Shown piece by piece: positions 1 through 64,000 of a stretch of 64,000 bases of DNA. Source of the stretch: Lingula anatina (lineage: Eukaryota; Animalia; Brachiopoda). Position numbers and translations under genes: made by a program. The notes under the pieces are model-generated. The model had not been told where the DNA came from and did not search any database. It was given only the letters and a program-made list of their open reading frames with translations. Position 1 is the stretch's first letter. Each line of letters begins with the position of its first letter. The DNA lies in NCBI GenBank assembly GCA_051362555.1, contig CM120648.1, positions 20,146,587-20,210,586 of the forward strand. The letters are read 5' to 3'.

Positions 1-462
1 TTACTTTGATGTGTTTAGGATCTTATTATTTTTTTACTATTAAAAATGATAATTTTCAGTCATATGCACTTTACCTCATTTGCCTTTGAGCAAAAACAGA
101 GCTGTGTTCTGCTAATGATCATTTGGCTACATAAAACAGCAATTTAGATAATTGTGTTTATGTAGGGAATGTCTACATCAGTGAGATTTAAGTCATCCAG
201 CTTTTTAGCTGCTTGATATTTACCCGCATTGTTACGTAGTGCAGTTTAAGCAGCTACACTGGAAGATTACTTGCTTCGTTATTTCATTTTTATTTGGACA
301 CATTCCACCTTCCCCCATCACCCGCCTTAGTCCTTGTGTTTTTCTCTATTTTTTTCTTTTTTCACTAACCAGAGTCTCTATTTCTGCGCCAATAACTATT
401 GTGGTTTCATATCTATTTTATTCTGAATTAATCTTGGTTGCACCCATTAAACTATATTATTA

Positions 463-3070
463 TTAGTACCACCAGCGTGTCCGCTGGCGGTACTCATGGT
501 TTTAGTCCCGACCCGTCTCGTACAGCTCCGCCGGCTCCTGCGGCTCCTGCGGCTCCGCTGGCTCATGCGGCTCCTGCGGCTCCGCAGGATGGCGTGGGAT
601 ACAAGTCACCGTTACCGCTTCTCCTCCTAGACCGCAAGGACTTGTGTCCCCATCTCTTGGATTTTGGTCACATATAATCTCAACTTGAACCCCCTGGTCT
701 TTTTGTCTCAGTCGGTGCATTGGCCTGGGCGTGGCACTCGTTATAATGCACCCTTGTCTAAATTTTTGAAAATTCAATGCTAAATATCTCCCATACCGAA
801 GGAATTAAGTGAAAAATTTCTACAGATGGCTGACCGAAAGTCATATGTGGAGATTTCAAATATGCCCTTGGATTTGACCTTTGACCTTTATTTCAAGGTC
901 AAACGGGCCAAAATTTTCTAAAAATGGGAATTTTTTGCTAAAAAATTATTATTTTATGCCGATTTTCAGAAACTTCACAGATCTTACTTATAATATTATG
1001 GACAGGTGTTACCCTTAGGGTCTTCTTTCATCTTCGTGAGTTTGGGGTCAATCGGTGCATTTTCACGGGAGTAGCGGCCATTAGATGCCAAAACTGAAAA
1101 CACTCTCAAATTCTGGAACTGTTAATGCCAGAGACCTGTTGTTTTTTGCATTTTGTAGAGCTTGTCAAGCGCAACACTGAAGGTGGTGTCCGTTTTTTGT
1201 TTTCGATACGGCTTAGGCATTGTACTATATCGACAGTTCAACATCCAATATTTAGTGGTGAAAATAAAATGTGAAATACTACAAAATTAGCAGAGATACG
1301 CCCATAGTTACTATTGAACTTGAATAGGAAGTCATATACTTGTAATCTAACTGACCTTGAAATTGACCTTTGACCTACTTTTCATGATGAACTGCACTTT
1401 GCAAGTTTTCTGATTTTTATATCTCCAAAACTGGCAAAGATATGCCCATAGTTACTATTGAACTTGAATAGGAAGTCATATACTTGTAATCTAACTGTGA
1501 TCCTAAAATTGACCTCTGACCTAATTTTCACCATGAACTGAACTTTGCAAATTTTCTAGCCCTTATATCTCTTAAACTGGCAAAGATACGCCCAAAGCTA
1601 CTGTTGAACTTGAGTAGGAAGTCATATACTGGCAATCTTACTGTGACCTTAAAATTGACCTCTGACCTACTTTTCACCATGAACTGAACTTTGCAAATTT
1701 TCTCTCCCTTATATCTCGAAAACTGGCAGAGATACGCCATTAGTTACTATTGAACTTCAATAGGAAGTCATATACTGGCAATCTTACTGTGACCTTGAAA
1801 TTGACCTCTGACCTACTTTACACCATGAACTGAACTTTGCAAATTTTGGTTCCCTTTTCTCTCTAAAACTTGCAGAGATATGTCCATAGTTACTATTGAA
1901 CTTGAATAGGAAGTCACATACTGGCAATTTACTGTGACCTTAAAATTGACCTTTGACCTACTTTTTACCATGAACTGAACTTTGCAAAATTTTGTTCCCT
2001 TTTATCTCCAAAACTGGCAGAGATAGGTCCATAGTTACTATTGAACTTGAATAGGAAGTCATATACTGGCAATCTAGGAGTGACCTTTAAATTGACCTTT
2101 GACCTAATTTTCATCATGAATTGAACTTTGCAAATTTTGGTTCCCTTTTATTTCCAAAACTGGCAGAGATAGGTCTATAGTTACTATTGAAGTTGAATAG
2201 GAAGTCACATACTGGCAATTTATCTGTGACCTTGAAATTGACCTTTGACCTACTTTTTACCATGAACTGAACTTTGCAACTTTTTCAATGCTTATACTTT
2301 CAAAACTGGAAAAGATATGCCCATAGTTACTATTGAACTTGAATAGGAAGTCATATACTGGCAATTTACTGTGACCTTAAAATTAACCTTTGACCTACTT
2401 TTTACCATGAACTGAACTTTGCAAATTTCCATTCCCTTTTATCTCCAAAACTGGCAGAGAAAGTTCCATAGTTACTATTGAACTTGAATAGGAAGTAATA
2501 CACTGGCAATCTAACTGTGACCTTGAAATTGACCTTTGACCTATTTTTTATGATGAACTGCTTTTTGCATGTTTTTTGGCCTTTAAATCTGCAAAACTTG
2601 AAAAGAAATGCCCATGGTTACTATTGAACTTGAATAGAAATTCATATACTATGATGTTGAAATTGACTTTGACCTACTTTTTCACCATGAACTGAGCTTT
2701 GCATATTTTCTTGCTCCTCATATCTTTAAAACTAGCAGGGATGTGCCTGGTGTTGCCCCTAAGTTTTCTCTTTTGTCAGCATATATGCACCACTGACAAC
2801 ACATTTTAAGGAAAACCAATAGGCCTTTTGTCTAGAGAATCACAGGAGTGATCAATGGTAGGAAAATGCAGGTCAGTTCGAAAATCTGCTTGATTGTACC
2901 ATTTTGATTCATATTTTTTGGCATATTTTGAGAACTCTTGTTGATTGCATTTTATAGAGCTTGTCAAGCCCTTTTTTTTTTTTTTTTGGGGGGGGGGGTT
3001 CCATACGAATGCGCTTACTCCAGCTGGTGGTACAATATCCGGAGGCGGTATCGCCTCTCTGATCCTCTAG
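463..3070 (+). mobile_element. Non-autonomous Helentron-associated element (HINE/DINE-1/pearl-like)
   Basis: 5' GTACCACCAGC (466-476) with nearby inverted copy GCTGGCGGTAC (483-493); 3' GCTGGTGGTAC (3023-3033) followed by hairpin GAGGCG-gtat-CGCCTC and CTAG/TT end; short GGCTCCTGC repeats near the 5' end; internal tandem array; inserted in a TTATTA run. Confidence 0.7.
1270..2745. repeat. Tandem array of ~146-bp units, about 10 copies
   Basis: CCATAGTTACTATTGAACTTGAATAGGAAGTCATATACT-like core recurs at ~1302, 1446, 1591, 1737, 1884, 2029, 2175, 2321, 2466, 2612. Confidence 0.95.
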
Positions 3071-3518
3071 TTATTATTTATATTGTGACATTTATATAGC
3101 ATGGGGTGTATGATAATCCCCCATTTTTGTAAGTTTATATCTCATTATTCTTCGTCATTAATAAATGACAATTTTCAGTCATATGGACTTTATGCTATGT
3201 ACCTTTGAGCAAAAAGCTGAGCTTTGTTGTGTTGGTGTGATTATTTGGCTACATGAATAGAATATTTCATCCACAGAGGTGTCTCTTGGCTGTAAGATGT
3301 ATGAAATAATATTCAAATAAATCTGAACTGAAAAAAAATTAATTAATTCTATAAAACGCAATATTTTGAAGAAACATGTTGTTGTAAAGAACAATTTTCT
3401 TGCTGCTGTCATTTCACCTGGTAATTGTTTGTGTTCTAGGTGAAGAAGAGCGAGTCCAAGACCAAAACTAAAGACGGCTGTCGACGGTTTCATGCACAGA
3501 GAGCCCGCAAACGAAGTA

Positions 3519-4943
3519 CACACACTGGACAATAGAAGTGTCACCCCCTAAATCAGAGTAATAAAAGTAGGCAGATCTTCGGTAGATATAATGTCTGGTC
3601 TACTTATAATGTGAATAATGAGTATAAAACCGCTATACCATGGAATTGTATTGTTGGTCTTGTACATGTACAGCAAATATTATTCCCGTCTTCCTCCAAT
3701 ATGGCAAGATACAGGCAATTACATAACGGTTATATGCGTCAAGTTTTTAACCTGAAGAGACGGAATATAGGCAATGTCAGAATATCGATACAATTGAATT
3801 GTTCAGTCAGAATCGTGCAGAGGGTCTGGTCTCGGTATGGAAACACTGGATCAAGAGACAAATTGCCTCTGATGGGTCGTCCAAGAAAAACTACTGGCCA
3901 TGAAGACCGACGACTGATTTTGATGTCCAGGTTGTCAAAGTTCGACACTGCTTGTCAGTTGACAAGACAGTGGAACAATTTTACACATAAGAATGTGTCT
4001 GTGAAAATTACTAGGCGTCGGTTAAATGCTCAGAGAGTGTATAACAGGGTAGCAAGACAAAAAAAAAACTCATATATCGTTACAAAACAGGCAAGGTAGA
4101 GTGAACTAGGGTCAACAGGATCTGGAACTGGACAGTCCATGGCAATTGGTCCTATATATTTTTTTCTGGTGGGTTTCGCTTTGGTCTGACCTCTGATGAC
4201 TGATGGGTACGATGCTAGCGAACTGCTGGTAAAGCATTTGAAGCACATGCACTGAATTTTCGAACCCGGAGCAGCATATTTATCATGGTGTGGGGCTGCA
4301 TCAGCATCCATTGCGTGGGCGAATTGGTAGTGGTTGATGGAAACATGAATCACTAGAAATATATCGATGTTTTGGAGTCAGGCTTGCTACCATCTATTAC
4401 TAACATGTTTGGTGACAGGAGTTATCCATTTGTTCACCAGGATGACAATGCTCCTTGTCACAGGCCCAGAGCAGTTGATGATTGGTTTGAACAACAGGAC
4501 ATTCGCAGGTGATGTGGCCTGCCCAGAGACCGGATGCAAGACCGGATGCAAACATACCTGTAATAGAAAATGTGTGGAATGATATGTCAAAACTTTTGAC
4601 AAATGTCCGTCTAACCAGTAGAGAATAATAGTTATATTATATAGAAAATAGTTATATTCAGTGTTTCACGCTTGGGCCAGCATAATCCCTGAACTCATCA
4701 GACAATTATATGAAACCTTGCCTCATAGGCTGGCACCTATTATTAGGTCACTTGGCTATGCCACAAGGTACTGGACCTGAAAGTGCATATTTTGGTAGAA
4801 TGTATACTTGGTTCTCATTTTGTGATTTTTTTTGTGAAATTTGATGTTAATAAAATGATACCAGGAGCATAATATTCCACAGTCATTTATCTTCCCCATA
4901 GTATTGGTGCAGTAGGGGAGACACTTCTATTGTTCAGTGTGTG
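3519..4943 (+). mobile_element. Tc1/mariner DNA transposon, decayed
   Basis: TIRs CACACACTGGACAATAGAAGTGTCACCCCT / AGGGGAGACACTTCTATTGTTCAGTGTGTG flanked by TA at 3517-3518 and 4944-4945. Confidence 0.9.
3700..4780 (+). pseudogene. Tc1-like transposase pseudogene
   Basis: GRPRKTT..EDRRL HTH region in ORF 3611-4099; downstream frames give WCGAA/WG-like, HQDDNAPCH and IENVW motifs; frameshifts and stops. Confidence 0.85.
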
Positions 4944-5860
4944 TACTTGCATTTTTTACTAGATTCTATTCTAAAATGGAGATATTAGGCAGTTCTCTAT
5001 GAACATTTCATTCGCCTTTGGTGTAAATATTACAAAGGATTACGCAGTGCAGAGGTCAAATATCTGATATTAGGGACATTCTGTCCAGCTCTTAAGGAAT
5101 TATGGGGTAACATTTCATTAAACAGACTTGTAATTATTTCTGAATATATGTCTCACCGTCTACAGGAGATACATGCAGCACTTAGACATTAGCTTCTAAA
5201 TAACGCAGTCTGATGCAGATAAAATATATGCTCTTGTTTATAATGTACATAAATTTGGTGATAGTTGGCAGGGTCTTATCACTACATGAATATTTTTACC
5301 TCTCCGGAAATCAATATAGAATATCAGATAAGATGGGCATGAATAATCTAGCTCTGCAATGTGGTATAAGATATGGATTATTTTCACACTGGTATTTTGT
5401 TTTATGTACCTTAGCCCATGTTGATTACAGTGTCTGTAATAAAAATATTAGAGACAGTTAACAGGTCTGATGCGATCATTTGTAAACGAAAGCACATGCA
5501 ATTGGAGACGTGAAAACCTTTTTGATAAGTGGGTATGTTGTAATAGAAGTATAATAAACGTACAAAGAAAATTTTGTAATAGACTTGCATAGTTGGTTCT
5601 GATTTTTATTCGAATATCAAATGTAACAAATGTATTACAAAACATTTGTTTATTTATATAAGCTGTGAATACCTGTAGCTACGATGTTAATTCAAATGTC
5701 TGCCGGGCATTCTTTTCATAGGCGTCCGATATCCAGCAACTGTACCAGCACAGCTTTTTCTGACCGTACCATGGCGAATCCACTGGGGCAAAGTAAGCCC
5801 TCTCCCTCATTTCTTAGCAATTATTATTATTATTATTTTCATTATTGTTATTATTGCAGG

Positions 5861-6667
5861 TTTACAAATGTAGTTGCAAAATGGCCAGGTTCAACTCATG
5901 ACAGCTTCATTTTCAACCAATGTGCCATACATGAGATGTACGAAGCAGGAATGCTGCCAATGAGTTATCTACTCGGAGACAGTGCGTATGCTCTGTCTCC
6001 TCTCATGATGACACCAATCCTGCACCCGATCACTGCAGAAGAAGAGGCCTATTCTGAGAGCCAAAGGAAAACCAGGAGTGTTGTTGAACAGGCACTTGGT
6101 GTAACTAAAGGCAGATTCAGGTATGTTTACCCTTTATGGTATATAAATCTAATCCCTATTGTGATAACACCCATTAACTAAGTTTGTGTATTTACTTTCA
6201 TCAATCAGTTCCCAACCTACATTCAATAGGGTGACTCCCCTTTTCACCCACACCCACACATAATTATAAAACCTGGCAAATAATTTTGTTTCAAAAGTCT
6301 TGATTATAAATCATAATAACGTTAACTAGTCAAAAAAAAAGTCTTATAAATTTGTGATTTATTGTTTCCTGTAAGAAATATAATCAAATGTTCTGATACA
6401 ATAATATCTTCTTTATTTTAGATGTATGCACAAGAATGGTGGCCATCTCTGGTACACCCCAGAGATGTGTACACCCCAGAGATGTGTGGGAGAATCATCA
6501 TAGTCTGTTGTATCCTGCACAATTTTTGTCAGGAAAACAATGACCTGCACCATGAGGATGAACATCCTGACATTGATGCAAGTGTTCATGACAATGTGTG
6601 TTTGTTGGTCCTGTACTCTGGTCTCAGGACCAGGGAAGAAATAATCAGGAACTTCTTTACACATTAG
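5861..6667 (+). pseudogene. Harbinger (PIF/HARBI1-like) DDE transposase, 3' exons
   Basis: FTNVVAKWPGSTHDSFIF, LLGDSAY, TRSVVEQALGVTKGRFR|C, CCILHN motifs; GT-AG intron ~6121-6421; 5' exons not recognised. Confidence 0.85.
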
Positions 6668-6689
6668 TCATGTACACCTGCCTCGATGT

Positions 6690-7330
6690 CAGGATCTTCA
6701 ACTTAGCAGCCACATGAATCTGCCTTATGGTACACCAAGAGCCTTTTCAACAACACTTCTGTATTTTGACTCTCAGAAAATGCCTCTTCCTCTCAATGAT
6801 CGGCCCCAGGATTAATGACATCATGATTGGAGACAGTGCAAATACTGCCACTGAGTGGGTAGCCACGTGGCATTTCCTACCTTGTACATCTCTTGTATGG
6901 TACAGATATTGAAAATGAAGCTGTCGTGGGTTGTTAGCCAGCCCACCTTGGAACTACATTTGTACACTGAAAACTTTCCACAAACAAACATATTCACATC
7001 AAAGGAATCAGGATGGAACTTTTATTGGAGCTAGAATAGCACTGATGGCACTGATGACCTTCTGGAAGCCAAATATATGTTTAACTCTCCTAACATCTCC
7101 CTCTTTACTTGGGAACTTGATATGCAGTGCATGGACACAGCATGGATACCGACAATGATGCCAGATCAAGGTTGTCTCTCTGCCACCACTTTGATCTGAC
7201 CCAGTAGAGACTATATGTAAAGCAGCAATAATTGGTGTAGCAAGCACTTGTGACAGTGTTTAAGACCTCGTGGTCAGTCTTCTTTAAGGTTCTTCATTGA
7301 TCCCTTGAGTCAGTTTGAGCACATTCTCTG
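6690..7330 (-). pseudogene. Second, more decayed HARBI1-like transposase on the opposite strand
   Basis: Minus-strand remnants IKFPSK..VKHIFGFQKVISAI..IKVPS and VVPRWAG*TTHDSFIF. Confidence 0.6.
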
Positions 7331-8513
7331 AAGTCATGCAGGATCTCTTATGAAACAGATGAGGTTGGAACTCTAGCATAGGATCTCTGAGTCTCACACA
7401 CACACTTCCATATTCTCCTGGTATTTTTCTCTAACTCTCAGTTGGATCATTTATGAACCATTGTGGGATGAATACGGATTATTGTTTCATTAAACAAAAT
7501 AATGAAAATTGATGTTCTCTTTAAAATGTCATAATTTATTATATTTTGCATATAATACTAAGAACTGAAATTTAAAATAAGTGTACAAAATGACAAAGGT
7601 GTACAGGTTTGATTTAATATAACAGCTAGTGTTCATGCAGGAAATTTAATAACAAATTCCAGGAATCAAAAAGACTGATACTTTAAGTCAATTACTTTTG
7701 AAGTACACTTTCAATGCAAATAGGGCAAAATAAAATCACTTTAAAGTTTATGTAAGAAACAAAACAGACGGTCAAGTTATGTTTTACATAAATTTTTTAT
7801 TTCATGAAATAATAACATTATGAAAATATAAAAATAATATTATAAACAATTTCATAAATGTATATTCTTGTCTAAATTAAAGTTAATAAGTACAATATAA
7901 AAATAAAGTCCTTTTCAAGGACAAAAGCAAATGAAAACTATCCCTTCTAAAAGATTTGTAACAAATTCCAGTTCTTTGCCGAGGTCATAAACTTAGTTTA
8001 AAATACAGCACTGAATGATCAAACTGATTCACATATTGAAAATTACTGAATGAAAAATACTGAAAAATCATCAAAAAGAAATTGCATAAATTAAAGGAAA
8101 AAAATAATACAGTCAAGTTGGCATGTATATCCTTATAATCATTCTTGTACGTAAAAAAATAAGTAACAAAGTTTTATTTTTCATTATATTTGTGGTGGCA
8201 GGGTCCACAATAGGGATTTTGCCAATTTTGATGCAATATAACATAATACTCAACAGCATATTCACTACAAAATTAAAATAATATAACTATATGTGAAAGT
8301 TCACAGTACAGGGATGATGACTGCAAAAACAGATGCAACTAATGGCTAGTACAGTGATGTACAGTAACATACAGCTAGTATGTGTCTTGGCAAAAACATA
8401 AAATATCATGATCCCAATAAGATGCACTCACTGGTAAGTATCTACAAGAGAATCGCACTTCATTACATCCAACTTCATTTCACAGTATTCTGTTATTTTT
8501 TCAAATAACACTT

Positions 8514-11500
8514 AGTTACTTTTGTCAATTTCTAATCTCTCCCTTTCTAATTGTAAACGCTCTTTTTCTACTTTCAACCTCTCCTCTAATGCTAAGCGAC
8601 CCTTCTCTACGTTGTAAAGCCTTTCACTTACATCTGAAATTTGAAGATGTATGTAATTAATAATTAAATATAAAAATGATATAATAAGAACTCAATCTTT
8701 TCAATATTCTAAATTTTACAGATACTGTACTTTTAAGTCAATGTGATAATTTTTCATAAATGAACATATTCCTGTTGAGTTGCAGCAACAAAAATGAAAA
8801 GCCAACCATCTGACAATGTTGAACGCTTTCATAAGCTATATGTTTGAAATTACCAATAAAGTTTCATTTGTTAATAGGTATAGAAATAATTAACTCATAT
8901 GTTTCAACCAATTATAGACTGAAAAGCACACCTGGCTGCCCACAGATGGTAATGCCTACCACAGCCCTCATTTCCCTGATGAAGTCTGGCTGTAAGCAAA
9001 ACCCTATATACATAGGTATATACTCCCCGAACAAATGATTTAAGAGCATTACTTATTCAAACACAAATGTAAATATTAAAGGGGGTCTTTCCGATATGAG
9101 GGGAAATAAAACATATCCCAAACTTTTTCTTATATATGAAGGTCACGATCTAAACCAAAATTCGCCTTTGAGGTAGACGGCAATCAAAATAATTAATTAT
9201 TTCACATTCGAATCTGTATTGGAGAACCTCCTCTCCCCAAAATAGAGCGAACGTCAAATGCAGATGTTCCCACGGTCTTAGCCAATCAGAGTCTGCATTA
9301 CTAAGCTCTCTGGCCAAAAATAGACAAGACGTCACGTGCAGGTGTACACACGGTTTTAGCCAATGATAGTGCGCATGCCAGGTAATACACGCATTTGGGC
9401 AAGAAGAAAGAATTTATGGCGGAGGAGTTCGAAGTAAGTTGCTTTCATATGTATACGCGTTAGTTACATCGTTTATCCTTTATTATTATTCAACATATGA
9501 GAACATAAAGATTTAAAGTTTAAGTTTTGGTCGGTGGAATAGTCTAGAAAGTCAAAAATATTTCGGAATTGATGCGTGAGAGCCGGACGATAGTGCTTGA
9601 TATCGTAATTTGTCATGTCGAAGTCAAACACCGAAAACGAAGAAGGATTGAGGAGGAAACGCATCAGCGACATCATAACAGACAGTCGTACTGTACATAT
9701 CAGTTGGATTACACCTTTTCATAGATAGCTATGAACGTCAATTGAAGTCCGTTGTTTGCTTGCCTGTTTTCTGTTTCAATTTGACTAATATTTGTTGCAA
9801 CTTTTCAGTTTTACCAATTTCATACCTTTTAGATTGAAAGAATTGTTGAGTCGGATGATGATACAAGCAGTCCGAGCAGCCCAGAACAAGAACAACCTTC
9901 CAGGTAAGGATCTCCATTTTACTGTCAAATGTGATCAGTAGCCATCATTTTTACGCGTCATGTAGGCCCTAGCGTAACCTTACCTAGTATGCCATATATT
10001 TATAAATGACTTAGACCTTAGTGCTTCTTAATCTTACTTTAACTGAAGACAAGCATGTTATTACTTCAATAGCATTTATTTATTTCCTTTCTTTCTTTCT
10101 TTTTAATTGTAAAGCAGTACCAGTTCAGGTGGTGCCAGCCAAAGAAAGCCAGAAAGACGAGAAGGAAGATCAGGGAGACCACCAACAAGATTAAGGGGGG
10201 TTGGTCGTGGTGCAGGCAGCAGAGCAGAGCCAGTGGCAGGTTCAAGCACCAGTGGTTTGAGGCAGGGAAGAGGCAGGAGATCAGGAGTAAGGGGCAGGAC
10301 ATCAGGAGGAAGAGGCAGGACATCAAGAGGAAGAGGCAGGAGATCAGGAGGAAGAGGAAGGGAATTTCGGTTGACTGAGGAACAAGAAGAAAGAATAAGA
10401 GATCTCCGAGAGGCCAGGCACAAAGAACTAGAGGTATGAATTATGTTGAAATCTACATTGGATATAAGAATTTTAGGTGTTGCCATATAACCATACACAG
10501 CTGCCATTGATATATCCCTTTCTTTAGTGTTTAGTATTTATATATGTCTTTTTTTCCAAAAACTACTCTAATTATCTAATATCACTAGAAATGTCAGACC
10601 AAAAAGGCTAATATTGACTTTTTATAAATTGACAGAGCATGTGTGATGGTGTGGACAAGGAGGTCCTAAAAGGTATAGTGGTGAAAGTGTGTGACCGGAA
10701 TCCTGCCCTGGCACTGGACATAAAGAAGATTTTGCAGGAAAACCTACCTGGTGGCAGTGACCCAGAACCTTTACCTCCACAGCCTGATTCACCAGATTGG
10801 TGCATGTGTGGTGCATGTGTAGAAATGCCCACTGAAGCAGAGAGGCTGTGTTGTCAAAAGCCTCCTGCTGAGTGTAAAAGCAGAGACCCTGTAAGTGGCT
10901 AAGAATGTTTAAAATGCAGGTGTAATGTTTACAATTTTTAAGAAGAAATGTTTCATTCGACATTTATTTGTAATATCTTCCTCATGTTGTATAATGACAA
11001 ATTAAAATCAATTAAAAATGCAGTTATGATTAACATGTTTCTTTCTTACAATCATGAACTTAGTTTTTTTTTTATTATTTTTTTGTTGTTATTTTATTTG
11101 CAGGTAATGGAATTAAATGTAACAGACGAATTTCATCTTGGGATTATGCGAGTAGCAAGGGGGGACATCCTGGGCTTCCAAAATGAAGATAGGCAGCCAG
11201 GAGAAGAGGACAATGCTGCCATGCGGCACAATGCCTATCGTAGTTTCATAATGTGGCAATATAACAGGCTTACTCCTGGTGACCGCAGAGTAATTCCGTC
11301 CTGTTGTGTTTGGTTCATTAGGAATAAGTTCCCCTCTCCCACAGGTCAGTATAGGGGATTTGATCCAGGGCGTATAGTTTAGAAGAGCAATGGACAGGGG
11401 ATGGGAATGGGCCATCTCCCACTCATCCATTGGTGACTTGCTGCAGCAGTAAGGGGATGGGAATGGGCCATCTCCCACTCACCTGCTGTGTATGTCCACT

Positions 11501-14500
11501 GCATTTGTCTGCTAATAAGTTCAATAGATTTTTTATGATTAAAGAACAACAATTGTCACCAGGAGTTAGTCTGTTTACATGTCATTCTTTTCAAACATAT
11601 AGTTTATTTTCTACATCATGTGTTATCAAACTCTCTGTGGATATCTGAGATTCAAATCTGGTTATCATTTCCTTATTGGTTTTAGTGTAGAAATTTGTAT
11701 TTCAAGATGTCTTAGAAGATAAGATTGTGTACTTGTTGCACTTTTACTAGAAGTCATGCATTAATTGATATATAGTTATCAGTTTATCATGTGCGCCATT
11801 TTAAATCTGTTGTTGATTTAAGATATACTCATCATTCTTGTAATTTTGATTACATAAAAATGTCAGTGTCTAATCTTTTAAATGTTAAAAGTTTGTTTTT
11901 TGGTATGTGACTCCATGTGTATATAACTTCATATTTTAAAAATGCCTTTCATGGCTTAGTATAGATAATTATTTATTTATAGTATAGATATTTATTACTT
12001 ATTCAACATCATCTTTCAAGATAAGTTTGTGTTGAGATATTGTATAAAAGAAACACATCAATTAGTATAATGTTATCAGATTACCAAGAGGCCTGTTTTA
12101 AATCTGTTTAAACAGTAAAGTAGAGATTATTATCATTTTTATTTATCAGTGTAATCAATGTTGGTTTATGATTAGGGAAGTAAGAAAAACAGCTATGGTA
12201 AAGTTACATTTATTTTCTACATTTAAGAGCGTGTCCATGAGAAAGCCAGACAGATCAGTCAGAAGGCGGCAAGGTGGGGGTCAGCAGATTTTAATAATTT
12301 TTGGTGTGGTAAACCATCAACATAAAAGATATTGTGAGCCACTGGCTTTCTTATTTTGGATCATTAGTTTTAGAGATATGGGGGCAGATCTTTTATTGGC
12401 AATTTTGCCAAAATATAGCATATTTTAGCTCTTGAAAAGTTATAATTTTAAATATTCTTTTAAAAAATCATGTACATCATAAGGAATTATTTAGGTAAGC
12501 CACATGATAGGTTAAGGAAAGACCTTTAATACCCAGTACAGATTTTTTGAAAAGGCACTGTCATGACCACACAAGGTTGATTCTAATATGGCATGTTTTC
12601 CGTATGTTTGACCCCCTCCCCTTCTTTAAATGCACACAACTTCTTTTTTGCAGGTTGTATCCATATAATTTTGGTATGTGCTGATAGAAAAGGGTTGAAA
12701 AATAAATTTTGTAAAATAAAATCTGTGTTAAACCTTGTAAAATAAGAACTATAACAATTTTAAAAAGGGCCTAAAAACGAAAATTTTTATACTACTTAAA
12801 TGCTAAACTGTTTCTTCAACTAAATTAATAGGTCAAAACCATGTATAGGTTTGTGAAAAGCCCTTAAAATAAATATGTTTGCCCTGCAGACGAACTTATA
12901 AAGCGAAAATACATTTTTTTAATTTGTTTATGTTGTAGAAACTAAATGTAAAATAACGATGCTAACTCTGTGACCTATATTCAACATGGCGGGTACTAGT
13001 ATTATCACCGGAGCAACTGTAGAGCAAAGCACATCGTCTTCACAGTGTTAAAACATAATACTTTCTTAAATTTATGAAGAACACACACTAGAGATGCTTA
13101 GGTACATCTCAGAATGATTGGTGTGCACCAGAATATAACAAGAAATGATCATAGCAGCTGGTCGTCCTTAGAAGTTAGAATGTGCATTTTTTGGTTGAAC
13201 CACTTCAGACTGTTGTCAGGCTTGGGTTCCTCAATATATCCATCTCATCGATTTAGCTCTGGATGTTTGTTGTAAGGTAAGTGATCAGTGGTGGCATACA
13301 TATACTAGAATCAGATACACTAAAAAGTCAAACCAGTTTAAATAATAAGTTTGAATATTATTCAGTAATATAAAGAATATATAGAAACCGGGTTGTACGT
13401 TACAACTGGCCTATGAATAAGTAAAGTGCCTACCTTTTCTGGATAGGCATCCAAGTCCTCGTTTTCTTGTTAATTCTCTCTTCACCACAACTTAGCACCA
13501 TGCGCTTGAGCGCGCCATGCTCAACTCCAACGCTCTCAACTTCTAACTAACTACTACGCATGCGCCGTGACACGCTTCCGGGTCATGCAATGACCCCTCG
13601 GCACTACACTCTCCCCCGTTTTACCTTGAAGGACCGTGCCTTCTCGGTTGTGTCAGTGCCGAGTCCACCAAAGTCCACTAAAAGTCCACTTTCCTCCGTG
13701 GGAAAGGGAAAATACCCGCCTGTCCCCGTGGGACTCAGGGGATAAGTGCTTGCAGTGATGATGGGCGTCCCATCAAAACCACTAATCCTGGTCAGGTCGC
13801 ACCCAGCCTGACCACACGCTTGCCCCTCTAACCGTCTGGGCCCCTTTTCTCCAGGTATAAACGCCGTGCGTTATCCCTGGTCTGGCGCAACACTTCTCGC
13901 CATCGCTCTCCCCGGATCTCCACCACTAACTTGGCCACGTGACCAAGCAGAGCTGGAGTGGAGCACTTGTTCCGTTGGATGTTGAAATACGGAGCATCCG
14001 TCTCCAAGAGTAGTCTTTCCAGGGGCAAGGTCCGTAGCATGTCATGCGCCTTGGCATTGACAGGCCCCTCATGTTCTGCAAAGCGTCCCGTGACGCCGAA
14101 GTAGGTGTTCGGATAATAGCGAACAAAAGCCCGCACCATATCCGGGAAACCTAAGAAACAGTGACAATGGATTAGCTGTCGAGTCCCCACGCCCACAGCT
14201 CTCAGTTTGTCCAGAATGATATGCCAGACCGCGTCGTCGGCATCTGTACTGGTGCTTAAGCCTCTCCCGTGGAGGACTAGCACATGGTTTGGCTCCAAGA
14301 AATGAAGAGCAGCCTCCAGGTTGGTCAGCTGATCCTCCCATCTGGCCGGTGCCACGGACATGTCCAGCCCAACCTCTCCCAGTGCCGTGACTGAGGGGTG
14401 GTTGATTATGGACTGGAATTTAGCCCACTCCGCTGACGTACAATAATGCCTAGGGTGCATTCCCACAGAAATGACCCCTCCTTCATTTTTAATAGCCTCC

Positions 14501-17500
14501 ATCTCACCCTCCGTGGGGTAAGTATTCGGATCACAGTAGATTGCCGTGAATCCATCAATCCTTACTGGTTCCACCGTGGGAACAGCCGCCTGGATCTCTC
14601 TCAAACCAGCACTGGCGTCCAGGGATAGTTTGGCTCGAGTCCGGTCAATGTGACAGTGGGAATCGTATCCCGCTGGAGACTGAGGCAGCATCTGCAGCTC
14701 CTCAGGCGATGGGCTGAACAGGGAACGGAACTCCTCCTGCCCCTGGATCAAGGTCATCAGATCCAGTAACACTTCCCATCTTAGCAACTGGGGTATACGG
14801 CTGGACGTTCCAAGCCGCATGTGCGCCCTAAGGGCCTCTATGCCCACCTGATCAACAGGGCCACCCCTGTCCTCTACACTGGCAGCATCCAGTAGAATCT
14901 CTAGGGTCAGGTGAGACCCCACAATCCTCTTCTTCAGGTAATGAAGAGCTGCCACTCTCCGCTCTGTGATCCCTGGTGCGGAACTCAGTTCCGGATGAAA
15001 AATAAGGGGCAGATGCTCCTTAAAAGCATGCTCCTCTGACATTGGCTGACCGCAGCCTGCCAAACAATACCGAGGCCGTGCCTCACAGGGGTGTTCTACT
15101 CTTTTCCACGCAGACTGCCCCTGGGGTGTACTTCCTTGTCTCCTGTGTGGAGAGCAGGAACTATCGCTTCCGTGTCGGCACCGTGGCCGTTTAGCGGGAG
15201 GGCGAGTGGGCCTACCCCCTCTCTTAGAATATCCTTTAGCTGCGGGAGGAGCCATCAGTGCAGCTCGGTAACTCCCTGGAGCTTCGCTAGGGCACCGTGA
15301 CCCTCCAGCCCGTTCCTGTGGTCTCGGGTTCCGTGAACCCGTTAATGGGTGTGGCGGGGGCCCCTTTGGTCTAGCACCCCTTTGTGCACCCCCTCCTCTA
15401 ACAGGACTACGCCCACGAGATTCCCTCCGCCTGGGCTCCTTAACTTGCCATTGGTACTCCGGGCCCTCCGATCCCGACCCGTGGTCAGTGGACTCAGAGA
15501 CCCGTGCCCCTGAACCCTCCGTCACTGCTACAGAGTCTCCTGACTCTGACTCCATACGCTCCGGAGGCCGTGCTCCGGACTCAAGGCTTTCCAAGCCTGG
15601 CTCTACACACATAGGCTCCGTGGCCCTTGATTCTGACTCACCACCGGTTCCCAACTCACCTGAACTGGTCACCGGCGGCACTTCTTGGGGAACCCGTGAT
15701 TCCCCCGGTTGCTCCTGTGCTTCAGAGCTCCGTGGCTCTGTCTGCTCGCTCCACAGCCCAGAGTCCTTAAACTCTGCCTGTGCCTCTGAGGGTGGAGTAT
15801 CCAACACCCGCTCGTCAGCTGGGCTGTCACCCCCTGCCTGTCCCTCCAGGACGGCCTCATCCACCTCCATTGATTGACTCACATATGACGTGTGCTGGAC
15901 AATAGTTGGGTCCGTGCCCAATCTTATATCACGAGCGGGCCCCGTGGGCTCAGCTCGGACAGCCTGCCTGCCAGATGGAACCTGTGCCACGTTGTCACAG
16001 ATCCATGCATGGGGGCGGAATTGCACCGCTAGCAGACCTTGTGCTAGCTTTTTCCTCCACTTTTCCATAGCTTTGTGCCGTGCCAAAGCTACTTGTCGCA
16101 GTACTAAACTGCTGGCTTGCCCCAGGCAGTCCTTAGGCGCCATCGCCACTCGATCGACCAACTCATCCATCTTCTGAATTGGCCAGATCCGTCCCTCTGC
16201 CGTGCAGATCTCTATATCCACCACCAAATCTTTCCACTTTCTGCTATCCATCTGGAAATAGAATGGAACAATTAAGTACACATTCCACCTCATAGCTCTT
16301 AAGCTCTGCGGATACAGTCTTGACATTTATACTTGTTAATGCTTAAAAGGACACAAAAGAGGATTTTCGCGCCAAAATTGATTTATCCTGATTTATCCCG
16401 AGGTTAACACTACTTTTCCGCGATTTACCAACCTTTAATCTATCATTCCCGGCACTCGCCATCGCTCTGTAACATTTTTGGAAAATACAATAAAAAGAAA
16501 ACCTCCGCTTAAGCGGAGGTTTACCAACAACCACCTCCATTTTCATAATTGAGCTCTCTAGACTTCCGGATCTCGCGAGATTCTCGTATTGCGACCTAGT
16601 TAAAACCAGTTCAAGCTGCCGGGAAAGGACAACGTGAAACAGGAGACTCAGTTATGCTGGGAGTCCTTCGAAGAAGCGAAGACAGATAACAAAAAGAAAA
16701 AAGAAACAGCCTTTACAAAAAACATGCGTAAAACAGTGTATCAGCAAATGTACGACAGGCAAACAATAAACACCGGCGAGGAAGAAGGCAGATGAAAACC
16801 TGCTTGGGTGGCCATGGATACGAAGAATGGCCTGGCCGCGAAGTATTTACTGGATTTGTGAGTACCATTTACAATAATCTTTGAGATAAGACACCAGTGA
16901 AAATATTTATTAAGCACAGAGATTTATGTTTATTTACGTGTGTTCGTTGTATATCTTGTCAGGCTCGTCTGTCAAATTATGCCATGAAATTGTAACTAAT
17001 ATGAGTGGTATCGATGACAGAAATGGCCGGACAGAAATTGCAAGTGTTGCTCATATGTCGACTCTGACAGGGTTTGGGTTAGTTTATAGAGCAAAGAAAG
17101 TTTAAATAAAAACGGACATGGTGGGAGATACTAGTCTCATTACATATACATTACAATGACCAGGGCAAATTTTTGACTTTCCGAGGGCACATTTCTTGTG
17201 CCTCTTACATCTAGGCATACCACAGTAATTAAGACATATGACAAAGATGCTATTTCTTTAGGCATCTAAATCCCAAAATGAATGTGCAGAAGCTGTTATT
17301 GTATCTAAGTTTAACCCAATGTTAAATGGCATGTCAACTATAAGTGAAAATAAATAGTAGTATTTTGATTTTATATTTTAAAGACAATTTGTCTCCTTTT
17401 TACATTAAAAATAAATAAATCAGAAAGGGGATATTGCATGTTTATGTTTGGTACATCTCTCTAATGTATTAAATAGTCCAGAGTAATAATTTAGATCATA

Positions 17501-20500
17501 CAATTTTAACTTCCAACCAGTATTTCGGAGATTAAACCAATATGAAGTGATCAAGAAACTTCAAAATTAAGTTGTAGTTAATACTAGTGCAGTTGAAGAT
17601 GACAGTCTAGATAATTTAAGGTGATCATATTGAGAAAAATGGCATTTATACTTATTTCAGTTGAGTTTTATACTTATTTCAGTTATGTTTTTACATAATT
17701 TTTCTCAAACTCGATTATCTTATTTTATGTACTGTTGCTTTTTTTTTTTTTTTTTGGTTGCAGTATCAAGGTAACTTTTTCCTATGGTATGCCTGAACTG
17801 GAAGAAGTGCAGATGGAAGAGGAGGAAGATGCTGAAGAAGAGGGAATTAAAGGATCCTGATGATCCAACATGGGACTAAAACATGTCTTTAGAGTAAGCA
17901 GAATTTTAATAAGCTGATATTCACTCCTCTTATATTAGGCATATAGGTGCATGATTTCTCTTTTATCAATTTTTTTTCCAAATTGGCGACACATAATGTA
18001 AACATAATGCAAGACTCTATTTCCTCCGTCAACTGAAACGAGCTAAGCTTTACCAAAGTATTGTGCACTCAATTCTAGAATATGCCTGCCCTGTGTGGCA
18101 TCCAGGACTAACTATAGAGCAATGCAAACTCTAAGAGACTGACCAAACTCGTGCTTTGAAGATTATTTTCCCTGACCTATACTATGATGAAACCCTGAAC
18201 CTGGCATATGTGTACTTTAGATAAACGAAGAGATCTGTGCAAAACTTTCTTTTACAAAATAACTGAATCCTCTGACAAACTGAATCACATCTTTATTGAT
18301 CAATCCAATCGTCTTTTAAGATCAAACAATAGTAACAAAGTGCCACAATTTAAGGCCGACAGATTCTGATGCTCTTTTATTCCGTATGCACTAGTGTTAT
18401 GTTGTCTTTTATCCTAAGTACAATAATTTTAAAGTTCAATTAGCAGTCTTTTAACTCAGTTTTATTCAAGCAAATATTCACTTTATTTTCATTATAATTT
18501 TCTTAACACTATGTACAACTTCAACCCACTGGGTTGCAATCTTAATAAATTATTATTATTATTATTATTATTTTGATTTGCTTTTTTAGACCTAAAGGTT
18601 ATGAGCAACTGCCAGTATGATGTCCTGAAGAAGAGTTTTTTACATGGAAGAGGAACTCCATGGCTCTCCACCAAAAAAAGATGAACTTTTCTTGAGGGTC
18701 CAAAGCGGGGACGAGTTGGATAGTGAGAGACTTTTCCTGACTTTCGAGTGCTGCTTACAGGAAATATTCAGTGAACTCATCTTGCCAATGTGACAAAGCA
18801 TAATCTGCTGACTTCAAACCATCTAGCTCTTACATGTATACTATAATGCAGACAGATTGGAAATCAAGGTGGTCTTTCCTCCCAAACCTAAGTCATATGC
18901 CTGATATTGAGAATAAACCATTTTGGTCCAGCATTTACTTCTTAAATCTAAATGACATCAAATGTATTATGGAATATGGTACTGATGGCATATTGTGATT
19001 TCAACTTGATTTTAAACCGGTGTGTTGTTAGATTTTGTAAGATCACCAGTTGCAGTTTTGTGACTTTGTTACAGCATAAAATTCTGTATTTGGCAAATGA
19101 CTGCATGTCATTTCTTTTAAGACCTACAAAAATCGTTTGAGTGAACACTTGTGCCTGTATTCAATTCTCCACTCAGCCATTATTTAGAATTCATGCAGGG
19201 AAGCTATGCCTGTATTTTTTAAAGAAATATTTATACCTTTCTATTTATTCCCTGCACATCTTGGAAAAGTATGTGTGAATTTCTTACTGATGAAACAATT
19301 TATGTTTGTGTAAGTTGGGTTGGTCCTTTCTTATGACACATCCCTTTGCATGGAGACAGCTCACATGAGTCAATACACTGACAGAGAGGGGGATAATTTG
19401 TTGATCTGCAATCCTCATGGGTCTGCATGTACATCAGACTCTTAACATGATAGCCTGGCTATTAATAAGTCTCTCTCAAAAATGTTATCATACTATAATG
19501 TGTACTGCACAATGTGAAAGTTTGTGAATGCTTGAATAGAAGGCTTATTTATGAAGATGGCATTAATGAGTATGAAAATAATTATGCATTCTAGCTTACA
19601 GAATCTGTGTATGTCTTATTCATTACATGTGACAGGTAATAATAAAGATGATTTGGCCAAATTCCAAACTTATGTAGCAAACTTTGTTTATTCTTGTATT
19701 TTTGCCAAATATAAATAAAAGATGTTTCAATATTTAAACTTTTATTTCATTCATAATCTCTACCCAGTTAATGCTTCATTGATACTGCAGCTTATGCTTT
19801 GTACATAACAATATGTTAATTAATAATAACAGTTGGATAGTACATGTTAATTTACTAAAGGGCTAGTTCTTAGAAAAACATGTTCGACATTAAAATATAT
19901 TCTAAAAAAGTTTTCAAGTATTGCATTAGAATTGAATCTTTGGATGTATTTGACAAATTATAAAATTATTGAAGAGTTGACAATGCACAGAAAATAAAGG
20001 CCTTGAGGCTCTCGCTGATCTCAGTCTTGTCACTTTAAATACATGTACATGGGCATTATAATATAAAACTGTTCACTCGGTTTTGGTAAAAGGTGGTGGA
20101 TCATGTGGTCATCGCTGCAAATTTTTTGTAGCAGTCTTTTACACAACTTGTCACACCGACATTGAAGTGATGCAGTATTGTAAGATTGGAGTGCTTCCTG
20201 GTATGAGTTTTCCAGACATAACTTGAGGCACTGTAATAGTAAAATTACATAAAATGGTTATAAAGAAAAAAATGTATTGATATTATCATAACAGCACTAT
20301 TCTTTAACAAAAATCAACAAATTAGAGGGCATGATCACTACATGATAACCAGCTTATTATAAAGAAGCAAGTCTGATTATGGCAAAAAAAAAAAAAAAAA
20401 AAAAATTAAATTTAAATATCTGCAGCTGCATTAAATCATAAAGGCCACAAGAAGAAATAACATAATCACACATGGTTTCAAAGAACTGATGTAAAAAAAT

Positions 20501-23500
20501 CACACTAATATTCCCCACTTGGAATTAGAATTTTGACTAGCTAATTTACTACAGTAAATGGCACTGTTCACCCTCTAAAATACCAAAGTTTTAAGCAGGC
20601 CCAGGACCCCACGCCAACTAGGGGGGGGGGGGGGTCGGCTTTGCATCCGCGGACCCCCCCCCCCTTTCAAATAATCCTGGATCCGCCCATGTTATACTGC
20701 TAAAATTATTAACATACCTGATCTCTTCACTCGTGCTTGAAGGGGTGTATCACCCAATTCCTCCTCTGAAAGGCTAAAAAATCATTCCTTATAATCATAT
20801 TCATTGACAATATTATTAAATTTACAAATAAGCTAACGTAGTTACGTGCCGTACAAAGAACACCCTCTAACCCCACTAGTACTCGAGTTACATTGTATAT
20901 CTCATGGGATTCCCCTGCGAGAATATGGTGTGAGGTTAGTCTGTAAGTACTGGTAGATGACCACATTGAGCAGAAAAGGGTATTCCTCCTGCTTTACAGA
21001 ACTATACACCTCAGGGGTAAAGTGCACTATCTCGCTTCATATAACTAGTAGTACGTACCCAGTGCGAGTGATTTGGCTGCGAGTGCGTTACCCGAGGAAA
21101 CGTTAATTATTAGCAGTTATCTACGCTTTTTAACTTCCTCTGCCAGACATTTTGATTTCCACTGCCATCTTCCCATTTTAAAGTACTTTTGGTAAATATA
21201 ACTCGCTTACCTGCAAAGATTCGGTGAGCAATTCCTCTTCTCCTTCACGTCCACGCTCACCTTCGAAACGACATGCTGTCTGCATTGTTTACATCTCGTA
21301 TCTGAGTCGAGAAGCCGCGTTATTTCAAACTGTGTCAAGATGGCTGACGCCCGGGGTTCGAAAGTGGACGGTGAATATGATTCTTTATTCGATATTGATT
21401 AAGGCCATTTACCTGCCATTTTATGCTTTACCCATAGCAATTGTTCTCAGATAAGTTAAAAAAGAAGCAATCCATGCACTAAAAAGGCGTTTTTAATCCT
21501 ATTTTTTGTCCCTTTAAGGCATCCGTGGCCGTCACATTAACACATGACCCGTGATACCACTCCCCGCAGTAATCACATTGCAGCATAAATCTACCCTGCC
21601 AGGGTTGACGGCAACTGCAATATACCCGGTCATCGCCCCTCGCCGTGGAGTCGGGCACTGGATTTTTCCTCCAATGTTGTATCCACTGGGGCACCTCCTT
21701 GTCTCGACAAGGCTTCAACCTGTCGTGGTTGGTCACAAAGACTGCATTCCGCACCTTAACGCGGAACAGGTTTGAACTGAGCCGTGCTACAATTAAACCT
21801 GGACCCCTCCATGGTGGGCACAATTTCTTGCACTTCCCCTTGGCTGCCGCGGTATCCAGCACATACACCGTATCTCCCACAGCATACGGTCGCTCGAGTA
21901 TCCTTAGATCGTAGTCCCTCTTCATTCTTTTAGAGGCGACTCTCAGTTTACCCCGAGCCGTCTCGTGGGCTTCCATCAGATCAGTTGCCAACCGTGCGGC
22001 ATAGCTGTCTGAATCTTCAAAATTGATGCTCCTCCGTGGGAACATTAAACCTGCAGGTGCGTTCACCTCCCTCCCCAACATTAACCTGTTGGGAGTGTAC
22101 CCCGTCATCCGGTTTACAGATGCCCTAAGTGCCCCGGCAATCTGTTGTAGACGCAAGTCCCAGCCGTTCTGGGCCTTCTCCGTGAAGCAGCGTACCGCAT
22201 CCATGAGAGTGCGGTTATAGCGCTCTACCTGGCCATTGCTGGCCGGCCGGTACGGCGTAGTACGGGCCTTGTGAATCTCGAGCACAGAACACACTTCAGT
22301 GAACAGCTTAGATTCAAAATTCCTCCCCTGGTCCGTGAAAATCTCCAAAGGGACTCCAAACCTGGAGAAAAATTGATCTATCGCGGCCCGTGCCGTCTCC
22401 TCCGCTGACTGTGATGGTAAGGGGATACATTCGACCCATTTCGTAAATTGGTCGACCATCATGAGTATGTACTCATTCCCCCTGGCAGTCTTCGGCAACG
22501 GTCCCAAGAAATCTAAGTGCACCCTCTCCATAGGCGCACCTGCCTGGAATTGTGTCAGAGGCACTTTTCCCTGCCTTGCAGATTTCTTATTCTGGTTACA
22601 CCGTGTGCACCCAGAAACGAAGTTTTCTGTCGCTCTTCCCATCCCGTACCAATAGAATCGCTCCTTGAGCCGATCCTTGGTTCTTTTCGCTCCCTGATGG
22701 CCTGATGATGGCAGGCAATGATGTAGTCGAATGGCTTCCTGTTGCCATGCCATAGGTAGCACTAACTCTTTATCCTCAGTCTCAGGATCACACCTGTATA
22801 ACAGACCCTCTATGATGATAAACAAATCCCTATCCAGCCAATAGGATTTTAAGGCCTGGCTGCCTAGGAATAAGATAGACTGATCAGGTAGCTTACCACC
22901 TTCCAAGCTCTCCCTGATCACACTCAGGTCTGCATCCGCCTCTTGTGCTGCACGGACCTCCTCCACCGAATAACCCCAACTGGTGAGTCGTGAAGACCCG
23001 TGGTCCTTCACCTTGACCTCACCCTCTGCTTTTCCCTCTTGAAGTGTGGATTCCTTATCACACTCCACCGTGGGAGGTTCATCCTCAGGAGTTATCGGCG
23101 CGTCGCCTGTATCTTTAGGCCCGTGGCCACGTGCACGTCTCCGAGTAGTAACTGGAGCTACTCGAGGTGTTTCCCCTTGACCCCAGGGAATCTGATCTAA
23201 TACCGTCTGTAAGACCTGGAACTCTAGCGTATCCGTGATACACTCTTCCTCTCTGCATACCCCACCGAACACCGTGTGTTCAGAGTACACATTCACTGGA
23301 TCCACCGTTACTGAGCGAACCGTCTTGCCATTGTTGTTTTGCTGACCTTCTGAAATTTCAACGCTGTGGATATCCTCCGTATCCCGGTACGCACCCTGTG
23401 CTAGCGGAATAACATCATCCACTTCCTCCTCGAAACCCACCCAATTCTCGTGGGCCCGCCTGCAATACCCGCATCCACCACATGGTAGAGCATCCAGCCG

Positions 23501-26500
23501 CCCCCTGGTGCCTGCTTTGCACTGCCCCGTGTGAGTCGCTCTAGACAGCGCGTCCGCATTCCCATGTTTGCGCCCAGCGCGATGAGACAACACCATGTCG
23601 TACTGTGAGAGCTCTTCCAGCCATCTCGCCAGCTGACCCTGCGGCTCCCGAAATTTCATCAGCCATCTTAAACTCGAATGGTCAGTCCTAATAGTAAATG
23701 GTTTCCCCAATAAATAGTACCTGAACTGTCGGGTGAATCGTACCACCGCCAAGAGTTCCTTGCGTGTCGTACAATACCTCCTCTGTTCCCTGGTTAATCC
23801 ATAGCTACCGTAAGCTATCACTTTCTCCTGGCCATCTTGTACTTGAATAAGCTCTGCTCCTATAGCAAAGTCACTTGCGTCTGTATCTAAAATGAACTCT
23901 CCGTCCACCGTGGGAACAGAAAGAACTGGGGGAGATGTTAATGCCCCCTTCAATGCCGTAAAAGCCCGTGCTTGTTCCTCACCCCACTCGTAACTCTTTC
24001 CAGTTACAGCGTACAGGGGTGCCGCTATCTCACTGAAGTTTTTAATAAAGGCTCGATGGTAATTAGCCAAGCCCATGAATTTCTCCACATCTTTGGCACA
24101 TGTTGGTGTAGGCCATTCCGTGACAGCCTTTATGTCATGATCAGACATGGAGAGCGTCTCCCCTGTCACTATCCGTCCGAGAAATTCAACCTCCTTCTTA
24201 AAGAAGGTGCATTTCTTTGGCTTAAGCTTCAGCTCGTAGCTGCGGAACCTTTCAAGGGCGTCCCTTAGGTTCTGTAAATGCACATCAAAAGTAGTACCGA
24301 GTACCACTATGTCATCTAGAAATGCCAGCACAGTTTTCCAGGACATTCCACGGAAAACTAAGTTCATTATCCGAGCATAGGTCGCGGGCGCCCCGCACAG
24401 ACCAAATGCCATACGCACATGCTCATAGAGACCATATTTCGTAATGAAAGCTGTCTTTTTCCGATCCTCTTCACGTATGGGCACCTGCCAATACGCAGAG
24501 TTGGCGTCCAACTTAGAAAAATACACATTACCCGACAAGGTATCCAAACAGTCATCGACTAAGGGTAATGGGAACACGTCCTTAGTGGTCACGGCATTCA
24601 ACGCACGGTAATCGATACACCACCTCACAGAGCCATCTTTCTTCCGTATTAACACTGGCGCCGACGCCCAGTCGGAAGTTGACTCCTGAATCACTCCTGC
24701 CTTCAACATCTTCTGTAGATGGGCTTCCTCCTCGCCCACAAAGCACCGTGGCGTTCGCCGCATTCTCTGCTTTATCGGAAGAGCAGTACCGGTGTCTATC
24801 TTATGCTCAACCAATGTGAAGTTTCCTAAATCAAATTCGTCTCTAGCAAACACGTCCTGATACTCCGTGAGTAATCTCGCTAGCTGAACTTTCTGCTGAT
24901 CGTCTAATTCTGCACTGGATTCCTCATACACCTGCTTTAAATGAGAAGGCACGCGTCGCGCCTCGTCATTGACCTCGTCATCGGTCCGTGCCGTGACTGA
25001 CTGCACTGCTGGTGGTATGCAGTGAATGACCTCCGCCCCAGGTGACCTGCCACCCTCCCCTTGGTTACTAGGGAAACATAACGGATCCCCCAGGGGCTCC
25101 CCAGACGTTATAATACCCGCATAGGTAAAAGCCCGCCCCACTTCAGTACCCTTACGCAGTAGTCTGTGCCTCTCACTGGGATTTATGAGGACCATGATGG
25201 GTTCAGACCCCCCATTACGAATAACCCTGGGAGCAAGGAACTTACCAATACCCCCCACCTTTGGCTCTATTACATAACTAGGAAGATCTACATCTAACTT
25301 ACAGGCCACCCTGGCAGCGGAGTAAGGGGGTATCACCTGGCGCCGTGCGACAGTGACCCTGGCCATCTGAGGTGTTCCCTTATCTGAATTAGCGTCTAAT
25401 GTCAGATACATGCCGTCAAACTGCATCACTCCTCTGCCGACATCCACTACTGCCTGTCCTAAGTCCTTCATAATGTCCATTCCCAGCAACATATCCTGTT
25501 CAATGGGGGCTACGTATAGCCTCACAGCATACCACTTATGTCCAATCTTTAACTTAACGGGGCCTGCCGTGAACCCCTGCTTCACCATTTCCCGACCAGC
25601 GGCTAAAAGCTGTACTGAATTCAACCTCTTAGGTTGTTTCTTAAGACTGTTGTAAATGCGGTCTGAAAGTATCGTAACTTGAGCCGCTGTATCCACTACA
25701 GCATTCACAGCAATGTTTCCCACTTTCATCTGAAGTGAATAATCCGCCACTGTTCCGATTTGTCGCACCACTACCATGGGAGCAGGAACCGTGCCCTGTA
25801 TTCCCCATGTGGTAGCCTCATCTGCCCTAGTTGGTGATTCAACGTGACCCGTATCACGGTTGGGCTTGTCTTGGACTAGTGCTGCCCCCTGTCGAGTAAA
25901 TTCTGATTGCACACCCTGTACCTCCGTGGGTACAGTGCACTTAATATCCGAAACTGCTGACTCCTCTGGTACCCTGAGTTTCTTAATGGGCTTATTTATA
26001 ACATCTGGGCCTATGAATCGCCGGATCGAGGGTTGGCCTCCGGCCTCGACCCGGTGGAGTTTCCCACCTGCGGGCACTCCCTTGCAATGTGCCCTTGCCG
26101 ATTGCACTTATAACACAGCACCGAGCTTCCAGTGCTGCCCCGTCCCCAGCCCCGCTGGTTTCCGGGTGCGGCTCCGTGGCCGTAACCGGTAGATGACCTC
26201 CTACTCAGCTCCTGGCGGACATCTTTCAATGCCTTCTCCATTTCCTTGATGGTATCCCTCATCTGTTCCAGCTCTGGAATGTTACCCTCTGCTGTAGGCG
26301 TCACTTGGTTGGCTCGCTTGGCTCCCGGGCGCAATTTCTTTCCCGCATTCTCCATAGTCACTCGCATTTCCCTATGCATCTTAGCCAACTGCATCGCTTC
26401 CCTTAAGGTGGCTGGCTGTCGCATATAAATTGATTGACCTGCCTCTGAATCAATCATGCCCGCGAAGAACCGACTTACAGCCTCTGACTCCACGAATGTC

Positions 26501-29500
26501 CTAGGTAACTGAGCATACGCTTCAGAAGTCAGACGTAGCACCCTGACTCCCCATTCATCCACCGTTTCCGTCTCGCCTTGAGTAGCGTTATGTAGCTGCG
26601 ACCGGACCGTAGCCGGTGTGTCCGTTTCTCCGTAACAGGTCTCCAATTCCTCCATGAGACCTTCATATGAGAGCTTACCTAGCCTGCGTGTGACGTTCAC
26701 ACAACAATCTAGGGCTTTACCCTTCAGGCAGAGGCATAGTGCATCCAGGGACATGTCGCGATCCCAATCCTCCCTCTCTGCCTGTCGTAAGAAAAGCAAC
26801 TTAAAAGCAGCCCAACTTCCGTGTCCGTTAAAAGTTAAGCTCTTAGGAGGATTGACCTTCCTCCTCTCTATTGAGTCTTGTTCTGCCCCTAGCTCCGTGA
26901 GCCGTGCAGTCCTCCTCGAGGCCGCGCCCCGTTTCAATATAGGAGAGCCCTGGAATACAGGGTGTTCGTCCTGGCTACCTCCCTCCACTGGGGTGCTATG
27001 ATACACTAAGTGCCCTGAATTCGATCCACTTCCCACCACTGGAGATCCGTGATCCCCAGGGTGTACGTCTGGAGAGCTGTGACTTCCAGGGTGTTGTACT
27101 GAGAATCCGTGATTCCCAGGGTACATGGCTGGAGAGCTGTGATTTCCAGGGTGCAGTGCTGAGAATCCGTGATCCCCAGGGTGCATGGCCGGAGAGCTGT
27201 GATTTCCAGGGTGCAGTGCTGAGAATCCGTGATTCCCAGGGTGCATGACTGGGGGACTGACACCAGGTGCCATTGGAGGGCTATGATTCCCAGGGTAACC
27301 CGAATAGCTGCCACCACCCCCCGGGCCAACAGCATACCCCTCCCCCCGGACATCCCCGGACATAGGAGTCTCCCTTACAACGCCCCCCCCTGGACTAGGT
27401 GTAAACAATTCAGGGGTGTAAACAGCCCTATCCTGACTCCCGGGACCTAATGCTACCCCACCCCCCATGGGGCTAGGTGTATACGGAACATAAGGACCCC
27501 CCTGCTGAACCCCACTATTTACATTCTTAACTACGTTTTTACCTGGGCTCCGTTTGACAAGTTGAGGCGAATTCGCTCCCTCCAGTCCACTGTCCTCGAA
27601 TAACCTCTTTGGCACCGTGGCCTCCGAGTTACGATGTGCACTCACTTGACCCTCACAGCCTCCTAGCTGCCGCGTGCCACCTCCATGAGGCGCACTTTCG
27701 CTATTGAAAGCGTTGCTCTCCTCCTGAGCAGAAAATCCGAAGAACAGTCCTAAAAGAAACCGGAAAAATCTCCATAGCCAGTTTCCAGATCCTCCTGTCT
27801 CCTGCACCTTCCTTTCCCTGAGTGAAACAGCCGTGCTGCCCACACCCAAGCGCTGATTCGGCTCAAAGTCCACCATATCCAGCGTACGAGGAGCCAGTCT
27901 GCAGCACAAAGCACTTTCCACTTGCTGCACATTTAAATTCCCAAATTGTTCCCTCAATTCGGCTATTTTGAACACTTGGTCTTCCGTGAGACCTGGAGTC
28001 CGCATTAACTCATTCACATTTGCATAATTTATGAAAATCCTGGCGTGCGTCGCCATTTTGTTTTTTCCTTGGCGCACGTGCCGCCGAAAATTCCAGAAAA
28101 CTCCTTAAAACTTGTAAGAAACTACTGTAAAAACACTCTAAAAACACTCGCCAGACCGTGCTGGGGTTTCCTCATATACAATATATACAACAATAAACAT
28201 TAAAATGGTAGGGTAGCGTGCCTGAGTGCGGAGTTCAGCTCCGTGGCTGAAAAACTCCTCAGCAGAAAAATTCGTAACTTTTCTGCCCAAATGTGGCACA
28301 AATCCGGCCCGGCTGCCACCAATATAGAAACCGGGTTGTACGTTACAACTGGCCTATGAATAAGTAAAGTGCCTACCTTTTCTGGATAGGCATCCAAGTC
28401 CTCGTTTTCTTGTTAATTCTCTCTTCACCACAACTTAGCACCATGCGCTTGAGCGCGCCATGCTCAACTCCAACGCTCTCAACTTCTAACTAACTACTAC
28501 GCATGCGCCGTGACACGCTTCCGGGTCATGCAATGACCCCTCGGCACTACAAATATAAGCAAATTTAAAAGACATACTGGTATATTTCAATTCACAGAGT
28601 TTTACTTGATTTCTGTTTCATGGTAAACATGTATGTATGTAACACACATTCAGTTTCAAGTTTTGGCATTTTAGGGGATGTTACTTGTGCCAGTTTTTTA
28701 TATTTTAGTTTTATATTCACTATGGAGATTCATGTGTGTTTACAATGAAGTTGAAGTTAACTGCCTAGCTATAATTATGTGACTTTGTAACACAACTGTG
28801 CTTCAATTTTCAAGACTTACATATTACACAGGACACTTGTAACTAAAGGTACTTTAGTAAAATCAGGAAAACTTTGCAGTCCATTATGTTGTTCATGTTG
28901 CTTTGCAAGGGGGCGTGCCAGACAATTAAGCTGATTACAACGACTGAGCCCGAGTGTGATACTCCTCTGAGATAGATTGATCCTGCTACGATAGTTTCTA
29001 TTCTGAACACAGTAAGCCTCTGTTGTTGTAAAGCATTTATTGATATTATGTATATTTTTCAGATTTTACATCCTAGGCCTGTATGTGAACCTTGACCTGG
29101 ACAATCTTACAGACAAAAATAGAAAAGTCACCTGAAATTGCACAGGCCAATTCATCAGATTCAGATGTGAGCACCAACTTTGTAATGCCTGGAACACTTC
29201 CACATAGAAGAAAAAAGGTTTACCTTTTTTTCATTTGTTTCTTTTTCTATCATGAAATTCTGGTAGCTACAATCATGCATATTTGATTTCCTTTTTTACA
29301 CTTATACAATATGTTTGATCAGAATATTATATAGTAATTGTTCTTATACAGCAATTAACATGAGGTTAAAATATGTTTAATACATTTTCTTTTGACAGCC
29401 TGTCCTGCCATCTTCAGGTAGACGCAGTAGTGGATATCCTGGCAAACCTTTATTGGACTTGGAGCCACCTTGGGACAATCCCCCATAACAAATATGCATC

Positions 29501-32500
29501 TTACGCTTGGCAATCTCAATCAGTTTTGTAGGAAAGGAGGATTGGCGCCATTGAATTGACAAATATTGACAATTGACAGTTCAGTCACAATAAACTATAG
29601 TGGCATGTTGCTTCAAGTTACCACACTTATTCTAAGATTGCTGAATTTTCATTACCGTAGGAGACCCTGGATCTCTCAACCAGAAGAAGAAACTTGGGGA
29701 TCAATCAGTTATAAGATTAAAATCTGTTGAACACTACCCATCACTGTTGTGTTCAGTATATGGAAAAGATGACCGTGATATTGGAACCTTGGAGATTCAT
29801 AACTTGATTTCACTCCTGTAAAAAGAAACTGCTTTGTTCTTTTACTGTCCAATTGATGATATGAAAATAAAGTACTCCTCCTGTCATTGTATGTTGCTGA
29901 CTCTGTTTTAATTTTCTTTATAGAAAAAGAATATAGATATCAAGATATCACATGTATTTACAAAGCCTATGGATCATTTGAAAGGAAAAAGAATGGTTGA
30001 AAAATGCAATATAAATCATTTCAAGTGGATTAATTAGTGTTGCACTTGAGAAAACTGATAAAATGAGACAGTCATTCCCTTTTACCTTTAGAAAAATCAT
30101 TTGTAATTTTTTTTCTCTATTGCTCCCTGAAAATAAGGTATATACACAATGCTGATGACACTGGATATGCACAATAATAACTTATTAAATTGGGGGGGGG
30201 GGGGGGGGGGGAATAACTTGTCACTAGTAATTTAAATTTATTCAGAAGTTGTATGGCTCTGTTTGAAAAGAATATTATTTGAGCAATCCTGTATTACAGA
30301 TCTCAAAATAAAAAACCTGCAAAAATGGGCCTCTTGATTATTTTGAGGAATTAGGGTAACTGTATTTTGGGACAGATTTGATGGCAGCCATTTTGTATTT
30401 ATAAAAATTGGATAGATTTGCCCTTATCAAAGCATAGTTTGAATTCCTGGCTGTGAGTCTTTGATTAAATTTGATTATTGGAAGGTATTATCTCAAAATG
30501 TACTGATATCTTGATTTCAGCCGTTTGGTTTTCTGCTAAAATTGCTAAAGTTTGAGGCACTTTTTCAATGTCTTCTGTTGTGTTTAACACACTTTTTGAA
30601 TTTTGTATGATTAGACCAATATATGCTTAGGATCCCTATAAAATTTTATGGCTGTCAAGCCTGCAAAAAGAGAGATATGAATGTTTGAACATTGCTTGGT
30701 AGAAAAGTGAGTTTGGGGGGTGGGGTCATAAAAATGGGCGTGGCTCGTTAGTTTGTGGGTTAAACTGAAATTTAGTAACATATTCTCAATGGCAAATGGC
30801 TGGTTTAAATAGGTAAATTTTCAATTAATTTTAAAAAGTCATCAGTTTTGAAATATTTGCTTATGAAGTGGCTTTATTGACCGAAGCTGAAAATCAAGCC
30901 AAAAATGGCCAAAACATATAATATCATATTATAATTATATCCAATGATTTCTTTTGGGATTGTTGCCTTCAATCTTAATATCTCCTATATATGCAACAAT
31001 ATTATGAATTTGGTTGAAATCTGTTGACCCCCACCTTGCCACCCTCTGACTGGTCTTATCATGGACACACACTTAAAACATTAAACTGTATGAAGTCTGC
31101 TCATACTTGTAACTGTTATCAATAATTGTCAAAAGCAAGATCTTGCAATGAATGAACATGCATGCTGGCATTAAACTATTTTATCTAATTTATATGTTCA
31201 TAAAGTGAGCATCTCTTGTAAATAATGGAGATTTACAGTGCTTATTCTTTTCTGCAGATCACATTACTGAACATGAACTATATTCAATGTAATAACTGTA
31301 TTCACTGCTGAGACTGATAAAAAAAAAAAGTCACAAAATTTACTTAAATCTGGACTTTCTGTCTCTGACTAGAACATCTTTGGGGGGTGCAGGGACTGGG
31401 GCTGTATTTGGCCCAAGGTTCCTTGGGTCCCATGGTTCCAACAGCACCCTAGCTGCTAAAGGCCGTGCACTTGTCATTCTCATGTCAAATGCCAGAGTTT
31501 GTAAGATGTGGATGTAGTCATAAGTCTTTCTAATGGCTTGAGGTTTCACTATCCATGATTTGGCATGTTTGCTGTAACACTTAGTATACCTGAAATAAAA
31601 CAGTGGCAAGACTTTAATTCGTTTTCAAGAAAATGACTTTGCATGTAATAACCTTTAAAATATGAGTTTACAAGTGAAAATAACCATAGTAACAAGTTTT
31701 CTTTGGCACATAGACTTTAAAAACGGAATTATATATTAATTTTTGCTGTTTACCTTATTTCACCGGATTCCAAGTCAACTGCAGCTCCTCTATCTTTATG
31801 GTTCTGATAATCCATGACCGCCAAGTAATTACGTGCCCTGTATCCAGGTGGCTTGTAGGAATTTCTTTTTGAGCAATACATTAGAATGTGAGAGTTAATA
31901 CTCTCAATGTGTCCCGTGTGTCTAAAAAAAAGAAAAACAAAAAAATTGAACATCCAGTTATTTGTAATAAGCGGTGTTATTTATTGGTTTCTATCAATGG
32001 AGTCATATTTGGCATTGAAATAATACCCTTGCCTTGAATTGAAATAAAAAACTTTGCAATCAATTACAAATACCAACAAAAATAATTAACACCATTGTTA
32101 ATTTTTGTTCTTTTCCACACCTGTTATTGACATAGTGTCCAATGTCCTTTTGGAATCTTTTGTTAAGTAGAATCTGCCCCAATGCAGCCAGTCCCTGTGA
32201 AGATGGTTCCAACCACTTCTTCATTCTCTCTTCATCAGGCGGTAGGGGGTTGTGTTCACACTTGGCTGTCCAAAAACCATCACCTGATAACCATTCGTGC
32301 TCATTTTGCACATGGTGCATTGCACCTCTCCACTTTGACTAAATAAAAAATCAGAATTCATTTAGTAAACAAGAAATGTGAAAAATTAAAAATGTCTATA
32401 TAGGCAGTTCAAAAGAAACAATGAACATTTCTTGTCAATGATGTTAAAGGCAGGATCAAACTCACCAGGAACTTTCCATGACTTCCCTCACAAGTCCTAG

Positions 32501-35500
32501 CACATTCCCAAAAATGGGTGCATAAGTCCTTGCTCCATGGGATAATATCGCGCGTAGCCTTTTTCTGTCCTGCCTGTGATTGTAAATAAGATGTCATTTT
32601 AAACATGGAAATATACCAATATGCAGCATTCAATGTTTTGTACAAGTATTTTATGTTTATATTTTTAACAATGTTTTGGTTTATTTGTGAAAATAACTAC
32701 CTGCCAGATAAGAATTATTTTCAGGAATTAATCAGCATCAAAATAAGACATTCGTAAATTAAAATTCTATGGGTCACTGTTGGTCTTTATACAATTTGAT
32801 CAAAATAGATAAATTTCAAAACTTACCGCAATAATTTTCTTTGCTAAGTTTTTGGTACCATGCCACACATCCCAAGAATGTTTCATGCCAGGCTCGTTTT
32901 TCCCTAAAATTTCAGATATAAAAAATTATCATGTCACAACAGTGGCATTTTGTGTAAGGGGAAATCAAACTTGCTCTTTATTGTTAATTTGAACTTGGAC
33001 AACAATTGAGGTTGCATTACTTGTTTGTCAATGTCATCACATAAAGATATGTTTGAACTTACTTATATGTGCAGCAATGCTAACATGAGCATCCGTGACA
33101 ATCTCCACTACATTGATACCCCTCTCTCTAAGGAACCTGAGTGACCTCAGCAAGCCCTCTTTCTCCATGGCATTGCTATTTAGTTGGGTTTCTTTCTTCT
33201 CTACAACTTGAATGTCCAGGACATCCCCTGTCTCATAATTTGTGACTACATAAGTACAGTACTGGGCACTGTGTCCTGGACTATCCATCCTTCCATCACC
33301 TGAAAATATATACAGTTTTCCATCAAAAATCCATAACACTCATTTGAGGCAAAATATTTATTTGTTATAAATACTTGAGACACTATTTTACCAATTTCTC
33401 TTGTCTTATTTTAATTGTTAAGTAATACATCAGAGATATCTTCATACCAGCAATAATCACTTCCTTATTTTGGCAAGAGGCAAGGATCTCATCTTGCATT
33501 TGTCGAAAATGGTGTTCTACAGCAGGTATGCCATAATCCCTCTGTATAGCATAATAGGTCTTCTCACTAACAAATCCACTGTTCATCCACTGGGACATAA
33601 ACCGAACTTTCCTGTAATTGTTCCCACTAAACAGAAGACTAGTGGACCAGAAAAAATCCCCAGCCAACATGCCTAGGTTCAACTTGGGTTGAGAGCACCA
33701 CTGACCACCTTCATGGCCATCTGGGCATGACTGAAAAAAAAAAAAAGAAATATATTTCAATTTCTTATCAAGATATGCAAATGCCCACCTGAAAATTAAT
33801 TATAAAAAATGTGTTAAAATTGTTTACATTTTGATCATATGAAAAAATGCTGTACATTAATGTTTCAAATGTGCATCTTAATGTGGTGTGTAAACATATT
33901 ACAAAATTACATTAGTGTAATACATTTGACCGGTTTTCTGCATGAAAATATGATATATAAAAGAGAAGATTTTAGAAAAACTGTATTAATAATAATGGAC
34001 ATAAGCAGTGTATGTGTGACAAGATTATAGGCCCACTGTTTGAGGATACCAGCACATAGTCATTGATAATAATCTTATTACATCTCACGTTTAATAAAAA
34101 ATAAAACCTATATCCTACTTAGGGTAATGAGAGACTAAATCCTGTGATACTTCATTTAAATTCCTGAATGTTCTTTAAAATTATTACTTAATGGTAGAAG
34201 ACTTGGTACAATTTACTAACCCCGTATTACAATGTAGTCACAAAGGTCTTTTACCTGAAATAGTGCCTTAATTTTATATTTATTAATTAAATATCCAGTG
34301 AGAGCAAGGGAGACCACCCCTCACCTCTGCAGCTTCAATATAGCTTGTAACTCAGTTGAACTCCCCGTATCAGAAAGACAGAGCACCATCGTAAATAATA
34401 TCAGAAATACATTTATAAAGATTAACCCAAGAAATATTTTGGTATAATCATAGATATTCTGAAATAAAGTGAAAAGGACAATGTAACCTACCCACTTCAC
34501 ATATGTTCCTGTGCCAGACTTCTGAAAGGACACCACATACTTTTTGCTGCAAGGGCAAGGTGGCAACAACTCTTCCAATAGCAGTCTAATAGATGATTCA
34601 TAAGTCAGAAAACAACTTTGCCCCACAATTTCTTCAGCTGATGTCACTTTACTGAACAGCTTGCTGCCATCAGGAATAGGGCCTATCTCTACTTCCTCAT
34701 CTCCAGGTAAAATATCATCATCTCCAGTGACTGTTGGCAGTTTCATCACCTCTTCAATATTGTTGTGTCTGGAATAAATATATACGTTTTATTTATTTTT
34801 TTTAAATACCTTTGTCACAAAATAGTATATATAGTAATTTCAAGTCTGTTAATGGGAATTCATGTACATTTGCACATTGCATGTGTAATAACTTTGGAAT
34901 TTTGATATGAAACTAATGAAATATCTCCACACATCCCCCCCCCCAAAAAAAAAAAAAAAAAAAGGTATTAAGTTAAAAATTATAATTATATCAAAACATA
35001 TAGAGGAGATTGTAAAAAAAATATACGCACTGGAAAGATATGTCAGCTTTGTAATTTGGATAGGTATCATCATCATTATCCTCATTATATTCATCTTCAA
35101 TTTCTTCATATGTGAGATTAACACTGAAATGAAAAGAAAGTCCAGTTGGCAATGAGGATGTAACTATACTACATATGTATTAAATGACAGGTGGAGTCAT
35201 ACCAGATTTCATAATACTTGACAAATACAAAAGTTAATGAAATAAACTATTTTTTCACAGTTATAACTAAAAAGGAGGTAAACATACCTCATATCATTGG
35301 GATCAAACATGGAAACTTTGCTTTCCCTTGCAGCTGCTTCTGGTCCACTACCAGCACTTTCTACACCTGACATGGGTGCACTGAATAAAGGAAATAAAAA
35401 AAAATAATAATACTTTTAGTAAAACACTTCACGTGCTATTGGATATAGCTCAAACTAACTGGTGGTATAAGTCCCATGGCAAAACAGCCATCGGACTTAT

Positions 35501-38500
35501 AAAACTTGTAAAATAGTATCATATTAAAGGCTCCATTACCCATGGATGTCATCAGTCTTCACTGATCATTGTAACTCAATATGTACTCTTCCTGAATACA
35601 GTTTCAGAAAAGCTGGTGATTATATGAGTATGTTGGAAACAAAAAGTGACAGTCATTCAGATTGCACCAGAGAGAGTTCTTACAGAGGTGGCTCCATCTA
35701 CACAGACCAATGGTATCTATGACAATGGGGTCAAATAATAACATGCATTACACTTGTTTCTATTGCAAGGTTTACAATGAATGGTGAAATAAACAGCTAT
35801 TACAGGACTGGCAAGATTTTTTGTGAAAGCATGCGCTCTGGATAAGTAAAGTTTATGTGAAAAAAATAAATTACAAGTAAAACATAGTCTACTGGAAATC
35901 AATTACTTAGTTCAGACCAGTATCAGATTGGGAGGACATGAAGATTTCTAATAATGCAGGTCCTCCAGACCGTCAGAGCCTAAAAATGTATCCTGATGGC
36001 TGTTAAGTTATCAAACACTTACTCTGACTCTGATTTTGACTCAATGTCACTCAACTGTATTGGGGGCAGTGGTTTTGAGCTGGCTGTGGGGGTACTGGTA
36101 GGCCTACTGGTAGATGTCCGCTGTGCATAATACCTGCAGGGTTTTAAAAAATTACCATGACGGCGTGAGTCCCGGCATTAAACAATTCAAAACGTTTATG
36201 GCGAATAAAATTTAAATCATGGATGTTTACCTCGCTTACATACTCCAAAATTAATGTGCACACAATCTAAGATTGTAGGCTACTTGTAGTGGGGAGATAG
36301 AGTCAAGTAGGACATTACGTAAGAAAGTGAGAATCTAGCCGTTTTGATACAAACCTGCCCACACTTCTTCCCTAAATAAATATACTCAAAACATTCTACG
36401 TGCGACACGGGTGCTCTGCCTAAAATGTATCGTGACATTTTCTACAATTCATTTGAGATCGTACTTTAACCTGTCCAACAGAATTTTCGCAAGTCGCTCG
36501 TGTGTTAGTTTTAGTTCATTTTTTAGCTCAGTCCATCTAGTTGATTGGCTTCCCAGTGAGATCAACGTTCTCTGCTTTTCCCTTTCTCTTTTTCTCTCTT
36601 TTTTCACTGGCGTGGGGAGTTTTTTCCTCCCTCTTTTCAATCCACGTGTAGTCGGAGTACCCTCCATATTGGATTACATTAACATCCGGGTCTTCGTCAT
36701 ACCGTAGTAAAAGTGCTAGTAGTATTCAGTCATATGCAAATTGAGGCACGTCCCAGAATTCCACGCGTAGGGGAGTAATGGCGAGAAGTTTAGACGAAAA
36801 AAAAATGCTGCGCTTTTTTTCTTTAAGTGATCTTAAAAACCTGTACTTTGACCTTTATTTTCTCAACGGTTCCGTGTGAGACATGCTTCAGGGTTCAGGA
36901 TCAAATAGGTAAAGTTTCAGAGAAAGGCCTATTTAAGCGTCTACAGCGGAAAGACATCCTTTAATGTTTATATACCTTGTGATGATGTATGCACCTTCTT
37001 CTTTCTACTGGATGAACCGGTTGCTGAAATCGGCATTTACATGTTAAAATTAGCTGATATAAATAATAATAATCAAAATGCATTTTGATCAAGTGATTAT
37101 GTAATGTCCTAAATTCATGTGTTAAAATGGGTGATGTAAAAATATGCAAGTAATCAGAAGCAGTTAACACTGATTGGAAAACATAAAATAAATACATATA
37201 TTTTAATAAAATCTAAAATTGAATATAATAAATACCTCTTCTTTTAAATGGTACATGGCAGGAATGTTCATAGCTAACAAAGAAAATAGCAATACTATAT
37301 ATGAACATATGATGATTACCTTTCCCTGATGTTAACAAATAATATATCTGTATAAGGATGGGTCCCACTCTACAGTTACTCTTGTAAAGTGTAATCTGCA
37401 TAACTGAATGACATGCCTCCTCCAGCGGCTACAGGGTACTGAACTTGCATGTGTGCTCAGATTAATTACCTCCTAGGTGTTGAAGAAGGCAAGTCACACA
37501 GTAAAGGTATAAGGATCTCACACAGAGTTGTACCAACCCAACTTAATGTAATAGGCTGTGTTTCCCTGTATGGGGATCTAAGAGATTGCATTCTTTTAAT
37601 TTTAATTTCAATGTTTCTCTCAATATGATAATTTATATTGTTTTACTTACAACTTTAAAACAGATGGATTAGAATATATATGCAATAAGCACCTGTTCTT
37701 AAGCCCGTTTCATGACTAGAATCTGTAGCTTGCACGTCTTCATGCCTAGTATAGATGGAGGTGGATTCTGCATTACTATCATTCCTAGTATAGATGGAGG
37801 TGGATTCTGCATTACTATCATTCCTAGTATAGATGGAGGTGGATTCTGCATTACTATCATTCCTAGTATTCATGGAGGTAGATTCTGCATTACTATCATT
37901 CCTAGTATAGATGGAGGTGGATTCTGCATTACTATCATTCCTAGTATTCAAGGAGGTGGATTCTGCATTACTATCATTCCTAGTATAGATGGAGGTGGAT
38001 TCTGCATTACTATCATTCCTAGTATAGATGGAGGTGGATTCTGCATTACTATCATTCCTAGTATTCATGGAGGTGGATTCTGCATTACTATCATTCCTAG
38101 TATAGATGGAGGTGGATTCTGCATTACTATCATTCCTAGTATAGATGGAGGTGGATTCTGCATTACTATCATTCCTAGTATAGATGGAGGTGGATTCTGC
38201 ATTACTATCATTCCTAGTATAGATGGAGGTGGATTCTGCATTACTATCATTCCTAGTATTCATGGAGGTGGATTCTGCATTACTATCATTCCTAGTATAG
38301 ATGGAGGTGGATTCTGCATTACTATCATTTCTAGTATAGATGGAGGTGGATTCTGCATTACTATCATTCCTAGTATTCATGGAGGTGGATTCTGCATTAC
38401 TATCATTCCTAGTATTCATGGAGGTGGATTCTGCATTACTATCATTCCTAGTATTCATGGAGGTGGATTCTGCATTACTATCATTCCTAGTATAGAAGGA

Positions 38501-40772
38501 GGTGGATTCTGCATTACTATCATTCCTAGTATAGATGGAGGTGGATTCTGCATTACTATCATTCCTAGTATAGATGGAGGTGGATTCTGCATTACTATCA
38601 TTCCTAGTATAGATGGAGGTGGATTCTGCATTACTATCATTCCTAGTATAGATGGAGGTGGATTCTGCATTGCTATCATTCCTAGTATTCATGGAGGTGG
38701 ATTCTGCATTGCTATCATTCCTAGTATAGATGGAGGTGGATTCTGCATTACTATCATTCCTAGTAAGATGGAGGTGGATTCTGCATTACTATCATTCCTA
38801 GTATAGATGGAGGTGGATTCTGCATTACTATCATTCCTAGTATAGATGGAGGTGGATTCTGCATTACTATCATTCCTAGTATTCATGGAGGTGGATTCTG
38901 CATTACTATCATTCCTAGTATTCATGGAGGTGGATTCTGCATTACTATTATTCCTAGTATTCATGGAGGTGGATTCTGCATTACTATCATTCCTAGTATA
39001 GATGGAGGTGGATTCTGCATTACTATCATTCCTAGTATAGATGGAGGTGGATTCTGCATTACTATCATTCCTAGTATTCATGGAGGTGGATTCTGCATTA
39101 CTATCATTCCTAGTATAGATAGAGGTGGATTCTGCATTACTATCATTCCTAGTATTCATGGAGGTGGATTCTGCATTACTATCATTCCTAGTATAGATGG
39201 AGGTGGATACTGCATTACTATCATTCCTAGTATAGATGGAGGTGGATTCTGCATTACTATCATTCCTAGTATAGATGGAGGTGGATTCTGCATTACTATC
39301 ATTCCTGGTATAGATGGAGGTGGATTCTGCATTACTATCATTCCTAGTATAGATGGAGGTGGATTCTGCATTACTATCATTCCTAGTATAGATGGAGGTG
39401 GATTCTGCATTACTATCATTCCTAGTATTCATGGAGGTGGATTCTGCATTACTATCATTCCTAGTATTCATGGAGGTGGATTCTGCATTACTATCATTCC
39501 TAGTATAGATGGAGGTGGATTCTGCATTACTATCATTCCTAGTATAGATGGAGGTGGATTCTGCAATACTATCATTCCTAGTATAGATGGAGGTGGATTC
39601 TGCATTACTATCATTCCTAGTATTCATGGAGGTGGATTCTGCATTACTATCATTCCTAGTATAGATAGAGGTGGATTCTGCATTACTATCATCTACATAA
39701 GAACAAATACATGTACTTTATTACCAAACATTACATTTAAACCACTTTCAAGAACCAAGTTGAATAACTTGGTCATATATTTCTTCCAAAGCAGTTATTA
39801 CAATTTCATACATCAAATTCATACACTGTAGCTATATCATTTGACCTTTACTAGGCTAATTCATTATAATTAAATTTCATACCTATAAACAACTGGCTGT
39901 CGTTTCCTGCCAATTCTTTGATACCCTCTACTGCAGTTTCTCTAATTATCTCTATTACCTGATCAGTATAAACATATAGAGATATATGTATATATAAAAT
40001 ATGCCTCCTGGTGATTGGACATTCCAATAGGGCATGTCTGTGAAACTCAGTGTTGAAGTATTCATATTCACAGAGTCAGTCTAAGTTAATTACTCTACTT
40101 AATATCATCTTGATGTTCTTAAAGCAATTAAATATAAAACGAAGTTAGCCATTATGCAATTTAATATACAAATTTATTTTTAATAATAACAAAATAACAC
40201 CTTCTTCTCCCACTCTGACAGTGGACTGGGCCCCACACCACCACCTGTCTGCCGCATTGCTGCACGGCGTTTGGCCTCTTTGCGCTTAGTGCGAGACGTG
40301 AGTTCATGCCATTTTTTCCTGACCTCTCGGAAACTCCTCTTTATATGTGAAACACTGTTAACTCTAGACGGAAAGCATTCATAATTTTAATAAAAAAATA
40401 TAAGAATCACCACTTTATTGCTTCATCATACTGTACATGTACATGACCATGTCAAGATGTGTTAATAGAGAGCAATTACAATTACTTTTATTGAATAACT
40501 ACAACAACATACCAAACTAAATCATCAATAAGCATTAATTAAATATAATGGATATAATTTTACCATGGCAAAACGGACTACGATTAACAGAAAAGGACTG
40601 TTAATTATAATTATTCAACTTACTTTTCGGCAACTTCAGCCCATTGTTTTTCTTTGGACTTTAGAGTCACGGTGTTGGTGAAGGGGCTAAATAGTGTAGG
40701 TCTACACGAGACCTCCTCCACCAACACCGCGAGCTCATTGGTTTTATAACGCTCCCTGCTGTGTTTCTCCAT
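8514..40772 (-). CDS. Harbinger Myb/SANT-like DNA-binding protein gene, multi-exon, split by the nested insertion at 9080-36960
   Basis: Exon 40772-40624 MEKHSRERYKTNELAVLVEEV..KQWAEVAEK; 40363-40201 VNSVS..EVRKKWHEL..QTGGG; 39958-39882 VIEIIRETAVEGI; 39692-37693 repeat exon; ~37024-36977; coiled-coil last exon ~8632-8514 (LKVEKERLQLERERLEIDKSN*). Splice phases fit for exons 1-4; linkage of the last exon is inferred. Confidence 0.7.
9275..9375 (+). promoter_or_regulatory. Probable promoter of the KolX-like gene
   Basis: Two AGCCAAT boxes (~9280, ~9358) and GACGTCACGTG (CRE/E-box, ~9328) upstream of ATG 9416. Confidence 0.4.
9416..11382 (+). CDS. KolX-like / P2X7 C-terminal (ballast, Zn-binding) domain protein, about 5 exons
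   Basis: [58 protein letters not shown]; exons ~9416-9433, 9833-9903, ~10118-10433, ~10635-10890, 11104-11382 with GT-AG boundaries; GGRGRRS repeats. Confidence 0.85.
13380..13608 (-). repeat. 3' LTR of Gypsy 1
   Basis: Identical by eye to 28323-28551; TGTAG...CTATA termini on minus strand; PPT adjacent at 13609-13622. Confidence 0.95.
13828..16251 (-). CDS. ORF3 of Gypsy 1: TatD-family metal-dependent nuclease with long N-terminal extension (~807 aa)
   Basis: DSHCH, GMHP, ALGEVGLD, VLHGR, HCHCF, LLLETDAPY motifs; ATG 16251 directly follows polypyrimidine-CAG. Confidence 0.92.
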   Translation of the reverse strand: MDSRKWKDLVVDIEICTAEGRIWPIQKMDELVDRVAMAPKDCLGQASSLVLRQVALARHKAMEKWRKKLAQGLLAVQFRPHAWICDNVAQVPSGRQAVRAEPTGPARDIRLGTDPTIVQHTSYVSQSMEVDEAVLEGQAGGDSPADERVLDTPPSEAQAEFKDSGLWSEQTEPRSSEAQEQPGESRVPQEVPPVTSSGELGTGGESESRATEPMCVEPGLESLESGARPPERMESESGDSVAVTEGSGARVSESTDHGSGSEGPEYQWQVKEPRRRESRGRSPVRGGGAQRGARPKGPPPHPLTGSRNPRPQERAGGSRCPSEAPGSYRAALMAPPAAKGYSKRGGRPTRPPAKRPRCRHGSDSSCSPHRRQGSTPQGQSAWKRVEHPCEARPRYCLAGCGQPMSEEHAFKEHLPLIFHPELSSAPGITERRVAALHYLKKRIVGSHLTLEILLDAASVEDRGGPVDQVGIEALRAHMRLGTSSRIPQLLRWEVLLDLMTLIQGQEEFRSLFSPSPEELQMLPQSPAGYDSHCHIDRTRAKLSLDASAGLREIQAAVPTVEPVRIDGFTAIYCDPNTYPTEGEMEAIKNEGGVISVGMHPRHYCTSAEWAKFQSIINHPSVTALGEVGLDMSVAPARWEDQLTNLEAALHFLEPNHVLVLHGRGLSTSTDADDAVWHIILDKLRAVGVGTRQLIHCHCFLGFPDMVRAFVRYYPNTYFGVTGRFAEHEGPVNAKAHDMLRTLPLERLLLETDAPYFNIQRNKCSTPALLGHVAKLVVEIRGERWREVLRQTRDNARRLYLEKRGPDG
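16299..16346 (-). CDS. Displaced C-terminus of Gypsy 1 Pol (end of the PHD finger)
   Basis: Reads LSINKYKCQDCIRRA*; joins DAL at 21517 across the TTAA; matches [13 protein letters not shown] in Gypsy 2. Confidence 0.92.
   Translation of the reverse strand, partial: LSINKYKCQDCIRRA
16347..21513. mobile_element. Kolobok B, decayed/non-autonomous (5167 bp)
   Basis: TTAA TSD at 16343-16346 and 21514-21517; imperfect TIR AAGGACACAAAAGAGGATT / AGGGACAAAAAATAGGATT; remnants resembling the Kolobok A transposase (AKYLLD ~16840, FLTFECCL ~18735, FWSS ~18922). Confidence 0.88.
17985..18572 (+). mobile_element. 5'-truncated LINE (CR1/L2-like) RT 3' fragment
   Basis: RLYFLRQLKRA, ILEYACPVWHPG, RALKIIFP; ends AATAAA plus (TTA)n tail. 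Confidence 0.75.
21514..26065 (-). CDS. pol: Pol of Gypsy 1 (protease, RT, RNase H, integrase, PHD finger)
   Basis: VDTAA protease; FLDD RT; DTDAS RNase H; HHCC, VHLDF, TDQGRNF, VERYNRT integrase; YCSCRQ..CDYCGEWYHGSC PHD. Confidence 0.96.
26011..28056 (-). CDS. gag: Gag of Gypsy 1 with N-terminal HhH-like motif and C-terminal CCHC knuckle
   Basis: INYANVNELMRTPGL..KIAELREQFG; capsid-like LTFNGHGSW..QGETETVDEW; CYKCNRQGHIARECP. Confidence 0.92.
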   Translation of the reverse strand: MATHARIFINYANVNELMRTPGLTEDQVFKIAELREQFGNLNVQQVESALCCRLAPRTLDMVDFEPNQRLGVGSTAVSLRERKVQETGGSGNWLWRFFRFLLGLFFGFSAQEESNAFNSESAPHGGGTRQLGGCEGQVSAHRNSEATVPKRLFEDSGLEGANSPQLVKRSPGKNVVKNVNSGVQQGGPYVPYTPSPMGGGVALGPGSQDRAVYTPELFTPSPGGGVVRETPMSGDVRGEGYAVGPGGGGSYSGYPGNHSPPMAPGVSPPVMHPGNHGFSALHPGNHSSPAMHPGDHGFSALHPGNHSSPAMYPGNHGFSVQHPGSHSSPDVHPGDHGSPVVGSGSNSGHLVYHSTPVEGGSQDEHPVFQGSPILKRGAASRRTARLTELGAEQDSIERRKVNPPKSLTFNGHGSWAAFKLLFLRQAEREDWDRDMSLDALCLCLKGKALDCCVNVTRRLGKLSYEGLMEELETCYGETDTPATVRSQLHNATQGETETVDEWGVRVLRLTSEAYAQLPRTFVESEAVSRFFAGMIDSEAGQSIYMRQPATLREAMQLAKMHREMRVTMENAGKKLRPGAKRANQVTPTAEGNIPELEQMRDTIKEMEKALKDVRQELSRRSSTGYGHGAAPGNQRGWGRGSTGSSVLCYKCNRQGHIARECPQVGNSTGSRPEANPRSGDS
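27040..27300 (-). repeat. 30-bp coding tandem repeat in gag (HPGNHxxxxx)
   Basis: Alternating HPGNHGFSAL / HPGNHSSPAM units, about 8 copies. Confidence 0.9.
28312..28321 (-). promoter_or_regulatory. Primer binding site, tRNA-Leu-like
   Basis: TGGTGGCAGC one base after the 5' LTR; complementary to the 3' end of metazoan tRNA-Leu (GCTGCCACCA). Confidence 0.75.
28323..28551 (-). repeat. 5' LTR of Gypsy 1
   Basis: Direct repeat of 13380-13608. Confidence 0.95.
31340..36667 (-). CDS. Kolobok DDE transposase, multi-exon
   Basis: Exonic motifs GDGRMDSPGHSAQYCTY, EIVTDAH, HSWDVWHGTKNLAKK, HFWECA, HHVQNEHEW..CEH, HTGHIESINSHILMYCSKR, DYQNH; GT-AG introns; not every exon phase checked. Confidence 0.85.
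37745..39692. repeat. 39-bp minisatellite, about 50 copies
   Basis: CCTAGTATAGATGGAGGTGGATTCTGCATTACTATCATT with a TTCA/TAGA variant; 1-nt deletion near 38766. Confidence 0.98.
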
Positions 40773-41067
40773 TTCACGTGCGATTTACTATCGTCCCTCC
40801 AAACAAAAAAGAACCGCTAGGCGTACGCGTGTGTTCGAGACTATAATTGTACTTCCGGACAGGCATTTATTGCGTTGCGTTTGCTAAGGCGTCGAGATAT
40901 CAGGTGGGTGCAATCGCACTAGCAAATTGACCCATTAGAGCCTGCGTCATCAAAACAAACGGCAGCCATACTGGAGGGAGACCGGAATCGTCTGCTGTGC
41001 ATGAACAAGCCATGTTTGTAGTTTAGTTTTCGTTTTCTGTATTTTCTTTGATATTTAACTGAGCAAA

Positions 41068-41215
41068 ATGATGAATTACTGCAGGGTATTTGATCGAGAG
41101 AAGATAACTAATTTTACAAGCGTTCACAGACTGCCTGCGGTGGTAACAATCCAAGGTGAAGGAACTAAAACCATAAACGGAGGAGAGACGGCGAGGTGGC
41201 TTTGAATCAAGACTC
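41068..41215 (+). pseudogene. Possible THAP-domain remnant of another DNA transposon
   Basis: MMNYCRVF..HRLPAVVTIQGEGTK..EERRR.W pattern with frameshifts; possible continuation (HTDWV) near 47190. Confidence 0.4.
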
Positions 41216-41534
41216 TTCGGAAAAGTAAAGGATAAAACTAATTTATTTTATAGCAAAGAATGAAGAGCCAGCTGTGCAGATTTTACCATAAAAGAAAAAA
41301 CAGTAGAAAACCAAAGACCTAGGTGTGTACGTTTGGGACGCACGTACACTGCATATATATATTTAAAGTACTGTGCCCAAAAAGTTGGGTGGAGAGAGTG
41401 TTAATTTGTTAAAACGTGTGGAAATACCCAGGCAGGGTTTCGACTTTTATAATGAAGACTCACCTATTGCTTTGGTGTAATTTGTTATCAGTTACGGTGC
41501 TCTCTAGATTTTATCGGCTGTCACCTACCTCTTT

Positions 41535-44500
41535 TATAGGATAATTATTTATGTAGACTTATGTAATTTACCTTCTGTTTCAGATAGCGATCATTGTCAA
41601 GTTGGACCAATAAACGCTTAACGACAAATAGTGCAGTGTACTTATTTATGATCGCTATCCCATACCTGACAACATGCCGGCGGTCCAGTGCCCAATAGAA
41701 AGCTGTGACTACACCACAGATGACCTTGATGCAACTATCGTAGCAGCCCTACTCACCACACACAGCTCTGTTCATACCAACGCTCCTGTTACTGCAGCCA
41801 AAGTGGAGAAAGTCAAGCGGCCCACGATATCAGCCTGCGGTACCAGTGAAGAGTGGTCATACTTTCAGTCCAGATGGACAGAATATGCCGATGCAACAAA
41901 GATAGCTGGCAAAGACAGGGTTATCCAATTGCTGGAATGTTGTGATGACCCCTTGCGAAAAGACCTAACTAGGACAGCAGGTGGAAGCCTTGCGAACAAA
42001 TCCGTTGATGAGGTGATGGCCGCAATCAAAGCATTAGCTGTATGCACAGAGAACACAATGGTGGCTAGAGTGACACTACAGAACATGCGCCAAGACAGAG
42101 ATGAACCTGTCCGCAACTATGGAGCCCGTCTAAAAGGCCAGGCAGGAGTATGCAAATTTTCTGTCTTATGCCCCAGTTGCAACACTGCTGTAAGCTACAT
42201 GGAGGAGATGACCCGTGATGTTCTAACCTGTGGATTAGCAGACTCTGAGATCCAAATAGACCTTTTAGGGGATAAGAACCAGGACATGACATTGGGAAGC
42301 GCTCCGCATCACGCCTACAAGAATCCCAAGCAGCTGAGGCCATCGGTAGCACTTACCGTCGCAAGAAAAAAGAGACCCCCACCCCTGCCGAAAAACCACC
42401 CCAGGACCCCTGTGGCTACTGCGGGAAAACTGGTCATGGCAAGGCTGCTCCTCTACGCATTCGTAAGAGAGATTGCCCCGCCTTTGGGCACAAATGCCAG
42501 ACCTGCACACGATACCACCACCTTGAAATAGTGTGCCGTAGCAAAGACAAACCCAAGCCGAGCCAGAAGACTGCTTCCTGTCATGAGGCAGATGACTGTG
42601 AAGGCGCCGTCTTTGAATCGCTCTGCTCTGTCACCATCACAACACAACATACGAAAGGCAGGGCCATTGCTTTAGATCATCATATCTATGATCAATTGAA
42701 TGACACGTGGGTGCGAAGAGCTTCCAAACCACAACCGTTCGTCAACCTCAGAATCACGGTCTGTGCAGATGATTACAGAGAGCTAGGCTTCAGCCTTCTA
42801 TCCTCAGCCAATAGAACACCAATAGAACATCCATCAATGGCTGACACTGGTTGTCAGAGCTGCCTTGCTGGCATTAAGGTAATCCAACGTCTAGGCCTGA
42901 AGCGACAGGACCTGATCCCAGTCACTATGAAGATGCACACTGCTGTCAACAATGGCATCAACATTCTTGGAGCAACTATACTTCGCTATGCTGGGAAGGG
43001 CCCATCTGGCAAACTGGTGGAAACAAGACAGATGACATATGTCACCGACAGCTCTGACAAGCTCTTTATCAGCAGGGAGGCATGTATTGCACTTGGCATC
43101 ATACCAAAGACCTTCCCGACTGTGGGTGCATATCACATGTCGCAGTGTGCTTCCGTGTTCCCTGACATTACCCTTACAGCACGTGGCGCTGATGCCCAAC
43201 ACACATGCACTTGCCCCAAACGTCAACCACCTCCCCCGCCTCCAACGAAGCTGCCTTTCCCTGCGACAGAACAGAATTGTGGGCGACTGAAGGAATACCT
43301 TCTGGACTATTACAGGTCCAGTACGTTTAATACATGTGATCATCAGCCCTTGCCCCTCATGGACAGCCCGCCAATGAAATTGATGGTAGACCCTTCTGCT
43401 GCACCAGTAGCCTATCACACTCCAATACCAGTCCCACTTCACTGGCAGGAAGAAGTGAAAGCAGGACTTGACCAAGATGTCAGACTAGGGGTCATCGAAC
43501 CAGTCCCAATTGGCGAGCCAGTCACCTGGTGCCACCGCATGGTTGTATGTGCAAAGAACAATGGCAGGCTACGCCGCACAGTTGATCTACAGGCTCTGAA
43601 TGCACATGCTACACGAGAGACCCACCACACCCCTTCTCCTTTTCACCAAGCCAGGGCTGTGCCCCAAGGCAAAAAAAAAGACAGTTCTAGATGCTTGGAA
43701 TGGATATCACAGTGTACCCATTCGTGAGGAGGATCGCCATCTTACAACGTTTATCACACCCTGGGGCAGATACCGATACAAGGTTGCTCCCCAAGGGTAC
43801 ATTGCTTCAGGTGATGGGTACACCAGGAGATATGACGAAATTGTCTCGCACATCACCAACAAAACCAAATGTGTCGATGATGTCCTACTTTGGTCCAGCT
43901 CAATAGAGGGGAGTTTCTTCAAAGCCGTAGAGTGGTTAGACATCTGTGGTAGACATGGCATCACTCTGAACCCAGAGAAGTTTGTCTTTGCACAAGATGA
44001 GGTGGAATTTGCAGGATTTGACATTACCCTGGATAGTGTCAAGCCCAGTTCCAAGTACCTTCAGGCCATCTTGGACTTTCCCACCCCTCGAAACATTACT
44101 GATGTGCGATCATGGTTTGGTTTGGTCAACCAGGTATCATATGCCTTCAGCATGGCAGACAAAATGCTTCCCTTTAGATGTCTTCTTCAACCTGGAACCC
44201 CCTTCAGATGGGACGAGGATCTCAACAGTCTCTTCGAAGAATCCAAGGCTGTCATCTCCAAGGAAATTGAAGAGGGGGTCCGAATATTTGACAAGTCCAG
44301 GCCCACATGCCTTGCAACTGACTGGTCCAAAAATGGAATTGGGTTCTGGCTCCTACAGAAGCATTGCTCTTGCCAGCCTATCCGACCATTCTGCTGCCCA
44401 TCTGGATGGAAGATTACTCTTGTAGGCAGCCATTTCACCCACTCTGCTGAATCGCGATATGCCCCCATCGAGGGTGAAGCCCTAGCTGTTGCTGATGCTC

Positions 44501-46836
44501 TGAACAAGACAAGGTACTTTGTCCTTGGATGTCATGACCTCATCATTGCAGTTGACCACAAGCCATTACTGAAGGTCTTTAGCGGCAGGTCCCTTGATGA
44601 TATCAACAACCCCCGCCTAAGAAACTTGAAGGAGAAGACCCTCAGATACCGTTTCCAGATGGTACATATACGTGGGGTCAAACACCTTGCTGCAGATTGC
44701 GTATCTCGTCATCCCACAGGAGATCCAGATAAGCTCCCACTCCCTGACGACGTTGCTACTGTCAGCCAACATCACCCTCTGTCTCAAATCCGATCCCCTG
44801 CCCCCAATCACATCCCCATGGAGGAAAACATGATCTCTGCACTTACATCCTCTCTGGCATCCATCACCTTGAAATCAGTGACCTGGGACAGAGTACGCAC
44901 AGCAACCACAAGTGATGCAGATATGGCTATGCTAGCAGACTTAATAACCTCAGGTCTGCCAGAGAGCCGCCAAGAGTTCCCCATCAAGCTTCGCGAGTAT
45001 CATCAGTTCAAGGAGGACCTCAGCACAATCGATGGAGTTGTGTTGTATAGAGACCGTGTAGTCATCCCACCTGCATTAAGGCAAGACGTCCTCTCTACAT
45101 TGCACAGTGCCCATCAGGGGATCTCCTCTATGATAACCAGAGCCGAGTCCTCAATCTTCTGGCCTGGCATTACACCCGATATAATATCCACCAGAACAGG
45201 TTGCAACCACTGCAACCGCATGACCCCCTCCCAACCGAGTGCACCTCTGACACCATTGATATATCCTGACTACCCATTCCAGTGTGTCTGTGCTGACTAC
45301 TTCCACTACATGGGTAATAACTATCTTGTCATTGTTGATCGGTATTCCAACTGGCCGATTGTGGAGAGAGCATCCCAAGGAGCGGCTGGCCTGATAGCTT
45401 CTCTTCGACGGACCTTTGTCACCTTTGGCATAGCCGATGAGCTATCCTCAGATGGGGGACCGGAGTTCACATCAACTGCCACCAAGAAGTTTCTTTCTGA
45501 TTGGGGTGTACATCATCGTATGTCATCAGTAGCCTTTCCCCATAGTAACTGCCGTGCTGAAGTTGGGGTTAAAACAGTAAAACGCCTCATCACAGACAAT
45601 ACCAGCCCTAATGGTGACCTGGACACGGACAGCTTTCAGCGTGCTATGCTTCAGTACAGGAACACCCCGGACAGAGACACCAAACTCTCACCGGCAATGT
45701 GCGTCTTTGGGCACCCCATCCGTGATTTCATCCCCATTCCACCAGGGAGATATAAACCACACACCACTTGGCAAGAGACCCTTAAGGCTAGGGAGGAAGC
45801 GCTCAGAAATCGCCATATGAAGATGGCAGAACGCCTTACGGAGCACACCAAGAGACTTGCACCCCTTGCAGTAGGGGATCGTGTCCGAATCCAGAATCAG
45901 ACAGGCCCTCACCCCCTGAAATGGGACAAGACTGGGACCGTGGTTGAAGTACGGCAGTTCGATCAATATGTTGTGAGAGTAGATGGCTCGGGACGAGTCA
46001 CATTACGGAACAGGAAATTCCTCCAGCGTTACACCCCAGTCCTGCAACCCACACCTATCTAGACCATAGACCGTGATCTTCAGCTTCCGCATGTTACCCC
46101 ACCACTTGCCAAACTTGCAGCTGATCAGGAGACGAGGAAGGAAATCCCTGGCTCTCCTCCAACACTCCCTGCCAAGGTTGCCACTGATCAGGAGGAACGC
46201 AAGGAAGAAATCCCTGGCCTACCTGCAACACCTAAGGCCAAGGCTACCCCACACTCTCATGACACACAAACGCAGTGTGAAACCCCGCCATCATTGACTG
46301 CACCACCCATACCTCAACTGTTCAACACACCCTCACCCGCCACAGATACGCCATCCAAAGGGACCATCACCCCAAAGCGCCGTCTTTTACCTTTGGGGAA
46401 TGCATCCCCACCTAGGCCAGTCAGTGTTAGCACACGTGTTTGTACCCCTCCACGCCCCAGGATAGTGGATAGTCAACCTGGAATGTCCCAGCCTCTTACC
46501 ATGGATCAACCTAGACGCTCCACTCGTGCCACTCGACCCCCAGCTTGGCAAAAAGACTGCACATCAATGTTTGCCGTTCCTGTTGTCGTTTGCATATTCA
46601 GTTTAACTGTTACTTTGTAGTTTACTTGTTTTCATACACTAGTGACCTCTCATGGATCATTGAAACATTTCAGTCTTTCTACTGACTTTGGTTATCAGTG
46701 AACCTAAAGACTTGGGGGGAGATATAGGATAATTATTTATGTAGACTTATGTAATTTACCTTCTGTTTCAGATAGCGATCATTGTCAAGTTGGACCAATA
46801 AACGCTTAACGACAAATAGTGCAGTGTACTTATTTA
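41535..46836 (+). mobile_element. Gypsy LTR retrotransposon 3 (Mag-like), frameshifted
   Basis: 114-bp LTRs at 41535-41648 and 46723-46836; TSD TCTTT (41530-41534, 46837-46841); PPT GGGGGGAGA. Confidence 0.92.
41674..46062 (+). pseudogene. gag-pol of Gypsy 3, frameshifts near 42293 and 43675
   Basis: Gag; two zinc knuckles (CGYCGKTGH..C, CQTC..HH..C) in the frame of ORF 42531; ADTGC protease; CVDD RT; TDWS RNase H; HQG..CNHC, SDGGPEF, RAEVGV integrase. Confidence 0.9.
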
Positions 46837-48324
46837 TCTTTAATACCTGGTTAGCATTATAGCCAATTAGTGTCAAGGCTATTTTGTACTGTACACAGCT
46901 GAGCTGGGCCAATTAAATCAATTACCTGTATGAAGTGTATTTGGAAGTTAGTGGCTTAATTTTCGATTTGGTGTAGTGATAAGAGTAATTTTATTTTGCA
47001 AGTAAATTCTTCCTCAGGTGTAATTGACATATAACCTCATGAAATGAATTTGCACTTTCCTCTGTAAAAATGTTAAATTCTGCTCCTTTCAACTATAATG
47101 TTGTAAGTTACAATATAAATAAAAATCACTATTGTTATCTTTCTATTAATTTACATTTAGGAAATTGATCAGGCATTTCCCACCAAGCCACACTGATTGG
47201 GTGCAAGTAAATCATTATATATAAAAAAAAAACGGAAGCTTTTGATGACAGGTACGAAAGGCAGCTAGATGACACACAAGGTAGAAGCAGCAAAAATATT
47301 CCTAGATCTTTGTGACCAGCTGAGGAGACAGGATCTGAACATCAAGAGAGTGAAATCCAGTGCATGACAGGAGTTATTTAATTGAAGCAACACTCAGAAC
47401 TCGGCATTTCATGTTCACTTTTATTCATACAAAATGTGCACTTTTCTTATATGTTTAAGCAAATGGTTGCAGAAATGAGGATCCATTCATGAACTGAATT
47501 ACTGTTATTTTACATTGAACATCATAAATACATAAGTGTGAAAAATGCCTCGCTTCTGTGAATGACTGAATAATAATAAAATCCTAACAATGTTGCTTAT
47601 ATGAATGGTTGCATTCATGGTGAATATTAAACTCTCTCAAACAACAGTCTTGTTACATGTACTTTCTAATGAACCAATATGAAGTACAAGAATGCTGAAA
47701 TAATTTCTGACAGCTTCACGATGTAGAGATAAGTCATAACTGACAGCAATATTTCATGTCATAAGACAATCCTGCATACATTCTTCCTTGAGTCCACAAG
47801 GGTTTATCCTGATGATCAGCTCAAATTTCTCCTTATATCTATCCTTTATGAAAAAAGTTGCGTGCGCAACATAGCGATCCTTTCGAGATTCTGAGCCCAG
47901 CTCTCTCCAACACTACGGTCCTGGCAACAAACACAGCAGACACATCAAAGCCGAATACGTCCTCACCTGTCCCGATGGCAATCACAGTGCTATCCCCGGG
48001 ACAAAGTCCAATCCGGAGTCCAATCGCAACGAGCAAGGCTCACTCAAGACGATCGACACAAATGTCTCTCTAACGAAGCCTAATAAGCACTTCGTGTATC
48101 TTTACGTACAGGTAGCTATCAGTCGTTACGATGACAAATTGACGATTACTTTGAGATCTCACCTTGTAGAAGGGTGTGACTGGTTGAAAATCCGTTCCCT
48201 CCCATACGGTGGATGGAATGTGCTATTGTTCAACTGAGAAGTACAGTCACCGTTTGTTTGCTATCTACCCAAGATCTCCGTAAAGTTCAGAGGATCGTCA
48301 ATATCGTTGAAAACAGGAAAAGCT

Positions 48325-48456
48325 GAATCCTGTCGACGGCGCCATTTGTAACCGAGTATCACAACAAACATCGACTGAATCTCAGAAGAATCAGCTTCTT
48401 TATTCCTGTACATACATACATGCCAACGTGACAGTGTGAGTAAAAATAACTCAACA
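48325..48456 (-). mobile_element. Probable LTR plus PBS remnant of a fourth LTR element
   Basis: Minus strand TGTTGAG...AATAAA...GGTTACA, then AA, then TGGCGCCGTCGACAGGATTC (resembles a tRNA-Ser PBS); no partner LTR in the window. Confidence 0.5.
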
Positions 48457-48831
48457 ATACTGTTGAGCGGGTAATTTATATTTCCCGCTCACGTGACTAA
48501 CAAAGCTCACGTGACCGCCAAAAGGGCGGTGTTGTAGATAAAGTAATAAAACTTGCTGGTTCAATTTTTTTTATTATTATTTCACAGTTTTACATTACTT
48601 CCACGTGTGTGTATCACAACTCCGCATGGAGTTCCCTCTCTAACATGAAAACACGTGTGCCAATAAACATGTAAGAACTCCGCATGGAGTCCACACTCTC
48701 CAACCTTTTAGAACTACTCACTTTTTTACACTAGAGGGACCCACTGTATAGTCACCTCTAACACAATTGGTTTCACCATACAACAATATTTGACAGGCGG
48801 GAATGCTTTCGTAATGTTTCACCCTATTACA

Positions 48832-49022
48832 TGTGTACTGTGTACCTTGATAACCCTAGCTGTCTCTTCCATGTCTCCCAGGTCAATGTGTGTGTGTGTG
48901 TACTGTGTACCTTGATAACCCTAGCTGTCTCTTCCATGTCTCCCAGGTCAATGTGTGTGTGTGTGTGTGTGTGCGTACTGTGTACCTGGATTACCCTAGC
49001 TGTCTCCTCCATGTCTCTCAGA
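48832..49022. repeat. Three tandem copies of an exon 3' end plus splice donor, separated by (GT)n
   Basis: ACCCTAGCTGTCTC(T/C)TCCATGTCTC repeated three times. Confidence 0.85.
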
Positions 49023-52000
49023 TCAGCTACTGTGTACACATGGTTTGGCTCAGGTGCCGGAGATAACTTGTTACACTCTGCGATGAACTGAAGCCGTTAT
49101 TATGGAAAAAATGCAACAGACACTCAATTGTTCAAATTGCAATACCAATAAGTAAATTACAGAGCAGCTTTTGTAAAGGAAAATAAAATCGTTAATTTTT
49201 TTAAACAATTGTAGTGTTTTTGTCACTGCCAAGAGCATCCTGGGATGTCTGCTGCGCATTTGGGGACTGCGCAGGGGCGCTCACATATAAACTAACACCA
49301 GCCCATGTGACGCCCCAGATCCCGGTAGATCTTCACCAGTGAAGAAGTACAAAGCTCCTCCAAGTTGACGTACTCTCACAGCATAGTGCCACACATTAAC
49401 AGAAGGACCAGGCAATACTCTCAGTAAGTACCAGAAGTGTTTGTTTCTGCTATTGAATTAGAGTAAAACACTTTATTGGCGACGAGGTACACACGACCTC
49501 TTAGCATAAAGCTGTTGCAAGCCATTAGGTAATTTCTCCTTTGTTCGACGCCATATTGAAAAATTCGGCGGGCGGGGGTCAAGTTTTTGAAACTTCACAG
49601 TAAGTTCTTAACTTTCGGCCGTAAAGTTACCGCGTAGGGAACGGGGAGTATTCCTTTTTGGTTTGTTTACTTTGACATTCAGTAAAACAGCACTTATTGA
49701 GAAATTGCCTGTCGTAAGGGAGACGTTGTTCTCGTACATCTGTTCAAGGCACGTGCAATAGCAATATTGTACTAACCATCTTATTTATTGCATTTTTAAC
49801 TATTTGTTATCACATTTCAATTTTTGTCCTTTTCTGGTACAATTGGATTTAATAGTTGGTTGTTTTACTGGCACAGGGTTAATTTAAATTTTGTTTATTC
49901 CTGGAATATTGATATTAGTTATTTAAACGATTGATATATTCTGTGTACTGGGATAAACTTAATCACTTATCTGTAAATTATTAGTTTCATAAAAATTTGA
50001 TTCTAGATTTATAGATTTAGTGAAAATTTATCTTTCTCTTTTTGAATTTCCATTGGTGGGGTTTTTTCTAAATCTTTCCGGTGTTGAGTGCCAGTTAATA
50101 ACTTGCTATTTTTTCTGATTAATTGTGTTAGATTTTACATCAACACAATGGCAACTTCTTCCCAGTTGGTAGATGTCAATTCTGCTACATTGGAGGATTT
50201 AGTTGATGTGCCAGGAATTGGTCAAAAGCGTGCTGAGAAAATTTTATCTGTGAGAGAAAGAGGTATACGCCTTAATCAAAATATCTTACAACAACTTTTT
50301 GGTCAAACTATATCATCTAAAATTATGCCCTACCTTCAGTTTGAGTCTTCTCATATAAAAAGTCAGGGTGGGGCAAAACCTAAATCAAAAAGGCATACTT
50401 CTACTTCCGCAGATATTTCGAAGCATGCTAAATCTTTGGATCTTGGACGTGATTCGTTTAGGCGCTCTCTCTTTTTTCCAACAGAGGGAGAACCTATTAG
50501 AACACTCAATGATGGTGATGAAATTTTGGAATTACAGCAAAAGATTTCTGATTTAAAACTAAAACAAGCAGAAATCAAACAAAAAAGTAAGGAAGTGCAG
50601 AAAGCAGCTTCCATATCTCCAAAAACATACAGGAGATTGCATACATTACCACATTCTGAGAAATCTAATAGGTCACGAGAAAGTCGTGGCGTCAAATCTG
50701 TCTCACATAAGAGATCATCTTTGCCTGTAGATTTTCTTGATGCACATTCTCTTGGAGCACGCATGCATGATACCACTCAGAATAGGGGTCACACTTCTTT
50801 TCAGGGTACTTCGGTGCATGGTGCACATTTCTCAGGTAAAAAGGTTTCCTCATCTTTTATTCCCATACCTTCTGGTATTGGGAATATTTCCTCTCATCAC
50901 CATTCTCGTCTTTCTACTCCGCAGTCTGAATTGTCTACTACCTCATCTGAGGAATCACTTGATTCTACAGCACAAGGTGAAAGTTTTCATAAAAAGCACT
51001 CTTTTTCACACTTGTCCAAGGGTAAAAAAACAACACACACCCTTCCAGATGAAGTGGACTTTTCACATCCACCCTTTATTTCGCACGGTCAAGCACAGAA
51101 AATCGCACCATCTTTATCAGGCAATAAACACCCATTTTATTTAAGACCTGAACCTCAAGGTCGTCAGAGACCTGTTTACTACATAACCGGAGAAGAAGAT
51201 GATGACGCTCCCATTTTTATACGGCCAACAAAATCTTTTAAAATTAAAAAAGATAGGGGTGATCCAAAAGATCTACCCAAAAACTTACATTTTGATGGAA
51301 AAAATAATTGGGAAGCGTTCAGACATCGCTTTGAAAGTTATAGGGATGTAAATGAATGGTCTGACAACCAGTGTAAGGATTACCTTTCCTGGAGCCTTGA
51401 GGGTAGGGCCTTAAGCTTTTTTACAAAATTTACTCGTGATTGGGATAAATATTCCTATCAGCAAATCATGAGTAAATTAGAGTCTGTTTTTGGTACGGAG
51501 TTCCTACCAGAGACGGCTCGGGCTGAATTCCATCAATCAGTCCAACTACCTACTGAAACACTCAATGATTGGGCTTGTCGCGTAATGAGTTTGGTCACTG
51601 ATGCCTATCCGGATCTCCCAGATTCTTTCACTGTTAAAGAGGCTATTACTAAATTCTGTCAAGGCTGCCTAGATCCGGAAGCAGGTAAACATGCCCGTCT
51701 TTCACATCCCATTTCCATGGAAGACGCCATCAATAAAGTTCGCTACTATCAGCATGTCTGTCAGGATTCCTCTGATACCAAAAAGCGTGGGAGAAAATCT
51801 CGTGACGATTTGGTTATTAATCAGGTGGAACCCGAGCAGTCTGTTGATGATGGTGAACCCCCATCAAAAATTGAACAACTGTTGGAAAGCATTTTAGAAA
51901 CACAAACCCAAATTTTAAAACCCCCTGAACAACCCTCAGTCAATTCCCTCGAAATTAAATCTTTAGAAGACCTTGAAAAAATAATAGAACAAGTCATTTT

Positions 52001-55000
52001 AAAACACAAATCAATTGAATCGGCCTCTCAGTCAAAAAGACCTGTACAGACTTGTTATTTTTGCCAAAAACCCAACCATTTTAAGAGGGATTGTCCAAAG
52101 TATAAATTTTGGTTAAAAAAGCAAAAAGCAAAATTGGCCCAATCCAACAGTGTAGATTACAATTTAAAAGCCTAGGGGCCAGGGTAATTGACCGTATCCC
52201 TGGTACCCCTTCCCTCCACGGTCAATCAGTGACTCAAACCATGCCTAACTCCGTCATGCATGAAAGAGTGAATCTTGCTAGTGGTTCTACTGCCTCTACT
52301 CACTCCAGTCAATCCAATATCCAACAATATTCAACCCCCATTATGGAGTCCCAGCCTTGTAACACCCTAGGCAGTATGCCTTTCCATAATGGCAGGGGGA
52401 GTGGTGGTAGTAGTTCTGCTTATAACGAGACCAGACGTCTAGATCCATCTATCCGTTCTGGAAACTCTAGAGATCCCTCTAATGTAAGGAGAAGGCGGGT
52501 TTACACAAACCAAAGTGCACAGCCCATTCCGCGTGTTCAGCAGATTTCCATCGGGTCTTCATTCATTCGACTTAGAGTGGGTCAGACAGTGGTAAATGCT
52601 AGATTAGACACTGGGGCGGAAGCTACAGTGCTCTCTTCGAAAGTTTACAACAGTCTGAAAAACAAGCCGGCTAAACTCGAAAATTGTAAAATGAGATTAG
52701 CTGGGAATAACTCTATGTTGAATGGCTTTTTAATTGAGCCAATCTCCATGCAAATTGGGTCATACCAATTTGCTGAGCAGGTTTATGTCGCCCCAATTCA
52801 TGATGAAATGCTCCTTGGTCATGACATCCTCCAACACATGGGTGCTATCTTAGACCTCCGGGATAATGCGCTTGTTATAAATGGTGAGCGGGTTCCTGTT
52901 ACTACTGAAATATCCAAAGGCCAAAAACCAACAATTGCTAGAGTAACCTTATCTCAAAAAGTAGTGGTTCCTCCAAATTCAGTAATGCGGGTTTCTTGTA
53001 GTATTAGTGAGCCCTTAGAAGAATACATTGTAGAATCAGTCAATGAGGGGGGAGAGTTACTCATTCCACGTACATTGCAATCTAAAACAGCAAGGCCAGT
53101 AGTATGTATAGTAAACCCCACTAGCCAATTTAAAAAACTCCCTAAAGGCAAAAACATCGCCAGCGCATGTGAGATTGGTCAAATTTTAGAAAGCAATGAA
53201 GGTTTAGATTTCTATCCGCAGACTGGTTCCAGTGCTTCATACGCTTTAGCCGGTGAAACTGGAAACACCACTGCTGAAGAAACTAAACACCCGATCAATA
53301 ATTCACTTGAACCTTCAGACCCAACTACCTCAGTATACGCTTTAGTCGTTGCTGTAGGTGGTAATACTGAAGTAAAAGCAAGTGAATTCAATGCCCAAAA
53401 TCCAAGTAGAGCCCTGTCCATCCCTTCTCAAGTATACGCTTTAGTCGGTACTAATAGAGAAAAGACAGAACTCGATCTTGGAAGTCCTATATGTCCCTCA
53501 CTTAGAGACCAAAATGATACATCTGCAGTAGACACTTTAGCTGATGCTGATAGTAGTAGATTGGTTCTCAATCATGGTGGGACATATCCCGAACAAGACA
53601 TACTTGTTAATAGGTCCCTTTCTAATGGTGTTTGCATTCAATGTGCTACACTTAAACAGGGGGGGACTGTCCCCAAAACAAGTATTTTTCACAACAATGA
53701 CACACTTGAGAGACTGCCTGTGTTAAAGGGCCCTCGTACTTCGCGTACTTTTTCCATCCGCGGCAGGTCAGTTCTTGAAAGTGAAAACCCGAATTGTGAC
53801 TCACTCGATACACAGTTAAAGAACCTGAATCACTGCTGTCTGTGTGGTGTTTATTTGGGAGATTCGACTGTTAATTCGAGTGAATTTCGCGTAAATTCTG
53901 TAACCGAGCAGCAAAGTCTACATGATGCAAAGTCCTGGGAAAATGCAGACTCAATCTTGTCAAAGATACCTGATCATGTAAAATCAGTTTTTGAAACATC
54001 TAAACAAAATTTAACTGCAAGTCAGCAATGTCATCTTGCTCAAATTCTCATAGAATTTCAAGACGTTTTTGCAAAAAATGAATATGATCTGGGTAACTTT
54101 GATGCCATTGAGCATGGCATTGACACTGGCCAAGCTCAACCCATAAAACTACGTATGCGGAGGACTCCTGCGTGTTTTGTTGAGGAAGAGGAAGCGCATC
54201 TAAATAAGATGTTAAAGGCTGGTGTAATCCAGGAATCGACATCAGACTGGGCTGCAGCACCGGTGTTAATCAGAAAACGCGATGGTTCGGTGCGTTGGTG
54301 CATAGATTATCGCGCACTGAACAACGTAACTGTCAAGGATACATACCCGTTACCTCTAATGGAAGATTGTCTGGATACACTTTCTGGTAAGACCTGGTTC
54401 TCCAAGTTGGATGCCAATTCAGCGTACTGGCAGATTAAGGTTAAAAAGGAAGATCGTAAAAAGACAGCTTTCATTACGAAGTATGGTCTGTTCGAGCATG
54501 TGCGCATGGGCTTCGGTCTTACTAACGCGCCCGCGACGTATTCACGTGTAGTCAATCTGTTGATGAGAGGGTTAACCTGGAAAACAGTTTTGGCTTTCTT
54601 GGACGACATACTGGTAATGGGTGAATCCTTTGATAGTCACATCATAAACCTTAAAGAGGCATTGGGGAGATTCCGCTTGTACAAAATAAAACTCAAGCCA
54701 AAAAAGTGTTTATTCTTTCAAACTGAAATTGAGTTCCTAGGGAGAATTGTTTCACAAAACTCCATCAAAATGAATCCTAGGGACATAAACACAGTTATAT
54801 CTTGGCCAAAACCCTCCAATACTAAAGAGTTGGAAAAATTTCTAGGGTTGGTTAATTACCACAGGGGTTTTATTAAAAACTTTGCAGAACTCTCACAGCC
54901 TCTTTATAAACTCACGGGCAAACGCCCATTCATCTGGGGTCCAGACCAAACGAGAGCATTCGAAGCATTAAAGAGAGCATTAACCACACCACCGGTTTTA

Positions 55001-58000
55001 GCACTCCCTAATAACAGTGATCCTTTCATCTTGGACACGGACGCTTCTGAAAATGCTATTGGTGCAGAATTACTCCAAGTTCAGAACGGGGAAGAAAAAG
55101 TAATTGCCTATGGTAGCTACGTTCTAACTCCTGAACAGCGGAATTACTGTACTACTCGTAAAGAACTTTTGAGTATCGTGAGATTCACGCGTCAGTTTAA
55201 GTATTACCTTTTAGGCCGAGATTTTACGGTACGAACAGACCACTCAAGCTTAACTTGGTTACTTCGGTTTAAGGAGCCACAGGGTCAGCTTGCTCGTTGG
55301 ATAGAAGAGCTTTCACAGTACCATATGATTGTGCAACATCGGCCAGGAGTGAAACATCAAAATGCAGATGCACTGTCACGGAGGCCAGACAACTTAACAC
55401 CATGCTCTGCATATGTGGCAGGAATTAAACCAGAGGACTTGCCTTGCGGGGGATGCCATTATTGTACTAGAGCCCACACATCCTGGGGAAGTTTCTTTAC
55501 AGACGTAGATGAAGCAGTGGGGCTAACCAGGACTAAAGATAACAATACTACCCGCGTAAAGCAGCTCAATTCTGTCGCACATTTATCTCACACTCAAACA
55601 GGTCTGGATACCCTAGATACATCCCTCAATAAAATGGAAAATTTCCAACTCTGCTTCAGTATTCTTGATACTCTAGTAGCCTTTTCCGTCGGAGAAAACT
55701 CTACTGATCCCCAACTATCTCGGATAGAGATAGTGAGGAACGGAAATGAAATTGGGATCAATACTTGTGGAACACCATTAAGTTACCCAAAAGTAGATTC
55801 TAGAATTCCTTGCTGTTGGGGTTTTTCTATTCAGTATCTTAAAACTGAGCAAGAAAATGATGTAGAGCTAAATTTTCTCAGGGAATGGTTGCTATCTGGG
55901 GAAATCCCAGATGAGGGACTTCTTTTCCGATCTAGTCCTATTACAAAAAATTACTGGATGAACAAAGAATTATTTCGCTTGGTTCAAGGTGTAATTTTCT
56001 TTAAAGACCCAAAAGACCAGGAATTAAAGCTGGTCATTCCAGAAAGTTTAAAGGGGAAAATTTTGGAATTGCATCATGATATCCCATCTTCAGGTCATCA
56101 GGGGGTAGCTAGAACCAAGTTAAAAATAAAAGAAAAATTCTTTTGGTATCATCTAAGTAAAGATGTCACTAGCTTTGTATTAAGTTGTGATGTCTGTAAC
56201 CGTAATAAACGGAAGGGCTGTTATGGAAGAGTTCCTATGACTGAGTATCAATCCAGCTCACCAATGGAACGCGTTCACATAGACTTTATGGGACCGTTAC
56301 CTAGAACAACCCAAGGAAACGAGCATTGTTTAGTGATGGTGGACCAGTTTACCAAATGGGTCGAGTGTGTGCCTTTGCCTTCTCAGAAAGCAGAAGTAAC
56401 AGCTAAAGCTGCTATTGATAGTTTCTTTTCCAGATTTGGATATCCTTTGCAGATCTTTTCTGACCAAGGTAGAAACTTCGAGAGTACGCTTTTTACTGCA
56501 TTGTGTCGCGCATTGCACATTCACAAAGCCCGTACTACACCGTATAGACCCTCAGCTAACGGCCAAGTTGAACGATATAACCGAACCATCATGGAGGCTG
56601 TCAGGTGCTTCGTTGGTAAACAACAACATGAATGGGATAGGTATATCCAACAAATCGCTGGAGCGTTAAGGTCATCGGTAAATAGGGATACTGGTTTTAC
56701 TCCTAACATGCTTATGCTGGGTAGGGAGGTTAACACCCCTGCTCAATTAATGTTTCCCATTATAACATCTACGGCCCAAGATTATGGTGAATATGTTTCT
56801 AAATTCATTCTTAAAACCCAGCAGGCTCACCAAATTGCTAGGGATAGGTTAAAAACAACAACCAAAAGAATGAAACGGGATTACGACCTCAAAATCTTAT
56901 TAAGGCCTTACGTTGAAAAAGATCTTGTGTACATCATGGACACAGCGGTAAGTAAGGGTAAATCTCGTAAACTAAGTTCACCATGGAAAGGCCCTGGGGT
57001 TATTCAGGACAAACTGTCAGCCTATCTGTACAGGGTTAAGCTGAAGAATGCTGTTTTTGTTGTCAATCATGACAGATTAATGCCGTGCAGAGATAGGAAA
57101 CTTCCTGCATGGATTTCAGCATATTTGGCCTCTCCTTCAGTAAGTACTCAGGAGGATATAAATGACACACATAATTATTGTGTGTGTAAACAACCATATG
57201 GAGGTAGGTTTATGATCCAGTGTGACTATTGTGATGAGTGGTATCATGGATCGTGCGTCAATATTACACCTTCTGATGCTCTTGATATCACTAAATATAA
57301 ATGTTCATCATGTATAGCTTCTGGTCAAAACTAAAATCCATTTTTTATATCCTTTCAGATATGGCAGCTGGCAGGAACATAGTGGATGAGTTGGAGTTCT
57401 TACTCCCCATGAAGCAGGTCCCTTTCATTGAGGGGAGGGAGATGGTAACCGAGTTGGTTGCACTCTACCCATTACCTGATCAGCAACAACAAATAAGAGA
57501 CTGGGTGGCGAAGGCAGCTAAAGTCCAAAAGGCCAAGCTGAAAGGGAAGGACCATGGGTATGCTCTGCACTGGCTAAAGGATGTGGCTTGGGAAATGAAG
57601 GCCCAGAATCTAGCTTCCGTATCGTGGCTTAAATCGGCTGTGATTAGACCACCACCTGGACCTGTGTCCAAACCCAAAGCGGGTCCCGGCAAGGGCTCTA
57701 GCTCCGCTAGTGTACTTGCTGGTCCGTCGAGGGATATTAGGGTGGGGGTTGATCCCACAGTTCAGATTCATTCCTACGAGGTCAAGGGTAGTGATGGCAA
57801 TAGTGAGAGTGTAACAACATCTGCACCTGTTATTGTCAAATCGGAGCCAATGGAGGTGGAGACAGTAGCTGAGACCCCAGAAGCCGGTGAACCTGTGATC
57901 ATTGATCTCACGGATCCGGTGTATGAGGAATCATGTGAATGTCAGAAACCCCTTGTCTCTGATATCACCCCTTGTCCAGGAACTAGTTCTGTGGAGATAG

Positions 58001-61000
58001 TGACCCCTGTCGTGTCTGATAGTTATGAGTGTATTCCATCTACTTCTCAGGTTGCTAGTATGAAACCTCCGACTGGGTTAGGTGATATTCCATCTACATC
58101 TACGCCCAACCCGTTTGCTGTTGCCGATCCAGAGCCGAGAGTTATCAAACCCAAGGCAAGGAAGGGGAAGCGCAGTAATAAAGGTAAAAGACGGCAGCAG
58201 GCTGACGCTTTGGGTAAGGGCCCTGAGATCTCTGATGGGTCAGTCGGGGTTGGCCACTTATCAATTGTGTCTAACTTCACAACCGGGGAGTCTCGCAAGA
58301 GAACTGGGCAAACATCCTTGCCTTCTGTTCCCGTTTCTGGACCTAAAAAATCTAAAATCGGGTATCAGGGGGTGAGATGTTTGATCCCCGGGTGTGGAGA
58401 AATATTCACCAACAAGAAGGCGCATGATATGCAGGTCCATCTCCCGTTGATTTTTGATGAGTCGCTTGGTTCCGAGCCTGGAGTTTTGGATTTGAGGGTT
58501 AAGGCGCTGGAAATGGTGAACATCTGGCGGTTTGGACAACCACATTCGTTAATAACGCTTTGTGAGTATGTGGCTTCGCTAGAGGGAGATTTATTCTCTC
58601 TCCGTGACACGGAGTTCACCCAGCCGCAGTTGGAATCTATGAAGGCGTTCTGTAAATTCGTAGGGGCAACTTGTCCTGAAAAATTTACCTTAAATCCCAT
58701 TAATTCTGTCGGTTGTCTGGTACACTGGAAGATTCTTATGCTGATCTCGAGTTCCCTCAAGGATTCGCAGAGAAAGCTCTGGATTGAAAAGTTTACCGTG
58801 CCGGGGGTATCTAGGAAGATGGTTAAGGAGGTAGGTGGACGTGTTCTGGCCTTTGATAGTCATTATCATTTGGACAGGACTCTGAAAGCTGCCAAATTGC
58901 CATTAACTGGTACTTTGGAGTCTCTGAAGCCTGTTGTAACTGTGGCAAGGGGTAAGGAGGTGGAGTTCGGTGGTACGGTAGCCGTGTATTGTGACCCTGA
59001 GACATATCCCTCTAAGGGTGTGTTATCTAAGATCTCCAGGGGCACATACATTGCTATCGGGATGCACCCTAAAAAGGCCAAATTGCCTCTGAAACAGCGA
59101 ATGCATGGTCTGAAGTTGCTCCGGGAATTAGTCAGGTTGCCAACTGTCGTTGCCCTGGGGGAGATCGGTTTAGACTTTACCGAACCTTCCGAAAGATGGC
59201 AGGATCAAGTGGAATTGCTTTACGACATTCTTCCGCTCCTGGAGAGAAGGCACGTTTTGGTCTTACATTGCCGAGGGATGGTGAATGGTGATTGTGTGTA
59301 TGTGTTGAAATCGATGTTACATCATCTACGTCTTCATCATATACCGCAGAACCACCCCATCCATTTACATTGTTTTTCCGGCACTAAAATGTTGATGGAG
59401 ACATGGCTAAAACAGCAGCCAAACACCTTTTTCGGTTTCACTAGGCTGGTTTCAACATTTTCCCCAGCACAAAAGGAGGCACTGAAGGCTGTTGATGACT
59501 CTCGCCTTCTGCTTGAGTCTGATGCACCATATTTCAGTCGCCCCGGTGAGTCGATATCAACGCCTTATTCTCTTTATGAGACGGCTGAACTAGTAGCTGC
59601 CGCTCGGGGAGTTTCTGTCGAGCATGTCTTGAGGGTGACTCATAAAAATGGGCTCTCTCTGTACGGGCATGCCAATCAGAGCTCTTCATAGATTCTGTCC
59701 TATGAAGTATTAGATTTTACATCAATACAACATAGCATTAGGTGACTTCCTTTTGTGGGGTTGCTTGAACAGGGCTGGAGGTGAATTGCTAGTTACTCGT
59801 TGCCTGGAATCTATGCTAGCTGATTTCGTGGTTTCATCTATATACTCCAACATTAAGGGTACAGTGAATACCTACAGTTACTCCTCTATAAGTTAACGTC
59901 TTTTTGTTTAGTACTTTTTCCTTTATCCAGCTATCAGCAAATTTACTAAACACCAAATTGGTGTAACTAAGTCATTCTATTTATTAATTCAGTCTGTCCA
60001 CCAGGTTGGTGTGTGTGCATTAATTTTGTTTGTCTGCACTGGGAAAGTGTTCTTGTTTATTTAAAATTTTTGGCCTTTTTCACACCGGGAAGGTGTAATT
60101 ATTATCATAAAGATTCAGTGTCTGGTCTATACATCAAAATGATGTTAAATTTCAAATATTATAGCATAATACAAATGTCAATACATAAACTACATAAATT
60201 TTGTAGTTTTTTAAATTTTACAGACACCAGGATGGTGTACTGTAGTAATTATAGTTGGTTTCACACCAAAACAGGTGTCTCATGTTATTATGGTTATCCA
60301 GCACTGATAATTGACCTCATTTTTTATATTTTTACAGTGACCCATAAATAAACGGGTTAATAGTTTGTTTAAGCTGATGGACTGGAGATTTCTATATTCA
60401 GGTATTTTTCCTTTATGTACTTTGGACTGGGAAATCCTTATAGATCTTTCTTTCAGTTATTTTTAATGGTGAAATTTTGCAATTTTGAAATGAACTGAAG
60501 TAGTTCAATATGGCAATATATCTGTATTTTTGGAGAAAATTCAGTGGTTCATTGGTTTGATTCTTTTTGTTTGTACTAAAAATCTGAGAAAATGTCATGT
60601 TTCGACTATCTCAGTATTTCTGGTTTTTTCTTTTTGCTCAGTTTAATGAGGAGTGGTATTCAAAGAGTCAATTTTTTGGGCTCTGTATCTTGATGTTTGG
60701 TGAGAGATTTTACATCATCACCACTTTATTTCGTCTCTATTAAGGAAACCGTAAAGAAGAGATTTTACATCATTCTGGTTCTTTTAGAGAAATTACTTTC
60801 GGTGTTCATGGTAGATATTGTATCACCATGGGACATAACCTCCACAGGGATGATTCTGTTGTAGAGTTTACTACCTGGAGTTCTTACAACACTTGTAGTG
60901 ATACTTGCTAGGAGATCTTACATCACTAGTAAAGTATACTGTTCTAGAAGATCTTACATCGCTAGTATGGTTAACTCTTGAATATGGCCTTGTGGAGAAC

Positions 61001-62161
61001 CAGGGGTCTACTCTAAATTCTATCAATCTGGAAATGCAGAGTTACTGGGCACTCTGTATATAGTCTGTACATTGTCTGTACATATCTCCTCTGTCTGTTA
61101 TCTAGTCTGAGCTGGACTCATTCTTTTTATACTGGCATGGGATTTGTATATATGTAAATATCCTTTAAGGGATTAACTCTGCAGGACCTTGTATTTTTCT
61201 ATTTGGCATGTCACTACAGGGGGTAGGGGGGATAGATTTCATTTTCATTTTTCTTTTCTCTATTTCAACTTTAGTAGACCTCTGGGAGATTTCTTTGTAT
61301 ATACTCTGTCCTTTTTCAATAAAACTGGGGGGAGTGTAGTGTTTTTGTCACTGCCAAGAGCATCCTGGGATGTCTGCTGCGCATTTGGGGACTGCGCAGG
61401 GGCGCTCACATATAAACTAACACCAGCCCATGTGACGCCCCAGATCCCGGTAGATCTTCACCAGTGAAGAAGTACAAAGCTCCTCCAAGTTGACGTACTC
61501 TCACAGCATAGTGCCACACATTAACAGAAGGACCAGGCAATACTCTCAGTAAGTACCAGAAGTGTTTGTTTCTGCTATTGAATTAGAGTAAAACACTTTA
61601 CAATGTTTGTTCGAAAGGAATGGAGGCAAAGCGATAAAAGCATTAGATTCAAAGATTTCAGTATTGGAACAATACAAAATGCAATGCAAAATCGTTAATA
61701 AAGCATATTTTCTAAGATACGAAGTTCAAAGCTGTTATTTGAAGGTTGACCTTCCCTCACGTGTCTTAATTTATTACCGGTAACTGACCTTTTTTAGGAG
61801 GGTTTTCTCTGCGCGCCGTCAAAACAAGATTTGCTCCCTTCTTGGCGAAATGGTACGCCACCTGTTCTCCAATTCCAGAGGACGCCCCGGTAATGAGCAC
61901 TCTCTTGCCTCTCACCATGGCTTATATCAGCCTATTATCATTTTGATTTCTGTTATAAATCTGGAAATTTAATAAAGCATTGGGATTTTTTTTTTAATTC
62001 ATGTGTAATGGCAAAGTTTCATGTGGCTTTATCTTGGGCAGACGAAGTAGATTGTGTTTATTATTTTGAAGGCAAGGAAAGAATTGGTACGAAATTCATG
62101 CGTAAGCACTCCTTTTTGCGGTTATAAATATGTGTTTTCTGGTTGTGTTTACGTTATTTAG

Positions 62162-62195
<34 letters not shown>

Positions 62196-62476
62196 TGCAC
62201 AAAATATGATCGACTTGCGTTTTTTCAGCATCACCAAACTAAGTTGGTCTAACTAAAGTCATTAATCGTTTACGCACACACAGATTACAAATATCAGGCC
62301 CATTTCAACCGTGTAGAGTACAGTAGACTATATGAACATGTACATCAGACTTAGATAAGGACCTGCAAAGACCGTTCATGCTCACCAGGATTGAAATCAT
62401 CCACGTAGAGGGTGGCGATGTAGACGGCAGTCACAGTGAGGAGGACAGCAAACAGTGTTTTTGTCTTGGAACCCAT
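48986..62476 (-). CDS. Host short-chain dehydrogenase, 11-beta-hydroxysteroid dehydrogenase-like, exons 1-3 (possibly a pseudogene)
   Basis: Exon 62476-62386 [30 protein letters not shown] (signal anchor); 61920-61789 [38 protein letters not shown] (TGxxxGxG); 49087-48986 [25 protein letters not shown]; exon 2/3 phase mismatch. Confidence 0.8.
49210..49475 (+). repeat. 5' LTR of Gypsy 2
   Basis: TGTAGTGTTTT...AAAACACTTTA; TATAAA inside; identical by eye to the 3' LTR. Confidence 0.96.
49477..49487 (+). promoter_or_regulatory. Primer binding site, tRNA-Ser(GCT)-like
   Basis: TGGCGACGAGG complementary to the CCTCGTCGCCA 3' end. Confidence 0.8.
50148..52175 (+). CDS. gag: Gag of Gypsy 2 with N-terminal ComEA-like HhH and CCHC knuckle
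   Basis: [30 protein letters not shown]; [12 protein letters not shown] capsid-like; [14 protein letters not shown]. Confidence 0.94.
   Translation: MATSSQLVDVNSATLEDLVDVPGIGQKRAEKILSVRERGIRLNQNILQQLFGQTISSKIMPYLQFESSHIKSQGGAKPKSKRHTSTSADISKHAKSLDLGRDSFRRSLFFPTEGEPIRTLNDGDEILELQQKISDLKLKQAEIKQKSKEVQKAASISPKTYRRLHTLPHSEKSNRSRESRGVKSVSHKRSSLPVDFLDAHSLGARMHDTTQNRGHTSFQGTSVHGAHFSGKKVSSSFIPIPSGIGNISSHHHSRLSTPQSELSTTSSEESLDSTAQGESFHKKHSFSHLSKGKKTTHTLPDEVDFSHPPFISHGQAQKIAPSLSGNKHPFYLRPEPQGRQRPVYYITGEEDDDAPIFIRPTKSFKIKKDRGDPKDLPKNLHFDGKNNWEAFRHRFESYRDVNEWSDNQCKDYLSWSLEGRALSFFTKFTRDWDKYSYQQIMSKLESVFGTEFLPETARAEFHQSVQLPTETLNDWACRVMSLVTDAYPDLPDSFTVKEAITKFCQGCLDPEAGKHARLSHPISMEDAINKVRYYQHVCQDSSDTKKRGRKSRDDLVINQVEPEQSVDDGEPPSKIEQLLESILETQTQILKPPEQPSVNSLEIKSLEDLEKIIEQVILKHKSIESASQSKRPVQTCYFCQKPNHFKRDCPKYKFWLKKQKAKLAQSNSVDYNLKA
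52163..57334 (+). CDS. pol: Pol of Gypsy 2 (PR, RT, RNase H, IN, PHD finger), -1 frame relative to gag
   Basis: LDTGA; FLDD; DTDAS; HHD..GH..CDVC; SDQGRNF; complete [27 protein letters not shown]. Confidence 0.97.
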   Translation, partial: FKSLGARVIDRIPGTPSLHGQSVTQTMPNSVMHERVNLASGSTASTHSSQSNIQQYSTPIMESQPCNTLGSMPFHNGRGSGGSSSAYNETRRLDPSIRSGNSRDPSNVRRRRVYTNQSAQPIPRVQQISIGSSFIRLRVGQTVVNARLDTGAEATVLSSKVYNSLKNKPAKLENCKMRLAGNNSMLNGFLIEPISMQIGSYQFAEQVYVAPIHDEMLLGHDILQHMGAILDLRDNALVINGERVPVTTEISKGQKPTIARVTLSQKVVVPPNSVMRVSCSISEPLEEYIVESVNEGGELLIPRTLQSKTARPVVCIVNPTSQFKKLPKGKNIASACEIGQILESNEGLDFYPQTGSSASYALAGETGNTTAEETKHPINNSLEPSDPTTSVYALVVAVGGNTEVKASEFNAQNPSRALSIPSQVYALVGTNREKTELDLGSPICPSLRDQNDTSAVDTLADADSSRLVLNHGGTYPEQDILVNRSLSNGVCIQCATLKQGGTVPKTSIFHNNDTLERLPVLKGPRTSRTFSIRGRSVLESENPNCDSLDTQLKNLNHCCLCGVYLGDSTVNSSEFRVNSVTEQQSLHDAKSWENADSILSKIPDHVKSVFETSKQNLTASQQCHLAQILIEFQDVFAKNEYDLGNFDAIEHGIDTGQAQPIKLRMRRTPACFVEEEEAHLNKMLKAGVIQESTSDWAAAPVLIRKRDGSVRWCIDYRALNNVTVKDTYPLPLMEDCLDTLSGKTWFSKLDANSAYWQIKVKKEDRKKTAFITKYGLFEHVRMGFGLTNAPATYSRVVNLLMRGLTWKTVLAFLDDILVMGESFDSHIINLKEALGRFRLYKIKLKPKKCLFFQTEIEFLGRIVSQNSIKMNPRDINTVISWPKPSNTKELEKFLGLVNYHRGFIKNFAELSQPLYKLTGKRPFIWGPDQTRAFEALKRALTTPPVLALPNNSDPFILDTDASENAIGAELLQVQNGEEKVIAYGSYVLTPEQRNYCTTRKELLSIVRFTRQFKYYLLGRDFTVRTDHSSLTWLLRFKEPQGQLARWIEELSQYHMIVQHRPGVKHQNADALSRRPDNLTPCSAYVAGIKPEDLPCGGCHYCTRAHTSWGSFFTDVDEAVGLTRTKDNNTTRVKQLNSVAHLSHTQTGLDTLDTSLNKMENFQLCFSILDTLVAFSVGENSTDPQLSRIEIVRNGNEIGINTCGTPLSYPKVDSRIPCCWGFSIQYLKTEQENDVELNFLREWLLSGEIPDEGLLFRSSPITKNYWMNKELFRLVQGVIFFKDPKDQELKLVIPESLKGKILELHHDIPSSGHQGVARTKLKIKEKFFWYHLSKDVTSFVLSCDVCNRNKRKGCYGRVPMTEYQSSSPMERVHIDFMGPLPRTTQGNEHCLVMVDQFTKWVECVPLPSQKAEVTAKAAIDSFFSRFGYPLQIFSDQGRNFESTLFTALCRALHIHKARTTPYRPSANGQVERYNRTIMEAVRCFVGKQQHEWDRYIQQIAGALRSSVNRDTGFTPNMLMLGREVNTPAQLMFPIITSTAQDYGEYVSKFILKTQQAHQIARDRLKTTTKRMKRDYDLKILLRPYVEKDLVYIMDTAVSKGKSRKLSSPWKGPGVIQDKLSAYLYRVKLKNAVFVVNHDRLMPCRDRKLPAWISAYLASPSVSTQEDINDTHNYCVCKQPYGGRFMIQCDYCDEWYHGSCVNITPSDALDITKYKCSSCIASGQN
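57361..59691 (+). CDS. ORF3 of Gypsy 2: TatD-family nuclease with long N-terminal extension (~776 aa)
   Basis: [36 protein letters not shown]; ATG two bases after TTTTTTATATCCTTTCAG. Confidence 0.94.
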   Translation: MAAGRNIVDELEFLLPMKQVPFIEGREMVTELVALYPLPDQQQQIRDWVAKAAKVQKAKLKGKDHGYALHWLKDVAWEMKAQNLASVSWLKSAVIRPPPGPVSKPKAGPGKGSSSASVLAGPSRDIRVGVDPTVQIHSYEVKGSDGNSESVTTSAPVIVKSEPMEVETVAETPEAGEPVIIDLTDPVYEESCECQKPLVSDITPCPGTSSVEIVTPVVSDSYECIPSTSQVASMKPPTGLGDIPSTSTPNPFAVADPEPRVIKPKARKGKRSNKGKRRQQADALGKGPEISDGSVGVGHLSIVSNFTTGESRKRTGQTSLPSVPVSGPKKSKIGYQGVRCLIPGCGEIFTNKKAHDMQVHLPLIFDESLGSEPGVLDLRVKALEMVNIWRFGQPHSLITLCEYVASLEGDLFSLRDTEFTQPQLESMKAFCKFVGATCPEKFTLNPINSVGCLVHWKILMLISSSLKDSQRKLWIEKFTVPGVSRKMVKEVGGRVLAFDSHYHLDRTLKAAKLPLTGTLESLKPVVTVARGKEVEFGGTVAVYCDPETYPSKGVLSKISRGTYIAIGMHPKKAKLPLKQRMHGLKLLRELVRLPTVVALGEIGLDFTEPSERWQDQVELLYDILPLLERRHVLVLHCRGMVNGDCVYVLKSMLHHLRLHHIPQNHPIHLHCFSGTKMLMETWLKQQPNTFFGFTRLVSTFSPAQKEALKAVDDSRLLLESDAPYFSRPGESISTPYSLYETAELVAAARGVSVEHVLRVTHKNGLSLYGHANQSSS
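61335..61600 (+). repeat. 3' LTR of Gypsy 2
   Basis: Direct repeat of 49210-49475, preceded by the PPT. Confidence 0.96.
62165..62192. repeat. (AG)n microsatellite
   Basis: Direct reading. Confidence 0.9.
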
Positions 62477-63608
62477 GTTGAATTATTTCTCACGTCCAGT
62501 TCTCAAACAAAGAGCATACCAGTACGCGATATTCTGCATCCCTGAGTGACCTTTTAACGGCCAACTCCCCGTTCTACCAGTAGCATTGAGACCTATCGTT
62601 ATTAAACTGTGAACAGAGCATTATTGATCAGGTCAGGTCAGTACGTAAGATAACAGGTACGTGTGAGGTACACTGGCTGACAGGAGTCTAAAGTCGACAA
62701 CACTGCTGGCTTGTACAGGGGGGGGATCTTATAGAGCACATTCAACTAAAACACTTATCATACATATTATTTAGATATTTATATTTTTATTATGAATACT
62801 GCGGATATTAAGAGGACACGAGACATTCACTTACACTTAACATTTAAAAGGTTAAATGAATAAGACTGAAGTAGCCTATACATGTGGCTAGAAACAAACG
62901 GTGGTATGGAAGTGTTAGGTAATCATCATGTACAGGTACGTGTTGTGTACACAAACAGACACTTGTCTTGTGCGTTCTTGTTTATGTTTTCTGGTTCAGA
63001 CAGGACAGCCGGTAATTAAGGGGATATGTATAGACAGTTCAAAATGAAAGAACGATGTTATACACAGTCTCCAAGCGTTTGATTTTGAAGAACTATAAAC
63101 CTTGTTCAAATTCATAATAGAAGTCGCATGGTCGTTTATACCATCAAATATAATGTTTATTTTTTACCGTCCCGAATCCAAAATCCTCTCAGAATCCAAT
63201 CCATCATTGTGATTATATTGATTAACTTTTCTCCGAATATGTTCTGGCTGCGCAAAAAATAGATTTGAACACCTTTTGGGACATGAGTTAACGCAGTATT
63301 TCACAATCAATATTATTTTAATAAAGTAGATGCCGATAATTCCCATTACTCTAGCTCTGTTACTAATGAGAAATTCCATTCTGAATTTGATAAAAATAAT
63401 GGTTAACAGTACCCCTCATAAGATAGGAGTAATTTACATTCAAAAATAAGCTGTGTAATAGATTCTACCGCTTTCATACAAAAGTTACACAATTTACTGC
63501 ATCATATACACGTCTTACTAACACCTGTACATATGATGGCCTTACTCAAAAAATCACCACAACAAATCACCGCTTCTTATTCACTCGTGACTGTTACTTA
63601 CTAATATT

Positions 63609-63635
63609 ACACACACACACACACACACATACACA
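63609..63635. repeat. (AC)n microsatellite
   Basis: Direct reading. Confidence 0.9.
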
Positions 63636-64000
63636 GTACATGTTGGAACGTATAGAAAAAGCATGTCCATGCAAACGAAGCGCACTATCAGTTGTAGTAA
63701 CGTACCCGTATTTTAAAGCTCGTATGTCAATGTCTGTAGTGGACATGGATTTAGTTTTAGCTCCGCCTCCTATTGCCTACTTTGTATATATTCACGCCCT
63801 GCTCATTGAGTGGGTAGTTTTTGATCAGTCTCTGTAGATAATAAACGTGTAGTTTTTTTCAACTCTCGTTTTTTCTCTGAACCGCATACCGACATTTTTT
63901 GGTGCCGTGACCAGGATAACTATGGCTGCAGAGAGAAATCAAAAACTCCGGTCGGCGAACCGAGCCCAGCTAACGAAGCTGTTTCAACGAGCATCAAGTT

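Follow-up and report, generated by a model that had tools for sequence, protein, structure and literature searches.

A Gypsy retrotransposon lineage of brachiopods and molluscs with a TatD-type third gene between pol and the 3' LTR

Gypsy elements in the Lingula anatina window

The window, a 64,000-nucleotide stretch of the Lingula anatina genome, carries two retrotransposons on opposite strands (Table 1). Both show the features of Ty3/Gypsy elements, with an LTR pair and target site duplication (TSD) and the order protease, reverse transcriptase (RT), RNase H and integrase. A gag capsid region with CCHC knuckle, a primer binding site (PBS) and a polypurine tract were also present, with weak capsid matches and a primer tRNA at the candidate level.

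Table 1. Coordinates of the retrotransposon features in the window
Feature	Position	Strand	Details
Element 2	13380-28551	-	Same layout as element 1: LTRs, TSD TATT, gag, pol with PHD finger, TatD ORF3
3' LTR, element 2	13380-13608	-	Identical to its own 5' LTR
ORF3, element 2 (807 aa)	13828-16251	-	Four-part layout as in element 1; TatD Pfam match, E=2.4e-33
Nested 5.2-kb insertion	16347-21513		TTAA on both sides, imperfect inverted ends; foreign to the retrotransposon
Pol, element 2	21479-26107	-	Open through integrase; PHD finger split by nested insertion
Gag, element 2	26011-28056	-	Weak HhH match; CCHC
5' LTR, element 2 (229 bp)	28323-28551	-	TG...TA; TSD TATT, then PBS-like TGGTGGCAGC; empty-site joints
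TSD CAAT, left copy, element 1	49206-49209		Empty-site loose end, DNA run X1
Element 1	49210-61600	+	Gypsy element with LTRs, TSD, gag, pol, ORF3
5' LTR, element 1 (266 bp)	49210-49475	+	TG...TA; 100% identity to 3' LTR
PBS-like TGGCGACGAGG, element 1	49477-49487	+	One base past the 5' LTR; candidate primer tRNA
Gag, element 1 (675 aa)	50148-52175	+	Open; HhH near N terminus, capsid-like region, CCHC knuckle
Pol frame, element 1 (1742 codons)	52106-57334	+	Open; protease, RT, RNase H, integrase, PHD
Candidate -1 frameshift heptamer TTTAAAA, element 1	52163-52169	+	Inside the gag-pol overlap
PHD finger, element 1	57179-57313	+	C-terminal in pol; Pfam
Candidate splice acceptor, element 1	57341-57358	+	Pyrimidine tract and CAG, two bases ahead of the ORF3 ATG
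ORF3, element 1 (776 aa)	57361-59691	+	Intronless; sole Pfam match TatD_DNase
Predicted N-terminal helical domain, ORF3 aa 7-100	57379-57660	+	Family-specific; pLDDT about 93-97
Predicted C2H2-type finger (C340-C345-H355-H360) and helical domain, ORF3 aa 338-480	58372-58800	+	Ligands each kept in 40-41 of 41 rows
Class II TatD domain, ORF3 aa 498-768	58852-59664	+	H501, H503, E601, H636, H670, E719, D721
Polypurine tract, element 1	61321-61334	+	Purine run ahead of the 3' LTR
3' LTR, element 1	61335-61600	+	Identical to 5' LTR over 266 bp
TSD CAAT, right copy, element 1	61601-61604		Flanks the 3' LTR

Element 1 is a young, intact Gypsy retrotransposon. The initial annotation had described it as a Gypsy element with identical LTRs, a TSD, gag and pol, and each part was recovered: LTRs without a single difference, starting with TGTAGT and ending with TA, a CAAT duplication and open frames. 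With the LTR boundary set one base earlier, ACAAT is equally compatible as the TSD. The PBS-like sequence presumably resembles tRNA-Ser. Pfam detected HHH (E=2.7e-7) and zf-CCHC (E=1.2e-5) in gag, and pol was 99.6% identical to Lingula anatina LOC106152279. The reported third intronless reading frame inside the LTRs was likewise found, between pol and the 3' LTR. DNA contigs of run X1 matched the region exactly over 4729 and 1740 bp with zero differences; an assembly artefact is ruled out by contigs that reproduce such long pieces. One contig end of the same run (loose end 49201) passed from the 5' flank into sequence like the 3' flank across a single CAAT, which marks an empty site in another, related copy of the repeat around the element.

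Element 2 was new relative to the initial annotation, as were the HhH motif in gag and two extra folded domains in ORF3. Contigs of run X1 that lacked the nested insertion joined positions 16342 and 21514. The ORF3 was 95.9% identical to Lingula LOC106170426. DNA identity between the two elements was about 65% in parts of pol, and their ORF3s shared 31% identity across the C-terminal 439 columns. Judged by sequence comparison, element 2 is a family distinct from element 1.

Metagenome locus L001 carries a third element, in which gag, pol-PHD and ORF3 are accompanied by a purine tract and an LTR. In a pattern scan of 80 metagenome loci it was one of three family members, together with a frameshifted ORF3 piece (L002) and a fragment (L003). 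The other 77 loci were ordinary TatD, and pattern scans of viral sequences returned zero family members. The three elements seen directly thus carry gag, pol-PHD and TatD ORF3 in the same order. All three had a canonical slippery heptamer within a -1 gag-pol overlap and, a short way upstream of the ORF3 ATG, a pyrimidine-rich stretch with AG.

Three RNA runs, each sampled in part, gave 93, 1 and 137 reads on element 1; these were attributed to other copies or alleles because they were mostly 90-99% identical. At this low depth, none of the reads from the three runs contained a splice joint to ORF3. Run X12 was stranded, as an intron in the nested insertion gave 128 reads in one direction and 0 in the other, and by this key the reads over both ORF3s were mostly antisense. 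The RNA samples examined lend no support to ORF3 expression and are compatible with expression elsewhere.

Domains and active site of ORF3

The HMM search proposed in the initial annotation returned TatD_DNase as the sole Pfam match of the element 1 ORF3, at aa 498-768 with E=7.8e-34. All six TatD motifs that had been read from the sequence were located: DSHYH at 499, GMHP at 567, GEIGLD at 600, VLH at 634, HLHCF at 668 and LESDAPY at 718. In the structure model, three regions were confidently folded (aa 7-100, 338-480 and 495-772) and were accompanied by a disordered linker with basic clusters. In the TatD fold (aa 495-772), pLDDT exceeded 90 at most positions. The 16 best Foldseek matches of this part were TatD-family or uncharacterised amidohydrolase-type structures (E 1e-12 to 3e-9). 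According to the model, the C-terminal domain is a TatD TIM barrel. It was assigned to class II in the scheme given in the available text of PMC10085689 because of its HxH motif and its E, H, H and D ligands.

Conservation was assessed in an alignment of 41 mostly full-length ORF3s, picked from the top 54 of 79 matches. H501, H503, H569 and E601 were invariant, H636 and H670 were kept in 40 of 41 sequences, and E719 and D721 in all 39 rows that covered them. The linker showed about 21% column identity. Among 132 scorable cluster representatives, 114 kept all six metal ligands, whereas the other 18 had lost one or more, with several changes in some. These degenerate sites, together with the conservation and confident predicted folding of the two extra domains, would suit a protein in which the two family-specific domains do the work and the TatD barrel is above all a scaffold that binds nucleic acid or metal. 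Retention of the six ligands in the large majority of representatives, across roughly 35% domain identity, argues against such a scaffold, which we regard as quite improbable.

Profiles of the finger domain and the N-terminal domain matched solely the ORF3 family and 0 TATDN2-labelled proteins. A basic cluster preceded the finger in 32 of the 41 ORF3s. For the two N-terminal domains, Foldseek gave nothing at E<=0.001, and in a further fold search the best matches were generic helical bundles (Z up to 6.5), with aa 338-480 barely covered. A search of the Atlas returned one cluster at 0.75, a lead at most. No membrane-like or hydrophobic segment was found in any of the 41 ORF3s, the best 19-residue hydropathy being below 1.8. 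Reading ORF3 as env was rejected on this basis and on TatD being the only Pfam match in elements 1 and 2.

Distribution and descent of the TatD gene

When 1.84 billion representatives were searched with a profile, at least 150 ORF3 clusters at 50% identity were returned, all above 312 bits, and the finger domain was present in 127 of those listed. Named members came from Lingula (five gene models), Pecten, Argopecten, Dreissena, Saccostrea, Ruditapes and Mya, and the host span of the lineage comprises brachiopods, bivalves and one gastropod. Counting ORF3 loci alone, one 90% cluster of Mya comprised 13 loci (7 full-length) spread over 11 scaffolds, one 90% cluster of Dreissena at least 14 entries on 7 scaffolds, and another cluster, of Pecten, 9 entries on 8 scaffolds. 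These dispersed loci answer the question of single-copy TatD genes raised at the outset in favour of a multicopy family. Some family ORF3s carry annotations such as TATDN2 or TatD exonuclease; Dreissena and Pecten offer examples. Some invertebrate annotations of this kind are therefore transposon copies, which would inflate gene-family counts.

Several indirect links connect ORF3 with pol. The gene model P0227 joins an element-2-type integrase to ORF3, a Nucella model spans pol-PHD and reaches the N-terminal domain of ORF3, and one protein cluster mixes six ORF3 and eight pol members among the 14 listed. A search for longer proteins gave 15 matches, all TATDN2-like, and no full pol-ORF3 fusion; gag or pol matches were found in 0 of 223 proteins.

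The proposed comparison of RT and TatD trees was made with 11 pol/ORF3 pairs, three seen directly and eight inferred. Six inferred pairs came from contig sizes: of 44 ORF3 contigs (3-50 kb), six were equal in size to one of 87 pol contigs, against 0.32 such matches expected at shifted offsets (maximum 4). A seventh rested on a common contig size of 659,658 bp and the remaining one on the mixed ORF3/pol cluster. For this largely inferred set, pol and ORF3 trees were congruent, with six of eight splits in common and the two conflicts at bootstrap values of at most 55. None of 10,000 permutations reached six common splits, and the Mantel rho was 0.57 (8 of 10,000 permutations). ORF3 evolves about four times faster than pol in these pairs. 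The paired pols were spread over much of a pol tree of 115 rows, which held relatives of the query only and left out 9 of 124 rows; two large subclades had no paired member. From the trees, we infer a single old capture of TatD followed by co-inheritance with pol. A retrotransposon lineage with its own conserved TatD third gene, as the initial annotation had supposed, is on this evidence almost certain: it draws on the three elements, the congruent trees and the dispersed multicopy loci in bivalves.

The relation to host genes was examined in trees that excluded TATDN1 and TATDN3; P0042 (identical to L001), the short P0062 and 69 of 87 bacterial-type locus ORFs were dropped. In these quick trees, ORF3s formed one clade under two models (SH-aLRT 96 and 92; 98 without the long row P0052), with P0056 inside it. 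The clade adjoined animal TATDN2, and ORF3 plus TATDN2 was separated from bacterial TatD with a support of 99. The TatD-part profile scored TATDN2-labelled proteins at 125-200 bits, with one at 86. Human TATDN3 and TATDN1 reached 56 and 47 bits with the whole-family profile, which differs from the one used for TATDN2. Residues E601 and E719 of ORF3 corresponded to E593 and E705 of TATDN2, glutamates that lie 112 residues apart in 3 of 5 TATDN2 proteins checked. The donor was likely a TATDN2-type host gene, captured once, as judged from the trees. Unlike a low-copy host orthologue outside mobile DNA, ORF3 lies inside LTRs and is multicopy.

Neutral cargo would mean that ORF3 is a recently transduced or chance-adjacent copy of host TATDN2. 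A topology with ORF3 nested within lophotrochozoan TATDN2, which the AU test did not reject (p=0.09), leaves some room for it, as do near-identical copies, which show no excess conservation of the TatD part over the linker (variation 0.039 and 0.041, respectively), and one contig on which a relative of element 2 is missing most of ORF3. The number of divergent clusters and the congruence with pol speak against it, as do the ORF3 domains missing from host TATDN2 and the open frames and intact active sites kept in ORF3s that are only about one-third identical. We consider neutral cargo highly improbable. Both recent transduction of a host gene and chance adjacency of a TatD gene and the element were rejected as the origin of ORF3.

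Proposed role and comparison with known elements

The available text of PMC10711561 reports that TATDN2 degrades RNA in R-loops, is barely active on plain RNA-DNA duplexes and shows little DNase and very weak AP-endonuclease activity. Its glutamates E593 and E705 are required for R-loop resolution, and the human protein depends on its own N-terminal region for R-loop binding and also cleaves hairpin RNA (PMC10711561). By analogy, this activity profile favours a role on RNA in R-loops over the gap repair or cDNA removal considered in the initial annotation. Our tentative proposal, held at somewhat below even confidence, is that ORF3 works as a nuclease inside the nucleus and clears RNA from R-loop-like structures that the element's own RNA forms. 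This role is placed first because ORF3 keeps both TATDN2 glutamates, its own N-terminal domains notwithstanding. RNA in R-loops is the specificity predicted by analogy with TATDN2; it may have shifted, since the N-terminal domains of ORF3 are unrelated to those of TATDN2.

As the sequence features suggest, gag-pol would be made by -1 frameshifting, and ORF3 would be translated on its own from a spliced transcript. The basic clusters may mediate nuclear entry, and the finger and helical domain may bind the substrate. By analogy, with R-loop RNA removed, the integrated copy would remain open to transcription and would not accumulate damage or silencing marks. Three-stranded structures that arise as the cDNA matures are another conceivable target of ORF3.

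According to the available text of PMC10085689, 3'-5' ssDNA exonuclease and AP-endonuclease activities occur in TATDN1, TATDN3 and the three E. coli paralogs. ORF3 might therefore be a DNA-directed enzyme that trims the ends of cDNA, disposes of abortive cDNA or aids integration-gap repair, in a lineage whose gag has a DNA-binding HhH motif and whose integrase bears a PHD finger. We rate this as rather unlikely, given the slight DNase and AP activity described for TATDN2, the nearest relative, and the danger that a free ssDNA exonuclease would pose to the element's own cDNA. A counter-silencing RNase that degrades small-RNA precursors, structured RNA or a nascent-RNA silencing scaffold would fit the hairpin-RNA cleavage by TATDN2, and the antisense reads over both elements may point to RNA-based control. 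A silencing-related role was also raised for the DEDDy ORF3s of rotifers in the available text of PMC5408684. This function, which overlaps the R-loop reading to a degree that sequence cannot separate, is unlikely. A broader and speculative synthesis, which we regard as doubtful, is an ancient and widespread animal Gypsy clade with a TATDN2-derived effector of anti-silencing and genome tolerance. The effector would erase R-loops or nascent-RNA scaffolds that mark the provirus, alongside the integrase PHD and the gag HhH, and many invertebrate 'TATDN2-like' genes would be copies of it. The R-loop proposal opens the question of R-loop control as part of the host-transposon conflict, and young intact elements with well over 100 natural variants provide material to probe why a retroelement would need a nuclease in addition to its RNase H and integrase.

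Animal TATDN2 resembles ORF3 in its class II HxH motif, both essential glutamates and a C-terminal TatD domain after a long N-terminal region, as far as the available descriptions go, and it is the sister or parent clade of ORF3 in the trees. In contrast, ORF3 is intronless, multicopy and inside LTRs, is about 30-37% identical to TATDN2 and has two N-terminal domains of its own. Env-bearing Gypsy elements (errantiviruses) share the third ORF position and a candidate splice acceptor just before the ATG (PMC5408684, available text). Their product is a fusion glycoprotein, whereas ORF3 is a soluble predicted nuclease that has no signal peptide-like or membrane-spanning segment. The mollusc Gypsy clades MolGy1-16 have the same host range and were defined by RT and RNase H only; TatD, PHD and a third ORF are not mentioned in the available portion of the main text of that survey (PMC6238403). 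By its RT, the TatD lineage probably corresponds to one of these clades.

A search of the literature on TatD together with retrotransposons, Gypsy or LTR, covering sources other than subscription journals, Repbase and Dfam, listed no paper with a description of the layout. A mention of TatD in a squid paper referred to host TATDN2 in a figure legend. Exonuclease ORF3s of another fold have been published for rotifers. In the Juno and Vesta LTR elements of bdelloid rotifers, ORF3 encodes a predicted DEDDy 3'-5' exonuclease; TatD is absent from the available part of this account (PMC5408684). In the rotifer elements as in the present ones, ORF3 lies between pol and the 3' LTR, encodes an enzyme rather than Env, keeps its catalytic residues and falls in the 3'-5' exonuclease class. 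They differ in fold, which is DEDDy there and, by Pfam and fold comparison, a TatD TIM barrel here. The rotifer DEDDy ORF was acquired on two or more occasions and exchanged between classes of retroelement, as described in the available text, whereas the TatD ORF3 tracks pol. The concept of a non-env nuclease ORF3 has its precedent in rotifers, and the TatD fold is the added variant. With it, a TIM-barrel nuclease joins the short list of LTR-retrotransposon enzymes in the place of env, as a cargo that looks old and co-inherited rather than sporadic.

Gag, pol and ORF3 across the TatD-element lineage

The helix-hairpin-helix motif at the start of gag was common to both TatD-bearing Gypsy elements of the window and the metagenome locus L001. 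In the pol protein P0406, from the same lineage, integrase and PHD were separated by a Tpt1/KptA RNA 2'-phosphotransferase domain (PF01885), which represents a second enzymatic cargo within the TatD-element clade.

A minority of ORF3 relatives showed a degenerate active site, e.g., P0118, P0121, P0192, P0218 and P0219. These may be pseudo-nucleases or domesticated genes. P0121 held two copies of the finger/helical domain. ORF3 and pol proteins of the lineage were also filed as bacterial MAGs of Thiodiazotropha and Sedimenticola (P0011, P0129, P0322, P0342 and P0386), probably host DNA binned with symbionts.

Insertion sites and other repeats

Both TatD elements were hosted by abundant other repeats, detected in the flanks of element 1 (48900-49209, 61601-61900) and element 2 (12900-13379, 28552-29000). 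Empty-site forms of TatD-element insertion sites were seen in sequencing runs X1, X18 and X19. The third LTR element had identical LTRs of 115 bp and a gag-pol divided among three frames; neither a third ORF nor TatD was found in it.

Features of the window
Feature	Position	Description
Tandem array	1270-2740	period 146 bp, at least 9 copies
Nested insertion	16347-21513	5.2 kb; TTAA on both sides, imperfect inverted ends
Tandem array	37600-39900	39-bp unit, about 50 copies, several open frames
Third LTR element	41535-46837	Gypsy type other than elements 1 and 2
Helix-hairpin-helix DNA-binding motif	50160-50264	start of element 1 gag

Insertion nested in element 2

The nested insertion, which interrupts the element 2 PHD finger, was transcribed and spliced, with 128 reads of the stranded RNA run X12 supporting the joint 20230-20718, and seems to contain further inserts. 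Its features presumably resemble those of Kolobok.
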